Shown here piece after piece: positions 1 to 64,000 of a DNA stretch of 64,000 bases. A model generated the notes under the pieces. That model saw nothing but the letters and a program-made list of their open reading frames with translations, was not told the DNA's origin and made no database searches. The stretch is from Candidatus Kapaibacterium sp. (lineage in GTDB: Bacteria; Bacteroidota; Ignavibacteria; Kapaibacteriales; UBA2268): contig OY762428.1 of the NCBI GenBank assembly GCA_963665665.1, positions 2,560,001 to 2,624,000 of the forward strand, given 5' to 3'. The stretch's first letter is position 1, and the number at the start of each line of letters is the position of its first letter. Both the position numbers and the translations under genes were made by a program.

Positions 1-1220
1 AAAATCATCCATCAGCGAGGGAATTGTTCGGGATGGCACAATTGACTGATGGAAAAATTCTTTTATTTGGTGGAAATAATATTACCCAACATGAATTGAA
101 CAATGACACATGGATATTTGATCTTGCTACAAAACAATGGACTATAATCAATACTATTCATAAACCTGCTGAACGATTTCGCCATGGAATGGCAAATATA
201 ACAGATGGAAAAGTACTGTTATTCGGTGGCCAGGTGCTTTCCGGAAATACACATGTTGAAGTAAATGATACCTGGATATTTGATATAGAGACAATGGATT
301 GGGAAGAACTGATACCGGTGGATAGTGCATACCCGAGAGAACGTTTCAATATTTCTAAATTAACTGATAACAGAGTTCTAATTTTTGGTGGAAACGTAGA
401 TCTTCCCGGAGATGATTTTTGGGTACATGCTTCAGATACATGGTACTTTGATTTGCAAAAGAATAGATGGAAAAGAGTTGGCTACCCCTCAGGATTTTTC
501 ATTGATGGCCGTGAGGCCGGCCAGATGGCATATCTGGATAATGGAAGAGTCCTGATGACCGGAGGATGGCATTATAAATATTTAGATGATAATTACATAT
601 TTGATTATCTTGATATTGATATACTCGACTATTCTCTTGATACTATAAACCCAAAATCAAACATTCCTAAGGTAGTTGGCTCATCAATGGCTAATTTATG
701 CGAAGGCAGTATCCTTCTTTACGGAGGCAATACCGGTACCTGGCAATTTATTGATACCTGGATATTCAGCATAAAAGATACATCATGGAAAGAACTCAAA
801 TTAACTTCACCACCCGAAAGATCAGCTCATACAATATCAAAGATCAGCGATAATAAAGTTATATTGTTCGGGGGCAATGGCTATGATTATGAAGGAGAAT
901 ACAACTTCAATTATTCAGATACATGGCTTTTTGAATATGAACCGAATGATGTTGAAGAAAATGAAAATAGTAAAACTGCAGGAATAATTCAAAACGGGGA
1001 TAGAGCAAAAATTTCTATTCCTTCTGATAATTCAATACACAATCCGAAATTAAAGATTGTGGATATATGCGGCAGGGAGATATTTATTGATTATTCATTC
1101 TCAAATTCCGCAGATTCTTCCCGTATTGAGTTTAGTACTACCAACCTTGCTGCGGGCGTGTATTTTGCCACGGTGAAGGCAGGCGCGGAGGTTTGGAATT
1201 TTAAGTTTTTCGCGGAGTAG
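1..1220 (+). CDS. Kelch-repeat beta-propeller protein with probable T9SS C-terminal domain (5'-truncated by window edge)
   Basis: Repeated 'LLFGG...NDTWIFD...W' Kelch blades. C-terminus 'LAAGVYFATVK...FKFFAE' is CTD-like. The frame is open back to position 3 (NHPSAREL...), so the start lies upstream. Confidence 0.85.
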   Translation, partial: NHPSARELFGMAQLTDGKILLFGGNNITQHELNNDTWIFDLATKQWTIINTIHKPAERFRHGMANITDGKVLLFGGQVLSGNTHVEVNDTWIFDIETMDWEELIPVDSAYPRERFNISKLTDNRVLIFGGNVDLPGDDFWVHASDTWYFDLQKNRWKRVGYPSGFFIDGREAGQMAYLDNGRVLMTGGWHYKYLDDNYIFDYLDIDILDYSLDTINPKSNIPKVVGSSMANLCEGSILLYGGNTGTWQFIDTWIFSIKDTSWKELKLTSPPERSAHTISKISDNKVILFGGNGYDYEGEYNFNYSDTWLFEYEPNDVEENENSKTAGIIQNGDRAKISIPSDNSIHNPKLKIVDICGREIFIDYSFSNSADSSRIEFSTTNLAAGVYFATVKAGAEVWNFKFFAE

Positions 1221-1669
1221 GATTATCAGATGGCAATGCCTCTTAATTCGAAAAGCATTTTTACACCACCCCTGCTTGCCCCGATTTATCGGAGATGTAT
1301 CGGGGCCATTCGGGCCCCCTACGCCGGAGTGGAATCTCCTTAATTTATAATTATCATGATGTTAATTCCCCTCAATTGTAGAGTATTAAAGGGGTGGTTG
1401 GTCGGATATATTGATAAAATGCTTGTTTTGCTGTAAAAATAAGAGCCTCATCAAAACCTGGAAATATCATTTTTCTTCATGGCGAATTAGAAAAATGCAG
1501 TTATTCTAACTTCCCAAGCAGGGGCTTGGGAAGAAGAAAAAGTTTTTAAGGAAATAACCCTCCAAAGTTATGTCATACCAGATAAAATCTTGGAAAACAG
1601 CTGCTGTTTTTTTAAATTAAGATAATATTTGATTTGATACGTTTTTGATTAAAACCTTGTGAGGCAGAA

Positions 1670-2563
1670 ATGTATAATTTTAAAGAAAAATATATAAACC
1701 CATTTACCGATTACGGCTTTAAAAAGCTTTTCGGAGAGGAACCAAATAAAGACCTGCTACTGGATTTCCTGAATGAGCTGTTGCGAGAAGAACAAGGCGA
1801 GATAAAAGACCTGACCTATCTGAAAAATGAAAACCTGGGCGCTGCCGAGGCAGACCGAAGAGCTATTTTCGATCTGTACTGTGAAAATGAGAAGGGTGAA
1901 AAATTCATTGTCGAGCTGCAGAAAACCAAGCAGAACTTCTTCAAGGACAGGACGGTTTATTATTCAACTTTTCCTATCAGAGACCAGGCACAGCGCGGTG
2001 ACTGGAATTACGAGCTAAACCCCGTTTATACAATCGCTGTTCTGGATTTCATTTTCGACGATGACAAAAAAGAACCTGAAAAATTTCGATACAACGTGAA
2101 ATTAAGCGATTTGGACAGCCACGAAGTATTCTATGATAAGTGGACATTTATATACCTTGAAATGCCAAAGTTCAACAAAACCATAGATGAGCTTGAAACC
2201 CGGTTTGACAAATGGCTGTATGTACTCAGGAACCTGAACAGGCTGGATCGTGTTCCGGATAAACTTCGTGAAAGAATATTCGAGAAACTTTTCGAAACTG
2301 CGGAGATTGCGAAATTTACCCCCCAACAGGTAATGAATTACGAGGACAGCCTGAAATACTACAGAGACCTGAAAAATTCTATAGACACCGCCCGCGATGA
2401 AGGCAAAGAAGAAGGGTATGAAGAAGGCATCGAGAAAGGAATAGAAAAAGGAAAAATTTTAGTAGCCAGAAACTTATTAAAAAATGGAATTGCAATAGAT
2501 ATAATAGTAAAAGCTACCGGGTTGACAAAGGACGATATTAACAGTTTGAAATCACTGGTATGA
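1670..2563 (+). CDS. Rpn-family recombination-promoting nuclease / PD-(D/E)XK putative transposase, copy 1
   Basis: 'INPFTDYGFKKLFG', 'FDLYC...FIVELQK' nuclease core, and EG-rich tail 'EGKEEGYEEGIEKG...VARNLLKNG...IVKATGL'. Confidence 0.9.
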   Translation: MYNFKEKYINPFTDYGFKKLFGEEPNKDLLLDFLNELLREEQGEIKDLTYLKNENLGAAEADRRAIFDLYCENEKGEKFIVELQKTKQNFFKDRTVYYSTFPIRDQAQRGDWNYELNPVYTIAVLDFIFDDDKKEPEKFRYNVKLSDLDSHEVFYDKWTFIYLEMPKFNKTIDELETRFDKWLYVLRNLNRLDRVPDKLRERIFEKLFETAEIAKFTPQQVMNYEDSLKYYRDLKNSIDTARDEGKEEGYEEGIEKGIEKGKILVARNLLKNGIAIDIIVKATGLTKDDINSLKSLV

Positions 2564-2745
2564 ATCCCAAAGTAAACTTTGGAAACTGATTCCGCAGCAA
2601 GCTGCGGGGTATTTTTTCCCTCCGACTTCGTCGGGATTGTTCGACTATCAAATTTCTTTCTCTTCGTTCATGAAATTTGAGTCTCACGAATAAATTCCCC
2701 CCCCCACCGTACCCGATTTATCGGGGAAAGACAAATAGCAAAAAT

Positions 2746-2860
2746 CCCCCTCATTCCGGACTTGTACTACGTAATGTAGCTTTTCTGAGAAGCTGTGCTT
2801 CATAATTCCAAAGTATAACTTTGCATGAAATTGACCTTCCCAAGTACAACCTGGGAAGGA
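2746..2860. repeat. REP/MITE-like multi-hairpin interspersed repeat (family A), diverged copy
   Basis: ccctcattccggacttgtactacgtaat...gaagctgtgcttc...aaagtataacttt...ccttcccaag...tgggaaggag matches the copies at 25675, 29455, 30804 and 31649. Confidence 0.7.
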
Positions 2861-2965
2861 GAAAAAATAATTAAAAGATAAAATCTTGGAAAACAACTGC
2901 TGTTTTTTTAAATTAAGATAATATTTGATTTGATACGTTTTTGATTAAAACCTTGTGAGGCAGAA

Positions 2966-3886
2966 ATGTATAATTTTAAAGAAAAATATATAAACCCCTT
3001 TACCGATTACGGTTTCAAAAAGCTTTTCGGAGAGGAACCAAATAAAGACCTGCTAATGGATTTCCTGAATGAACTGTTGAGGGAAGAACAGGGCGAGATC
3101 AAAGACCTGACCTATTTGAAAAATGAAAACCTCGGTGCTGCCGAAGCAGACCGAAGGGCTATTTTCGATCTTTATTGTGAAAATGAGAAGGGTGAAAAAT
3201 TCATCGTCGAGCTGCAAAAAACCAAGCAGAACTTCTTCAAAGACAGAACGGTTTATTATTCTACATTTCCTATCAGAGACCAGGCACAGCGCGGTGACTG
3301 GAATTACGAGCTAAACCCCGTTTATACAATCGCTGTTCTGGATTTCATTTTCGACGATGACAAAAAAGAACCTGAAAAATTCCGATACAACGTGAAATTA
3401 AGCGATTTGGACAGCCACGAGGTATTCTATGATAAGTGGACGTTTATCTATCTTGAAATGCCAAAGTTCAACAAAACAATAGACGAGCTTGAAACCCGGT
3501 TTGATAAATGGCTTTATGTACTCAGGAATCTGAACAGGCTGGATCGTGTTCCGGATAAACTTCGTGAAAGAATATTCGAAAAACTTTTCGAAACTGCCGA
3601 GATTGCGAAATTCACTCCCCAACAGGTAATGAATTACGAGGACAGCCTGAAATACTACAGAGACCTGAAAAATTCTATTGACACCGCCCGCGATGAAGGC
3701 AAAGAAGAAGGGTATGAACAAGGCGTCGAGAAAGGTAAACTTGAAGGTATAATTGAAGGAGAAAAGTCGGGAATTGAAAAAGGAAAAATTTTAGTAGCCA
3801 GAAACTTATTAAAAAATGGAATTGCAATAGATATAATAGTAAAAGCTACCGGGTTGACAAAGGACGATATTAACAGTTTGAAATAA
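2966..3886 (+). CDS. Rpn-family nuclease, copy 2 (tandem paralog)
   Basis: Near-identical protein to 1670..2563 with a longer EG-repeat tail. Shares about 90 bp of upstream sequence (1581-1669 vs 2877-2965). Confidence 0.9.
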   Translation: MYNFKEKYINPFTDYGFKKLFGEEPNKDLLMDFLNELLREEQGEIKDLTYLKNENLGAAEADRRAIFDLYCENEKGEKFIVELQKTKQNFFKDRTVYYSTFPIRDQAQRGDWNYELNPVYTIAVLDFIFDDDKKEPEKFRYNVKLSDLDSHEVFYDKWTFIYLEMPKFNKTIDELETRFDKWLYVLRNLNRLDRVPDKLRERIFEKLFETAEIAKFTPQQVMNYEDSLKYYRDLKNSIDTARDEGKEEGYEQGVEKGKLEGIIEGEKSGIEKGKILVARNLLKNGIAIDIIVKATGLTKDDINSLK

Positions 3887-3976
3887 ATATCTATTCGGAT
3901 TTACTTTGATTTAACAGTTCAATATTTTTTGCTGAACCAAACTTAAATGAAATAATAATCAACTAAGACAAACTTT

Positions 3977-4246
3977 ATGGCAGAATTAATATTTGAATTT
4001 GTTGCATATATCTTCATTGATATACTGGTAGAATTTATTAAAGCGACAGTATATTATACCGGGAAGGCATTATTCATATTATTCCACCTGAACAAATTGT
4101 CGCAGATAGAAAAACCATTCTTCTGGAAGAAAGGAGTAGTTGACGAAGGGGATTACGATGTTAGCAAATCAAGGATTTACTTATATGGTATTTTAACATA
4201 TATGATTATTATTGTTTCAGTTATTTACTTTGTATTTTTCACATAG
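3977..4246 (+). CDS. small hypothetical membrane protein
   Basis: 89 aa ORF with hydrophobic N- and C-terminal stretches. Confidence 0.6.
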   Translation: MAELIFEFVAYIFIDILVEFIKATVYYTGKALFILFHLNKLSQIEKPFFWKKGVVDEGDYDVSKSRIYLYGILTYMIIIVSVIYFVFFT

Positions 4247-4299
4247 CAAGCACTATTAATCAATTTTTGTATGCCTGCCCGATATATATAATGAACTTA

Positions 4300-5184
4300 T
4301 CAAACTACAGCATCAATAATATATCCTGTCATTATCAGAAGGGAATGAATTATCAGCAGCTTGCCGGTTCCGGCCAGCAATTTATTCATTGCCGGACCCG
4401 ATGATTTTAAGACATCTCTCGTGATCTTAACAGACAATGGGAAAGCAGCGAGGCTGATAAGCATCCAGAAATTCCCCGCGAGAAATGCTATTACAACAGG
4501 AACGGCGAAAGCGGCAATATTCAGCGCCAGGTATAGGCGGTTGGCATTTTTCCTGCCAAGACGGACAGCAAGTGTTATTTTCCCGGCTTTTACATCCGTT
4601 TCAATATCCCGCATATTGTTTACCCCGAGAATATTCATCGACAGGAACCCCGGCGCAAGGCTAATAAGAAATATTTCCAAGGGCAATGTCTGCGCCTGAA
4701 TATAATACGTTCCGCAAACGGCTGTAATCCCGAAAAATATCAGTACGAAGATATCGCTGATGCCGAGATATGCCAAAGGATAGGGCCCGCCGGTATAAAG
4801 CCAGGCGAACAGAAATGAGAATAATCCGATTGCAAGGATCGGCCAGCCACCCTCGAATACAAGAAGCAGGCCCAGTACAAATGTTATCATTATCAGCACT
4901 ATGGTAACATTGCGCATTTCCCGCGGGTTGATTATTCCCTCGGCAACTGCGCGGCGCGGCCCGACTCTTTCCTCAGTGTCAGCGCCTTTTTTGGCATCAT
5001 ATATTTCGTTAATAAAATTTGTGATTATCTGAATCAGCAGAGAGCAAATCAAAGCAAGTGCGCACACCCAAAAGGAAAATACCCCGTCGTGAAATGCTGC
5101 CGCCCCGGCTATACCAACAGGAGTAGCCCCTGCCGGCAGGGTTTTAGGCCTGGTGGCCTCTATCCAGTATTTTATTTCTGCCAT
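4300..5184 (-). CDS. menA: 1,4-dihydroxy-2-naphthoate octaprenyltransferase
   Basis: 'WIEATRPKTL', 'NFINEIYDAKKGAD', 'YTGGPYPLAYLG', 'VNNMRDIETD...GKITLAVRLG'. Start placed at the ATG of MAEIKYW. Confidence 0.92.
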   Translation of the reverse strand: MAEIKYWIEATRPKTLPAGATPVGIAGAAAFHDGVFSFWVCALALICSLLIQIITNFINEIYDAKKGADTEERVGPRRAVAEGIINPREMRNVTIVLIMITFVLGLLLVFEGGWPILAIGLFSFLFAWLYTGGPYPLAYLGISDIFVLIFFGITAVCGTYYIQAQTLPLEIFLISLAPGFLSMNILGVNNMRDIETDVKAGKITLAVRLGRKNANRLYLALNIAAFAVPVVIAFLAGNFWMLISLAAFPLSVKITRDVLKSSGPAMNKLLAGTGKLLIIHSLLIMTGYIIDAVV

Positions 5185-5430
5185 AGTACCTGTAATTATC
5201 ATTTACAACATATCATCAGCGTCCGATTGACGCCGGAAATCACAGGCAAAATACGAAAATATCACATCAGCCCAGGAATAATTTTATCAACTTATGATAC
5301 ATTACTGTTGTAAGAGTTTTCATTATATGGTGTCAATTAAATATAGATTTGTTTCTTCTGGAAAGTAATTATGCAGTAATAGATTGGAAATATATACAGC
5401 AGTTTTATGGTTTAATAATTACCCGAAATT

Positions 5431-6282
5431 CTATTTCAGGTTGAAATCAACTGTATAAATATAAGGCCAGTTCTTCCCGGTTACATAATAGGTTTTTGTA
5501 TCCTTGTCGTAAGCAATACCGTTCAGCACGTCGAGGTTTTGATACCCTGCCACAGTATTTTTCAGGGGGGATAAATCAATGAATCCCAATACATAACCCG
5601 ATTCAGGATCAATTCTTGCTATCTGGTCGGAACCATACAGGTTGGCATGTATCTCGCCGTTTATATATTCAAGTTCGTTTATATAATTCAAGGGTGAGCC
5701 ATTAAAAAAGACCCTGACCCTTTTTACTTCCCTGAAGGTTTGCGGGTCCAGGTATTTAAGAACGTTTGAACCATCGGAAATAATAAGGTATTTGCCCTCT
5801 GTTGTTATTCCCCATCCCTCGCCGGAATAGGTAAATTCACCGCTTTTTTCCAGTGTATTCAGGTCAAAAATAAAGCCGAGCCTGGCAATCCATGTTAGCA
5901 TATATATCTTTCCGTTCAGCAGGACAATTCCCTCGGAAAAATATTTATCTTCGATTTTAACTTTTTTTTCTATTTCACCGGTTTTTGGATTAATTCTTCT
6001 TAAAGTAGATTCGCCGTATTGCCCGGTACTCTCGTACAAGCGCCCGTCGTGAAAGATCAGGCCCTGAGTATAGGCATTGTTATCATGATCAATCATTGAC
6101 GAAATTTTAATGCTCAGGTTGCCCGCAGGAAAACTCTGATCGGCGGGATTTTCATTTTTTATTTCGGCAGTTTTCGCGGCTGCGGGCTTGGTTTTTACTT
6201 CCGGTAAAGGCTCCTGTTGCTTGCTGCTGTTGCATGATGTAACCAACAGCAATTGCAATATTATGAACAGAATAAATTTCAT
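5431..6282 (-). CDS. glutaminyl-peptide cyclotransferase (type I, beta-propeller), lipoprotein
   Basis: Lipobox LVTS-C; 'YTQGL', 'ESTGQYG', 'FSEGI', 'GEGWG', 'INELEY', 'VLNGIAYD', 'TGKNW'. Confidence 0.88.
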   Translation of the reverse strand: MKFILFIILQLLLVTSCNSSKQQEPLPEVKTKPAAAKTAEIKNENPADQSFPAGNLSIKISSMIDHDNNAYTQGLIFHDGRLYESTGQYGESTLRRINPKTGEIEKKVKIEDKYFSEGIVLLNGKIYMLTWIARLGFIFDLNTLEKSGEFTYSGEGWGITTEGKYLIISDGSNVLKYLDPQTFREVKRVRVFFNGSPLNYINELEYINGEIHANLYGSDQIARIDPESGYVLGFIDLSPLKNTVAGYQNLDVLNGIAYDKDTKTYYVTGKNWPYIYTVDFNLK

Positions 6283-6283
6283 T

Positions 6284-6748
6284 TCAGCTTTTGTTTATTT
6301 TTTCTATAATGGAACTTGTTGATTTTCCTTCAACAAATTCAATAACTACTACTTTGCCTCCGCCGTCGCGGACAATATCTGCTCCGACAATATCATCGGG
6401 ATCATAGTCGCCGCCCTTTACCAGGATGTCCGGTTTCAGATAATTTATCAGGTTAAACGGGGTTTCCTCGTCAAATATTAGCACGAAATCAATAGAACGC
6501 AGCCCGGAAAGAACAGCCGCACGATCTTTCTCTCCGTTCACCGGACGGGACGGCCCTTTAAGTATCTTTACGGATTCGTCGCTATTCAGCCCCAGCACGA
6601 GTATGTCACCGAGGCGCCGGGCTTCTTCCAGGTATTTAACATGTCCTGCATGGATAATGTCAAAGCATCCGTTTGTAAAAACTATTTTCCTGCCGGATTT
6701 CCTGTATTCGTCGATTAGAGGTTTTATTGATTCTTTTGATACTAACAT
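6284..6748 (-). CDS. rfaE2: D-glycero-beta-D-manno-heptose 1-phosphate adenylyltransferase
   Basis: '[14 protein letters not shown]', 'GLNSDES', 'LVKGGDY', 'GKSTSSII'. Confidence 0.93.
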
Positions 6749-6752
6749 GCCC

Positions 6753-7745
6753 TTATTTCGAGTTTAGTTCCACAGCCCTGATTAGTTTTTTCGGTTCAAT
6801 AGGTACAATGCCGGGCATTTCGCATACCACGCCGGAAGCGTAATTTGCAAGTGTTGCCGATTCCCTGATATTCGCACCAGAACAATATGCAGCCGAGAGA
6901 GTTGCTATTGCAGTATCGCCTGCACCGGAAACATCTGCCACGTGCCTTGCCCTGGTGGGTACGGAGTTAATAGCGCCGTTCTTCTCGAATAGCATCATCC
7001 CGTCTTTTCCGAGCGTAAGCAGTACATTCTCGCATTCCAGCCTTTCAAGCAAAGTTTTGCCTGCCATAATGATATCTTCATCTGTATTAAGTTCCATCCC
7101 GAGAGCCTGTGCCGCTTCTTTTTTATTAGGCTTAAAAACGGTAATGCCCTTGTAATCAAAAAAGAAATTGAACTTCGGATCGACAAGTATGGCAATATTA
7201 TTATTCAGGGAATATTCTATTACACTTTTTATCAGGTTTTCTGAAATGCAGCCTTTATTATAATCTTCAAAGATCACTGTTGAAAGGCCTTCGGTGTTTT
7301 TAATTTTATCAAGAATAAAATTCTCTCCCTCGGTCGGGATCGGAAATCTTTTTTCCTTGTCAAGCCTGACAATCTGCTGGTTATTGCCAATAACGCGGGT
7401 TTTTACGGTTGTGGGCCTGTTTTTATCCCTGAACAGCCCGGAAGGGTCAATGCCGTTTCTATCGGAAATCTCGCTGAAAGCAACGCCTCCCTTATCATCG
7501 CCGATTATTCCGCAAAGAAGCGGGCTCAGGCCGAGCGCTTTCAGGTTATTTGCAACATTGGCGGCCCCGCCAAGATGATATGTTTCTTTCTCAAGGTCAA
7601 CCACCGGAACCGGGGATTCAGGAGAAATCCTGGAAACCGAGCCCCAGAAATATTTATCCAGCATAACATCGCCGATAACGGCAATTTTTTTTCCCTCGCA
7701 GTTTTTTAATATTTGTTCTGTTCTGATAGAATTTAAACTGTGCAT
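6753..7745 (-). CDS. rfaE1: D-glycero-beta-D-manno-heptose-7-phosphate kinase (PfkB family)
   Basis: '[20 protein letters not shown]', 'GGAANVA', 'DVSGAGDT'; adjacent to rfaE2. Confidence 0.92.
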
Positions 7746-8081
7746 CTATTTTTCCTGATAATATTTTATTCTATTACAAATTCAGTTCATAACATATATA
7801 TTATGCTAAGTTCAAAAATAATAATATTTCAAAAATAACAAAAAAAGCCCTCTTTCAGGCAGTTACTAATCAGTATAAAAGAAAAAAATATGAAATGAAT
7901 TCAAAAATACTAAGAAATGTCGTTCCCTTATAAATCGGAGCCGGCTGAACAAAGTGAAGAATCTATAATTATAATCAAATTACCGGTTCCGCCAGTAGGG
8001 ACAATAGAAAAGCACGCCTGTAAAAAATTTACTGACGCGCTGAAATTTTTGTCCCGGGAGCTTATCGATGGATTCCGGGTA

Positions 8082-8261
8082 TTACTTGATTTCTTTATGA
8101 ATAGTGTGCCTGCGAAGGAAAGGATTATATTTTTTAACTTCCAGACGCTCAGGCGTATTATTTTTGTTCTTAGTAGTTGTATACCTTGACGCCGGTTTTC
8201 CTTCTTTCCTTGCCTCTGTGCATTCCAGAGTGATCATATGTCTGGCTTCTTTTTTTGCCAT
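8082..8261 (-). CDS. rpmG: 50S ribosomal protein L33 (59 aa, below the ORF-track cutoff)
   Basis: Manual translation: [59 protein letters not shown]; AGGAG upstream on the minus strand. Confidence 0.95.
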
Positions 8262-8679
8262 TTTTCCAAACTCCTGTTTAGTAAATTTACAAGAACTACA
8301 AATTTAAAGCATTTATTTAAAAAATACAAGAGGAAAATAAATGGATGAGAAATATTGTTGAAGGTAATTTCAAAAAAATATTACATAATTAGGATATTTG
8401 TAATAAATCAGTAAATAGTTTATAACTCATTGTATTTATTATACAAAATAATTTTAAGTAAATCTTAAAATAATCAATTAGTAAACGAAATATATTATAA
8501 TATTTAGACGAGTGATTTTTTCAACTAATAATTTTGTTAATAATTCGACTTTATAGTATATTATAGATTCTTGAGAAAGGGTGGATTTATTCCTATTCGA
8601 AGAAATATTATGAAGTTTAGTTTTGGAATCATACTATATCAAATATTATACGATTTTCTGCGAGAAGAGGTAATTAAAA

Positions 8680-8916
8680 ATGAAAAATAAAAGGAATTCT
8701 GAAAAACAAAAAAATGGAAGAACAAAAATTAGTTCCTCCAACCATTCTTTTTTGACTGGAATGGTATCAATTTTTGATATTTCAGGAAGTTATTTTAAGA
8801 GAAAAACTTCATATTTGGGCTTCATTGATGATAAAAAGGCGCTTGAAAAAGATTGGAAAGTTGTCGGTACTGATTTGAAAAGTGCAATTATGGAAAAAAT
8901 TAATACATCACATTAA
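8680..8916 (+). CDS. small hypothetical protein, upstream partner of the DUF2335 gene
   Basis: GAGG RBS; 'SFLTGMVSIFD...D.KAL.KDWKVVG.DL..A' pattern; 8 bp from the next gene. Confidence 0.65.
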   Translation: MKNKRNSEKQKNGRTKISSSNHSFLTGMVSIFDISGSYFKRKTSYLGFIDDKKALEKDWKVVGTDLKSAIMEKINTSH

Positions 8917-8924
8917 TTTAATAA

Positions 8925-9422
8925 ATGGATGATGATAATCAAATATTGAATGAAGATAACAATCCGGAATCAGCAAATACTCATCATACTACTGATTATC
9001 AGAAACCACAGGCTGGTTCATCGGATGATAATAATCCTATAGAGGATTTGCTAATTCAGGCATACAGGCAAGAATCATTCACAGGTCCCTTACCTCACCC
9101 GAAAATTCTTGCTTTATATGAGGAAATTGTCCCCGGAAGCGCCGATAGAATTATATCAATGGCAGAAAACCAAGCTAATCACAGAACTAAATTTGAAAAC
9201 ACATCTCTTGCAATTGACGGTAAACTTGCTGAAAGGGGGCAAATCTTTGCTTTTATAATTGCAGTAATATGTATTATTTCGACAATTGCATTAGCTCTTT
9301 CCGGGCATGATACTGTTGCAGGAGTTTTAGGTGGTACAACAATTGTTGGTTTAGTCACAACTTTTCTTGGCGTCAGACACAAGAAAAATAAGGAGGCAGT
9401 AGAAAACAGCAAAGAAGAATAG
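8925..9422 (+). CDS. DUF2335-like membrane protein
   Basis: 'SFTGPLPHPKILALYEEIVPGSADRIISMAENQANHR' followed by two TM helices. Confidence 0.85.
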   Translation: MDDDNQILNEDNNPESANTHHTTDYQKPQAGSSDDNNPIEDLLIQAYRQESFTGPLPHPKILALYEEIVPGSADRIISMAENQANHRTKFENTSLAIDGKLAERGQIFAFIIAVICIISTIALALSGHDTVAGVLGGTTIVGLVTTFLGVRHKKNKEAVENSKEE

Positions 9423-9559
9423 AATTTTCCTCGATATTTTTATTAAATGAAATTCGGTTTCAGATCACATTTCCTATATAATCCCTCCACAATCCCATAT
9501 ATTATTATCAGCTTTGCCTCGTCTTGAAATTATTTGAAACAACTAACAAAAATAAATTT

Positions 9560-10900
9560 ATGTACAATCCTTACGTGTTAATTATCGGGGCAAGCCTTTT
9601 GGTTGCTTTGTCCTACGTGTATGAAATGGTGTCAAAAAAAACAAAGATCCCTTCGGTTCTGTTCCTGATTTCCACAGGGGTGCTGGTTAGTATGCTTCTG
9701 AAATCGCTCGATATAAATATTGAGCAGGGTACTTTTGTTGCATTGGAACTGCTTGGAATTATCGGGCTGATAATGATTGTGCTTGAAGCCGCCACCGACC
9801 TTGAAATTACCCGGGACAAACTTGGTATGATAGGGAAGTCACTCGGTATTTCAATAATTGTTCTGCTGTTTACATCTGTTTCAATAGCCCTGATTATCCG
9901 ATATACGCTTCAGGAGCCATTTTTCAACGCTCTTGTATATGCAATTCCTCTTTCGGTTGTTAGCAGCGCAGTACTTATCCCGAGCGTGCATTCGCTAAGT
10001 GCCGGGAAGAAAGAGTTCATGATATACGAATCTACTTTCTCGGATATTACCGGCATCATGTTCTTTAACTTCATTGTGATACAAAAGGGCGACATTCTGT
10101 CCGTATCCGGAGGATTGTCCCTGGTTGTTACAATTGTTGTTTCCATTGTTTTCTCATATTTGCTGGTTATGTTCTTCAGCAGGCTGAAGGGCGGGGTAAA
10201 ATTATTCCTGATGCTGGCTATTCTGGCGCTTTTGTATGCGATTGGCAAAATGATGCACATGTCGTCGCTGCTGATAATTCTTATCTTCGGCCTTGTTATG
10301 AATAATTCACGTAAGTTCTTCATGGGCAGGCTGAAAAAGTACATTGACTTCAAAACAACCGACATAATCGGCAACGAACTGAAGCTTGTAACGGCAGAGT
10401 CAGCATTTGTTGTCAGGACTTTCTTCTTCGTAACTTTTGGCATGTCGATAGAAATCAGGATGCTTACCGATCCTACTGTAATAATAATTGGTTCCATGAT
10501 TGTAGCTATTTTATACCTGGTACGATATATCAACCTTAAGTTGTTTCTGAAAACAGAAATATTTCCGGAAATATTCCTGGCGCCGAGAGGCCTGATAACA
10601 ATCCTGCTGTTTTATTCTATCCCCGCAACATACCTGATAGAAGATTTCAGCGTTGGAATTTTATTCTTCGTGATACTGGCAACCAGCCTGATAATGATGG
10701 CTGCCCTGATCAAATCGCATTCGGGTGCTGTGGAAGACCTTTCCCTCGGGGGCAGCGGCGGGGAGTCGAGGATGGTTATTGATGCTTCCGGCCCGTATTG
10801 CGAGATACATGATAATGAAAACGGCTACGAAAAATCCAAATGTGCAGATAATATCCGGAAAATAAATCTGAATAATAATTATGATGACAAAACGGAATAG
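9560..10900 (+). CDS. cation:proton antiporter (CPA family)
   Basis: About 12 TM segments; 'KIPSVLFLI', 'SSAVLIP', 'YESTFSDI', 'PRGLITILL'. Confidence 0.82.
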   Translation: MYNPYVLIIGASLLVALSYVYEMVSKKTKIPSVLFLISTGVLVSMLLKSLDINIEQGTFVALELLGIIGLIMIVLEAATDLEITRDKLGMIGKSLGISIIVLLFTSVSIALIIRYTLQEPFFNALVYAIPLSVVSSAVLIPSVHSLSAGKKEFMIYESTFSDITGIMFFNFIVIQKGDILSVSGGLSLVVTIVVSIVFSYLLVMFFSRLKGGVKLFLMLAILALLYAIGKMMHMSSLLIILIFGLVMNNSRKFFMGRLKKYIDFKTTDIIGNELKLVTAESAFVVRTFFFVTFGMSIEIRMLTDPTVIIIGSMIVAILYLVRYINLKLFLKTEIFPEIFLAPRGLITILLFYSIPATYLIEDFSVGILFFVILATSLIMMAALIKSHSGAVEDLSLGGSGGESRMVIDASGPYCEIHDNENGYEKSKCADNIRKINLNNNYDDKTE

Positions 10901-10978
10901 GCAGTAAAAAACAATATCCCGCCCGAAAAATCTTTTGATCCGAATCTCGGAGCGGGATTATTAATTTTTGAAGTTAAA

Positions 10979-11353
10979 TTACATAACTTCTTCTGTGAAC
11001 AGCGAAACAATATCTTCCGCTTTAATATTTGCCTGGGAATCCGCAAGGTGAGTCTCGAATTCCGGCAGGCGTGTCAGGCTTAGTTCTATCAATGCTTCCT
11101 TGAAACTTTCAATAGGCTTGGACTGCATGGTATCCAGGGGGTGATTATTGTCCATCTGAATACTATTCTCCAGCTTTGAGAGCCCTTCCATCAGTATGTC
11201 TTTTTGCCACTGTAGTGAAGCAGACTGCTTGTCTTTACTTGTTTGTAATGCGTCTAATTCTTTGGGATCATTACTCTTGGACATCCTGTCCGGATAAACT
11301 GCCGGTATGTTGTATTCAGCAGCCGAAACGTTCCTTATTTCTGTTACTTTCAT
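10979..11353 (-). CDS. hypothetical protein
   Basis: 124 aa ORF with ATG start and natural composition; no family recognised. Confidence 0.6.
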   Translation of the reverse strand: MKVTEIRNVSAAEYNIPAVYPDRMSKSNDPKELDALQTSKDKQSASLQWQKDILMEGLSKLENSIQMDNNHPLDTMQSKPIESFKEALIELSLTRLPEFETHLADSQANIKAEDIVSLFTEEVM

Positions 11354-11547
11354 GATTTTCCCGTATTTATGAATTTTTTAATAATAATTACTGTTTTTTA
11401 TACTGTTTTATATCTAATAAACAAATTATGTACCAAAAAAATTAAATTAACTGTTGCATATAAATAATAAATTTTTAATTTGTAAAAGTGAGATAAAACA
11501 AAATTTTGAATTAGACATTTATAACTTTCACCGAATCGGAGGTGCCT

Positions 11548-12102
11548 ATGAAAAAAATTCTGCTACCATTATCAATTTTACTATTTGCTTTAGCTTCGTG
11601 CTGTCCTGAACCCAAGGACATGACCAAAGATCAGATTGATGCCGAAAAAGAAGCCATAATCAAAGTTGTAAAAGATTACAACAAGGCTTCGGAGGAAAAG
11701 AATTTTTCTGCCATGGTGGATATTCTTGCAAGTGAAGTGATTTTCTTCGGAACAGATTCATCAGAGATTATCAGGTCCTTTGGTGAGTTTAAACGACAAA
11801 TGCTGGAACAATGGGAACGTTATGACAAAATGGATTATGGCGATCTTGTTGACGTATCAATTCAGATGGACAAAAAGGCAACTTTTGCTTCCATAATCTA
11901 TGGTTCTTCCTGCAAAATCACTAAAGACAATACCGAAAAATTAATTTTCCTGAGAACACAAAGAACTCTCGTAAAGGAAAAAGACAAATGGGTTATCATT
12001 AGCGGTATTGTTGGTGCTGTACAAACCGGCGACCTTCTAACGGATTTGCTTGACAATAATGGCAATCCGATTGATTCCACAAAAACCACTGAAACCAAGT
12101 AA
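11548..12102 (+). CDS. lipoprotein with SnoaL/NTF2-like domain
   Basis: GGAGG RBS, lipobox LAS-C, and 'R.T.V..K..DKWVII' NTF2-like end. Confidence 0.75.
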   Translation: MKKILLPLSILLFALASCCPEPKDMTKDQIDAEKEAIIKVVKDYNKASEEKNFSAMVDILASEVIFFGTDSSEIIRSFGEFKRQMLEQWERYDKMDYGDLVDVSIQMDKKATFASIIYGSSCKITKDNTEKLIFLRTQRTLVKEKDKWVIISGIVGAVQTGDLLTDLLDNNGNPIDSTKTTETK

Positions 12103-12130
12103 ATTCAGTAAAACACAACCACTTTCAGAG

Positions 12131-12162
12131 CCGGGACAATTAATGGTTGTTCCGGTTTTTTT
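12131..12162 (+). terminator. intrinsic terminator
   Basis: ccgggacaat-taatg-gttgttccgg followed by a T-run. Confidence 0.7.
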
Positions 12163-12234
12163 GTTAGCGGTTTTTCTTCATGAAGATAATTGATTATCTT
12201 GAGTTTTTGTTAAACAAAAAAATGAAGAAGTTAC

Positions 12235-13602
12235 ATGCAGAAAATAATCGATTATATTGACAGCCACGAAAAAGAGTATCTTGATGAATTGATGGAATTC
12301 CTGAGGATTCCGTCTGTCAGCAGTCAGCCTGATCATAAAGATGATATGGCAAAATGCGCAGACTGGTTGATAGCTAAGATCAAAACAGCAGGAATTGAAG
12401 ATGTTAAACTGATTGAAACTCCAGGCCATCCTATCGTTTTTGCAGAATGGAACGGCGCAGGGCCTGGTGCAAAAACAGTTTTAATATACGGCCACTACGA
12501 TGTTCAACCGGTCGACCCTGTTGAACTTTGGGATTCGGGGCCATTTGAACCTATAATTAAAGATGGAAAAATTTTCGCACGTGGCAGTGCTGACGACAAA
12601 GGCCAGGTTTACACTCATATCAAAGCGCTTGAAGCTTTTATGAAAATTAACGGCACACTTCCGGTAAATGTGAAATTGCTGATTGAAGGCGAAGAAGAAG
12701 CAGCCGAAAGCCACCTTGATGAATTTATTAAAAACAATGCAGACCTTTTGAAATGCGATGTTGCGGTTGTTTCTGATACCGAATGGTTTGCTGCAGGCCT
12801 GCCGTCAATTTGCTATGGCCTTCGTGGTATTTCATTGGCTGAAGTAAAAGTAACAGGCCCCAACAGGGACTTGCATTCGGGTTCGTTCGGTGGCGCTGTT
12901 GACAATCCAATCGAAGTTCTTGCCAACATGATAGCAAGGCTGAAGGATGAATACGGCAGAATTCAGGTTCCGGGCTTTTATAATGATGTTCTCGAACTGA
13001 CTAACGAAGAAAGAAATGACTACGAGAACCTGCCTTTTGATATTAAAGAATACTGCAAAGACCTTGATATTCATTCCGTGAACGGAGAGCATGGATACAG
13101 CACGCTGGAAAGAACATGGGCACGGCCTACTCTGGATTATAACGGTATTTTTGGCGGTTACACCGGTGAAGGATCTAAAACTGTTTTGCCATCCCATGCA
13201 ACAGCAAAAATATCAATGCGCCTTGTGCCGAACCAAAAGGCGGAAGATATCGCTGCAAAGATAGAATCACATTTGAAAACCATTGCTCCTCCAACAGTTA
13301 AAGTTGAAGTATCTGCTTTCGCAGGTGGTAATCCGGTTCTGGTTCCAAGAGACAGCATAGCTGTGAAAGCTGCAATCGTAGCTTTTAAAAAAGCATTTGG
13401 AAAGGATCCCGTATTTATGCGCGAGGGCGGTTCCATTCCAATTGTAGAGCTTTTTGACACAGTGCTTAATGTTCCTACAGCTTTGCTGGGGCTCGGGCTG
13501 CCGTCTGATAATATTCATTCTCCGAATGAAAATTTCGCAGTGGAAAATTATCTTGGGGGTATAAAAGCAGCAGGATATTTCTTTAGTGAAATTGCAATGT
13601 GA
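12235..13602 (+). CDS. M20 family dipeptidase
   Basis: 'YGHYDVQP', 'ARGSADDKG', 'EGEEE', 'DLHSG.FGG', 'GGSIP', 'HSPNE'. Confidence 0.92.
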   Translation: MQKIIDYIDSHEKEYLDELMEFLRIPSVSSQPDHKDDMAKCADWLIAKIKTAGIEDVKLIETPGHPIVFAEWNGAGPGAKTVLIYGHYDVQPVDPVELWDSGPFEPIIKDGKIFARGSADDKGQVYTHIKALEAFMKINGTLPVNVKLLIEGEEEAAESHLDEFIKNNADLLKCDVAVVSDTEWFAAGLPSICYGLRGISLAEVKVTGPNRDLHSGSFGGAVDNPIEVLANMIARLKDEYGRIQVPGFYNDVLELTNEERNDYENLPFDIKEYCKDLDIHSVNGEHGYSTLERTWARPTLDYNGIFGGYTGEGSKTVLPSHATAKISMRLVPNQKAEDIAAKIESHLKTIAPPTVKVEVSAFAGGNPVLVPRDSIAVKAAIVAFKKAFGKDPVFMREGGSIPIVELFDTVLNVPTALLGLGLPSDNIHSPNENFAVENYLGGIKAAGYFFSEIAM

Positions 13603-13667
13603 TTTTTTATTCCGGTTTATAAACCATACTTTTTGGCAGACATCTGCAAATAATTGATTAGCTTTAT

Positions 13668-13709
13668 TAAACAACCTTCTGATTGTTATCTGCATCAGAA
13701 GGTTGTTTA
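13668..13709. terminator. long perfect inverted repeat, probable terminator
   Basis: taaacaaccttctgat / atcagaaggttgttta, 16-bp stem. Confidence 0.65.
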
Positions 13710-13892
13710 TATCAGATCATGATTCGCCCATAAGCTTTGAATTATATACCATCAGACGACTTAGTTTCGATTAGCAGTTGATTTCATAATTCATATTATT
13801 TCGCTTATGGAAATCAACCCTAAGGAATAAAAAACATTTTATTATTTAACAAAAAGGTTGTAATTTCTTTATCTTAAAGACGATAAAATGAA

Positions 13893-14363
13893 ATGAAGCT
13901 GAAATTTGCCTACATATTATTATTTCTTATCCTATACTTCCTGAACGGATGCGCACCTCTTGTCCGCTTTTCATCAGAGAAAGCTCCGGCAGAAAAAGCC
14001 GGGATAAGTTCATCGGCAAAAGGCCCCGTGTATGAAGAAACAGAGGAAGAGGCTCCGCCCCTGGAGACATTTACAGGTAAAGCTTCATATTATGCCAATA
14101 AATTTCATGGACGAAAAACTGCAAGTGGTGAACTTTATGATAAAGCTGAAATGACGGCAGCACACAGGACCCTCCCGTTCGGTACAGTAATTAAAGTAAC
14201 CAATACCGCAAATAATAAATCTGTGATAGTCCGAGTAAACGATCGCGGCCCTTTCGTGCGTGGCCGTGTTGTTGATCTTTCCAGAGCCGCAGCAGAGGAA
14301 GTTGATATGATACGTTCCGGAGTAATCAACGTGGAAGTTGATGTACTTTCCTACCCTGACTAA
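13893..14363 (+). CDS. rlpA: septal ring lytic transglycosylase RlpA family lipoprotein
   Basis: Lipobox LNG-C; 'GKASYY...GRKTASGE...TAAHRTLPFGT...VRVNDRGPF...DLS'. Confidence 0.9.
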   Translation: MKLKFAYILLFLILYFLNGCAPLVRFSSEKAPAEKAGISSSAKGPVYEETEEEAPPLETFTGKASYYANKFHGRKTASGELYDKAEMTAAHRTLPFGTVIKVTNTANNKSVIVRVNDRGPFVRGRVVDLSRAAAEEVDMIRSGVINVEVDVLSYPD

Positions 14364-14650
14364 GTATTCAATTTTTATTGCAATGTCTGCCGCTGTTTGT
14401 TGTGTCTGCGATTCAGCCGGGGGATGAGTCTTATTTTGATTTAACTTCGTTTTGAAGTACTGTTTCGCAATAAAGTTTCCCGTTTGATCAGTGCGTGGCT
14501 ATTTCAAAGAATGACTTTGTGGGGTAAACAACCTTTCCAAGTGGGGCTTTGAAAGGAGTGTTAATCCAAATTTGTATATTTTGTGAAATGGACTTATTTT
14601 GTTTCTTTTTATAAATCCCTTATTAATTTTTCTATTAACAGGCGGAAAAA

Positions 14651-15349
14651 ATGAGTGAAAAAGTAAGGACGATGTTTTCGAAAATAGCGGGCAAGTACGA
14701 TCTGCTGAACGACCTGCTTTCTATGGGTATTCACAGGCTTTGGAGGAAAAAAGCAGTCAGGGCTGCGGGAACATCAAAAGGGATGAAAATACTCGACCTT
14801 GCCACCGGAACGGGTGACCTTGCGATTGAATTTCACAAAGCAGCCGGAAAAGAAGGCTCGGTAACCGGCGTTGACTTTTGCGAGGAGATGATGATATCCG
14901 CACCCGAAAAAGCCAGGGAAGCCGGTTTCGATATTGAATTTCTTCAGGGTGATGCTATGGATATTAAATTCCCGGATAACAGCTTCGATATTTCCGGTAT
15001 CGCTTTCGGCATCAGGAATGTTGATTCTCCGCTGCAATGCCTTAAGGAAATGTCACGGGTTGTAAGGCCGGGCGGAACGGTCATGGTTTTGGAATTCGGC
15101 CAGCCGAAAGGGCTTTTCGCGCTTATATATAAAATATACAGCAAAACGATTATTCCGCTTATCGGTAAGATCATATCCAGGGACAATGCTGCATATACTT
15201 ACCTGCCCGAAACAGCCTCGAAATTCCCTTGCCGCGAAGATTTTACCAACCTGATGAAACAGACCGGCGCAATGGAGGATTGCCGATATATCAGTTTAAG
15301 CTCCGGCATAGCTTTTATCTATACCGGCAAGGTAAAAAGGATGAGTTAG
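14651..15349 (+). CDS. ubiE: demethylmenaquinone methyltransferase (UbiE/MenG)
   Basis: 'MFSKIAGKYDLLNDLLSMG.HRLW', 'LDLATGTGD', 'FGIRNV', 'AYTYLPE'. Confidence 0.92.
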   Translation: MSEKVRTMFSKIAGKYDLLNDLLSMGIHRLWRKKAVRAAGTSKGMKILDLATGTGDLAIEFHKAAGKEGSVTGVDFCEEMMISAPEKAREAGFDIEFLQGDAMDIKFPDNSFDISGIAFGIRNVDSPLQCLKEMSRVVRPGGTVMVLEFGQPKGLFALIYKIYSKTIIPLIGKIISRDNAAYTYLPETASKFPCREDFTNLMKQTGAMEDCRYISLSSGIAFIYTGKVKRMS

Positions 15350-15563
15350 TTCATTGTATTATAGTCCCATATTTATTAAACTTAATTTTAATGCAAACAT
15401 ATAATATTCAACCTCCAACCACACACTGATTACATAAAAATTAATTATATTGCTTATGTGATTTTTATTTCCTTAGTTAATTTATTATTTTTCTCGTGTA
15501 AAATTTCAGGGTAAGAGGAAAATCTACCCTTAGTATATTGTTCTAATATTTATGGAGTTTAAA

Positions 15564-17095
15564 ATGTTACAGAGAAAACGGGTTACCCCCCCCCCCAAAT
15601 TGCGACTTTTGGTTTATTTTTAATCCTGTTCATGTATAATTCTGCATTTTCTGTTGATTGGGAGCATTACGTTCCGGAGCCTTGCGGTTACTATTATGAT
15701 CATGATACCTTCGAGCCTGTTTATTATGAGTGGGAAGAAAGCTATCTTGAAATGGAAATTTGCGATGTTCCAGCATGCCAGGGTTGTTGTTTCACAGTAG
15801 TTTATTCCGAGGACTATTACCCGGAAAGCGGAGGCGGATATACATACATGCTTTATATTCACGGCGTTTTTTATAACAAAGACGGCTACGCTCCCAATTG
15901 TGAGAATTGCAATCTTGAGGATGTTATTCTTCAGTTTCTTAAAGAATTGTATGAAGAAAAAAATGGCGATGAAGAATTTTGGGATTACCTCGCGCGGCCA
16001 GCAGTCGGTGGTACAGGCCAATTTTATACGCGTGCAAGATGTTATGATGCCGCTGGCAATTTTTGTGGCGAAGGCTGTTGTGAAAAGGAGTACACTTTAA
16101 TTACTCAGAATACTGACGCAGATCCTTATGCAGACCAGGCAATAATAAATCAAATAGCTTGGTCAACAATACCAGATGATTTCTTGCCGGCATGCACTAC
16201 TGAAACTTGCACTACAATGAAATGTATGGATATTCCGTTCCAGCCTTATGGTTCTATTTATTGTGGCGAAGATATTCCTTGCAACTATGGAGAATGGGAA
16301 GAAGTAGAAGAAACAATTTCACTTAATGATATTGATGGAAATGAAACTGATTGCGATGGATGTACTGTAACGTTTACTTATCGTTGGCGCGAAACAGAAG
16401 CCGGTTGTGAGCCAAGTTATACTGATCTGGAAATTATTAGTTCTCTTGAAGTTTCAGAATCATGTCAATGTTCAACAGCAACACTCTCCAATCTCTATAG
16501 TTATGTGATTAATTGGTTGCTTTTAAATGGCGAACAGGTTGAGTATTTAGGCGATGGTGATTGTATTTTTAATACAAGAGTATTATCCAAATCTTGTTGG
16601 ACTCAAAGTGATACTGATGATAATATTTTCTATTTCTGTGATCCTACTCCCTGTTGCTGGGCTATTTATAAAATTTGTAATTACGGTGGTGCGATAGTCA
16701 AAACATTAATTGAAACAGGGGGTACTGTAGAAACTCCTGAATGTGATCCCACGGCGGCCTGTGAGCTTGTATGCGATGCTTTTCCAGACCTAAAAGCGCA
16801 ATACAGAATAAAAGATAATGTAGAGGAGCCTGTTGAGGAAACTTCATCATATATACTTCCCAACCCCGCTAACGATTTTATTGAGATTAATTTTCTGTCC
16901 AATGATAATGGGCCTTTCGAATTAGTAATATTAAACGTTCAGGTCGAAGTTATTGCAGTTCATAATTTCAACAAAACAAATATTAAATTCTCTCAAAAAA
17001 TTGACGCCAATAATCTTATCACGGGTAATTATTTCTACCAGGTAAGGATGAATGGTAGCATTGTATCAAAAGGTATGTTTAATATTTTGAAATAA
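15564..17095 (+). CDS. Cys-rich secreted protein with T9SS CTD; signal peptide out of frame at a poly-C tract
   Basis: Main ORF 15632..17095 has about 30 Cys and a 'ILPNPA...GNYFYQV...' CTD. RBS GGAG and ATG 15564 join this frame only if C11 (15586-15596) were C12 or C9. Confidence 0.75.
15586..15596 (+). repeat. poly-C (C11) homopolymer, candidate phase-variation site
   Basis: ggtta-ccccccccccc-aaattg, within the predicted signal-peptide coding region. Confidence 0.8.
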
Positions 17096-17161
17096 TTTCT
17101 TTTTTCTTAGGGGGGCTTAGTTGCCCCCTTTATTATTCATCAACAAAAAGAGTAACATCAG

Positions 17162-18544
17162 ATGAAAATATATTATACAATATTTCTAATTACAATTATT
17201 TCCTCTCTTTCACTTTTTCCGGGCGAGTGGAGAACTGTAGATCATTATAAAGATTATTCCGAAACAGCAGTAAAATATTCATGTATTGATTGTATAAATG
17301 AAGACACATGTATTTCTTTTGGCCACGAAAGTTCTTTCAATATAAGAGAAAGGCATACATTTGAGGGTGGAAAAACCTGGGAAACAGGTCTGGAAATCAA
17401 TGGTTTCCATGATAGCAGCGGAAGATATCATGATTCGCCAAGAATGTGGTACGTTGATTATCTTAATAAGGATTTTTGCATTGCCATTGGAGATTCAGGA
17501 TGGATATACAGGTCAACCGACGGGCTGAAAACATGGGAAAAAGACAGCGTTCCTGAATATGAAAACAGTATATCGTTTATTCACATGCATGATGAGAATT
17601 TCGGAGTAACAGGATGTATAAATTTTTACATTACTCTTGACGGAGGCAGGAACTGGAAAAGCTATGATTTTAACAAATGTATTGAATTGCCGGATTCAAT
17701 GATTTTCTTTGGCACACAGGAAGCCTGTATATCGCAGGACGGAAAAGCAATTAAAGTTCTTGCTATTGACAGCATTGGAGTGGATCAATGGCATGAATAT
17801 ATTATTTCTTCTTCCGATACGGGCAAAACATGGGAGGTCTATCCCCACACTCCTCAAAGATTAAGTTTTCTGTATTTTTTTGATAATCTTCACGGTTTCG
17901 GCTGCGGAGGAGACAAAACATCGATTTATTCTACTACACGTAAATCATGTATATATTATACAAGCGACGGCGGGAAATCATGGGAAACAAGATTGGATAC
18001 ATTTAATGTACCAAAAAGAGACTTGAGGGAAATGCAATTTACTACTGAAGATACTGTTTATGCAAATGGGATAAGAAATAATGTGTGGCTTTCGACGGAC
18101 GCCGGACTTACCTGGAATATGACGGACAGCCTGAATAGCAAAGCTTGGGAAAATATTAATTCATACATTAGCGATTACTGTTTTCTTAAAAATGAAGTTA
18201 TATACGGCAGTTACTGGATGTACGGAGCAATTGTTAAATGGGAAGGCAAGCCCGTCGGTGTGGAAAGCGCCGCCCAGCCGGAACAGGAAGCCATACTTTA
18301 CCCCAACCCTGTAAGCCGTGGAGGCAAACTGAATATCCGTCTTCTTCACGACCGCTTTGCAAAAATCAGCATCAGCATCCTTTCAGCCGACGGACGTACC
18401 GTTGAAAAGCCATACACGGCGGAACTTCTCCCCGGTATGAATAAATTCGAATATAAAAACTGCGGGCTTACTCCCGGCGCGTATATTCTCCGTATATACA
18501 ACCCCGGCAATTTTGTTATTCACGAGAAATTCATTGTGGAATAG
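17162..18544 (+). CDS. BNR/YCF48-like beta-propeller protein with T9SS CTD, paralog 1
   Basis: Signal peptide, repeated S/T-x-D-G-G-x-T-W Asp-boxes, and 'LYPNP...PGAYILR' CTD. Confidence 0.85.
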   Translation: MKIYYTIFLITIISSLSLFPGEWRTVDHYKDYSETAVKYSCIDCINEDTCISFGHESSFNIRERHTFEGGKTWETGLEINGFHDSSGRYHDSPRMWYVDYLNKDFCIAIGDSGWIYRSTDGLKTWEKDSVPEYENSISFIHMHDENFGVTGCINFYITLDGGRNWKSYDFNKCIELPDSMIFFGTQEACISQDGKAIKVLAIDSIGVDQWHEYIISSSDTGKTWEVYPHTPQRLSFLYFFDNLHGFGCGGDKTSIYSTTRKSCIYYTSDGGKSWETRLDTFNVPKRDLREMQFTTEDTVYANGIRNNVWLSTDAGLTWNMTDSLNSKAWENINSYISDYCFLKNEVIYGSYWMYGAIVKWEGKPVGVESAAQPEQEAILYPNPVSRGGKLNIRLLHDRFAKISISILSADGRTVEKPYTAELLPGMNKFEYKNCGLTPGAYILRIYNPGNFVIHEKFIVE

Positions 18545-18551
18545 GATTTTA

Positions 18552-18584
18552 AACCATCCGAAGGTTCGGAACCTTCGGATGGTT
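18552..18584. repeat. perfect palindrome after each paralog (also 20019-20051, 21482-21514); REP/terminator-like
   Basis: aaccatccgaaggttc-g-gaaccttcggatggtt, identical three times. Confidence 0.85.
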
Positions 18585-18628
18585 ATGAAAGCAATACTGT
18601 TTTTTTACAAACAAAAAGAGTAAATCAA

Positions 18629-20011
18629 ATGAAATTATATTATACAATTTTATTTTTAGTTATTATATTTTCAAATTCTCTTTTGCCGGGCGAATGGACA
18701 ACTGTAGATTATTATAAAGATTATTCTGACTATGGCGTTTCATATTCATGTATTGATTGTATAAATGAAGACACTTGTATTTCTTTCGGTCACGAAAGTT
18801 TTTTCAATATAAGAGAAAGGCATACATTTGACGGCGGAAAAACCTGGGTAACAGGTCTGGAAATTAATGGTTTCCATGATAGCAGCGGAAGATATCATAA
18901 TTCACCAAGAATGTGGGACGTTGTATTTTTAAATAATAATTTTTGCATTGCCATTGGTGATTCTGGCTGGACATACAGGTCAACTGACGGACTTAAAACA
19001 TGGGAAAAGGATAGTCTGCCGGAATTTGAACATGGCGCTTCGTTTATAAATATGCATGATGAAAATTTCGGCGTTACTGGAAGCAGAAATTTTTATATTA
19101 CGCTTGACGGAGCCAGAAACTGGCAAAGCTATGATTTTAACAAATGTATTGAATTGCCTGATTCGATGATTTTCTTTGGCACACAGGAAGCCTGTATATC
19201 GCAGGACGGAAAAGCAATAAAAGTTCTTGCTGTTGACAGCATTGGAGTGGATCAATGGCATGAATATATAATTTCTTCTTCCGATACCGGTAAAACATGG
19301 GAGGTGTATCCCCACACTCCTCAAAGACTCAGTTATCTGTATTTTTTTGACGAGCTTCACGGTTTCGGCTGCGGTGGAGACAAAACATCGCTTTATTCCA
19401 CAACTGCAAGGTCGTGTATATATTATACAAGTGACGGCGGGAAATCATGGGAAGCAAGGCTGGATACTTTATTTGTACCCAAATACAAACTTCAAAAATT
19501 AGATTTTGTAACAGAAGACACTGCTTATGCTTACGGTAGTAAAAACAATGTCTGGCTTTCGACCGATGCCGGCATGACATGGAATATGATGGACAGCCTG
19601 AAAAGTAAGGCCTGGGAGCATATTAACGACCACATTGATCGTTATTGTTTTTTAAAGAACGAAGTTATATATGGTTGTTACTGGATGTACGGAGCAATTG
19701 TTAAATGGGAAGGCAAACCCGTCGGAGTGGAAAGCGCCGCCCCGCCGGAACAGGAAGCCATACTTTACCCCAACCCTGTAAGCCGTGGAGGCAAACTGAA
19801 TATCCGTCTTCTTCACGACCGCTTTGCAAAAATCAGCATCAGCATCCTTTCAGCCGACGGACGTACCGTTGAAAAGCCATACACGGCGGAACTTCTCCCC
19901 GGTATGAATAAATTCGAATATAAAAACTGCAGCCTTACTCCCGGCGCGTATATTCTCCGTATATACAACCCCGGCAATTTTGTTATTCACGAAAAATTCA
20001 TTGTGGAATAG
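18629..20011 (+). CDS. BNR/YCF48-like T9SS protein, paralog 2
   Basis: Same architecture; diverged in patches from paralogs 1 and 3. Confidence 0.85.
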   Translation: MKLYYTILFLVIIFSNSLLPGEWTTVDYYKDYSDYGVSYSCIDCINEDTCISFGHESFFNIRERHTFDGGKTWVTGLEINGFHDSSGRYHNSPRMWDVVFLNNNFCIAIGDSGWTYRSTDGLKTWEKDSLPEFEHGASFINMHDENFGVTGSRNFYITLDGARNWQSYDFNKCIELPDSMIFFGTQEACISQDGKAIKVLAVDSIGVDQWHEYIISSSDTGKTWEVYPHTPQRLSYLYFFDELHGFGCGGDKTSLYSTTARSCIYYTSDGGKSWEARLDTLFVPKYKLQKLDFVTEDTAYAYGSKNNVWLSTDAGMTWNMMDSLKSKAWEHINDHIDRYCFLKNEVIYGCYWMYGAIVKWEGKPVGVESAAPPEQEAILYPNPVSRGGKLNIRLLHDRFAKISISILSADGRTVEKPYTAELLPGMNKFEYKNCSLTPGAYILRIYNPGNFVIHEKFIVE

Positions 20012-20094
20012 GATTTTAAACCATCCGAAGGTTCGGAACCTTCGGATGGTTATGAAAGCAATACTGTTTTTTTACAAACAAATGAGTATATCAA

Positions 20095-21474
20095 ATGAAA
20101 AATTATTTTACATTGATTTTAATTCTGTTTAATTATTTACCATTATATTCAGGCGAGTGGAAGACTGTAGATCATTATAAAGATTATTCCGAAACAGCAG
20201 TAAAATATTCATGTATTGATTGTATAAATGAAGACACATGTATTTCTTTTGGCCACGAAAGTTCTTTCAATATAAGAGAAAGGCATACATTTGAGGGTGG
20301 AAAAACCTGGGAAACAGGTCTGGAAATTAATGGTTTCCATGATAGCAGCGGAAGATATCATGATTCGCCAAGAATGTGGTACGTTGATTATCTTAATAAG
20401 GATTTTTGCATTGCCATTGGAGATTCAGGATGGATATACAGGTCAACCGACGGGCTGAAAACATGGGAAAAAGACAGCGTTCCTGAATATGAAAACAGTA
20501 TATCGTTTATTCACATGCATGATGAGAATTTCGGAGTAACAGGATGTATAAATTTTTACATTACTCTTGACGGAGGCAGGAACTGGAAAAGCTATGATTT
20601 TAACAAATGTATTGAATTGCCGGATTCAATGATTTTCTTTGGCACACAGGAAGCCTGTATATCGCAGGACGGAAAAGCAATTAAAGTTCTTGCTATTGAC
20701 AGCATTGGAGTGGATCAATGGCATGAATATATTATTTCTTCTTCCGATACGGGCAAAACATGGGAGGTCTATCCCCACACTCCTCAAAGATTAAGTTTTC
20801 TGTATTTTTTTGATAATCTTCACGGTTTCGGCTGCGGAGGAGACAAAACATCGATTTATTCTACTACACGTAAATCATGCATATATTATACAAGCGACGG
20901 CGGGAAATCATGGGAAACAAGATTGGATACATTTAATGTACCAAAAAGAGACTTGAGGGAAATGCAATTTACTACTGAAGATACTGTTTATGCAAATGGG
21001 ATAAGAAATAATGTGTGGCTTTCGACGGACGCCGGACTTACCTGGAATATGACGGACAGCCTGAATAGCAAGGCCTGGGAAAACATAAACCATTATATAT
21101 TTAAATACTGTTTCCTCGAAAATGAAGTTATATACGGCAGTTACTGGATGTACGGGGCAATTGTTAAATGGGAAGGCAAGCCCGTCGGTGTGGAAAGCGC
21201 CGCCCCGCCGGAACAGGAAGCCATACTTTACCCCAACCCTGTAAGCCGTGGAGGCAAACTGAATATCCGTCTTCTTCACGACCGCTTTGCAAAAATCAGC
21301 ATCAGCATCCTTTCAGCCGACGGACGTACCGTTGAAAAGCCATACACGGCGGAACTTCTCCCCGGTATGAATAAATTCGAATATAAAAACTGCGGCCTTA
21401 CTCCCGGCGCGTATATTCTCCGTATATACAACCCCGGCAATTTTGTTATTCACGAAAAATTCATTGTGGAATAG
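20095..21474 (+). CDS. BNR/YCF48-like T9SS protein, paralog 3
   Basis: Mature region almost identical to paralog 1, with a different signal peptide and last-blade patch. Confidence 0.85.
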   Translation: MKNYFTLILILFNYLPLYSGEWKTVDHYKDYSETAVKYSCIDCINEDTCISFGHESSFNIRERHTFEGGKTWETGLEINGFHDSSGRYHDSPRMWYVDYLNKDFCIAIGDSGWIYRSTDGLKTWEKDSVPEYENSISFIHMHDENFGVTGCINFYITLDGGRNWKSYDFNKCIELPDSMIFFGTQEACISQDGKAIKVLAIDSIGVDQWHEYIISSSDTGKTWEVYPHTPQRLSFLYFFDNLHGFGCGGDKTSIYSTTRKSCIYYTSDGGKSWETRLDTFNVPKRDLREMQFTTEDTVYANGIRNNVWLSTDAGLTWNMTDSLNSKAWENINHYIFKYCFLENEVIYGSYWMYGAIVKWEGKPVGVESAAPPEQEAILYPNPVSRGGKLNIRLLHDRFAKISISILSADGRTVEKPYTAELLPGMNKFEYKNCGLTPGAYILRIYNPGNFVIHEKFIVE

Positions 21475-21520
21475 GATTTTAAACCATCCGAAGGTTCGGA
21501 ACCTTCGGATGGTTATATAG

Positions 21521-23086
21521 CTATAACGGTATGTTTCCGTGTTTTTTCTTTGGATTAGTATCCACTTTGTTTTCGAGTAGCTCGAAAGCGTCAATTAATC
21601 TTTCGCGTGTAAATTTCGGCTCAATTACATCATCTATATATCCATAGGATGCAGCTATATAAGGATTGGCAAACTTGTCATTGAATTCGTCAATCAGTTC
21701 CTGGTTGCGTTTTTCCTTATCTTCAGCTTTTTCAATTTCTCTCTTGAATATAATTTCCACAGCGCCCTTGGCGCCCATAACTGCAAGCTCGGCAGTAGGC
21801 CAGGCAAAATTGAAATCGCCGCGTATGTGCTTACTGTTCATCACATCGTAAGCGCCGCCATAGGCCTTGCGTGTAATAACGGTAATCTTCGGCACTGTGG
21901 CTTCTGCATAGGCATATAGAAGTTTGGCGCCATTTGTAATTATACCGCCCCATTCCTGGTTAGCGCCGGGCATAAATCCGGGAACATCCTCGAATGTAAG
22001 CAGCGGAATATTAAATGCATCACAGAACCTTACGAATCGCCCGGCCTTGCGGGAGGAATCAATATCCAGAACGCCAGCCATTACCGCCGGCTGATTGGCT
22101 ATCACGCCAATGGAACGTCCGCCAAGACGTATAAAACCAACAATGATATTCTGCGCCCAGTCCTTATGAACTTCCAGGAATTCACCCATATCAGCAACCC
22201 GTGTAATAACCTCTCTCATATCGTAGGGCTGATTGGGGTTTTCCGGAACAATATAATTCAGGGACTCGTCCCTTCTTTCTCTCGGGTCGCTGTTCTCTAT
22301 TATCGGCGGGTCCTCGGCATTGTTCGATGGCAGGTAGCCCAGCAGTTTTGTTACAAGCTGAGCGGCTTCCAGGTCATTTTCCGCTGTGAAGTGTGCCACA
22401 CCACTTTTCGATGCATGTACATCTGCGCCGCCAAGATCTTCCGATGTATAATCCTCGTGGGTAACAGTTTTTACAACTTTCGGTCCGGTAACGAACATAT
22501 AGGATGTTTTACGCACCATGATAGTAAAATCAGTAATAGCAGGCGAGTAAACAGCCCCACCCGCACAGGGACCCATTATTATCGAAATCTGCGGTACAAC
22601 ACCCGATGCAAGTGTATTTCTCAGGAAAATATCTGCATATGCGCCAAGCGATATAACGCCTTCCTGCACTCGTGCGCCGCCGGAATCATTAAGCCCGACA
22701 ACGGGGCATCCGGTTTTAACGGCCATATCCATTATTTTACAGATCTTTCTGCCATGCTCAGCAGCAAGAGAGCCTCCAAGAACCGTGAAATCCTGTGAAA
22801 ACAAAAATACACGCCGCCCGTTTACCTGCCCGTACCCTGTAACAACGCCATCGCCAAGAGGTACGTTCTTGTCCAGGCCGAAATCACTTGAGTGGTGATG
22901 AGCCAGGGCATCCATTTCCCTGAATGTGGATTTGTCGGCAAGTATATTAATTCTTTCCCGGGCGGTAAGCTTGCCCTTGGCATGCTGGGCTTCAATTCTT
23001 TTCTGTCCGCCGCCCAGTTCCGCTTCTTCTTTCATTTCATACATTTTCCGGATCTTCTTATCCCGGATATCAATTTTATTTTCCAT
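21521..23086 (-). CDS. pccB: acyl-CoA (propionyl/methylmalonyl-CoA) carboxylase carboxyltransferase subunit
   Basis: 'GKLTARERI', 'DFTVLGGSL', '[10 protein letters not shown]', '[12 protein letters not shown]', 'RKAYGGAY', 'KKHGNIPL'. Confidence 0.92.
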
Positions 23087-23230
23087 AATAGACTGTTGAT
23101 TTATTTCTAATTCTGTTTTTAATTTTTCTAATGCTCGTGTCGGTATCTCCGGGTCCCGACGCATTTAGGGAGTTGATTTCTCATCATTTCTCTGAGGGAT
23201 AAGATATCCGAAAGAGTTTGTTCAAAGAAA

Positions 23231-23318
23231 GTCATTCTGATGGAGCGAAGCGACTGAAGAATCCATTTCTTTTAAACTTTAGATAGAAGAATGGATTCTT
23301 CACTGCGTTCAGAATGAC
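23231..23318. repeat. REP doublet (inverted pair) inside the carboxylase operon
   Basis: gtcattctga...gcgaagcgactgaagaatccatt ... aatggattcttcactgcgttcagaatgac. Confidence 0.75.
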
Positions 23319-23356
23319 ACATTTTCTGATCTTTGAGGTGCTCTTATTTCAAAATA

Positions 23357-23878
23357 TCATAAAGCTTCAAATTCCACCAGAACGGCATCCTTTTCAACAG
23401 GCTGGCCGGGTTCCACCAGAATTTTCTTTACCCTTCCCGCTTCGTTGGCTTTCAGGGCATTTTCCATTTTCATAGCCTCGATTATTATCACGGGATCGCC
23501 CTTTTTAACTTCATCTCCTACTTCAGCAATGTGCTTTACCACAAGTCCGGGCATGGGAGCTTTCAGTTTCATGCTGTTTCCGTTTGTACTGCCGCGAGCA
23601 GCCTGTATAAACTTTTTCAGCAGCTTTCTTGTTTCGTCGGTAACTTTTACGTCGAAATTAAACCCGTCGATATATATTGTGCTGGTTCCGTCCCAGTCCA
23701 GGTCGAATTCTATCTGGCACACCCTGTTATTTACCGAGAAAGCATGAATATTTTCATCTATCTCTTTCAGGTGTTCAATATAGAAATCCTTTCCGTTTAT
23801 TGTGATATTTGACGGCTCATTTTTAATATAGGATACGTCAAATTCCTTGTCATCAACCTGAATTATCAAATCCGGCAT
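23357..23878 (-). CDS. biotin carboxyl carrier protein
   Basis: 'APMPGLV', biotinylation motif 'EAMKMEN'. Confidence 0.92.
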   Translation of the reverse strand: MPDLIIQVDDKEFDVSYIKNEPSNITINGKDFYIEHLKEIDENIHAFSVNNRVCQIEFDLDWDGTSTIYIDGFNFDVKVTDETRKLLKKFIQAARGSTNGNSMKLKAPMPGLVVKHIAEVGDEVKKGDPVIIIEAMKMENALKANEAGRVKKILVEPGQPVEKDAVLVEFEAL

Positions 23879-23896
23879 TTCATTTCCCCGGTAATA

Positions 23897-25393
23897 TTAT
23901 ACAAGTTTTCGCGCCCTGCCGACAGTTTTCCATATCAGGCTGTCTTTTTGTGATTCAGGGGCTTTGCTTTTTATTTTTAATTTCTGGAAACCGAATGCTG
24001 CAAGAGCGGCAACTGTTTCCTCGTATTCAGCTTTCATTTCTTCCAATACATTCATATCGAAATGCTTTTCAATAAATGAAGTATCAAAATAACCCTCGCG
24101 GAAAATACTATTCCTCATAACAGCAATTTCAAATGGTATTGTTGTTTTTACACCTTTAATAACATAATTTTTCAGTGCTCTTTCCATTCTTTCAATTGCT
24201 TTTTCGCGATTCTTACCCCAGACTATCAGCTTTGCAAGCATAGGATCGAAGTGTACGCTGACTTCCGAGCCGCTTTCCACGCCGCTGTCCACCCTTACAC
24301 TGAAGCCTCCGGGCTCGCGCAGGTATTTTATTTTTCCGGTGGCAGGCATGAAATTATCAAATGAATCTTCGGCGTTTATCCTGCATTCAATTGAATGGCC
24401 TGTCCATTTTATATCTTCCTGGGTGAATGTAAGCCTCTCGCCGGCGGCAACCCTTATCTGTTCCTTGGCAAGGTTTATCCTTGTTACCATTTCCGTAACG
24501 GGATGCTCCACCTGCAGGCGGGTATTCATTTCAAGGAAATAGAACTCGCGGTTTTTATCGAACAGGAATTCCACTGTTCCGGCATTAAAGTAGTTAACAG
24601 CCCTGGCGGCCTGAATGGCAACTTCGCCCATCTGGCTTCTTAAATCATCATCCAGAACTGTTGAGGGGCATTCTTCTATCAGTTTCTGGTGGCGGCGCTG
24701 TATAGAGCAATCCCTTTCGCCGAGGTGTACGTAATTGCCGTGCTGGTCGGCAATAAGCTGTATCTCAATATGCTTGGGGTTTTCGATATATTTTTCCATG
24801 TAGATTACGTCGTCGCCAAAGGCATTTATTGCTTCGCGCTGCGCTGCCTGGAAACCTTCCTCAAGGTCTTCCTCACGGTCTATTCTTCTCATGCCCTTGC
24901 CTCCTCCGCCTGCTGCGGCTTTAAGCAGCACCGGGTAGCGAAGCAGTTCGGCAATTTCTCTAGCCTTATCCATATCAGTTATCTGCTCTTTTGTTCCGGG
25001 AACTATTGGTACCCCGGCATCAGACATTATCTGACGGGCGCGGGTTTTATTTCCCATATCAACAATAGCATCCGGCGGCGGACCAATAAATTTTATTCCC
25101 GCGTCGCCGCAAGCCCTGGCAAATTCGGCATTTTCTGATAAGAAACCGTAGCCGGGATGTATGGCTTCCGAACCGCTTTTTTGTGCAACTTCAATTATCT
25201 GCTCAATATCAAGATAAGCATTCTTCGGGGTGGCGGCCTCCAGCTTGTAGGCGCAGTCCGCGTAGTGTACGAAAGGCTGGGCAATATCCACTTCGTGGTA
25301 CACCGCCACAGTTTCGATACCCATTTCACGGGCGGCCCTCATCACCCTGACAGCTATTTCACCCCTGTTAGCAATTAAGATTTTTTTGAACAT
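23897..25393 (-). CDS. accC: biotin carboxylase subunit
   Basis: 'KILIANRGEIAVR', 'HPGYGFLSEN', 'GGGGKGMR', 'ERDCSIQRRHQK', 'EMNTRLQVEHPVTE'. Confidence 0.95.
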   Translation of the reverse strand: MFKKILIANRGEIAVRVMRAAREMGIETVAVYHEVDIAQPFVHYADCAYKLEAATPKNAYLDIEQIIEVAQKSGSEAIHPGYGFLSENAEFARACGDAGIKFIGPPPDAIVDMGNKTRARQIMSDAGVPIVPGTKEQITDMDKAREIAELLRYPVLLKAAAGGGGKGMRRIDREEDLEEGFQAAQREAINAFGDDVIYMEKYIENPKHIEIQLIADQHGNYVHLGERDCSIQRRHQKLIEECPSTVLDDDLRSQMGEVAIQAARAVNYFNAGTVEFLFDKNREFYFLEMNTRLQVEHPVTEMVTRINLAKEQIRVAAGERLTFTQEDIKWTGHSIECRINAEDSFDNFMPATGKIKYLREPGGFSVRVDSGVESGSEVSVHFDPMLAKLIVWGKNREKAIERMERALKNYVIKGVKTTIPFEIAVMRNSIFREGYFDTSFIEKHFDMNVLEEMKAEYEETVAALAAFGFQKLKIKSKAPESQKDSLIWKTVGRARKLV

Positions 25394-25729
25394 CAGGTTT
25401 CCCCGTTAATTCATAAATAAATTATCAGTTTGGTAATTGATTATTTTCCGAGTTCCTGATTTCGGGAATGCCTGTTATTAAGTGCCGAGCTTGTGTTCTT
25501 TGTGACTAATCAACGATCATATCAATAGAATAAAATTACGCTTAAATATACAAATTATTATTGAATTTTGTGCATGGAATGTTTTTGCTGTTTGGGATAA
25601 TTGGATTAGAAAAAAACTATACGCCTCCGGCCACGATTTATCGGGACAAGCTGGGACAGGCAGGGGGTGGATTATTCCCTCATTACGAAGTTATACTTCG
25701 TAATTTAGTTTTCAAATGAAGCTGAGCTT

Positions 25730-28236
25730 CTAAATTGCATTAATTTCAATAGGTACTTCAATTATATTTCGAACGGTTGTGTAAAGTTCTACATCTTGTG
25801 CTGGTGTTTCAAGTGAAATAATCAATGAATAACGGGTTTGATTTTCTACTTTCCCTAAATGCTTTCGTTCACGCCACCATCCAATGACTGGATAAACTGC
25901 AATGTGATTGCAATCAGAAAGTTCTGCTGCTGTCATTTCCATATAATCTGAATGTATTGAACCGTTACTACGATTATCTTTTCCGACTTGCCACCGTTCA
26001 GCACCCGAATTTGCTTGGAAATCTTCAGCTTCCTCTCTTGCTGCGATATTCATTCGTTTTCTGAAAACATCTTCACTTTCATCTACGTTATTGACATCAA
26101 AACGCAACCCATGCGACTGATAGCGGTATTTATTTTTCCAACCGATTTCACCTGCTCCAGGTTCAATGAAATAGGATAGTGTGATTTTTAGTTTTACCGG
26201 CGTTTCGCCCATTTGCAGCAACAAATCGCTTGCCCATGGAAGATTGAAAAAATGAATTTCGTTTGTTTCAGGGGTACTGCTTCCTTGTTTGAAATTAAAC
26301 GGTTGAATGATTTCCTGCGCAATATATGTCAATGCACTTTCCTGACTATACAATGCACGGTCTAAATCGGGAACGCCAAAACCAAAGGTTCTCAACAAAT
26401 TCCGAAAACTCGCTCGGTTACCTTGTTGAACCTGAGATTGAGCCAGCATAGCATCATTCCAATTAGCCGAGTGTACAACCAAACCTCTTATGGTTTCAGC
26501 CCAAACATTTGGATACTCATACGCGATTTTCGCAGCAAACCATGCTGCTTGTGCCGCCGCCGCACTTGTAGCATTTAAAGTATCAAATGGTTTTAAATTA
26601 AACGACTTTGATGTAGACAGCAATTCCAAATCTTCGTGGGCAGTAACACTGTCATCAGGTGCTTTTAGAAGATTTCCGCCTTCAAAAACTACATCAGGTT
26701 TTATTGGCCACTTTCTTTCCCATGTGAGTGAGGTAGAACTGTAGGGTGAAAGCTCGCCTTCATTAGCAACTGGAGTGTAATCCCGGAAATTATCACTGTT
26801 TACTTGAATTTTATTGGTGTATGCTCCAGCAACTAATGCGTTCCAAGCTTGGGCAGGATTTTGAACAGGTGATTTTCGTTTGAATGCGGATAATTACGCC
26901 ACATTTTCTCTTCATGAATATTTCCAGCAGAAACAATTATCAATCGTTGATTTTCACCTTTTCCATATGTTAGGTTATCAATCTCACCTGACCAAGACGA
27001 AGGTCTACCCATATTAACATCTTCTGTTGATGTAACGGACATGCAATAAACCAACACCATATTTGTGTTTTGAATTTCTGCCCTTGCAATGCCCTGTGCG
27101 GTAATATCGCCCCACAATTCGTTTGGTGTTTGTGGTTGATTGGAACGTGGTAGAATTTTTACGGAGCAAAGTTTATGTGTAAGCGGTACTGCATTTGTGG
27201 AAACAAGCACTTGTTCCATTTGTCCGTAACCTGCAATGCCTGCCATTAGCGTTCCATGCCCAGCTCGTGGTTCGTGGTCATCTGTTCCCCAAGCATTATC
27301 AACTGTCAATGTATTTGTATCGTCAATAATAGGTTGCAAGAGTTGGTGTCCATTGTTTACACCCGAATCTAACAAACATACTTTTATGTTGCTTTCTACA
27401 ATGTGTATTCTTTGCAATAGATTATCAACCCACGCTTGTTGCTCAATACTACTTTGGTTAACCCAAAATCCTGCAGGTTCTTGTCCTTCTCTGAACTCTG
27501 CAAGGAGATCGCTTTGTAACATCAGCTCAACCAACTGTTCACGGTTGGCATTTATCAACAAAACGGCTCTTTCGGGAAAGTAGATCCTGTTATGTTTATA
27601 GGTTATTCCAATGTGGTCAAGTGTTGCCTGAAACTGTGTAATTTGTTCCAGTTCCTTATTTTCTTTAGTATTTACGTTTAGCCACGCTTCGCACCATTTT
27701 GTATTTTCATTCGGAATATGTTCTGGATCGTCTGTCCACAAACCCTCCAACAAAGCTATGCTTACGTCCTCAATACTATTGACTAATGGAGCATTTTTAG
27801 GTTGTCCCTTTGCTGTTTCTTCCTGTTGGTATTTTTGAATTTTAGCTATAAAATGTCCTTCCTTACCTTTTGGTACATAGACAGTTGCTCTTATTTGAAT
27901 TTGATTCTCGTCTGCTGGAATTTCTTTGATGTTCAGCAAACGAATACCTTTTCTAAGGTCTTCCAAACTTTTGGTAATCAAATCATGATCTGCGCCACTG
28001 GTAAATTGAATATATGTACCTTCTCTAGTGGTAATTTGATGAGCACTACGTTGTTGTAGCAGTAGCTCTTTTTGTTTCCAAATTTCATTAAACTGATTTA
28101 GAAGTTTTTGACTGTGGGTTACCCTGTTACGAACAGGTATGTGTTGTTTACCTCCCCTGGCCGAAGGTACTTTATATTTTTCGCTGTTTACATTACCTGT
28201 TATAAAGATGTGTTTATATGATGTCATTTTTAACAT
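25730..28236 (-). pseudogene. ietS: S8 subtilase of IetS type, split by a frameshift near 26873
   Basis: 5' ORF has 'LLDSGV', 'HGTLMAG' and 'VSAGN'. Shifting frame at ...aac gaa aa|tca cct gtt caa aat cct gcc caa gct tgg gives SPVQNPAQAWNAL...IKPDVVFEGGN...NATSAAA, joining ORF 25730..26629. Confidence 0.82.
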
Positions 28237-29190
28237 TTATTTGTGATACGCTGCATTACGGTCTTTGATTGCTTTTAAAATTAAATCATTATTCATCTGT
28301 TGCTTTTCATTCAAGATTATTTCTTTGATAGCATCAATGCAGGCAAGTGATATCTCAGCATGACTAAGTCCGTTAATGTTTGGTAATAAATCATCGAATT
28401 CAATTTTTTTACTGAATTTTGCAAGCCTGTTTTTTAGCAAATCACGTTTCTCGTCAATACTTGGCAAGTGGTATAAAATCACATCGTCAAACCTGCGGAA
28501 AAGGGCTTGATCTAAAAGTTGTTTATTGTTAGTAATGGCAATAACAAGACTGTAGGAATTGTCCCGTTCAATAAATTGAAGAAAAGAGTTCAGCACCCTT
28601 CTCATTTCGCCCACATCGTTATCACGGCTACGTTCTCCACCAATGGCATCAAATTCATCAAACAAATAAACGCCCTGTTTTTGCTCAATCAAATCAAACA
28701 CCTGTCGCAGTTTGGAGCTGGTTTCACCCATATATTTAGTTACCATCTTATCCATCAGAATAGTGTATAGCGGTAAGTTCAGTTCGTTTGCAATGATTGA
28801 TGCTGTCAATGTTTTTCCAGTTCCCGGAGGCCCCGAAAGCAAAATTTTCCTACGGTTTTCCAAATCGTGCTTTCGAAGTTTATCCCGTTGCACAAACTCT
28901 GAAATAATACGGTTTATTTTGTTCTTAATGTCTTCCGAAGCAATTATATCTGCAAGACTGACAGCAGGCACATTTTCCAATATCAATCCCTGCAAATCGG
29001 GGGCAAAAGCTTTGGTTTTATGCTTAACATCCTTTGCCTTGTCAATAATGGTTTTGATGTTGTTAGCAACAATTGTATGTCCCAACTTGGCTTCGTGGGC
29101 AGCTATCTGCAATGCTACAGTGGTAAACCTTTCGGGTTCGTTGTTGTAGTGTGCTTTTATTAATGATATTATGTAATCTGATTTTGCCAT
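28237..29190 (-). CDS. ietA: AAA+ ATPase of IetA type
   Basis: Walker A 'GPPGTGKT', Walker B 'LFDEFD', 'DVGEMRRVLNSFLQ', 'LD.ALFRRFD'; abuts the S8 gene. Confidence 0.88.
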   Translation of the reverse strand: MAKSDYIISLIKAHYNNEPERFTTVALQIAAHEAKLGHTIVANNIKTIIDKAKDVKHKTKAFAPDLQGLILENVPAVSLADIIASEDIKNKINRIISEFVQRDKLRKHDLENRRKILLSGPPGTGKTLTASIIANELNLPLYTILMDKMVTKYMGETSSKLRQVFDLIEQKQGVYLFDEFDAIGGERSRDNDVGEMRRVLNSFLQFIERDNSYSLVIAITNNKQLLDQALFRRFDDVILYHLPSIDEKRDLLKNRLAKFSKKIEFDDLLPNINGLSHAEISLACIDAIKEIILNEKQQMNNDLILKAIKDRNAAYHK

Positions 29191-29332
29191 TTTTTCTCTT
29201 TCATAAAGGTACTAATATTTATTGTATCTTTCTTCTTGTAGGGATATTTTTTCTCGCAAGGTCAGATGTGAGTTCGGATGTAATATAGCACTACTCATCT
29301 TTTCGACAAGATGAGCAGAGCGAATCTTGTCG

Positions 29333-29603
29333 AACACCTACATAAAACCAATATACAAATAATAATTGAAAATATCAGTTTATCCTGCTGTTTTTTGCTA
29401 TTAATAATGATAATTTTAATTTGTTGGGTTTATCCGGCTATGAACGAGTTGTAGTTCCCTCATTCCGAAGTTATACTTCGTAATGCTGTTTTCATCTGAA
29501 GCTGAGCTTCAAAATTCCAAGTGAAACTTTGCGGAAACGCCCTTCCCAAGCAGGGCTTGGAAAGGAGGAAAAGAAGAAAAAAATTCTTAATTCCAAGACT
29601 TTT
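29333..29603. repeat. ~250-270 bp direct repeat (AT-rich promoter-like block plus family A REP element), copy A
   Basis: Aligns by eye with 31556..31800; partial copy at about 25545..25736. Confidence 0.8.
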
Positions 29604-29659
29604 CTTATATTATATTTCAATAGGTTAAAATATTGGTTACAACCCCGGAGATATTTCTT

Positions 29660-30784
29660 ATGATTGAATATAACAATCCAAACAAAGTAAGTTTACTTGC
29701 CCGGCAATATTCTGATGCAGTGAAATATATTAAAGATCAGATTTTACTGAGTCGCAATCGAGCTGCTTCTGTTGTTAATAAAGAATTGCTGGGACTATAT
29801 TTTTTCATAGGAGAATATATATCTGTAAATTCCAGATCAAAAAACTGGGGTAAGGGGGCTGTTGAAACAATATCACAGCAATTGCAAGTGGAATTGCCTG
29901 GCCTTCGTGGCTTTTCTGCAACAAATATTAAAAACATGCGGATTTTCTATGAAGAATGGCAGGATATTATTGAAAATCGGCAAACAGCAACTGCCGGTTT
30001 GAATAACGTCAATTCAAAATTTCGGCAGTTAGCATCTGCCGAATTGACAAATGTGCAAATGGATGCTTTCACGGCTATTGGATTTTCTCATCATCGCGAG
30101 ATTATCCGAAAATGCAAGAACCGGGATGAAATGCTTTTTTATATTCGTCAATGTGCATCTGGTTTCTGGTCTGTAGAAAAGTTGAAATATTATTTAACTT
30201 CAGATCTTTTCAATAAAAAAGTGGCTTTGCAGAATAATTTTTCAGATACGATAAGCAATATTGAAAATCGGGCACAAGCTTTGAATTCATTCAAAGACGA
30301 GTACATTCTTGATTTTATTAATATTCAGGATCAGGATGAAGAAGCTGATGAAAGAATATTTGAGCATGAAATTGTGAATAATATCAGGAAATTTATTATG
30401 GCGCTTGGCTCAGATTTCAGCTTTATAGGGAATCAATACAGATTGATAATTGAAGAAGATGAATTTTTTATCGATCTCCTTTTTTTTAACCGGCGGCTTC
30501 AAAGCCTTGTTGCAATCGAATTGAAAAAAGGAAAGTTCAAGGCTGAATATGCCGGGAAAATGAATATGTATCTTTCTGCGCTTGATGAATATGTCCGCCT
30601 TCCAAATGAGAATCCTTCGATTGGTATAATACTTTGCAAAGAAAAGAATAATAAAGTTGTTGAATTTTCATTCCGGGACACAAGCAAACCAATGGGAGTA
30701 GCAATATACAAAACCGTCGATGAGTTACCTGAAAAATACCGTGATATTCTTCCTGATGCCGAAAAATTGAAGAATCTGATGTAA
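29660..30784 (+). CDS. YhcG/DUF1016 family PD-(D/E)XK nuclease-like protein
   Basis: 'LY..IG.YI', 'RGFSATNIKNMR.FY', 'KDEYILDF', 'FFIDLLFF', 'IELKKG.FK.EYAGKMNMYL', 'ENPSIGIILCK'. Confidence 0.9.
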   Translation: MIEYNNPNKVSLLARQYSDAVKYIKDQILLSRNRAASVVNKELLGLYFFIGEYISVNSRSKNWGKGAVETISQQLQVELPGLRGFSATNIKNMRIFYEEWQDIIENRQTATAGLNNVNSKFRQLASAELTNVQMDAFTAIGFSHHREIIRKCKNRDEMLFYIRQCASGFWSVEKLKYYLTSDLFNKKVALQNNFSDTISNIENRAQALNSFKDEYILDFINIQDQDEEADERIFEHEIVNNIRKFIMALGSDFSFIGNQYRLIIEEDEFFIDLLFFNRRLQSLVAIELKKGKFKAEYAGKMNMYLSALDEYVRLPNENPSIGIILCKEKNNKVVEFSFRDTSKPMGVAIYKTVDELPEKYRDILPDAEKLKNLM

Positions 30785-30803
30785 GAAGATTAGTGGAAAG
30801 TTT

Positions 30804-30920
30804 TTCCCTCATTAAGAAGTTGTTTTTCGTAATGCAGTTTTCATCTGAAGCTTTGCTTCAGGAAATCTAAAGTGAAACTTTGTTGTAAATGACCATCCAA
30901 AGCAGGGCTTGGGATGGAGG
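30804..30920. repeat. family A REP/MITE-like element
   Basis: ttccctcattaagaagttg..ttcgtaatgcagttttcatctgaagctttgcttc...aaagtgaaacttt...ccatccaaagcagggcttgggatgg. Confidence 0.75.
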
Positions 30921-31033
30921 ATAAATAATATATCCTTATGATACATGGAGTTATATTACCCAAATTTGTGTTATATTCTCATTATTAGAGTCAAGTACTT
31001 TTGCAAATTCCTTTTTATTTACCCATTCATCCA

Positions 31034-31519
31034 TTATCCACAACATTTTTTATATTTCTTCCCACTACCACATGGACATGGTTCATTTCTGCCTACTTTC
31101 TTATTATTTATAACCGTTGTTTTTTTCAAGTCAGGTAAAAAATGAACTAAAGGCACAGGATTACCTTCTATCCCGATTTCTAAATGTCTTCTTTCTTGTG
31201 GAATTGCATTAAAATTAACAATCCCACCAATCAAATATCTTAGGTTTGAGTCTCCTCTAATTCCTAGTCTTGTTGCTTGCTCGATTTTATCTGAGTCAAA
31301 AACTACTACAGGACAGGATTTACAAAAATGGCTACCTGTCATATTACTCATAAACTCGCATTCATCCGTATCAGATTTTGCAGCAATTAATACAGTGCAA
31401 TTATCCTCAATCAACGGTAATCCACATTCCGGACAAGAACTCAATCCACAATCGTCGCTGAAATATCTTCTTCTCGGTATTGATAAATCAAATTTGTTTT
31501 TGAAACCTTCATTCGTCAT
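31034..31519 (-). CDS. Zn-ribbon protein with C-terminal SEC-C motif
   Basis: CPEC and C..C pairs; terminal '[21 protein letters not shown]'. Confidence 0.85.
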
Positions 31520-31555
31520 GTTTTTTTATTGCACCGTGCTTTCAGCCTTGTTGGT

Positions 31556-31800
31556 AACACCTATATAAATCCAATATACAAATTATTTTAAAATTATCTG
31601 CTTATCCTGCTGTTTTTGCTGCTAATAATGATAATTTTTATTTGTGGGTTTCCCTCATTACGAAGTTGTACTTCGTAATGCAGTTTTCATCTGAAGCTTT
31701 GCTTCTAAATTTCAAAGTAAAACTTTGCGGAAACGCCCATCCCCGGCAGGGCTTGGAAAGAAGGAAAAGAAGACAAAATTCTAAATCCCGAGACTTTTTT
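31556..31800. repeat. direct repeat copy B (promoter-like block plus family A REP)
   Basis: Matches 29333..29603 apart from an indel of about 25 bp and scattered substitutions. Confidence 0.8.
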
Positions 31801-32700
31801 TCAGTTATTTCTTTTTAATTGCGCTATCAATGCCAGCGGTTCCTGTATAAAAGTAATTGTATTATCATCCAATTCGTTCAAATACCAGTCAGCAGCGCTT
31901 CCGCCAATATATACAGGTATGCCTGATAAATGTGCCCTGATCTTTTTCAGGTCGTCAATCAGTTTTAAATCTCCGGACGGATAAATGGCGCTAAGAACAA
32001 TAGCAATCGACTTGGTGCGGGAAACAGTCAGGATAATATCTTCAGCCGGAACTGAAGCGCCCAGGTAAACAGGCCTGAATCCATGAATTGATATAAGGGC
32101 TGCTATGGCAAGCCCTGCAAGCTCGTGGTTCTGGTTCACCGGAGAGGCAATTACAACAGGTGGCGCGCTGTCAGTTGTACTGTTGTCGATTATTGATCCC
32201 AGGGAATTTCTAATCATTGCCGAGGCGAAATGCTCGTTTGAAATTCTCAACTCGCCACTTTCCCAGCGATTCCCGATTTCTTTAAGCAGGGGTAGGATGA
32301 ACATTATTATATAGTCAGTCCTTGATAATTTTATCAGCATAGAATCAAGTATATTTTTTAAGCCGGCCGAATTAAAATTTTTGACAGCTTCAATGGCATC
32401 ATTTATACTATTATTGTTATCAGATTGATCAGAAGCAACATTTTCTCTGCTATTTTCTACAATTTCGCTGATCTCGTCAACAGACATCCGGGCAAGTTCA
32501 CCAATCTTGAAACCATTACTTATTGCATCCCTAATAAGCAGGAGCTTGTTCAGATCATCATCCGAATACATACGCCTGTTTGTTTCTGTCCTTACCGGAT
32601 TAATAATATTATACCTGTTTTCCCATGTTCTGAGCAACAACTGGCTCAACCCCGTCTTGTTCGAGATATATTTAATCGGATATTTTAAATCACTTTCCAT
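31801..32700 (-). CDS. carH: CarH/LitR-type cobalamin-dependent MerR-family photoreceptor regulator
   Basis: MerR wHTH 'LLRTWENRY...P.RT.TNRRMYS'; W-x9-EH motif 'WESGELRISNEH'; B12 Rossmann domain with 'NQNHELAG', 'YLGASVP', 'IVLS', 'YIGG'. Confidence 0.88.
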   Translation of the reverse strand: MESDLKYPIKYISNKTGLSQLLLRTWENRYNIINPVRTETNRRMYSDDDLNKLLLIRDAISNGFKIGELARMSVDEISEIVENSRENVASDQSDNNNSINDAIEAVKNFNSAGLKNILDSMLIKLSRTDYIIMFILPLLKEIGNRWESGELRISNEHFASAMIRNSLGSIIDNSTTDSAPPVVIASPVNQNHELAGLAIAALISIHGFRPVYLGASVPAEDIILTVSRTKSIAIVLSAIYPSGDLKLIDDLKKIRAHLSGIPVYIGGSAADWYLNELDDNTITFIQEPLALIAQLKRNN

Positions 32701-32718
32701 ATTAATTTGCTATAAATT

Positions 32719-32923
32719 TATACACAAAATCCATTTTCTATACAGACGCTTTACAAAGTTAATAATTTTTTTTAAATTTTTTATAAAATCTATACAATAA
32801 CTATACAATGCTTTCGTTCTTCATTACAAGTTCATTGACAAATTAATTGAAAAGCAATAAAATTAAAGGGTTTTATTAGCAATATAAAAAAAATCAAACA
32901 AGAACATGTATAGAATTTGTATA
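32719..32923. promoter_or_regulatory. CarH-operator-like 11-bp-phased TnnACA repeats in the divergent intergenic region
   Basis: TATACA 32739 / TTTACA 32750; TATACA 32791 / TATACA 32802; reverse TGTATA 32907 / TGTATA 32918; extra TATACA 32719. Confidence 0.7.
32835..32863 (+). promoter_or_regulatory. sigma70-like promoter for the microprotein array
   Basis: TTGACA (32835-40), 17 bp spacer, TAAAAT (32858-63). Confidence 0.55.
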
Positions 32924-32952
32924 ATTTATAATTTATAATGAAGGAGACAGAA

Positions 32953-33123
32953 ATGTCATCAATAAGCGAAATCAAAAGCCGCATATCAGTAAAATGGATC
33001 AAAGCAGAATCAGGAAACACATACCTTTGCCCGGCAAATGTGATGGAAAAACTTGACAACCCGACAGAAGAAGATCTTATGAGGTACTGTGTGAACGAAT
33101 CCGAAAATCCGCAGAACGACTAA
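32953..33123 (+). CDS. two-Cys microprotein, copy 1 (56 aa)
   Basis: AAGGAG RBS; MSSISEIKSRISVKWIKAESGNTYLCPANVMEKLDNPTEEDLMRYCVNESENPQND. Confidence 0.88.
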   Translation: MSSISEIKSRISVKWIKAESGNTYLCPANVMEKLDNPTEEDLMRYCVNESENPQND

Positions 33124-33173
33124 TAAAAAATTGAAACAAAAAAAATAAAATTATAATAATCAGGAGATACAAA

Positions 33174-33347
33174 ATGGATAGCAAAACAAGCGAAATCAAA
33201 AGCCGCATATCAGTAAAATGGATCAAAGCAGAATCAGGAAACACATACCTTTGCCCGGCAAATGTGATGGAAAAACTTGACAACCCGACAGAAGAAGAAC
33301 TTATAAGGTACTGTGTGAACGAATCCGAAAATCCGCAGAACGACTAA
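33174..33347 (+). CDS. two-Cys microprotein, copy 2 (57 aa)
   Basis: AGGAG RBS; MDSKTSEIK...TEEELIRYCVNESENPQND. Confidence 0.88.
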   Translation: MDSKTSEIKSRISVKWIKAESGNTYLCPANVMEKLDNPTEEELIRYCVNESENPQND

Positions 33348-33397
33348 TAAAAAATTGAAACAAAAAAAATAAAATTATAATAATCAGGAGATACAAA

Positions 33398-33571
33398 ATG
33401 GATAGCAAAACAAGCGAAATCAAAAGCCGCATATCAGTAAAATGGATCAAAGCAGAATCAGGAAACACATACCTTTGCCCGGCAAATGTGATGGAAAAAC
33501 TTGATAATCCGACAGAAGAAGACCTTATGAGGTACTGCGTGAACGAATCCGAAAACCCGCAGAACGACTAA
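33398..33571 (+). CDS. two-Cys microprotein, copy 3 (57 aa)
   Basis: AGGAG RBS; MDSKTSEIK...TEEDLMRYCVNESENPQND. Confidence 0.88.
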   Translation: MDSKTSEIKSRISVKWIKAESGNTYLCPANVMEKLDNPTEEDLMRYCVNESENPQND

Positions 33572-33622
33572 TAAAAAAATTGAAACAAAAAATATAAAAT
33601 TATATTAATCAGGAGATACAAA

Positions 33623-33796
33623 ATGGAAAGCAAAACAAGCGAAATTAAAAGCCGCATATCAGTAAAATGGATCAAAGCAGAATCAGGAAACACATACCTT
33701 TGCCCGGCAAGTGTGATGGAAAAACTTGACAACCCGACAGAAGAAGAACTTATGAGGTACTGCGTGAACGAATCCGAAAACCCGCAGAACGACTAA
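33623..33796 (+). CDS. two-Cys microprotein, copy 4 (57 aa)
   Basis: AGGAG RBS; MESKTSEIK...LCPASVME...TEEELMRYC... Confidence 0.88.
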   Translation: MESKTSEIKSRISVKWIKAESGNTYLCPASVMEKLDNPTEEELMRYCVNESENPQND

Positions 33797-33847
33797 TAAA
33801 AAAATTGAAACAAAAAATATAAAATTATAATAATCAGGAGATACAAA

Positions 33848-34021
33848 ATGGAAAGCAAAACAAGCGAAATTAAAAGCCGCATATCAGTAAAATGGATCAA
33901 AGCAGAATCAGGAAACACATACCTTTGTCCGGCAAATGTGATGGAAAAACTTGACAACCCGACAGAAGAAGAACTTATGAGGTACTGTGTGAACGAATCC
34001 GAAAACCCGCAGAACGACTAA
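33848..34021 (+). CDS. two-Cys microprotein, copy 5 (57 aa)
   Basis: AGGAG RBS; MESKTSEIKSRISVKWIKAESGNTYLCPANVMEKLDNPTEEELMRYCVNESENPQND. Confidence 0.88.
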   Translation: MESKTSEIKSRISVKWIKAESGNTYLCPANVMEKLDNPTEEELMRYCVNESENPQND

Positions 34022-34066
34022 TAAAAAAATTGAAAAAAAATTAAATTATAATAATCAGGAGTTAAC

Positions 34067-34240
34067 ATGGAAAGCAAAACAAGCGAAATTAAAAGCCGCA
34101 TATCAGTAAAATGGATCAAAGCAGAATCAGGAAATACATACCTTTGCCCGGCAAATGTGATGGAAAAACTTGACAACCCGACAGAAGAAGAACTTATGAG
34201 GTACTGCGTGAACGAATCCGAAAACCCGCAGAACGACTAA
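34067..34240 (+). CDS. two-Cys microprotein, copy 6 (57 aa)
   Basis: AGGAG-TTAAC-ATG; same protein as copy 5 with synonymous differences. Confidence 0.88.
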   Translation: MESKTSEIKSRISVKWIKAESGNTYLCPANVMEKLDNPTEEELMRYCVNESENPQND

Positions 34241-34275
34241 AAACGAATGTCATACCTTTAAAAATATTGTTACCG

Positions 34276-34307
34276 AAAGAGGCTGCCAAACGACAGCCTC
34301 TTTTTTT
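34276..34307 (+). terminator. intrinsic terminator closing the array
   Basis: aaagaggctg-ccaaacga-cagcctcttt followed by T-run. Confidence 0.85.
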
Positions 34308-34330
34308 AATTTTTTTATGTTCTTAGCAGA

Positions 34331-35053
34331 TCAGAAGGCAAAAACAAGTTTGAAGACATCACTCCAGTGAGTAATTGCCAGGCGATAGCCGAGGAAAGTA
34401 CCGAAACCAACAAAAGTAATACCGGCAAACTGCCTGATCCTTGTGATCATGTTAGTTGACATTCTTTCCTTAAAATGATTTACTATCCTGACAAGAGTTT
34501 GAAGCCAGACAAAATTACCTATACCAAATCCGAGAGCAAATCCCAATCCGGCAATAGTAGTGCTTTCAATCAGTTTGAATTCCTGAACGTTGAGTGTTAC
34601 ATAAGCTATTGACGGGAGAAATGTGGGATTAGGAAGATTAGTAAGGGAAAGAGCAATACCAAGAAGGAATGGCCCTCTTTTCATCAGGTTGTCTATGAAT
34701 TTCGGGTTGTTAGTTTTTAATTGTGTATCAAAATCAGCATCATTTGCGTCTTTCCGGGATTTAAGGTTCAATATTCCAAAAATTACCATCGCAAGAACAA
34801 TGGAGAGCTGAATAACAAACATGATGTAGGGATGATCAATTGAAAAACCACCTACAGCCGACATTGCCGCTTTTGTAGCAAACAAAGCAGCCAAACAATA
34901 AAACATATCTAATAATGCAGTTCCGAGAGCCATTTTAATTCCGGGCCGGATATTACCCAATAGCCCGTACTGAATGGCTGTTACGCCAATCGGCCCCGGA
35001 GGCATGGCCAGCACGAAACCAACCAAAAAACCAACAAGTATTGCAATAATCAC
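34331..35053 (-). CDS. LysE family translocator
   Basis: 'GFVLAMPPGPIG', 'LSLTNLPNP', multiple TM helices. Confidence 0.8.
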   Translation of the reverse strand: MIIAILVGFLVGFVLAMPPGPIGVTAIQYGLLGNIRPGIKMALGTALLDMFYCLAALFATKAAMSAVGGFSIDHPYIMFVIQLSIVLAMVIFGILNLKSRKDANDADFDTQLKTNNPKFIDNLMKRGPFLLGIALSLTNLPNPTFLPSIAYVTLNVQEFKLIESTTIAGLGFALGFGIGNFVWLQTLVRIVNHFKERMSTNMITRIRQFAGITFVGFGTFLGYRLAITHWSDVFKLVFAF

Positions 35054-35250
35054 ATGCGCCTCGATTAATCCAACATAATCGCAGGGCAGCGCAAAGTATT
35101 TGTTTTCAATCTATTATCAATCAAGCTTAGTGTCAGTGTCCTTTATCTTTTCGTCAGCCTTTCCTTCAAAGAACAGGCTTTTATCTCCGCTAAAACAAAA
35201 CTGCCCTATCAAAAAAATAGTTAGATAGTTATTATATCAATGTTCGAAAA

Positions 35251-36342
35251 TTGCACAAGTGTGCAAATAATTACACACAATCTACGAAAAGCTTACTAAA
35301 TATCCAAAAAAATGTCTTCTTCCACCTATTTAGATTATTAGCTGATACTAAACATTGCTATTTGAAATATATCAAAAAAAATGAAAAAAAATTGCTAAAG
35401 TTTATATACTTTAATGCCGAGACTATAAACGGGTATTTGTATCTGTATTTTAATTTGTGGAATAATTTGTTCGAAACCGGAAACATAGAAGCAATCATTC
35501 AACCTACTTTCACAAAGCCAATAAGTGAAAGCAGGGAGAACTCTTTATACAGGAATTATCTTAATGATTCTGACGGCCGGGAGAATAACACAAAACAGCA
35601 GGACAGATTCACTCCTTCATCCGCCGACAGGAGTATGGATGATTATACTAAATTGATAAAACAAAACCTGGGAAATCCTGTTCCCGTCAATGAAACATCC
35701 ACGGATGAAGCAGAAAGACAGGCCGGAAATAATTCCGAAAAAACATCATCTGCTAACAACGAAAATACGAAAAATGCTTCTTCTACCGACGGATTAACTG
35801 ATGAAGAAAGAGCCGAGGTAAGAGAATTGCAGCAAACAGATGCCGAAGTAAAGGCCCATGAATCTGCTCACATTGCTGCCGGGGGCAGCCTTGTTCGTGG
35901 CGGTGCCAGTTTCGAGTACCAAAAAGGGCCTGACGGAAAGCAATATGCAGTGGGTGGAGAAGTTCATATTGATATTAGTAAGGTTAGTGGCGATCCTGAA
36001 GCAACTATCAGAAAAATGCAGAAGGTAAGAACGGCCGCTTTAGCACCCGCCGATCCTTCTTCGCAGGACAGGATGGTTGCGGCACGTGCTTCCTCGATTG
36101 AGGCGCAGGCAAGAACCGAGCTGTCCAAACAAAGGGCGGAAGCGAGTCAATCCACAAATGATACAAATAATATCAATTTTGATAATCGTGGAAAATCGTC
36201 GGAAAACAGTAATTCCCAAAAGGCCAATTCCGAATCATCAACACCCTCAATTTATCAAGGCTCCGGCGTAGAAAGCCTGGATGTGTACCTAAAGGCCCAA
36301 AAAGAAAATCAATTACCAGGATATGTAAACCGCACTGCCTGA
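35251..36342 (+). CDS. SprA-related family protein (true start probably later, about 35468)
   Basis: 'EVRELQQTDAEVKAHESAH...YQKGPDGKQYAVGGEV.ID...PEATIRKM..V..AALAPADPS.QD..VAA.A'. Confidence 0.8.
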   Translation: MHKCANNYTQSTKSLLNIQKNVFFHLFRLLADTKHCYLKYIKKNEKKLLKFIYFNAETINGYLYLYFNLWNNLFETGNIEAIIQPTFTKPISESRENSLYRNYLNDSDGRENNTKQQDRFTPSSADRSMDDYTKLIKQNLGNPVPVNETSTDEAERQAGNNSEKTSSANNENTKNASSTDGLTDEERAEVRELQQTDAEVKAHESAHIAAGGSLVRGGASFEYQKGPDGKQYAVGGEVHIDISKVSGDPEATIRKMQKVRTAALAPADPSSQDRMVAARASSIEAQARTELSKQRAEASQSTNDTNNINFDNRGKSSENSNSQKANSESSTPSIYQGSGVESLDVYLKAQKENQLPGYVNRTA

Positions 36343-36491
36343 AAGAATTTATTTTACTTGCATGTGATCAATAGTTTTTATAAAATCAATGCTGTTTGGA
36401 CAGTTTGGTTATTAATTTATATAAAAATAAATTATTGATAATATCCCGTTTATTTTTTAAGTTTAAACAAACAACAATAAGGGGAATTATT

Positions 36492-37535
36492 TTGTTTAAA
36501 CTGAAAACTATATTAATATTATCTCTGCTTTTTTACCCGACCTGCCACGAGTTGACGGCGTCGGAACCTGTTCCTGTTTTTACGGGTGTAATAAAGAAAA
36601 ACAGTACAGTGCCGGCGTTCGAGGTAAATGCTGTAATAAAATATCCCGAAATTACAAGAGTAGCGACGGAAATACCCGGCAAAGCAGATAAGGTTTTTAT
36701 TGAAGAAGGCCGTAAAGTCCGGGCGGGTGAAATTCTTGTGAAATTGAACAGCGATATTCTTGAAAAGGAACGGGAATCACAGCAAGCACTTTATGATGAG
36801 GAAGCGGCAAATAATGATATGTTGAAATGGGAACTTGAAAGATTCGACACACTGCTGCAGGCCGGTGATATTCCGCTAAGTAAGTTCAAATACAAAAAAG
36901 CTGAATTTTTAAAGAGCTCCGCCAGGCTTAGAAGCCTTGAAGCTGATCTTCAGAAAACAGCAATTATGATTGATAAAATGTCAGTACGCGCACCATTCAG
37001 CGGAATAATCACCTCAAAACCTATAAACGAAGGAAGCTGGGTGGAGAAGGGCAGTTCCGTTGCTGAAATTGCAGCAACAGATGTTGTTGATATAATTGCC
37101 TCGGTACCTGCCGGGAAAATCAATCTAATTCATCCCGGCAGCAAGGCTATTATAAAATGCGGTGATTCCGAGATAAATGCCGGTGTATTCTCTGTTCTGC
37201 CAAAAGGCGATCCGGATTCAAGGACTTTCCCGGTGATTATACGCATAAATAATGAAGCTAATCTGATGGGTGGAATGAATGCAAAAGCAATATTTACCCT
37301 GCCAGAATCCGACAATTCATTTATCATTTCCCGTGATGCCGTAATTAGCAGAAATGACAAATATTCTATATTTATTGCCGCCCAGGATAAAGCAAAACAA
37401 ATTGATATCAAAATAATTGAATGGGCAGGAAAAAATGTTATTGTAAAATCGCCCGAACTGAATGAATCAATGAAATTAATCATCAGGGGTAACCAGTTTT
37501 TAACTGACGGACAGGCTATAATTATTAAACGATAA
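36492..37535 (+). CDS. RND efflux periplasmic adaptor (MFP)
   Basis: 'V.EG..V..GE.LV.L', 'VRAPFSG.I', 'DPDSRTFPV'; precedes the RND permease. Start approximate. Confidence 0.85.
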   Translation: MFKLKTILILSLLFYPTCHELTASEPVPVFTGVIKKNSTVPAFEVNAVIKYPEITRVATEIPGKADKVFIEEGRKVRAGEILVKLNSDILEKERESQQALYDEEAANNDMLKWELERFDTLLQAGDIPLSKFKYKKAEFLKSSARLRSLEADLQKTAIMIDKMSVRAPFSGIITSKPINEGSWVEKGSSVAEIAATDVVDIIASVPAGKINLIHPGSKAIIKCGDSEINAGVFSVLPKGDPDSRTFPVIIRINNEANLMGGMNAKAIFTLPESDNSFIISRDAVISRNDKYSIFIAAQDKAKQIDIKIIEWAGKNVIVKSPELNESMKLIIRGNQFLTDGQAIIIKR

Positions 37536-37541
37536 TAAATC

Positions 37542-40500
37542 ATGAAACTGATCGAATCATCCATAAAAAATCCGATTCCGGTATTTACAACAATATTCCT
37601 TGTTTTTGTACTCGGAATAATCAGTTTTATTAATATGCCATATCAATTAACTCCGTCGGTTGATGAGCCTATGGTTTCGGTTTTTACGGAATGGCCCGGC
37701 GCAACTCCGCATGAAGTGGAAAGAGAAATTATTGAGGAGCAGGAAAAGGTTTTGATAGGTATCCCCGGAATGATTGAAATGGAAAGCTCTGCCAATAACG
37801 GGAATGGCCTGGTTGACCTGACTTTCGAGATTGGTACTGATGTTGACCAGGCAATGAACCGTGTTTCGAATAAACTTAATGAAGTGCCATATTACCCCGA
37901 AAATGTAGAAAATCCTGTTGTGAAAAGATCAGGCGAAAGCCAGGCGCCAAAGATATGGATGGTTCTCAGCACACTTGATGATAATAACAGAGATATTAAT
38001 ACATATCGTTCTTATCTCGAGGACGAACTTCTTCCCGAACTTCTTTCAATTGACGGTGTGGCTGATATTGTTTTATTCGGTGGCGCAAAATCCCAAATGG
38101 AAGTTGTAGTTGATTTACAAAAGCTTGCATCCTATGGAATAACGATTAGCCGGTTGATACAAATTCTGAAAAATGAGAATGTGAATATTTCAGCAGGTAT
38201 TCAGCAGGTCGGAGCAAAAGATTATCGTATCAGGACAACAGCCCAGTTCGCATCCCCGGAAGGCCTCGCCAATACAGTACTATTCTCTGACAGCTCGCGG
38301 ACGGTTTACCTGCATGATGTTGCTTTTGTTAAGGAGGGTATTGCCAGGCTTAAAACATATTTCAGGTTCGACAGAATGAAAGACCTCGGCCCGGAAGATT
38401 CCCTTGCAGCCCTGAACAGCCCAAGATACAAGATCGTCTCCGCGAAAAATGGTAAAAACCGATGGCATAAAATGGTTGCCGGGCTTGATATTGGAGTGAA
38501 GGCAGAAGCTGATGCCAATATTATTGAACTAACGGATAAACTTGGCCAGCAGGTCGAAAAACTGAATAGCCGGGTATTGCAAAAAGAAGGGCTTTTCCTT
38601 GAAATAGTTTATGATGAAAGAAGCTATCCACTTGCAGCCCTTTCAATAGTCGAGGACAACATTATTTTCTCCTGTATTCTTGCAGTCAGTATATTATTTA
38701 TTTTCCTCAGGAATTTCTCATCTACGTCAATAGTTGCATTTGTTATACCGGTTACCATTGTCAGCACTTTTATCATGATGTATTTTCTCGGCCTTTCGCT
38801 GAATGTAGTAAGCCTTGCCGGAATATCATTTGCAGTTGGTATGCTTATCGACAACTCCATTGTAGTTATTGAAAATATCGAGAGGAACAAATCTCTTGGG
38901 AAATCATTATTTCAATCCTCAGTTGACGGCGCCAGGCAGGTCTGGCCTGCAGTACTGGCATCCACGCTGACAACGGTTGCCGTTTTCCTTCCGGTAGTTT
39001 TCCTTAAGCAGGAAGCAGGGCAGCTGTTCCGGGATATATCAATAGCAGTGTCAACAGCTACATTGCTCAGCCTGTTTGCATCTGTGATAGTTATTCCCGT
39101 ATTGGTTCATTTCTTTGATTTCAAAAAAATCAGAAAAGCAATAAAATTCCCTTATCATAAAAAATTAAAAAGTTCTTTCAATAATTCAATCGAAAATATC
39201 GGCAACAGGATTTTTTCTTTCTTTGAAAGGTCCCTGGAATTCAGCCTAAAAAACAGGATTAGAAGGCTTGGGATTATAATTTCCATATTAATATGTACTA
39301 TTTTAATTGCTCTTTTTCTTATTCCCGATATGGAATATTTGCCTCAGGGAAACAGAAATTTTCTACTGAATATTATTATTCCGCCGGCCGGAACCTCTTA
39401 CGACGAAAGAGAACAATTTGCCGATCACTTCTTTAAGGAACTGGAACCCTATTTCGGAGTTGATAAAGACGGATTTCCATCTATAGAATATACTTTTATT
39501 GTCGGGGGCGAGGACCTGATATTCTGCGGTGCGCAAACCACTGACGAGGAAAGATGCGGAGAACTTGTTCCGCTATATTCACGTGTGGCCAATTCATACC
39601 CAGGAATATTCGGTATCAGTATGCAAAGCGGAATATTTCAGAACAGGCTGGGCAGATCAAGGACGGTAAGCTTGGATATAAGCGGCGGCGAGCAGGATGA
39701 AATATTGAAAGTAGCAGGCATTCTTATGAATGAAAAGATACCTGCTGTTTTAAAGAATTCACAGATCAGGGCCGTACCATCGCTCGACGTTTCTTATCCG
39801 GAAGTAAGATTTATTCCCAAAAGGGAAGCCCTCGCGGCAAACAGATTAAGCTCGGATGATTTCGGGAAATTAGTTGACGTTATGCTGGACGGAAGAAAAA
39901 TCGGAGATTATAAAGAGGAAGGCAGAAAAAAAATTGATTTCGTGGTTAAATGTTCAAGGTCGGATATAAGGGGCCCGGAAGATATTTATTCTGCAATAGT
40001 ACCACTGCCGGGCGGCAAATCCGTAAACCTGTTTGAACTGGCCAATATGGACAAAACATTCGGCCTGACCCAAATACGCCATTTGAATACGAAAAGAACA
40101 GTTACGCTTGAAGTTAACCTGCCGCAGGAAATACCTCTTGAGCAGGCTATTAACAAAATAAATGACAATATTATTCCCGAAATGCGTAATGAGGGATTAC
40201 TGGACAATGTAGAGATCAGTTCAAGCGGAAATTCCGGTAAATTTACTGAAACAAAACAGGCGCTAAAGTGGAATATTATCATTGCAGTAATAATATTATA
40301 TTTCATCATGGCAATAATTTTCAAGCATTTCCTCTACCCGGTAATCGTGATGATAAACGTGCCTTTAGCCCTTGCCGGAGGTTTTATCGGGCTGAAATTT
40401 GCGAATATACTTGTCGCCCCTACAGCCTTTGATATTATGACGATTCTTGGATTTATCATGCTTATCGGTATGGTGGTAAACAACCCGATATTGATCATTC

Positions 40501-40763
40501 ATCAGTCGCTGTTGAATATTAAGTCCGGAGGTATGAATTACCGGGATGCCGTTATTGATGCCGTCCTGAGCAGGATAAAACCAATTTACATGAGTGTGCT
40601 TACCACATTTTTCGGGTTACTTCCATTAGTGCTTGCACCGGGAGCAGGTTCCGAGCTTTACCGAGGCCTTGGAAGCGTGGTTCTGTCCGGGCTTTTCATT
40701 TCAACATTTTTCACAGTCTATCTCGTTCCGGCTTTGCTTCTTCTTTTTGTAAAGAAAAGCTGA
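37542..40763 (+). CDS. RND efflux permease (AcrB/AcrD/AcrF family)
   Basis: 'WPGATP.EVE', 'GMLIDNSIVVIENI', 'ASTLTTVAVFLP', 'GMVVNN.IL', 'RIKPIYMS.LTT.FGLLPL'. Confidence 0.93.
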   Translation: MKLIESSIKNPIPVFTTIFLVFVLGIISFINMPYQLTPSVDEPMVSVFTEWPGATPHEVEREIIEEQEKVLIGIPGMIEMESSANNGNGLVDLTFEIGTDVDQAMNRVSNKLNEVPYYPENVENPVVKRSGESQAPKIWMVLSTLDDNNRDINTYRSYLEDELLPELLSIDGVADIVLFGGAKSQMEVVVDLQKLASYGITISRLIQILKNENVNISAGIQQVGAKDYRIRTTAQFASPEGLANTVLFSDSSRTVYLHDVAFVKEGIARLKTYFRFDRMKDLGPEDSLAALNSPRYKIVSAKNGKNRWHKMVAGLDIGVKAEADANIIELTDKLGQQVEKLNSRVLQKEGLFLEIVYDERSYPLAALSIVEDNIIFSCILAVSILFIFLRNFSSTSIVAFVIPVTIVSTFIMMYFLGLSLNVVSLAGISFAVGMLIDNSIVVIENIERNKSLGKSLFQSSVDGARQVWPAVLASTLTTVAVFLPVVFLKQEAGQLFRDISIAVSTATLLSLFASVIVIPVLVHFFDFKKIRKAIKFPYHKKLKSSFNNSIENIGNRIFSFFERSLEFSLKNRIRRLGIIISILICTILIALFLIPDMEYLPQGNRNFLLNIIIPPAGTSYDEREQFADHFFKELEPYFGVDKDGFPSIEYTFIVGGEDLIFCGAQTTDEERCGELVPLYSRVANSYPGIFGISMQSGIFQNRLGRSRTVSLDISGGEQDEILKVAGILMNEKIPAVLKNSQIRAVPSLDVSYPEVRFIPKREALAANRLSSDDFGKLVDVMLDGRKIGDYKEEGRKKIDFVVKCSRSDIRGPEDIYSAIVPLPGGKSVNLFELANMDKTFGLTQIRHLNTKRTVTLEVNLPQEIPLEQAINKINDNIIPEMRNEGLLDNVEISSSGNSGKFTETKQALKWNIIIAVIILYFIMAIIFKHFLYPVIVMINVPLALAGGFIGLKFANILVAPTAFDIMTILGFIMLIGMVVNNPILIIHQSLLNIKSGGMNYRDAVIDAVLSRIKPIYMSVLTTFFGLLPLVLAPGAGSELYRGLGSVVLSGLFISTFFTVYLVPALLLLFVKKS

Positions 40764-40773
40764 ACAAATCCTT

Positions 40774-41370
40774 TTAAAAAGCGATAAACCCTGCAAGATG
40801 TTCAGCTTCTGTTAGATGAACCAAAATGCTGTCGTCAACAAGTGTCTGTACAGCTTCCTTGGCTTCGGGTACACTTATTTTGTGCTTATATGCAAAATGC
40901 CATATATCGATAGCATCAATTGATATTTCAAGCGCGAGCATTTGTGCATTGGTAAGCTCTTTTTTATCCATGAATCGCTTCTGAACGGATTCAATATAGA
41001 ACTTTGCCTCTTTGTCCACAATATGAGCCGGATCGAAATAATAGTTTTCCGCTTCGAGCAGGTCGCAAATCGGATACCCACGGCCGGTATTCTTTACAAG
41101 TAACGGCAGAAATGAAACTCCCACAACATAAGGTTCTTCTTCCGGATTGCCCCAAAGGTCATTCCATACCGGAGAGTCCGATTCCTTCAGCCATTCGAAA
41201 AAAGCCCTTTCTTTGCCGGGCAGCCTTATAAAATTTGTAGCGGCAAGATTTCTCGCAAGGAAATCTGCCGTTTCCTCATCTATACTATTAAAAATATCAT
41301 CAGGAAAATCTATCAGGCCGTTATCTTCCGATTCCTTCACGCACCATACAAGCAGATCATTTTTATCCAT
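40774..41370 (-). CDS. hypothetical protein
   Basis: 198 aa ORF with globular composition; no family recognised. Confidence 0.7.
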   Translation of the reverse strand: MDKNDLLVWCVKESEDNGLIDFPDDIFNSIDEETADFLARNLAATNFIRLPGKERAFFEWLKESDSPVWNDLWGNPEEEPYVVGVSFLPLLVKNTGRGYPICDLLEAENYYFDPAHIVDKEAKFYIESVQKRFMDKKELTNAQMLALEISIDAIDIWHFAYKHKISVPEAKEAVQTLVDDSILVHLTEAEHLAGFIAF

Positions 41371-41524
41371 TTATTGCACCGATTCTATAAATTTCTAATT
41401 ATCAATAATATACAGACTACAAAAATAGGAATAATTTTTTTCAGTGAAAAATATTCATTGCATATTTCGGGAAAATGTGATAATTTTACATTGACTATTT
41501 ATTCAATCAATAAATAATAGCATT

Positions 41525-42124
41525 ATGGCAAGAAATGAAAAACTAAATGAAAAAATGAAGGAAGCCAGCAGGCAGAAAATTCTGAGTGCTGCCCTGAAGC
41601 TTTTTGCAGAAAGAGGCCCGGCAGCAACAAAAATCGGTGATGTAGCACTGGAGGCAGGCGTCTCACACGGGTTGCTTTACCACTATTTCAATTCCAAGGA
41701 CCAGATATTTACAGAGCTTATCAGCACTGCTTTTGATAAGCTGATTGAGGCATCTGAGAATTTGAAATCTATGTCCATATCAGCAGGTGAAAAAATTGAA
41801 ATGGCAATGAGAACCCTGATCAATAATATTGAAGAGGACAATGTTTCTGTTAATTATCATCTTCTGGTTGCAAAAGCTTCATCATCTGAAAGAGTTCCCG
41901 GAAAAGTTAAAAAAATATTGAAAGAAAAATCAGCCATACCTTACAAACTGATTGCGGATATTTTCAGGGACGGGCAGGAAAGCGGCGAATTCAATAAATT
42001 TCCGGCAGAAGAACTTGCACTGATGTTCTGGACAACAATTAAGGGGCTTGCTATGCAGAAGGCATTTGCCGGCAAGGCATACAGATCGCCCAATCCGGAT
42101 ATAATAATGAGAATGTTTACTTAA
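41525..42124 (+). CDS. TetR/AcrR family regulator
   Basis: 'ILSAALKLFAERG...TKIGDVALEAGVSHGLLYHYFNSKD'. Confidence 0.92.
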   Translation: MARNEKLNEKMKEASRQKILSAALKLFAERGPAATKIGDVALEAGVSHGLLYHYFNSKDQIFTELISTAFDKLIEASENLKSMSISAGEKIEMAMRTLINNIEEDNVSVNYHLLVAKASSSERVPGKVKKILKEKSAIPYKLIADIFRDGQESGEFNKFPAEELALMFWTTIKGLAMQKAFAGKAYRSPNPDIIMRMFT

Positions 42125-42133
42125 AGCGGAAAA

Positions 42134-43066
42134 ATGATGCAAAGTATTAGAAGCAGGATATTTTTAAAAATCCTGGAATGGAAAAAGAAAAGGACACCTG
42201 AAGAACAAAGAATAGATTATATTGATTTTAATACATCAATTTCAGGTCTGAGAGAAAAAGTTAATAAAGGAGCCGGATTCTTCGGAAGACTGCCAAAAGG
42301 GTTTATTCTTGATAATAAATCTGTTGATGATATAAATTGCGATTTCATATCTCCGCAGTCTGCACCACCGAATAAAATAATAATGTATTTTCACGGTGGC
42401 GGATTAGTTTGTGGCACGGCAAAGGCACACAGGGGAATAGTTGCAAAAATTGCCGGTAAAGCCAATTTAAAGGCAGTCGTTTTCGATTACGGGCTGGCTC
42501 CTGAAAAACCATTTCCGAATGGCCTGAACGACAGTTTGGCTGTTTATAAATATTTATTGAAAAACTATAGACCTGAGAATATTGCTTTCATGGGAGATTC
42601 CGGTGGTGGCAACCTATGCCTTGCTACCCTGGTGGCGCTTAAGATTAATGGCCTTGAACAACCATCCTGTGCCGTGGCGCTTTCTCCATGGACGGACCTG
42701 ACTAATAGCGGGGAATCAAGAAAATTCAACGCAGAAAATGATAAATTATGCTGGAAGAACAGCGAGAATGTATTCAGCCAATACTATTGTAATGGCGAAT
42801 CTCCTGAAAATCCGTTAATATCTCCGCTATTCGCGGATTTGACAGGATTGCCACCGATAAGATTATATGCCGGGGGACATGAAACTATGCTGAGCGATTC
42901 GGTTTCTTTTGCTGAAAAAGCAAAGAAATCAGGAGTTGATATAAAACTTACTGTCGGCGAGGGACTTTTTCATTGCTATCCTGCTTGTGCGCCCCTATTT
43001 CCCGAAGCAACAAAGGCACTGGAAGATATTGCAGAGTTTATTACGCAACAGGTGAAGCAAGAATAA
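42134..43066 (+). CDS. alpha/beta hydrolase (HSL-like esterase)
   Basis: HGGG oxyanion motif, GDSGG nucleophile elbow, 'DY.LAPE.PFP', 'SPW.DL'. Confidence 0.9.
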   Translation: MMQSIRSRIFLKILEWKKKRTPEEQRIDYIDFNTSISGLREKVNKGAGFFGRLPKGFILDNKSVDDINCDFISPQSAPPNKIIMYFHGGGLVCGTAKAHRGIVAKIAGKANLKAVVFDYGLAPEKPFPNGLNDSLAVYKYLLKNYRPENIAFMGDSGGGNLCLATLVALKINGLEQPSCAVALSPWTDLTNSGESRKFNAENDKLCWKNSENVFSQYYCNGESPENPLISPLFADLTGLPPIRLYAGGHETMLSDSVSFAEKAKKSGVDIKLTVGEGLFHCYPACAPLFPEATKALEDIAEFITQQVKQE

Positions 43067-43119
43067 TGCAATATTTCCATGAGCAAATAATCAACAATTA
43101 TTATTCCCAATCAAATTTA

Positions 43120-45354
43120 TCACCGCCCTACAACCACCGGCACAGTCCTTGTTGTACCGCCAAGGCGGATATTAATAAAATACACTCCTGAAGAGACCGA
43201 GGAACAATCCCAGATTATTTCGCCGTGATATACATTCATTTTGTTTACGCTTATCTCTCCGGGTTTGCTGATTGTTTTGCCCGTGTAGTCGTGCACGGTT
43301 ATTGTGGCGTTTTGCATATCGTACCTGGCATCCCAGTATATTTCCGTACTAACACGGTTGTTTGCAGGTTGTGGATATGGAGGATAGTTGTACATTTTTA
43401 TTACTTCTGCCCCTGGTTCTTCTACTGGTGTATCTTCGTGGAATGTGAATTTTAGAAAATGTCTGTCAAGGGTATAAGCATACATTGTATTGTCAAAAAA
43501 ACCGGTTATTTTCCAAACGAAGTATCCCGGTACCGGTTCTTTCTTCCAATAATAGGGATTGTTTTCAATATCCTCGCAATACAAAAGGCAATTGTCACCT
43601 CCGGCTACGATGTTGTTTTCCCATTTTATTAAAAATGCTTTATATCCTGATTCGTTGTCCAATCTTATTCTTTTATATGTATTTGTTTTTAGGTCAACTT
43701 TGAACAAAGGATGCCTGCTGTTTGTATCTTCACCCGGATACCAAACAATACCACTGAGGAAAATATTATCATCGATTATTGACATATAATTTATTATTGT
43801 ATCCATCATGCTCAGATTAACAAGTGTATCCCAGGCAACACCTGGCGCATCTGCCGTAAGTATCTGATATGTGTTAGTATCTACCCCATAGCCATCTTCA
43901 TGTCTTCCGTCAAATGAAAGCGCATAATATTTGCCATTATATTTTTGTATATTAAAAAGCTTAGCTGAATCTATACATTCAGTACTTTTGCAATTCATAT
44001 CTAAGTCCAATGTAAAAATAAGTGTATAATACAAAGATTTGAATCTGGAAGGATAAAACACTTTATATTCATCATTTATTCTGATAATTGGAGCATCAGA
44101 GCTAAAACCATATCCGTATATTTCATCAATACAAGTTGTATCCCATGTATCGCCGTAGTCATTTGTGTAAAATGTGGTTGGATAATTGACCTGTGAATGG
44201 CTGCCGAAAATAACACCCCTGCCATCTTCGCTGTAGAAATAAGAATATCCTAATGACCAATTCTTTAGATTATAGTTGCCTGTTTTTTGTGTTTGCCATG
44301 ATACTCCTCCATTCCTTGTTTTGTAAACTTCTTCTTTTCTTTCTGTCTGGTATCCTGTATTAACATTTACCCATTGCATACTTCCACTCGGGTTTAGGTA
44401 TGATATTAATTCCCAGTTATACCCGCCGTCAGTTGATCTTAAAATTAAATTTTGGGAACCGTAAGCAAAAATCAAATTCGAATTAATAAATTCAAAACCT
44501 ATTATCCTGAGCATTTCGCAATACCTGTCTAATTCCGGGTTGCTGATTTGCTCAACTATAGAATCGCTGCTACGGCAGAATTTTACAAGGTTATAATCAC
44601 TGCTGCCAAAACCTGTATATGAATGAATGGAATAAATATTATCATCATAAATATTGAATACTAATGAACCGCTATTTTTTTTGGTATAATTTTTTAGATC
44701 GTTTGTTTGATAAATTGAACTGCCAACCAAAATGTAAAGATCAGAGTTGTATTTTTTAAAACGATAAATTTTAGCAGCAGAATCCAGGTAGCCCTTTTCT
44801 ACAAAATCAAATATTTTCGGCTCGTTATCAATGCCATTAACAAATGAATAAAGCGAACCGTTTGTTGTCCCGACAATCAGATTATCGTTGAATAATTCCA
44901 TTTCAGTTGGTACAATATTTTCATCTAAATAAACGGAATTTATTTTTTCAAAATCATTATCAAGAATATCAATACTGTTCTCATTAAGAATCAAGAAATT
45001 ATTATCAAGTTTGATTACATCTTTAAATTTTGAAATCGCATCAAAAGATTTTGTATTCAATGGCCTACCTTCACTGTTCAACCTAAAAACAGATTGTTCG
45101 GATATACCGTAAAAACCGCTATCTTCATTCCTGATTTTGATAATATCGGTTTCCTCGTTAATGATTTTTATCAATTCCCAGTTTTCATTATTCAAATCAG
45201 TTCTTGCAATAGAATTATTAGCCCCGTAAAAAAATATGTAATTATCATTAAAAACCAAGCCGTCGTAATGCATATCCAGCCGTTGATAATCAAATTTCAA
45301 ACCGGCATTGGAAATATATACAATTATTAAGAATAGCGGTAATATCTTTTTCAT
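43120..45354 (-). CDS. beta-propeller/BNR-repeat secreted protein with T9SS CTD
   Basis: Signal peptide MKKILP...; 'STDGG.NW', 'TRNGG.SW'; CTD 'PPYPQP...SGVYFINI'. Confidence 0.8.
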   Translation of the reverse strand: MKKILPLFLIIVYISNAGLKFDYQRLDMHYDGLVFNDNYIFFYGANNSIARTDLNNENWELIKIINEETDIIKIRNEDSGFYGISEQSVFRLNSEGRPLNTKSFDAISKFKDVIKLDNNFLILNENSIDILDNDFEKINSVYLDENIVPTEMELFNDNLIVGTTNGSLYSFVNGIDNEPKIFDFVEKGYLDSAAKIYRFKKYNSDLYILVGSSIYQTNDLKNYTKKNSGSLVFNIYDDNIYSIHSYTGFGSSDYNLVKFCRSSDSIVEQISNPELDRYCEMLRIIGFEFINSNLIFAYGSQNLILRSTDGGYNWELISYLNPSGSMQWVNVNTGYQTERKEEVYKTRNGGVSWQTQKTGNYNLKNWSLGYSYFYSEDGRGVIFGSHSQVNYPTTFYTNDYGDTWDTTCIDEIYGYGFSSDAPIIRINDEYKVFYPSRFKSLYYTLIFTLDLDMNCKSTECIDSAKLFNIQKYNGKYYALSFDGRHEDGYGVDTNTYQILTADAPGVAWDTLVNLSMMDTIINYMSIIDDNIFLSGIVWYPGEDTNSRHPLFKVDLKTNTYKRIRLDNESGYKAFLIKWENNIVAGGDNCLLYCEDIENNPYYWKKEPVPGYFVWKITGFFDNTMYAYTLDRHFLKFTFHEDTPVEEPGAEVIKMYNYPPYPQPANNRVSTEIYWDARYDMQNATITVHDYTGKTISKPGEISVNKMNVYHGEIIWDCSSVSSGVYFINIRLGGTTRTVPVVVGR

Positions 45355-45831
45355 CTCCAATCCTTTATAATTATGGATAATTATTTTCCCCGAATGATTA
45401 ATATCTAAATCTGATTCTTTATTAATGTAGGAAATATTTTATACATAAGCAAGAAAAAATAAATAACCTTAATTTTTTTTCACAAGCGGAAATGCTTCTC
45501 CACTAACTGCCTGTCGGGATATTGGTACCCCGACACAAATCAGGGAAAGGATTTCCCAATTCTCTTTACTTTCGGATAAGATATCCGAAAGTGCCCGGGC
45601 TTCATATTTACTTTGCATTTGTTTTACCTTCCCAAGCAGGGGATTGGGAAGGAGATAAAATATCAACTCAACCAAATATATTACTTGTCAGGTCTTTGCA
45701 GTATAAATATCAGGCAGGGTATATGATGCTTTAAGTAAAATGATTTTATATTTTGGCTTCAGCAAAAAATCCAGAAAAATAAAAAAATGGCCGACAAATG
45801 CCGGCCCTTTTAGTAATAGTCGCTTATGGAT

Positions 45832-48645
45832 CTACGATTTCTCGGGATGAAGGACTATTTTCACGATATTGCCTTTCGTGAGATATTCTTTTGCGGCAGT
45901 AAGAATTTCTTCCGGTTTTACGGATTCTGCCAATTTCTTCCAATTCGGAATTTTATTTATATCTTCATTATTACTGATGTAATAGCCTAAGTTATTCAGC
46001 CAGTAGTTATTCCTGCGTTTGTTCAGTTTTATCTGTTCAAGCTGTGCTTTCTGTGCCTTTTCTACCCTGATATTATCAGTATTTTCTTTCAGGTCTTCTA
46101 GTATTTTATGAACGTCTGCTACAAGTTCGTCCACGCGGGTTGGCTCACAAACAAAATCTATATTAATCCTGAAATCTGATTCCGGATACTTTGACATATT
46201 TGCCCAACAACCAGGGGAGTAAACTCCGCCTTTCTTTTCCCTGATGTCTTCTGTGAGCCTTATATTAATAACATCAACAAGGGTATTCAGCAGGTAGCGG
46301 TTTCTCTGGGACCAGTCAAAATCTCCGGATAGCATCATGCGTACATGGCTCTTATCTTCTTCGCCTTTATAAATATCTTTTTCTATCTTGCCGTCTGGCT
46401 GTTTAACACCAATATTTTTCCATTTTTCATTCCTGTTTTTAGCAGGCAATGTGGCAAGATATTTTTTCGAGAATTCTTTGATCTTATCAAGTTCAACACT
46501 TCCTACAAAGATAAATGTAAAGTCGCTGGCATCCGAGAACCTGTCTGTATAAAAATCAAAAGCATCGTCAGGATCAACTTCATCAAGTTTCTCTATGGTA
46601 ATTGGCTGGTGGCGGGGATGATAGCAGTTTATGGTAACTTCAATAGTATCACCGAATGCATTTTCGGGAAGCATTGCTGAATTTTTAAGTATGCCTTTGT
46701 TTTTGTCCATATATGAATCAAATGCCTCGTAATCAAGCCTGGGGGACGTAAAGTAAAGGTGTACAAGCTGCATGAACACTTCAAGGTCCTTCTTGGTGGA
46801 AAAACCATTGAATCCTTCTGTTAATTCGTTGATATACGGAGACAGTGACACATTCTTTGCAGCGAGGGCCTTCTGTAGTGTTACCTGGTCGAAATCACCA
46901 ACACCGGAAAGGCCGACGATGGATGTTGCATTGCTGGCAGAAAGGTACATTTCGTCCCTGCAAACAGATGTTCCGCCCGGGCTTGTTGCACGGAAAAGTA
47001 TCTGATCATCTTCAAAATCAGTTTCTTTAACTAATACTTTTGCACCGTTGGACAAAGTATATGTTATCGTTCCGAGCTTGTCATTTTTTTCTTCCTTCGT
47101 TATTGTTCCGGGAGTAAGTTCTTTTGCAAAGAGTGGCTTGTTCGCTACTCTGTCAACCCATGGGTCCAGTTTTCTGTTTGATGCGGCATTGAATACTGCG
47201 AGCAATTCTTTTTCGGAAGGCACTTTAATTTCCTCGGCATCCGGAGTTGTAAGAGTTACGACAGCATTATCTTTTGTCAGGTAAGTTTTGGCAAGAGAAT
47301 TTACTTCTGCAAGTTTTAAATCAGGCAGAAGCTTGCTTATTAGCCCGTATTCATATTCAATTCCCGGGTGGTTATTACTACCAAGGAAGTATTGTGTCAG
47401 TTCATTTACTATTGAAGCAGATTCTTTTGTATTCCTGTCGTTATAGAAACGATCAACAATTGACATAAGCTGCTCTTTGGCTCGTGTAAATTCTGTTTCA
47501 ACGAATCCGTGCTGCTTAACCCTGTAAGCTTCTTTAAGTACGCTATCGATACCTGCCAGGCCTTTGCCGCCGTCAGCTACTACCGAGATTGTGTAAGCAT
47601 CTTTGTCTCCGCGAAGAGAGGAATAGCTACCGCTTGCATTAATAAATGGGGGATTCTTCCTCTGGCTGATCTCGCCAAGGCGTGATGAGAACATCAGGTC
47701 GTATAATCCTTCAATCAATCCCTGCCTGTAATCGGCAATAGTTTCTTCTTTTTTATGAGGCTTTTTGAAATATATCAGCCCGATATCTACAGGAATTTCT
47801 TTGTCTTTGTGTATTGATGTTAGTGTTTCTTTGTGATATGGTACTTCAATAACGGGCCTTTCCCTGGGATTGTCAATCATTTTTATCCTGCCAAAATGAT
47901 TTTTTATCATTCCTTCGATTTTGTTCACGTCAAAATCTCCAACAGCAATAATAGCCATCAGGTCCGGGCGGTACCAGTCGCGATAGAACCTGCGCAGAGC
48001 ATCGTGGGGGCAGTTCTGAATAATATTTGTATCGCCGATGATTACCCTTTCGGCATATTTGGAATCTTTGTAAATCTTAAATCCATGATTATAGCTAAGC
48101 CTGAAACGCCAGTCATTTCTCTGGCGCCACTCGGACATAATAACTCCGCGTTCGTCATCAATCTGCTGCCCGTCGTAATTAACATTGTGGGCCCAGTCCT
48201 CAAGTACCTGGAATGAATTTTTCAGAAGCTCTTCGTTGTCCATTGGTATGGGAAGTTCGTACATTGTTACATCGGTTCCCGTACTGGCATTAAGGTCAGC
48301 GCCGAACCTGATACCGGTTGATTCCAGAAAATCAACAAGTTTGTTTTTGGGGAAATTCTTTGTTCCATTGAAGGCCATGTGTTCGCAGAAGTGAGCCAGA
48401 CCCTTCTGGTCATCGTCTTCCATAACTGATCCTGTATGGATTACCAGGCGGAACTTGGCATGATTCTTCGGGGTTTCGTTTTTCTGAATGTAATAAGTCA
48501 TGCCATTGCTAAGCTTACCCATTTTCACGTTAGGGTCCAATGGCAGTTTGTCCTTAACACTTTTAAAGTTAACATCCGGCTGTGCCGAAAGGCTGAAAGA
48601 AAAGATCAGCATCAGTGAGCAAAAAGATAATAAAAATCTTCTCAT
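45832..48645 (-). CDS. M16 family zinc protease (PqqL-like)
   Basis: Inverted zincin motif 'AHFCEHMAFNG', 'LNASTG.D.T.Y', 'FY..WYRP', signal peptide. Confidence 0.92.
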   Translation of the reverse strand: MRRFLLSFCSLMLIFSFSLSAQPDVNFKSVKDKLPLDPNVKMGKLSNGMTYYIQKNETPKNHAKFRLVIHTGSVMEDDDQKGLAHFCEHMAFNGTKNFPKNKLVDFLESTGIRFGADLNASTGTDVTMYELPIPMDNEELLKNSFQVLEDWAHNVNYDGQQIDDERGVIMSEWRQRNDWRFRLSYNHGFKIYKDSKYAERVIIGDTNIIQNCPHDALRRFYRDWYRPDLMAIIAVGDFDVNKIEGMIKNHFGRIKMIDNPRERPVIEVPYHKETLTSIHKDKEIPVDIGLIYFKKPHKKEETIADYRQGLIEGLYDLMFSSRLGEISQRKNPPFINASGSYSSLRGDKDAYTISVVADGGKGLAGIDSVLKEAYRVKQHGFVETEFTRAKEQLMSIVDRFYNDRNTKESASIVNELTQYFLGSNNHPGIEYEYGLISKLLPDLKLAEVNSLAKTYLTKDNAVVTLTTPDAEEIKVPSEKELLAVFNAASNRKLDPWVDRVANKPLFAKELTPGTITKEEKNDKLGTITYTLSNGAKVLVKETDFEDDQILFRATSPGGTSVCRDEMYLSASNATSIVGLSGVGDFDQVTLQKALAAKNVSLSPYINELTEGFNGFSTKKDLEVFMQLVHLYFTSPRLDYEAFDSYMDKNKGILKNSAMLPENAFGDTIEVTINCYHPRHQPITIEKLDEVDPDDAFDFYTDRFSDASDFTFIFVGSVELDKIKEFSKKYLATLPAKNRNEKWKNIGVKQPDGKIEKDIYKGEEDKSHVRMMLSGDFDWSQRNRYLLNTLVDVINIRLTEDIREKKGGVYSPGCWANMSKYPESDFRINIDFVCEPTRVDELVADVHKILEDLKENTDNIRVEKAQKAQLEQIKLNKRRNNYWLNNLGYYISNNEDINKIPNWKKLAESVKPEEILTAAKEYLTKGNIVKIVLHPEKS

Positions 48646-48858
48646 GGCAATATCCTGAATAGTTTATCTAAAACAATTAATGATAAAAGAATTAAATTCT
48701 TTAAAAGTGGGACGGGTTAGTTTTATATACTGATTTTTGACAGTTTTGTTTCAGAGAAAATTAAATATTTTCGGGGGATCGGTAGATTTTATTATTTCTG
48801 TTTATGTTATCTGTCGGTGGGGGATTAAATTGGAATTCTTTAATAACTATCTTTCATA

Positions 48859-48891
48859 AGACGTCCAACACATTCAAGGTGTTGGACGTCT
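48859..48891. terminator. perfect inverted repeat downstream of the minus-strand gene
   Basis: agacgtccaacac-attcaag-gtgttggacgtct. Confidence 0.6.
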
Positions 48892-48941
48892 GTATCGGCT
48901 ATATCCAAAAATTTAATTTCATCTTATTATTTGTTGATTTC

Positions 48942-51323
48942 CTATTCCTTCACCACCTTGCAGCTTGAAACAATTTTTCCGCCGGTACTTATCTTCAGTA
49001 CATAAGCGCCGGAAGGGATTTCAGGAACTCTGAACGGTAAGCTGAATGTTCCGGAAGTCAGGTTAGTATAAATTGTTCTGGCGGTTTCTATGCCCTGGAT
49101 ATTATAAAGAACTGCCTGTATTTCAGTTTCGGAGTTATTTTCAAGGACGAATGTGAAACTGTCCCGGAAGGGATTTGGGTATGTGGAAATGTTTTGTGTT
49201 TGGGATAGCTCCTCAATTACAGGGCTTGGATGATCGAAATGGAATTTTGAAAAATACATTTCCCAATCTTCAGTATATTCACTTTGAAATGCATCTTCTG
49301 TTACTGGAAAATTTGGTGATAAAGTCATTCCACCGATAAAATATTCTGTATCATATTTTGCGCCATAAGGCCAAAGTTCCCAAGAACTACCTCCAAGATA
49401 AGTAGCATATTTTATCGTATCACAATTTCGTGATATATCCAGTACAAAAATATCCGGATTTTCATAAATAAAAGGTTCGGTTTTTCCATGTTGGTAAGCA
49501 TCTTCTGTTACTGGAAAATTTTTACCCCAAGTTAACCCGGACATAATGAACCCTCCTGTGTTAGACCATGATATCGATGAACCTCGATCATCACTATTCT
49601 CATCGCCCAATAAATGTACTTTTTTAATATTGTACCTATCATCCATTTCTGCTAAAATTATATCAGCATCCTGAAATCCAACATCTTCTCCTTGAGGAAT
49701 TCCAGGAAATTCACCAGAACGTGTGTAACCATATAATAAGAATGTGGTATCAGACTCTCTAAGAACATTAAATAAAGAATCAGTCTGATTACCACCAAGA
49801 TAACTAAGATAGTTAAGATCATTGAAATCATTACTAATATTGGCAATAATCATATCTGTTCTCATGTTAGTGTTTTCACCATAACCGCCATAAATTGAAT
49901 CTAAGGCATTATTTGTATAAGGTAGGTTATATGAATTCGTGTTACCAAAACAAGTGAAAGAATTATTATTACCTTCAAAGAAATCAACAAAATGAGTATT
50001 ACCCCATCCACCAATACCAATACATCTGTATAGTGAAGTTAGATTTGTATCAAATACAGATATAAAAGATATAAGAGAGTTTGGGCTCTGCTCATGTATA
50101 AAAGTGTTAGTAAAAGGAAACTCAGTACCAAAGCTTTTTACCTGACCTGAAAGTATAACATTATTATCAATAACTTTTATTTTAAAAGGTCGGATTTCTT
50201 TCAATTTACCAAAATGAGTAAAAGCGTATAAAGAATCAAGATTGTTATTAAAACAGGCAATAAAGGCTTTTGGATATTCATCATTCGAAGAATCATACTG
50301 CCCGTCATCGTCATAAGAATCTGTATTTATAAAGAAGTTGGGTAAAGCGCCAACACCTGCTATATATAATTTGTCTTTATGGTAGAATGCAGAATAGGTA
50401 TCGTGAAAAAGACCACCATTACCAAAAAATGTTATTACTTCAAAATCAGCATCTTTATCAAGTTTAAAAAAAATATTACAGTATGAACCTGTCTCATTTT
50501 TTTCAGTATAAGCCCCAGGAGTACCAACAATATCATTACTTTTAGATCTGCCTACAGCATAAATCGTCCCTTCTTTCCCTTCCTCAAGAGCTTGAATCAT
50601 ATCATTACTTCTTCCGCCAAAGTAGGTAGAATACACAAGCGGATCTATCACGAGGGGTAAGTCCGGGTCGTAATTGCCGGGGGAAAGCCCCACGCTGCCG
50701 TCGGTATTTAGTACAAAACGGCAGGGAACAGCGCTAAGGCGGCTGTCGCCTGGCTTACCGCTTTCCTGGTAGGCAAATATCTGCCCGTGTTTTATTTCGC
50801 CGAGGCTTGTGCCGAGTACAAGGCTGCCATCTACATCGATATCAATATAATCCTGGCCGGTGAATTCCATCCTGATATTCTCCGGATCTGCTCCCGGATG
50901 AAGAATAAAGTCATATCTCATACCCGTGGCATCGAAATAATACCTGATATCAGTACCAGGATAAATATCTTTTGCAGTTACGGCAGAGTATGAAGCAACA
51001 TGCTTTGCCCATTTTGTGGGGTCGTTCCCGGTGAAGTAGTTGCGAACAATTTTATTCCTGCCGGATGGAGCAAACTCAGGAACGGCTGAAGTGCCAGCAA
51101 GGCTGCACTTAATAACATGCCCCGCAAGGCTTGTATCCCGCCCGTTTACTTCCATTTTTGAATAATCATAAATCACGCTGCCGGGCATAATCCATGCCGT
51201 CATCCCGGCGCTTTCAGTCTTGTAGCGTACATCCGCATCCCACTGGCCACGGTTCTCGATGAATTCGGAGGCGAAGAGAGGGGATGAGATGAAGATAAAT
51301 AAAAGAATTAATTTTATAGCCAT
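48942..51323 (-). CDS. SBBP/beta-propeller secreted protein with T9SS CTD
   Basis: 'FIENRGQW', 'NYF.G.DP.KW', 'IYPG.D.RYY', 'YDFI..PGADP..I', 'LVIDPLVYSTYFGG', repeated 'YLGG'; CTD 'YPNPF...SGAYVL'. Confidence 0.85.
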   Translation of the reverse strand: MAIKLILLFIFISSPLFASEFIENRGQWDADVRYKTESAGMTAWIMPGSVIYDYSKMEVNGRDTSLAGHVIKCSLAGTSAVPEFAPSGRNKIVRNYFTGNDPTKWAKHVASYSAVTAKDIYPGTDIRYYFDATGMRYDFILHPGADPENIRMEFTGQDYIDIDVDGSLVLGTSLGEIKHGQIFAYQESGKPGDSRLSAVPCRFVLNTDGSVGLSPGNYDPDLPLVIDPLVYSTYFGGRSNDMIQALEEGKEGTIYAVGRSKSNDIVGTPGAYTEKNETGSYCNIFFKLDKDADFEVITFFGNGGLFHDTYSAFYHKDKLYIAGVGALPNFFINTDSYDDDGQYDSSNDEYPKAFIACFNNNLDSLYAFTHFGKLKEIRPFKIKVIDNNVILSGQVKSFGTEFPFTNTFIHEQSPNSLISFISVFDTNLTSLYRCIGIGGWGNTHFVDFFEGNNNSFTCFGNTNSYNLPYTNNALDSIYGGYGENTNMRTDMIIANISNDFNDLNYLSYLGGNQTDSLFNVLRESDTTFLLYGYTRSGEFPGIPQGEDVGFQDADIILAEMDDRYNIKKVHLLGDENSDDRGSSISWSNTGGFIMSGLTWGKNFPVTEDAYQHGKTEPFIYENPDIFVLDISRNCDTIKYATYLGGSSWELWPYGAKYDTEYFIGGMTLSPNFPVTEDAFQSEYTEDWEMYFSKFHFDHPSPVIEELSQTQNISTYPNPFRDSFTFVLENNSETEIQAVLYNIQGIETARTIYTNLTSGTFSLPFRVPEIPSGAYVLKISTGGKIVSSCKVVKE

Positions 51324-51396
51324 AACAAAACAAGTTATATGGTCATTTTTTGTCAATAATTCTTTAAAAAAAGAGTACCTTCTAAAAATTTGCATA

Positions 51397-51795
51397 TTAA
51401 TTTAACCATTCTACAATAGGAGGAACAGAAGATAAAATATCAATACAATCCACAGGTGAATAAATTGCATAATGAATAATTTTCCAATCTTTATAAATAT
51501 TTAATGTCATCTCATGAAAATAATTTATGTATGAGGAATTTTCAACTATGAAAAATATTCCAAGAGGTTTTTCCGGATTCCAGATTTTTATAAGATTTCC
51601 TTCATCTGTATTTCTATAACCTAGATGATCATTAAAAGTTATTCTCAATAATATAGATTCAGGCTTTTCTCCTTTAAGCAATATCCTAAATCCTTCATAG
51701 TCATCATGGATTGCTTCAATATACATCTTCTTTTCAATTCCATAGATTGGTTTCCACGGAATCAAAATATTATTTTTATTTTTTGGAATTATCAT
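51397..51795 (-). CDS. putative immunity protein for the upstream RHS toxin tip
   Basis: Small AT-rich ORF 22 bp downstream of the toxin ORF on the same strand. Confidence 0.6.
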   Translation of the reverse strand: MIIPKNKNNILIPWKPIYGIEKKMYIEAIHDDYEGFRILLKGEKPESILLRITFNDHLGYRNTDEGNLIKIWNPEKPLGIFFIVENSSYINYFHEMTLNIYKDWKIIHYAIYSPVDCIDILSSVPPIVEWLN

Positions 51796-51817
51796 ATATA
51801 TATTTTGAAAATTATTC

Positions 51818-52575
51818 TTAATATCTTATTTCTATACCACGTCCACCGCCAGAAGGTCGGATTTCTAATGTTGGTTCACCACTACTACTTCCCGGACGAG
51901 CTGTTACATTCCTACCATCAGGTAATACTCCTGTTTTTCCTTCTCCATGAGGTGTTTCAATCGGCCTTACATTTGAAGGGCTTAATTTATCAAAATCCTT
52001 TGCAGCCTGTTCATATCCTCCGGTTTTGTGTCTTAATGTAGTTTTACCCTTAGTTTGCCTTCCAGGGGTTGAACTGTCAATTAAATCGTCAACCGTTATA
52101 GTATCTTCATTTTCTGCATCACTTTCCGATGTACTCTCTTCAGAATCAATTTCTTCCGACTGTGAATCTTGCATGGTCAATGGTTCAACTGTAACATCTA
52201 CTGTCACGTTATCTTGCCTTGCTTCAGCGAATTGAGGATTTAAAGCAGTTTCATTTGTTATTGGAACCGGAGGCATAGGTTTAATAAAAGTAGAAGGTTT
52301 AACCGTCTGAATAACTTTCGGTGCGGTTTCTATAACCATTCGACCCATTTGCATTACAGGTTCTACTTGAATGGTTCTTGAGGATAAGATAACTGGTATT
52401 AATTGTGAGCCATTCCCATCCTCATACATCAACGGGTTATTGAGACCATACTGATACGGCGACCACTCGTAATAATCTTCCCAGAGCGGGTCAATGCTTG
52501 TGAAGCGCCCCAGGGCATAGCTGTACTTGCGCACGCCAAAGTCTCCCAGCCCGGTTTCAGCATCTTTTTCTTTGC
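51818..52575 (-). CDS. orphan RHS core tip plus C-terminal toxin domain (fragment; start uncertain)
   Basis: 'KEKDAETGL.DFGVR.Y...GRFTSIDPL...SPYQYGLNNPL.YEDGNG' RHS-associated core, then a variable C-terminus. Confidence 0.75.
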
Positions 52576-52747
52576 TCCCGACAAGTCGGGATTTCGCAAG
52601 CTCAACAATGAACGATGATTGAAACCACACAATTTCAAAGAACTGATTGTTTACGCTTTAAGTTAAGCATATTTATTATTATTTCAAAGGGATAATCTAA
52701 TAATTCATCAGCAGCGTAGCCGCAGCATTTCCCATTGTATATTCACT

Positions 52748-53647
52748 TTACCATATTTCCCATAACGGTTCTTTTTCCCAATTTTTGGGAAATCCCATCA
52801 CCGTTTTATCAATACCAGGATAATCGGAAAGCAAAGACTGAAGTTTAGATTTAAAAGTATTCCTTGTATGTACTTCATTAAGAATGTATTGCAAAATGCA
52901 AAGCAAATAATAGCTTCTATTGTTATGAATATCCCTGTTTCTTAGCCAGTAAAAATTCTTACTACTCGGAAAAACAGGCCTGATGCCAAGGCTCCTGTTC
53001 CATAAACGCGAATGATGGGCACAAATATTTCTAACATAGCTCAGGCTGTGAAGCCATGATTGTAAAACCGGATACCTAAGTTCGAAATAATCTGCAAGAA
53101 GCTGTTTGTCCGCATTATTTTTCAAATTTGAAAAATGGCGTGAAAGCCTACCGAAACTAAAAATCTCAAGGGCAATCCATGATGGAGGAAATTCAGAATC
53201 CGAATATTTTTCTTTGAAATGTTTGATAAACACTTCGTTCGAACTGCCATATTCTTTTTTAAAGTTTTCAATTGTTTTAAAAAAACAGTCAGAATCTTTG
53301 AACAGGTTTGCATTATGATACCATCCGGGGCCATATTTCTCGACGAGTGATACCGTCAGTCTTGTACGAAAGGCAATTTCAATTCGTTCTATGGCATCGA
53401 ATACCAGAAGCCTTAATTTTCGGTCGAATGAATAATTTCCGAGAATATCTTCGAATTCTGTTCCTATCATAAATTTCTGTCCTGGATCGTTCTTTACCAC
53501 GAACGGATGAAAATATGCACTAAACCTGAAATAACTTACATTTGTAAGAACACTATAAATTATTTCTCTGTCTTTTATAATCAGATTTCGTGATTTTAAA
53601 AGATTAACCTGCTCGGGAATAGTCAAATATGGTTTATCGTATTTCAT
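52748..53647 (-). CDS. Abi_2 (AbiD/AbiF) family HEPN protein
   Basis: 'KPYLTI.EQ..LL..R.L', 'YFRFSAY', 'FDR.LR.L...IERIEIAFR', 'PP.W...E..SFG', HEPN RxxxxH 'RNICAHHSRLWNR'. Confidence 0.92.
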   Translation of the reverse strand: MKYDKPYLTIPEQVNLLKSRNLIIKDREIIYSVLTNVSYFRFSAYFHPFVVKNDPGQKFMIGTEFEDILGNYSFDRKLRLLVFDAIERIEIAFRTRLTVSLVEKYGPGWYHNANLFKDSDCFFKTIENFKKEYGSSNEVFIKHFKEKYSDSEFPPSWIALEIFSFGRLSRHFSNLKNNADKQLLADYFELRYPVLQSWLHSLSYVRNICAHHSRLWNRSLGIRPVFPSSKNFYWLRNRDIHNNRSYYLLCILQYILNEVHTRNTFKSKLQSLLSDYPGIDKTVMGFPKNWEKEPLWEIW

Positions 53648-53658
53648 GGATAATAATG

Positions 53659-53701
53659 AAAAAACCCGCCAGGTTGCGCATCGGGGAGAGGCGTGGCAGG
53701 T
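53659..53701 (-). ncRNA. GC-rich leader hairpin upstream of the abi gene (abiF-RNA-motif-like)
   Basis: Minus strand ACCTGCCA-cgcctctccccgatgcgcaacc-TGGCGGGT-TTTTT, 11 nt before the ATG. Confidence 0.6.
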
Positions 53702-54599
53702 ATGTTATAACAAATATATAATATTTAATTTATTCTTCAAAGATATTTTTCAGATAGTGATACAAACTTCAGGTTTTATTAGTTATTATCAGTCCTTACA
53801 TTTTTAATACTGAAATTGTCAAAACCTTCGGAAGCATCCTGTTCAAGAACAATACGATTGATAATACCGGCGATATATAACACAAACCTTCCGAAGGTTT
53901 AATCTGCACATTTCAAAGAACTGATTGTTTACCCTTTAATTTAATCATATTTATTATTTCAAATTCTTTTTCTTCCACGCTGCCTTGGAAGTCAGATCCC
54001 ATGCAAATATACTTTTTAATCACTCTAAGTGTTGCTTAGCGAAAAAGCATTGCGAAGCGGGGCTTCACAACGAGACGAAAGCAGCGTAGCTGCGGCATTT
54101 TTGTAGTTCAATAATTAGGAATGAAAACAATAAGCCCCGTAGCTGTGGCATATCTATCTTCTGTCGCTCCTACGGAGCTCCGGAATTCCTCCATTGCCTA
54201 CCCTGCTTCGTATTTTCTTATGATATCTGCATATCCTGATTTATCGGGGACCTTCAGGAATTCCGCCAGCGGGGCAATTGGACAGAAGAAATTTTAAACA
54301 ACAAATATATTCGCTGAGCAGAAATATTCAAGGGTAAAAATGAAACATCTGTTTTCAAAAATTGATATTTCTTCCGTATATTAGCGAAATTGTATTTTCA
54401 AAGGAAATTTGCGTGGTTGGAATAAGTTATAAAAGAAATGGCAGACTCGGTGGAAGCCGGGCGCATCAGGCACGGCCTGCCGATGCTATACAGTCTTCAT
54501 TTTCAATTATCCATTCTCAATTTTCAATTTTGCCAGGCCGCCAGGGATTCAACGGGATTGTTGAGCGAAGCGAAATCCCGACTGCATTTTCATTCCATA

Positions 54600-55522
54600 A
54601 ATCTATCGGGAAGAAGGACGACGACGTGAAGAATGGTGAAGGCCAGCACTACGATTTCGGCGCCCGTGCATACGACCCCAGGGTGGGAAGGTGGTATAAG
54701 CTTGATCCAAAAGAAAGTTGTTATCCTGGATTTTCTCCCTATCACTTTGCAGCAAATAACCCAATTATCGTAATTGACCAAGATGGAGAAATCTGGAAAT
54801 TGACTTTTCGTGATGGAGACGATTCAGAGTTGCAAGCTGCTTTTGAATCAATGATTCGAAAAGTTTTTAGTGATAAAGTCATGGCTTTTCCCGCAAACGG
54901 TATTGTGGAGTTAGGATTCGTTGATGAATATACTATTGAATCATTATCTAAAGAACAACAAGAATTATATAATGTATTATTAGATGTAATTAAAGATGAG
55001 GAAAATACTGCTGTAACTCAAATTGTTTATGATGATGATAGATATTATGTTGGGTCTTATCAAAGACAACCGGGGACAGGTGATGGATGGGATGAAAGTA
55101 TAATTGATGTTGCAGACTTGGAACACTATTCTAACAACGATGATGTATTGTTTTATGCTATTGCTGTTTTGGGGCATGAAGTAATTGAAAGTTATTATAA
55201 AGCAACAGAATACGGGGTAGGCACTAGTAGAATAAACGGAAGACCTTTTTATGAGTGGGCTCATAGTGACGCCATTGAGATTGAAGAAAAAATCGGGGGA
55301 TATGAAAGAGTTGGAAATTCTTATGATGGTACAACAACTGGTCCTGATGAAAATCCAAAAATTGAAACCGGGACTTATAAAATGGTCATTCAAACCGGAG
55401 GTGGTTCTTCATTTTGGTCATTCTTTGGTCTTGATGAAAAGCCGGTTTATAAAACAATTGAAACCAATTATAAAGATGGCAAAATTGAAAACGTTACAAT
55501 CAAAGAAGGCGATACAAGATAG
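54600..55522 (+). CDS. orphan RHS core tip plus putative metallopeptidase-like toxin (fragment; start uncertain)
   Basis: 'GEGQHYDFGARAYDPRVGRWYKLDP...SPYHFAANNPIIVIDQDG', then 'VLGHEVIE...AHSDAIEIE'. The track's N-terminal extension (54362-54600) runs through REP-like DNA. Confidence 0.7.
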
Positions 55523-55547
55523 TTTATTTTAAATTTAAGGGATTTTT

Positions 55548-56018
55548 ATGTATAGATTTGTCGGCATTATATGTTTTCTCTTAATAATGATAGGATGCGC
55601 AAAAACCTATGATAAATATACAGATCCGAAGGATTATGTCTTCAAAACCGAAAGAAGAAATATACTTTGGCAATATTACCTTAGTCTTGATGATTGTGCA
55701 AAAGTAGATTTTATTGATTCAATTTATAGGGGTACTGCTGTTACGGATTCAATATCAAATGTTAGGTCACTAATCGATACCAATTTGATCGAACATTCTT
55801 GGACTGGAGAAAATTTTTATTATTGGATATTTAGAGAAATTTTATTAATTACTCGTCATGGCCCTCCGGGTGACTATAATGATTATTTGGGATTTTATTG
55901 TTATGATCCTAATCATCAAGCAGCACCGGGATATGATAACTTTGAAACATTTGATAATGATATAAAAAAGTGGAAAGAAATTTTAAATTGTATTGATACA
56001 ACAACAACGTCAAAATGA
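55548..56018 (+). CDS. lipoprotein, putative immunity protein
   Basis: Lipobox 'IMIG-C'; 25 bp after the toxin ORF. Confidence 0.65.
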   Translation: MYRFVGIICFLLIMIGCAKTYDKYTDPKDYVFKTERRNILWQYYLSLDDCAKVDFIDSIYRGTAVTDSISNVRSLIDTNLIEHSWTGENFYYWIFREILLITRHGPPGDYNDYLGFYCYDPNHQAAPGYDNFETFDNDIKKWKEILNCIDTTTTSK

Positions 56019-56072
56019 TACTCATGTAAAAATGAACCAAATTTGAAATCGAAACCATCCAAAGGACAAAAA

Positions 56073-58196
56073 ATGAAAAAATTATTTACACTTTGCATTA
56101 CAGTACTGATAATTATTATTGCAGCGGGGCGCCCTGCTGCCGGCGAAGGCAAATGGGAATGGTACAACCCCCTGCCCGGCGGCCAGCCAATACAAATGGA
56201 AAAAATTGGCGCGGATACCGCACTGGCGCTTTGCCCCTTCGGTATGCTGGTTTCAACCGACCAGGGAGAAACATGGCAGTACAAGCCGTCATTACAGGAC
56301 TATAATTTTGTTAACATGAGTATAAGCGAAACCGGTACGATATGGGCCTGCACAAGATCAGCCCTGCTGAAATCAACAAATTTTGGAGATTCATGGGAAA
56401 CTGTTAGGGATGGCCTGATACTAATTAATTATATTTATTTTATTAATGATAAAAAAGGCTTTATATTCAATGGCGATGTGGTTCATTGTACTGTGGACGG
56501 AGGACAGAACTGGGATAAAAGCAGTTTTCCTGCATTTTATGAAATTAAAAGCGTGTTCTTTATAAATGACAGTACGGGATGGGGGTGTGGATATAACGGT
56601 TGTTTCTTTAAAACCACAAATGGCGGAAAAAGCTGGGATAGCCGGTGGTTATTATATGATGGAGATATGAAAGGAATTCATTTCATTGATGAAAATAAAG
56701 GCTATATTTTTGGAAAAAACAATGCATATCCTGAAAATGGAAAGTATATATGGAGCACTAATAATTCAGGAAAAGACTGGAGCAGGTGTTTTAAAAATCA
56801 AACATCTGATTTAAATTTCGAGAACTGGGATTTTTTCGAGGACAAAGGAGTACTTACCGGACTTGATAACAAACTTATGCTATTTAACTACACATCTTTC
56901 AACCGTTGGGACTCAATCAGCTATGATCATGATGAAAGAATTACAAATATAATAATGTTCAATACGGACGTTTTTATTGGCTGGGATGCCAGGGGGCAGA
57001 TAATTAAATCAACAGACCAGGGCAAAACATGGAATATCAAATCTCAATCAATGACTTTAGATGGCTTTATAAAGGTTTATTTCCGTAATGAGAACAAGGG
57101 ATGGTTGTTAAAATGGAGTAATTTTTACTCAACAAACGATGGCGGAAAGAGCTGGACAAAAAATTCAATCGATCCAAATTACATTTATAGAGATATTGTA
57201 TTTATTGATGATAATACAGGGTTTTTAATCGCCTCGGGACATAGTAATTATTATTTATACAGAACAAAAGACGGCGGAATGAATTGGGAGGATATAACAA
57301 ATGGAAGTTACCAATATAACAGCCTTGCTGCAAGTCCGGAAGGCAAAGTCTTCGCCCTTGTTTATGATAGTAAGCTGCTGAAATCCGAAGATAAAGGAGA
57401 CAGTTGGGATGAAATCGATGTTGATTCAGTTAATTATAGCAACAAGATATATGTAGTTAACGAAGATACATATATTGTTCTTGGGAATAGTTATCCAAGT
57501 AGATTGTTGAATATAACGCGCAACGGAGGCCAGACATGGAACTATATTCTATCCAATAAAAACTCTTTCTACATAAAAGCTGTTTGTTTTATTGATGAAA
57601 ACATTGGTTTTCTTGGCGGTTCCGACGGCTGTATATATAAGACAATTAACGGTGGATATGACTGGGAAGAAAAGAACGACGGATACGCGTATTGTAATAT
57701 TCTCGATATTGATTTCAGCGATGAAAGCAATGGCTGGGCTGTTGGTGCGATGTCTGCAATTTTCGAAACAACAGACGGCGGGGAAACATGGGATAAGAAA
57801 GAAGGATCTATCGACGGGAGATATAATTCCATATATATGCTCGGTTTAAAAAGCGGTTGGATTGTTGGAGACAATGGTACGATATTGAAATACACCGGCG
57901 ATGGCAGCCCCGTGGCTGAAACTTATGTCAGTAACGAAGAGATAAGCGTTATGAACTACCCCAATCCTTTCCGGGACATGACGACGCTGCGCTTTAATTT
58001 AAAATCGGCAGCACATGTCAGCACAAAGATATACGACCTTTCCGGCCAGGTAGTAGCCGACCTTGGCAGCAAATATATCAACCCCGGCGACTACGAAATG
58101 CAATGGCAACCGGGCGGCCTGCCCTCAGGCGTTTATTTCCTTCGCATCAGCAACGGCAAAACCACAGCCGAGCGCAAGCTGATACTGGAAAGATAG
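56073..58196 (+). CDS. YCF48/BNR-repeat secreted protein with T9SS CTD
   Basis: Many 'F.DEN.GW' and 'T.DGG..W' repeats; 'NYPNPF...PSGVYFLRI...RKLIL'. Confidence 0.88.
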   Translation: MKKLFTLCITVLIIIIAAGRPAAGEGKWEWYNPLPGGQPIQMEKIGADTALALCPFGMLVSTDQGETWQYKPSLQDYNFVNMSISETGTIWACTRSALLKSTNFGDSWETVRDGLILINYIYFINDKKGFIFNGDVVHCTVDGGQNWDKSSFPAFYEIKSVFFINDSTGWGCGYNGCFFKTTNGGKSWDSRWLLYDGDMKGIHFIDENKGYIFGKNNAYPENGKYIWSTNNSGKDWSRCFKNQTSDLNFENWDFFEDKGVLTGLDNKLMLFNYTSFNRWDSISYDHDERITNIIMFNTDVFIGWDARGQIIKSTDQGKTWNIKSQSMTLDGFIKVYFRNENKGWLLKWSNFYSTNDGGKSWTKNSIDPNYIYRDIVFIDDNTGFLIASGHSNYYLYRTKDGGMNWEDITNGSYQYNSLAASPEGKVFALVYDSKLLKSEDKGDSWDEIDVDSVNYSNKIYVVNEDTYIVLGNSYPSRLLNITRNGGQTWNYILSNKNSFYIKAVCFIDENIGFLGGSDGCIYKTINGGYDWEEKNDGYAYCNILDIDFSDESNGWAVGAMSAIFETTDGGETWDKKEGSIDGRYNSIYMLGLKSGWIVGDNGTILKYTGDGSPVAETYVSNEEISVMNYPNPFRDMTTLRFNLKSAAHVSTKIYDLSGQVVADLGSKYINPGDYEMQWQPGGLPSGVYFLRISNGKTTAERKLILER

Positions 58197-58218
58197 GATA
58201 AAGAATAACATTTAACAA

Positions 58219-58254
58219 CGGCGTCCGGATATGAGATATTCGGGCGTTTTTTTT
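58219..58254 (+). terminator. intrinsic terminator
   Basis: gcgtccggat-atgagat-attcgggcgt followed by a T-run. Confidence 0.65.
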
Positions 58255-58358
58255 ATTAATTATATATGTTTTTTTGAGAAAATTGCTTGACTTGTATTTC
58301 TTTTATTAGTAATTTTATTACTCATAAAGAGTGTATTAATTATATATTAAATAGAATT

Positions 58359-58913
58359 TTGTTAGATTCACTGATAACATCCAAGACAAGAATAAAACTA
58401 CTGCTGAAATTCTTCCTGAATCCCGGCACAAGGGCATATCTGCGAGGTTTGGCAGAAGAGTTTGACGAATCGACAAATGCCGTCCGGGTAGAGCTGAACC
58501 GATTGTCGGAGGCAGGCCTGCTGGATTCCGAGAACGAGGGCAGAACAAAAATCTATACTGTTAATCAAAACAATCCGCTTTTCCCGGAAATTCATACCAT
58601 GGTAAAAAAATACCTTGGTATTGATATTGTAGAGGAAGCCGTAAACCGCCTTGGCAACGTCGAGGCAGCCTTTATAACCGGCGATTATGCCAAAGGCCGT
58701 GACAGCGGAATAATTGACCTGGTAGTGGTTGGGCATATAAACAAAACATATCTGGATGAACTAACAGGCATAGCGGAAAAAGAAATTAAAAGAAAAATCA
58801 GAGTACTGATACTGAAAAAAGAAGAACTGGATATTTACAAAGAAAAACTAAACATAAAAAAATCACTACTGATCTGGAATAAGGACATGAGGAAAGATAA
58901 TGAAAAAGGATGA
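58359..58913 (+). CDS. wHTH (ArsR-like) plus minimal nucleotidyltransferase protein heading the glycan locus
   Basis: 'LITSKTRIKLLLKFFLNP...YLRGLAEEF.ESTNAVRVELNRL' and 'TGDYA.G.DS..IDLVVVG'. TTG start inferred. Confidence 0.8.
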   Translation: MLDSLITSKTRIKLLLKFFLNPGTRAYLRGLAEEFDESTNAVRVELNRLSEAGLLDSENEGRTKIYTVNQNNPLFPEIHTMVKKYLGIDIVEEAVNRLGNVEAAFITGDYAKGRDSGIIDLVVVGHINKTYLDELTGIAEKEIKRKIRVLILKKEELDIYKEKLNIKKSLLIWNKDMRKDNEKG

Positions 58914-59796
58914 TCAGCCCGGAAATATTGTTCAGCTAATTAAGCCTCGAAAAGGAATTTTCGATATTGATTTTGCTGAATTATGGCGTTTCAGGGAGTT
59001 ATTCTTCACCCTTGTTTGGCGCGATGTAAAAGTAAAATACAAGCAAACCCTTCTTGGCGCTGCCTGGGCAGTATTAGTTCCATTTATCCAGATGGTAGTT
59101 TTTACTTTTATATTCAATCGCCTGGCCAAGCTGCCAACTGACGGAGTAAACCCACAGGTTTTCTATTTCAGCGGCCTGATATTATGGACATATTTTTCAA
59201 CGGCGGTAACAATGTCCAGCAACAGCCTGGTTGCCAATCAGCAATTTCTAACAAAGATATATTTTCCCCGGCTTATACTGCCTGTATCGCCGTCCTTATC
59301 AGCGTTGGTAGATTTTGTAATAGCATTCGTTATTTTATGTGTTCTGATGGCAATATATGGTATAGCTGTTAATTTTGCGGTGCTTTTCCTTCCGTTTTTT
59401 ATAATAATAGCATTGCTTTCGGCTTCAGGAACGGGCATGTTTTTTTCGGCACTTAATATTAAATACAGGGATATACGTATAGTAATGCCGTTTATATTGC
59501 AAATATGGATGTACGGAACGGTTATTATGCCTTTTAGTAAAATTCCCGAATCCTGGGGAGCCTGGCGTTATTTATACGGGCTAAACCCGATGTCAGGTGC
59601 AATAGAAGGCTTCCGCTGGTCGCTTTTGAACAGCGGAATGAGCCGTGAAAAAATAATTGACGGCGTTTCTACCCAGGCAGCAATTCCTGCTCCTGTTGAA
59701 CTAATAGCAATAAGTACATTGGCTGCGCTATTGTTTTTTTCATTAGGTTTTTTATATTTTAAAAGATTAGAAGATACTTTCGCGGATATAGTGTAA
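58900..59796 (+). CDS. wzm: polysaccharide ABC transporter permease
   Basis: 'ELWRFRELF..LVWRDVKVKYKQT.LG.AW', 'KIYFPR', 'YRDI', 'LNPM'. Confidence 0.92.
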   Translation: MKKDDQPGNIVQLIKPRKGIFDIDFAELWRFRELFFTLVWRDVKVKYKQTLLGAAWAVLVPFIQMVVFTFIFNRLAKLPTDGVNPQVFYFSGLILWTYFSTAVTMSSNSLVANQQFLTKIYFPRLILPVSPSLSALVDFVIAFVILCVLMAIYGIAVNFAVLFLPFFIIIALLSASGTGMFFSALNIKYRDIRIVMPFILQIWMYGTVIMPFSKIPESWGAWRYLYGLNPMSGAIEGFRWSLLNSGMSREKIIDGVSTQAAIPAPVELIAISTLAALLFFSLGFLYFKRLEDTFADIV

Positions 59797-61079
59797 TGGG
59801 AAATATAGCAATAGAAACAAGAAATCTGGGAAAACGCTACAAACTGGGTATGACGTTAAGTATGACAAATACCCTTAGGGATTCTATTGTCAGCCTGCCG
59901 GGAATGTTAAAGAACAAACTTACACAGAAAAGAGAAAAACCGGAAGTGTTCGATCCCGATACGCCTCCCGGAACATTCTGGGCATTGAAGGATATTGACC
60001 TGGATATCAATCACGGGGATGTAGTTGGTATTATCGGCCGTAACGGGTCGGGAAAGTCAACACTGCTTAAAGTACTTTCCAGAATAACAACGCCAACCCG
60101 CGGCAAAGCAAAAATTCACGGGCGTGTGGGGTCGCTTCTTGAAGTCGGCACGGGATTCCATCCCGAGCTTTCGGGCCGGGAAAATATTTATCTTAACGGT
60201 TCGATTCTTGGGATGAGCAAAGCAGAGATTGACCGTAAGTTTGATGAAATCGTTGATTTCTCCGAGATCGAAAAATTCCTTGATACACCTATCAAGCGTT
60301 ATTCCAGCGGGATGACCGTTCGTTTGGCATTTGCCGTGGCTGCCCACCTGGAACCAGAGATATTAATAGTAGACGAAGTCCTTGCAGTGGGCGACGCAGC
60401 CTTCCAGAAAAAAAGCCTCGGCAAGATGAAAGACGTCAGCCGCGAGGGCCGCACTGTACTCTTCGTAAGCCACAACATGGCAGCGGTAAAGAACCTGTGC
60501 GAGAAGGGAATATGGCTGAACGGGGGGAGGATGGAGTTTTGGGGAGATATGGGAGAAGTGATTAATAAGTATATGGAAGAAAGCGGAAATAATTCAACCA
60601 ATAAATTCCAAAACCCGGTAATCCGTGAAGAAGATGAAACAAAATTGGAAAAGCCCTATATCAAAGAAGTGATAATGACTGATAAAAATGGAAAATTAGC
60701 CAATTCGTTCAGTAGTACCGATGAAATACACCTAACTTTGAAAATTGAAAATGAGAACAACAATATTGGAGATTTCAATGCGGTTTGGTTTTTGAAAAAT
60801 GATATTGATAAAATTGCAAGTTCGGGAGCCTATCAATTACAAAACATACAGTTTAACTCACAAATTAAAGAAATAAATTGTATTATATATCCGGAAGCTT
60901 TAGTACCTGGTAATTATTCCATTGGTTTTGATTTACAAAAAATAAGAGTTAAAACTTTAGATCATTGGGATAAAGCAATAACATTTCTAATAACAGAAAA
61001 TGATTATTACAATTCCGGTTTTAATTACCCGGGTGCATGGAATGACGGAATGTTTGTTAGAAACAAATGGATAAAATAA
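59796..61079 (+). CDS. wzt: polysaccharide ABC transporter ATPase with Wzt C-terminal domain
   Basis: 'GRNGSGKST', 'YSSGM..RLAFAVA', 'DEVLAVGD', plus a C-terminal extension. Confidence 0.93.
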   Translation: MGNIAIETRNLGKRYKLGMTLSMTNTLRDSIVSLPGMLKNKLTQKREKPEVFDPDTPPGTFWALKDIDLDINHGDVVGIIGRNGSGKSTLLKVLSRITTPTRGKAKIHGRVGSLLEVGTGFHPELSGRENIYLNGSILGMSKAEIDRKFDEIVDFSEIEKFLDTPIKRYSSGMTVRLAFAVAAHLEPEILIVDEVLAVGDAAFQKKSLGKMKDVSREGRTVLFVSHNMAAVKNLCEKGIWLNGGRMEFWGDMGEVINKYMEESGNNSTNKFQNPVIREEDETKLEKPYIKEVIMTDKNGKLANSFSSTDEIHLTLKIENENNNIGDFNAVWFLKNDIDKIASSGAYQLQNIQFNSQIKEINCIIYPEALVPGNYSIGFDLQKIRVKTLDHWDKAITFLITENDYYNSGFNYPGAWNDGMFVRNKWIK

Positions 61080-61825
61080 TGAATTTTATTACAAAATTAT
61101 TCAATTGGGATATATCAACCCGTTATTTCAGCAACATCCGTTTGCGAATTATTTTTAAAATATGGAGAGAAAATAGAAAAAAAGCAACTCTATCTCCGAA
61201 CTATAATAAAATATTTTGCATAGGTTTTAATAAAACCGCAACAACTTCAGTAGAAACTGCATTTTCAGAAATGGGTTTCAAAGTAGGATCTCATAAATTA
61301 GCAGCCATGCTAACGGAGGAAGTTTGTGATGGAAGATACGACAGACTGATAAATTTTTGCAAAACATCAGATGCTTTTCAGGATGAACCATTTAGCTTGC
61401 CGGATATATATAAAGTATTAGATAAAAATTTTCCGAATTCAAAGTTTATTCTTACAATAAGAGATAATGAAGAACAATGGTATAATTCTCTATGTAAATT
61501 TCATACAAAATTATTATCTGAAGATAAAACACGTTTACCTAATGAAAGGGAACTTGAAAGCTGGCAATATATTTATGAAGGATATTTATTTATGAGCCAT
61601 AAAAAAAGATTTCCGTGTAAGAAATTATATGATAAAAATTTTTACCAGGCAATATATTTGAAGCATATACAAGATGTAAAAAACTATTTTTCTGACAGAG
61701 CTGAGTAGTTATTAGTAATCAATATAGCCCAAAAAGGCAGTTATCAAAAGCTCGCAACATTTTTAGATGTTGAAGTGAATAAAAACAAAGATTTTCCTTG
61801 GCTTAACAGGACTGATAAAATATGA
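61079..61825 (+). pseudogene. sulfotransferase-family gene interrupted by an in-frame TAG at 61706-61708
   Basis: 'KIFCIGFNKTATTS', 'FPNSKFILTIR...WYNS'. After the TAG the frame continues LLVINIAQKGSYQKLATFLD...DFPWLNRTDKI to a TGA overlapping the next ATG. Confidence 0.75.
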
Positions 61826-62700
61826 AAATATTATTAACAAATCACGCTTTAAAAAGATTCGGAGGTTCGGAATCCTATACTTTTACTCTGGCTAAAGAAT
61901 TATCAAAATACCACGAAGTATCAATTTATACTCCGGAGCCCGGGCCAGTAGCAAAATTTTTTTCTGATTTTTCAGAAATTGTTGAAAATCCCTCCTGCAA
62001 TTATGACTTTGTTATTTACTTTCATAATAATACAATTTTACCAAATCTAAAATCCATACCGCAGATTTATACTATTAACGGTATTTTTCCAAAACTGGAA
62101 CAGCCCCCGGCAGGTATGACTAAGTATGTTGCAATATCAAAAGAAATTGCTGATCATTTTAAAGATTTATCACCTTCAATTATTCTCAATGGAATTGATA
62201 CAACAAAATACAAACCAAATGAAAAAAAAGATAATAATAAAAAGAATGTTTTATTTTCAAGTCATTATAAAAGCAACATTTCAAGATTAATTAAATATGC
62301 TTGTTTAAGTCTTGGTTTAAATTTCAGACGAATAGGATCGGCAGATACAAAAAGAACAGATGTTAGAGAAGATTTACATTGGGCTGATATTGTTATTGGT
62401 CTTGGCAGGACAGCAATGGAAGCGCTTTCTTCCGGGAAAAAGGTTATTGTTGCAGACAAAAGGTCTTATGCAAATATAGGGATGGATGGATTGTTGACAA
62501 AAGACAATGTAGCTCGTTCTTGTAATAATAATTACTCTGGCAGAGCTTTCAAAAAAAGAATAAATATTTTTTTAATTAGAAAAGAATTAAAAAAGGCTAT
62601 CGAAGATAATACTTGTTGGGAAAGAGATTGGATTTGTGAAAATCATGATATTACAAAAATTGCTCAGAAATATATCGATTTAATAATTAAAAACAAATAG
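61822..62700 (+). CDS. glycosyltransferase (GT-B/GT4-like)
   Basis: 'MKILLTN....GGSE.Y...LA.EL', 'ILNGID', 'ADIVIGLGRTAMEALSSG'. Confidence 0.8.
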   Translation: MKILLTNHALKRFGGSESYTFTLAKELSKYHEVSIYTPEPGPVAKFFSDFSEIVENPSCNYDFVIYFHNNTILPNLKSIPQIYTINGIFPKLEQPPAGMTKYVAISKEIADHFKDLSPSIILNGIDTTKYKPNEKKDNNKKNVLFSSHYKSNISRLIKYACLSLGLNFRRIGSADTKRTDVREDLHWADIVIGLGRTAMEALSSGKKVIVADKRSYANIGMDGLLTKDNVARSCNNNYSGRAFKKRINIFLIRKELKKAIEDNTCWERDWICENHDITKIAQKYIDLIIKNK

Positions 62701-62712
62701 CCATTTAATGCC

Positions 62713-63522
62713 ATGAAGATTATAGGATTAACCAGAATCAGAAATGAAGAAAAAATCATCAAAGATACTTTAGATCATTTATCAACATACTGTAACGAAA
62801 TTTATATTTATGATGATGCATCTACTGATAAGACTTTAGAAATTTGTCGATCTCATCCCAATGTGACAGGTATTATTGAATGTAAAATTTGGGAAGAAGA
62901 AAGATTAAACGCTGAAACAAAAAACCGACAAAAATTATTAGAACTTGCTCAACAGAATGCTACAGAGAATGATTGGTTTGTATATATTGATGCTGATGAA
63001 AGGATAGAATTTGATTGGGATATTTTGAATTCTACCAAAGCTAATGCCGTAAAGATGAAATTGTTTGATTTTTATATAACAGAAGAAGATAAAGATAAGA
63101 CATATATTGATCGGGAATGGCTTGGACCTGAATACAGAGAAATAATTATGGCTTTTAAAAATTCAAAAGAATTAAAATATTATCGGCCAATTCAAAGAGA
63201 AGCAACTCTTCCAGCAAATAGTATCATTTTATACAAAGGATTTGTAAGGCATTATGGAAAAGCAATTTCCATCGAAGAATGGGAAGAGACTTGTGATTAT
63301 TATATAAAATATTTTGAAAAATATAGCGCAAAATGGGCACAAAGAAAGGGAAAAGCAATTCATTCAATTTCTGATTTTGGCTGTAAACTAATTAAATGGG
63401 ATGAGAAGGAATTAAAAGGTTTTCCAATTCAATGGGTATCGGGAAAGAAAAAAAAGAAAGTAAAATTATTTCTAAAAAGAATTCAAATATTTCTTAAAAC
63501 TAAGAGAATGATTTGTCTTTGA
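62713..63522 (+). CDS. glycosyltransferase family 2
   Basis: 'RNEE..I...L', 'YDDASTD.T', 'IDADE'. Confidence 0.85.
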   Translation: MKIIGLTRIRNEEKIIKDTLDHLSTYCNEIYIYDDASTDKTLEICRSHPNVTGIIECKIWEEERLNAETKNRQKLLELAQQNATENDWFVYIDADERIEFDWDILNSTKANAVKMKLFDFYITEEDKDKTYIDREWLGPEYREIIMAFKNSKELKYYRPIQREATLPANSIILYKGFVRHYGKAISIEEWEETCDYYIKYFEKYSAKWAQRKGKAIHSISDFGCKLIKWDEKELKGFPIQWVSGKKKKKVKLFLKRIQIFLKTKRMICL

Positions 63523-64000
63523 ACATCTATACCATAGTAGTAACCTATAACGGAGAAAAATGGGCCGAGCGTTGTTTCGGAAGCCTGGTTAATTCCGATA
63601 TTGAAAACCATACTATCCTGGCAATAGATAATGGATCAACAGATAAGACTTTAGATATAATCAGACGTAAATTTCCGCAGGTTAAAATAATTGAAACAGG
63701 TGAAAACCTCGGCTTCGGCAAAGCAAATAATATTGGATTAAGCCTGGCATATAAAAACAATGCAGACTATGTGTTTCTGATCAATCAGGATGCCTGGGTG
63801 GATAGTAACCAAACTCTCAAACAAATGGTAAATATCCATGAGAAAAATCCTGATTACGGTATAATAAGTCCGGTACATTTGAATGCAGACAGGACATTAG
63901 ATAAGGGTTTCTCGAATTATGTAAAAGCAGGTGTGGATAATTCATTTTTATTGGATTCCTTAAGCAGAAATATTAGTAGGGACGCTTATCCTGTTAAATT
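63519..64000 (+). CDS. glycosyltransferase family 2 (3'-truncated by window)
   Basis: TTG start overlapping the previous stop; NIYTIVVTYNGEKW...IDNGSTD...NLGFGKANNIG...FLINQDAW. Confidence 0.85.
   Translation, partial: MNIYTIVVTYNGEKWAERCFGSLVNSDIENHTILAIDNGSTDKTLDIIRRKFPQVKIIETGENLGFGKANNIGLSLAYKNNADYVFLINQDAWVDSNQTLKQMVNIHEKNPDYGIISPVHLNADRTLDKGFSNYVKAGVDNSFLLDSLSRNISRDAYPVK

What the first reader, a model, noticed from the sequence alone, without database searches (positions are those of the whole stretch)
31801..34307. B12 photoreceptor (CarH/LitR) divergently paired with a six-copy tandem array of a two-cysteine microprotein
Seen: six ~220-225 bp units each encode a 56-57 aa protein (…SRISVKWIKAESGNTYLCPA(N/S)VMEKLDNPTEE(D/E)L(M/I)RYCVNESENPQND). 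Each has its own AGGAG RBS and TAA stop, none is disrupted, and one terminator closes the array. All six differ at DNA level and give five protein variants, which argues against a collapsed or duplicated assembly artefact. Directly divergent is a MerR regulator with RxWExRY, W-x9-EH and a B12-binding His motif. Established: CarH/LitR (Thermus, Myxococcus, Bacillus megaterium) use adenosylcobalamin to repress carotenoid and photolyase genes in the dark. No such genes are adjacent here. Inference: a light-inducible operon whose only output is a dosage-amplified small protein with C-x19-C, a basic N-half and an acidic C-half. Possible roles are a thiol-based photo-oxidative stress scavenger, a cobalamin or metal binder, a CarS-like antirepressor, or a structural/storage peptide. 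I do not recognise it as a described system.
Basis: partly seen in the sequence, partly recalled or inferred. Interest (0 to 1): 0.93.

Follow-up and report, generated by a model that had tools for sequence, protein, structure and literature searches.

The report
Light-switch repressor driving six microprotein genes
A vitamin-B12-type light-sensing repressor sits back to back with six tandem copies of a tiny two-cysteine protein from an undescribed family that elsewhere lies between a thioredoxin and a peroxiredoxin gene, which points to a role in light or oxidative stress.

Summary
Six intact tandem ORFs of 56-57 aa lie at 32953-34240. A CarH-like MerR/B12 regulator lies divergently at 31801-32700.

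New evidence:
- The intergenic region holds three pairs of 11-bp-spaced TnnACA repeats, the published CarH operator. One run is in phase with the -35 box of the array promoter. None of 2000 random 250-bp genome windows has three such pairs.
- The closest full relative, locus L011, has carH, then a triple repeat overlapping -35, then thioredoxin-microprotein-peroxiredoxin.
- The microprotein matches no Pfam, NCBIfam, PDB or fold entry.
- In species genomes it is normally single-copy. A thioredoxin lies directly upstream in 43 of 60 loci and a 2-Cys peroxiredoxin directly downstream in 36 of 60.
- A sister clade lies beside CarH-like genes in 9 of 15 rows.
- It was not found in 400 genomes of the window's class or 400 of its phylum.

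Best reading: a horizontally acquired, CarH-repressed operon that lost its thioredoxin and peroxiredoxin genes and amplified a stoichiometric photo-oxidative-stress protein. Its biochemistry is unknown.

The parts
31801..32700 (-). CarH-like repressor gene (299 aa): MerR wHTH, four-helix bundle with W-x9-EH, and B12-binding Rossmann domain
   Evidence: Pfam MerR_1 2.1e-14, B12-binding_2 1.8e-08, B12-binding 4.6e-07. NCBIfam CarH 105.8 bits against a 400-bit cut-off. Best PDB hit is TtCarH 5C8D at E 2.5e-23, with RTWENRY, W-x9-EH and the His aligned. Q and A replace D/E and G of the classic D/ExHxxG motif.
32735..32756 (+). Pair of 11-bp direct repeats (TATACA at 32739, TTTACA at 32750), proximal to the carH start
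   Evidence: Regex scan. The repeat definition nnnnTnnACAn comes from passages of PMC9304148.
32787..32841 (+). Five contiguous 11-bp units. Two are full repeats (TATACA at 32791 and 32802), two are degenerate, and the fifth carries TTGACA at 32835, which is the -35 box. This is the putative CarH operator over the array promoter.
   Evidence: TTGACA lies 33 bp (3 x 11) after 32802. TATACA-N5-TATACA occurs 5 times in the 5.46 Mb genome, 2 of them in this intergenic region. None of 2000 random 250-bp windows has 3 pairs.
32835..32863 (+). Sigma-70-type promoter of the array: TTGACA, 17 bp, TAAAAT
   Evidence: 11 of 12 consensus matches. The same -10 hexamer lies 17 bp after the third repeat in L011 (sequence printed, read by eye).
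32906..32927 (-). Third pair of 11-bp repeats (TATACA x2, minus strand) in the predicted 5' leader
32953..33123 (+). Microprotein copy 1 (56 aa from ATG 32953; an upstream ATG at 32938 would give 61 aa)
33174..33347 (+). Microprotein copy 2 (57 aa)
33398..33571 (+). Microprotein copy 3 (57 aa)
33623..33796 (+). Microprotein copy 4 (57 aa)
33848..34021 (+). Microprotein copy 5 (57 aa)
34067..34240 (+). Microprotein copy 6 (57 aa, same protein as copy 5)
34275..34314 (+). Intrinsic-terminator-like hairpin and T-run closing the array. It is shared with the convergent LysE-family gene at 34331-35053.
   Evidence: 11-pair stem, 5 GC pairs, T-run. LysE family from Pfam.

Best explanation
This is a CarH-type repressor-operator switch whose only obvious output in this genome is a hexacistronic mRNA for a 56-57-aa cytosolic protein.

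Proposed switch (inferred from the CarH family):
- In the dark the adenosylcobalamin-bound regulator oligomer binds tandem 11-bp TnnACA repeats. These run into the -35 box of the array promoter. Further pairs lie near carH and in the leader.
- Light breaks the Co-C bond, the repressor leaves, and six strongly ribosome-bound copies are translated.

The protein and its origin:
- It belongs to an undescribed family with an invariant W..SG.TYLCP ... CV(D/N)ES.NPQN core.
- In most genomes it is the middle gene of a thioredoxin-X-peroxiredoxin operon.
- In a sister clade it lies beside CarH-like genes and UV/light-response genes.
- The ancestral state was probably like locus L011: carH, then operator, then trx-X-prx.
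- In the window's lineage the module arrived by horizontal transfer, lost trx and prx, and amplified X six-fold.

Proposed function: X acts stoichiometrically in defence against photo-oxidative damage, probably through its two conserved cysteines. This would explain selection for dosage.

What is shown and what is inferred:
- Shown: the anatomy, the operator-like repeats, the family's conservation and its gene neighbourhoods.
- Inferred: B12 and light dependence, repression, the thiol chemistry and the stoichiometric role.
For: Regulator:
- The CarH hallmarks RxWExRY, W-x9-EH and the axial His align to TtCarH.
- The genome has a PduO-type adenosyltransferase and a photolyase.

Operator:
- Three 11-bp-spaced TnnACA pairs lie in the 252-bp intergenic region, against 0 of 2000 random windows with three.
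- Five phased units end in the -35 box.
- The published CarH operator is tandem 11-bp nnnnTnnACAn repeats that include -35 (PMC9304148, passages).
- L011, whose CarH is 50% identical, has a triple repeat whose last unit serves as -35, upstream of trx-X-prx.
- Pairs also lie about 75-210 bp upstream of X in L076-78, L080/81 and L079.

Context of X:
- A thioredoxin lies directly upstream in 43 of 60 loci and a peroxiredoxin directly downstream in 36 of 60.
- In clade A, 9 of 15 rows have a CarH-like gene in the fetched flank. Neighbours there include UvdE, DUF523-DUF1722, lipocalin, FAD oxidase, NmrA/SDR-like, fasciclin and DUF4397.
- LitR-controlled light clusters with photolyase, SDR, FAD oxidoreductase and hypothetical genes are described in PMC9758184 (passages).

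Coding and selection:
- 15 invariant columns in 33 sequences; both Cys invariant in 60 genomic homologs.
- pN is well below pS among the copies.

Horizontal transfer and loss:
- X was found in 0 of 40 relatives, 0 of 400 class genomes and 0 of 400 phylum genomes.
- A CarH-like gene was found in none of the 26 same-family or same-order genomes searched.
- The genome has no operon-type trx (best 24% identity), and its best prx is 40% identical.
Against: - There is no expression, light or B12 data. No RNA holder was listed.
- The B12 motif is QxHxxA, not D/ExHxxG/P, and the His after the Trp is missing. The score is far under NCBIfam's CarH cut-off.
- Most family members are not next to a CarH gene (6 of 60). 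Only 5 of 43 trx-upstream regions carry a repeat pair.
- A few distant family members lack one or both cysteines, which weakens an obligatory thiol mechanism.
- Weak promoter-like sites (10 of 12 matches) occur in three spacers, so some copies might be transcribed independently of CarH.
- The microprotein tree has 57 columns and many unresolved forks.
Confidence: 0.55

Rival explanations
1. The microprotein is a partner or modulator of the CarH-like regulator itself rather than a stress effector. It could be a CarS-like antirepressor that mimics DNA with its acidic C-half, or a handler of cobalamin or its photolysis products. Amplification would then sharpen or lock the switch.
For: X and CarH-like genes are adjacent in several orientations: divergent in the window, L011 and L060; co-directional and directly downstream in L076-78; convergent in L080/81. 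A CbiX-NUDIX fusion lies between carH and X in L062, L083 and L084, and a tetrapyrrole methylase lies near X in L060. The protein has a basic N-half and an acidic, invariant C-tail.
Against: Most homologs lie in trx-X-prx operons with no CarH within 6 kb. The AF2 model is a beta-hairpin plus two helices, not an SH3-like barrel (that CarS is SH3-like is recalled, not tested). The L060 tetrapyrrole methylase is on the opposite strand.
Confidence: 0.15
2. The switch is real but does not sense light. The CarH-like protein would report cobalamin availability, or redox damage to its cofactor, and the array would answer that signal.
For: The B12 motif is non-classic (Q and A in place of D/E and G), and the His that follows the Trp in TtCarH is absent. 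In L011 the regulator controls a peroxidase-type operon.
Against: W-x9-EH, described as crucial for photoreceptor activity and used to tell CarH from the B12-independent CarA, is intact in all 10 X-linked regulators aligned (PMC9304148 passages). Related loci carry UV/light genes such as UvdE and DUF1722. The genome has a photolyase.
Confidence: 0.15
3. The array encodes precursors of a ribosomally made, exported peptide (a bacteriocin-like or RiPP product), with the neighbouring LysE-type protein as exporter.
For: Tandem near-identical small ORFs are typical of such loci (recalled). A LysE-family gene is convergent at 34331-35053.
Against: No maturation enzyme, leader-cleavage motif or immunity gene is nearby. 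The whole 57 aa is conserved across many phyla, as a single-copy gene inside redox operons. No signal or leader region is more variable than the core.
Confidence: 0.03
4. The six copies are an assembly artefact of one or two real copies.
For: No short-read contig spans the array.
Against: The six units differ at 10 sites beyond codon 5, and the differences are mostly synonymous. Array pieces reach up to 4.3 times the flank depth in X1, and are also elevated in a second strain from another study. The genome is a single contig.
Confidence: 0.02

Closest known systems
CarH/LitR adenosylcobalamin photoreceptor-repressors (Thermus thermophilus CarH, Myxococcus CarH, Bacillus megaterium CarH)
   Same: The domain order is the same: MerR wHTH, four-helix bundle, B12 Rossmann domain. 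RxWExRY, W-x9-EH and the axial His are present. The gene is divergent from its target. The operator consists of tandem 11-bp TnnACA repeats that include the -35 box.
   Different: The target is not carotenoid or photolyase genes but a six-copy microprotein array. The B12 motif is QxHxxA. There is no His after the Trp. The score is under NCBIfam's CarH equivalog cut-off. Light response is untested.
LitR-family light-inducible gene clusters of Pseudomonas (PMC9758184)
   Same: A MerR/LitR-type repressor lies next to a mixed set of light-induced genes: photolyase, SDR, FAD oxidoreductase and several hypotheticals. Clade-A loci of the microprotein carry UvdE, FAD oxidase, NmrA/SDR-like, DUF1722 and lipocalin genes.
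   Different: Those class II regulators work through a LOV partner, not B12 (abstract and passages). No microprotein of this family is mentioned in the passages I read. Supplementary gene tables were not available to me.
Thioredoxin-dependent typical 2-Cys peroxiredoxin (AhpC/Prx1-type) operons
   Same: In 43 and 36 of 60 loci the microprotein gene is flanked by a thioredoxin (PF00085) and an AhpC/TSA peroxiredoxin with CP and CR motifs.
   Different: A conserved third gene between the two is, as far as my four literature searches show, not described. The window has neither flanking gene.
CarS antirepressor of Myxococcus
   Same: It is a small acidic protein in a CarH/CarA light circuit (recalled; CarS is named in PMC9304148 passages).
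   Different: There is no sequence relation (no Pfam or PDB hit). The predicted secondary structure is different. The family is mostly found without CarH.

Membership tests
CarH/LitR B12 photoreceptor repressor | N-terminal MerR-type DNA-binding domain with the RxWERRY-like recognition helix | tested here: met
   Pfam MerR_1 at E 2.1e-14. RTWENRY aligns to TtCarH RQWERRY.
CarH/LitR B12 photoreceptor repressor | Intact W-x9-EH motif in the four-helix bundle (it distinguishes CarH from the B12-independent CarA) | tested here: met
   WESGELRISNEH aligns to TtCarH WHRGEIGVAEEH. The criterion comes from PMC9304148 passages.
CarH/LitR B12 photoreceptor repressor | Classic B12-binding motif D/ExHx2G/P ... 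SxT/V ... GG | tested here: inconclusive
   The His aligns to the TtCarH axial His, but the motif reads Q-N-H-E-L-A (Q for D/E, A for G/P). A GG lies further on. Pfam B12-binding scores 30.1 bits against a 32.1 cut-off.
CarH/LitR B12 photoreceptor repressor | Operator of tandem 11-bp direct repeats nnnnTnnACAn overlapping a promoter element | tested here: met
   Three pairs are present. One run of five phased units ends in the -35 TTGACA. None of 2000 random windows has 3 pairs. A triple repeat is conserved in L011.
CarH/LitR B12 photoreceptor repressor | NCBIfam equivalog score (NF052513, cut-off 400 bits) | tested here: not met
   105.8 bits. It is a relative, not an equivalog by that model.
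CarH/LitR B12 photoreceptor repressor | AdoCbl-dependent oligomerisation and DNA binding in the dark, lost on illumination | not testable with these tools
   This needs purified protein, EMSA or footprinting, and UV-vis spectroscopy.
Any described protein family, for the microprotein (Pfam, NCBIfam, PDB) | Significant profile or sequence match | tested here: not met
   None of 55 members hits Pfam at E <= 0.01. The best NCBIfam hit is E 0.12. The best PDB profile hit is E 0.45. Foldseek best is E 3.0 and VIA-align best is Z 2.9.
Thioredoxin-fold or CxxC redox proteins | CxxC active site on a thioredoxin fold | tested here: not met
   The two Cys are 19 residues apart (C27, C47). The model is a beta-hairpin plus two short helices.
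RiPP or bacteriocin precursor array | Adjacent maturation, leader-cleavage or immunity genes, and a variable core behind a conserved leader | tested here: not met
   The neighbours are SEC-C, YhcG nuclease, LysE and SprA-related genes. The whole length is conserved across phyla.
CarS-type antirepressor | SH3-like fold that binds the CarA/CarH DNA-recognition helix | tested here: inconclusive
   The AF2 model has mean pLDDT 70.1 and only two strands.

The most novel reading that the evidence does not exclude
The 57-aa protein is a previously unrecognised third component of bacterial thiol-peroxidase and light-stress systems. It would be a small two-cysteine, Trp/Tyr-bearing protein that takes oxidative hits or relays electrons, and that is recycled by a dedicated three-cysteine thioredoxin. 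It is widespread in uncultured Acidobacteriota, Ignavibacteria, Myxococcota, Latescibacterota, Zixibacteria, Planctomycetota and others. B12 photoreceptors have captured it repeatedly as a light-induced output, and here it is pushed to six-fold dosage.
Probability: 0.3. Interest if true: 0.85.

Novelty: new variant of a known kind. Interest (0 to 1): 0.72.

Why it matters
- CarH/LitR regulons are known mainly for carotenoid and photolyase genes. This locus, with L011 and a whole clade of related loci, would add a thiol-peroxidase operon and an unknown microprotein to the outputs of B12 photoreceptors.
- The microprotein is very strongly conserved: 15 invariant positions in 33 sequences. It is widespread in uncultured phyla, unannotated ('hypothetical protein' wherever a source names it) and has no structural relative.
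- Its fixed position between a thioredoxin and a 2-Cys peroxiredoxin suggests a missing player in a textbook antioxidant system.
- The window offers a natural experiment in which that protein alone was kept and amplified under a simple, testable switch. This makes it a convenient entry point for genetics and biochemistry, and possibly a compact light-controlled expression cassette.

Tried and rejected
- Complex prediction (L011-type thioredoxin + peroxiredoxin + microprotein, each as an alignment, microprotein as partner): score 0.00, no verdict. It counts neither for nor against binding.
- Fold searches on the pLDDT-70 model: Foldseek against PDB gave best E 3.0, and VIA-align wide gave best Z 2.9. 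Nothing usable.
- PDB profile search: best E 0.45.
- ESM Atlas: only unnamed 'hypothetical protein' clusters, and no usable named hit.
- Rfam on 31000-35500 at E <= 1: no match.
- Expression: no RNA holder listed.
- Literature: four searches (LitR/peroxiredoxin/light-inducible; CarH/peroxiredoxin; B12-dependent photoreceptor/thioredoxin; light-induced/small protein/CarH/regulon) listed nothing on a CarH- or LitR-controlled trx-prx operon or on this microprotein. I saw only the listings, except PMC9304148 and PMC9758184, where I read passages. Supplements are closed, so gene tables of light regulons could not be checked.
- Subtype by one residue: I first split the family into CVDES and CVNES types and placed the window in the CarH-linked CVNES type. 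The tree puts the window with the trx/prx-linked clade, nearest L007 and L010, so its Asn is convergent and I dropped that split in favour of tree clades. The metagenome scan was seeded with the CVNES alignment, so its 14 loci are biased towards clade A.
- Long repeat proteins among the representative hits (P0056, P0067, P0073, P0090) look like unrelated repetitive sequences and were left out.
- Other TATACA-N5-TATACA or T.TACA pairs in the genome lie before a MazE/MazF-like pair, inside coding sequence, or directly before a 1-Cys-Prx-like gene. None was followed up as a regulon member. No pairs were found upstream of the photolyase or SQS_PSY genes.
- Rows dropped: L051 (same sequence region as L050) from alignment A6; sequences under 40 aa and duplicate metagenome loci (L072, L074, L076, L077, L081, L084) from the tree.


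Full report
**What is there**

Six same-strand ORFs of 56-57 aa lie between 32953 and 34240 (the first could also start at 32938). Tandem Repeats Finder reports one array of period 225, 5.7 copies and 96% matches. Each unit has AGGAG 7-9 nt before its ATG and ends in TAA. A terminator-like hairpin with a T-run follows at 34275-34304. Copies 5 and 6 encode the same protein, so there are five protein variants.

Beyond codon 5 the units differ at 10 nucleotide sites: seven synonymous, two non-synonymous, and one (codon 42) with both kinds of change. Among copies 2-6, pS is 0.03-0.16 and pN is 0-0.022. No Rfam family matches the region.

The window lies in a single-contig 5.46 Mb genome that holds only these six copies. 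Logan short-read contigs of four runs (two samples, two studies, two organism labels) stop at 32993 and restart at 34211. In between there are only 51-150-nt pieces at raised depth: up to 153 against about 35 in X1, and up to 15 against 4.4-6.3 in X4. This fits a real multi-copy repeat in two strains but does not verify the number six.

**The regulator**

The divergent 299-aa ORF at 31801-32700 has MerR_1, B12-binding_2 and B12-binding domains. Its best solved relative is Thermus thermophilus CarH (5C8D, E 2.5e-23). The alignment places RTWENRY on RQWERRY, WESGELRISNEH on WHRGEIGVAEEH (the W-x9-EH motif), and the His of NQNHELA on the axial His.

Three features deviate. Q and A stand where the classic motif has D/E and G/P. 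The His that follows the Trp in TtCarH is absent. The NCBIfam CarH equivalog score is 105.8 bits against a cut-off of 400.

The definitions of W-x9-EH, of the B12 motif and of the operator come from passages of PMC9304148. The genome has one such regulator, a PduO-type adenosyltransferase, one photolyase and two SQS_PSY genes.

**The operator**

[quoted passage not shown] The 252-bp region between carH and the array has TnnACA at these positions:
- 32739 and 32750 on the + strand;
- 32791 and 32802 on the + strand;
- 32923 and 32912 on the - strand.

The best promoter match is TTGACA-17-TAAAAT at 32835-32863 (11 of 12 matches). Its -35 box is itself a TnnACA, exactly 33 bp after 32802. Five phased 11-bp units therefore span 32787-32841.

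TATACA-N5-TATACA occurs five times in the whole genome, two of them here. Of 2000 random 250-bp genome windows, 1981 have no 11-bp-spaced pair, 18 have one, one has two and none has three. No pair lies upstream of the photolyase or SQS_PSY genes. The array is therefore the only obvious target.

**The family**

The microprotein matches no Pfam, NCBIfam or PDB entry and has no fold match. It does have relatives:
- 33 clusters among 5.8 billion proteins;
- 75 representatives at 50% identity among 1.84 billion;
- 60 loci in species-representative genomes. All are MAGs, labelled Acidobacteriota, Ignavibacteria, Myxococcota, Latescibacterota, Zixibacteria, Planctomycetota, Gemmatimonadaceae, Fibrobacteraceae and others.

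Conservation is extreme for so small a protein. W16, K18, S21-Y25, C27, P28, L43, C47, V48, E50, S51 and P54 are invariant in 33 sequences. Both Cys are invariant in 60 genomic homologs. A few distant representatives lack one or both Cys.

AlphaFold2 with 55 sequences gives mean pLDDT 70.1. The model has a beta-hairpin (14-18, 24-28), helices at 29-34 and 40-46, and a disordered invariant tail.

**Context elsewhere**

Clustering of neighbouring ORFs found two dominant neighbours on the same strand. Pfam identifies them as thioredoxin and AhpC/TSA peroxiredoxin. By strict adjacency, a thioredoxin ends less than 210 bp upstream in 43 of 60 loci, and a peroxiredoxin of more than 150 aa starts less than 280 bp downstream in 36 of 60.

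The thioredoxin is a distinct type, with C-W-A-x-W-C-x-x-C and a conserved C-terminal LDMxxVRA. The peroxiredoxin is a typical 2-Cys enzyme.

The gene is single-copy in all these loci except L062, which has a duplicated DUF4397-microprotein unit. It is also single-copy in the five whole genomes checked. A CarH-like gene lies within 6 kb in 6 of 60 loci.

**Two clades**

A maximum-likelihood tree of 67 sequences has only 57 columns and many open forks. It separates 15 rows (clade A, support 94/86) from 52 rows (clade B).

Clade B holds the trx/prx-linked genes, and also the window (nearest L007 and L010) and L011.

Clade A holds loci in which the microprotein sits beside CarH-like genes: L059 (5 kb away), L060, L062, L063, L078, L079, L080 and L083, with the near-duplicate loci L076, L077, L081 and L084. 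That is 9 of the 15 tree rows, counting L059. Four of the other six rows are on short contigs or have little upstream flank.

Neighbours in clade A include UvdE UV endonuclease, DUF523-DUF1722, lipocalin, FAD amine-oxidase-like, methyltransferase, NmrA/SDR-like, fasciclin, DUF4397 and a CbiX-NUDIX fusion. This resembles the mixed light-inducible clusters described for LitR regulators in PMC9758184 (passages).

All 10 microprotein-linked B12 proteins aligned keep W-x9-EH and the His. Seven have Q at the D/E position.

11-bp TnnACA pairs lie about 75-210 bp upstream of the microprotein in L076-78, L080/81 and L079. In clade B, 5 of 43 trx-upstream regions have a pair, against 0.9% of control windows.

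**The nearest full relative**

L011 has a CarH 50% identical to the window's. It is divergent from thioredoxin-microprotein-peroxiredoxin-(NAD-binding/DUF2867). A triple repeat TTTACA/TATACA/TATACA at 5489-5516 lies between them, and its last unit lies 17 bp before TAAAAT (sequence). This is the three-repeat architecture described for TtCarH, placed in front of a peroxidase operon.

The window has the same regulator type, the same repeat sequence and the same -10 hexamer, but only the middle gene, six times. Its genome has no operon-type thioredoxin (best 24% identity), and its best peroxiredoxin match is 40% identical.

**Origin**

The microprotein was not found in 40 relatives (24 same family, 16 same order), in 400 genomes of the class or in 400 of the phylum. 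CarH-like genes occur in 90 of the 400 other phylum genomes, but in none of the 26 sampled from the window's family or order. The best hits within the phylum are 32-41% identical, below the 47-52% of metagenomic relatives.

The region from 28 to 34 kb has slightly lower G+C (0.34-0.36 against 0.386 for the genome) and sits among defence-like genes. Horizontal acquisition of carH plus its target, followed by loss of trx and prx and tandem amplification, is the simplest history.

**Mechanism and odds**

I put about 0.8 on the array being a direct target of the CarH-like repressor. I put about 0.6 on the protein working in oxidative or photo-oxidative stress. I put about 0.3 on a stoichiometric thiol-based role, either as a sacrificial or buffering protein or as a relay partner of Trx/Prx. 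The combined statement is scored 0.55.

Rivals are:
- a modulator of the regulator or of cobalamin (0.15);
- a switch that senses B12 or redox state rather than light (0.15);
- an exported peptide precursor (0.03);
- an assembly artefact (0.02).

The complex prediction gave no verdict, and no expression data could be found.

**Novelty**

The switch is of a known kind. The output is an undescribed, widely conserved microprotein. Its fixed place between thioredoxin and peroxiredoxin, and its six-fold amplification here, are not in print as far as four full-text searches show. Supplementary tables could not be seen.

Noticed in passing
window 15632-21474: Three tandem paralogous ORFs of 459-460 aa (17162-18544, 18629-20011, 20095-21474) carry BNR/Sortilin-like repeats and a T9SS C-terminal sorting domain. 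A fourth T9SS-tailed ORF precedes them at 15632-17095. This is a second tandem gene amplification in the same window.
   Followed up: partly
window 25730-30784 and 52748-53647: Defence-like neighbourhood. A subtilase S8 appears split into two ORFs (25730-26629 and 26833-28236). Next to it are an AAA ATPase with a weak nSTAND3 match (28237-29190) and a YhcG/DUF1016 PD-(D/E)xK nuclease (29633-30784). An Abi_2 protein lies at 52748-53647.
   Followed up: no
G000:C1:5432970-5433640 (outside the window): An 11-bp-spaced T.TACA pair lies directly before the start codon of a 217-aa Prx-like ORF. It is either chance or a second weak CarH site.
   Followed up: no
L007-L055, thioredoxin genes upstream of the microprotein: The operon thioredoxin is a distinct subtype. 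It has a third nearly invariant Cys five residues before the WCxxC motif (C-W-A-x-W-C-x-x-C) and a conserved C-terminal LDMxxVRA extension.
   Followed up: no
L062 3064-7719; L083/L084 502-5123: In Acidobacteriota-like loci the order is carH, a CbiX-NUDIX fusion, one or two DUF4397 genes, then the microprotein. In L062 the DUF4397-microprotein unit is duplicated, and the second microprotein match is split into two pieces.
   Followed up: partly
L008 2238-3302: A 354-aa protein has B12-binding_2 and B12-binding domains, W-x9-EH and DxHxxG, but no MerR domain. Its N-terminal roughly 150 aa are unassigned. It lies 2.7 kb from a trx-microprotein pair, which is followed by fasciclin and DUF4397 genes.
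   Followed up: no
G000:C1:2771623-2772248 (outside the window): One of the five genomic TATACA-N5-TATACA sites lies upstream of a MazE/AbrB-like 80-aa ORF and a MazF-like 113-aa ORF, judged from their N-terminal sequences only. It is probably that pair's own operator.
   Followed up: no
window 33131-33160, 33355-33384, 33805-33834: Three of the five inter-unit spacers carry a weak promoter-like site, TTGAAA-18-AATAAT (10 of 12 matches). These could give CarH-independent transcription of the downstream copies.
   Followed up: no
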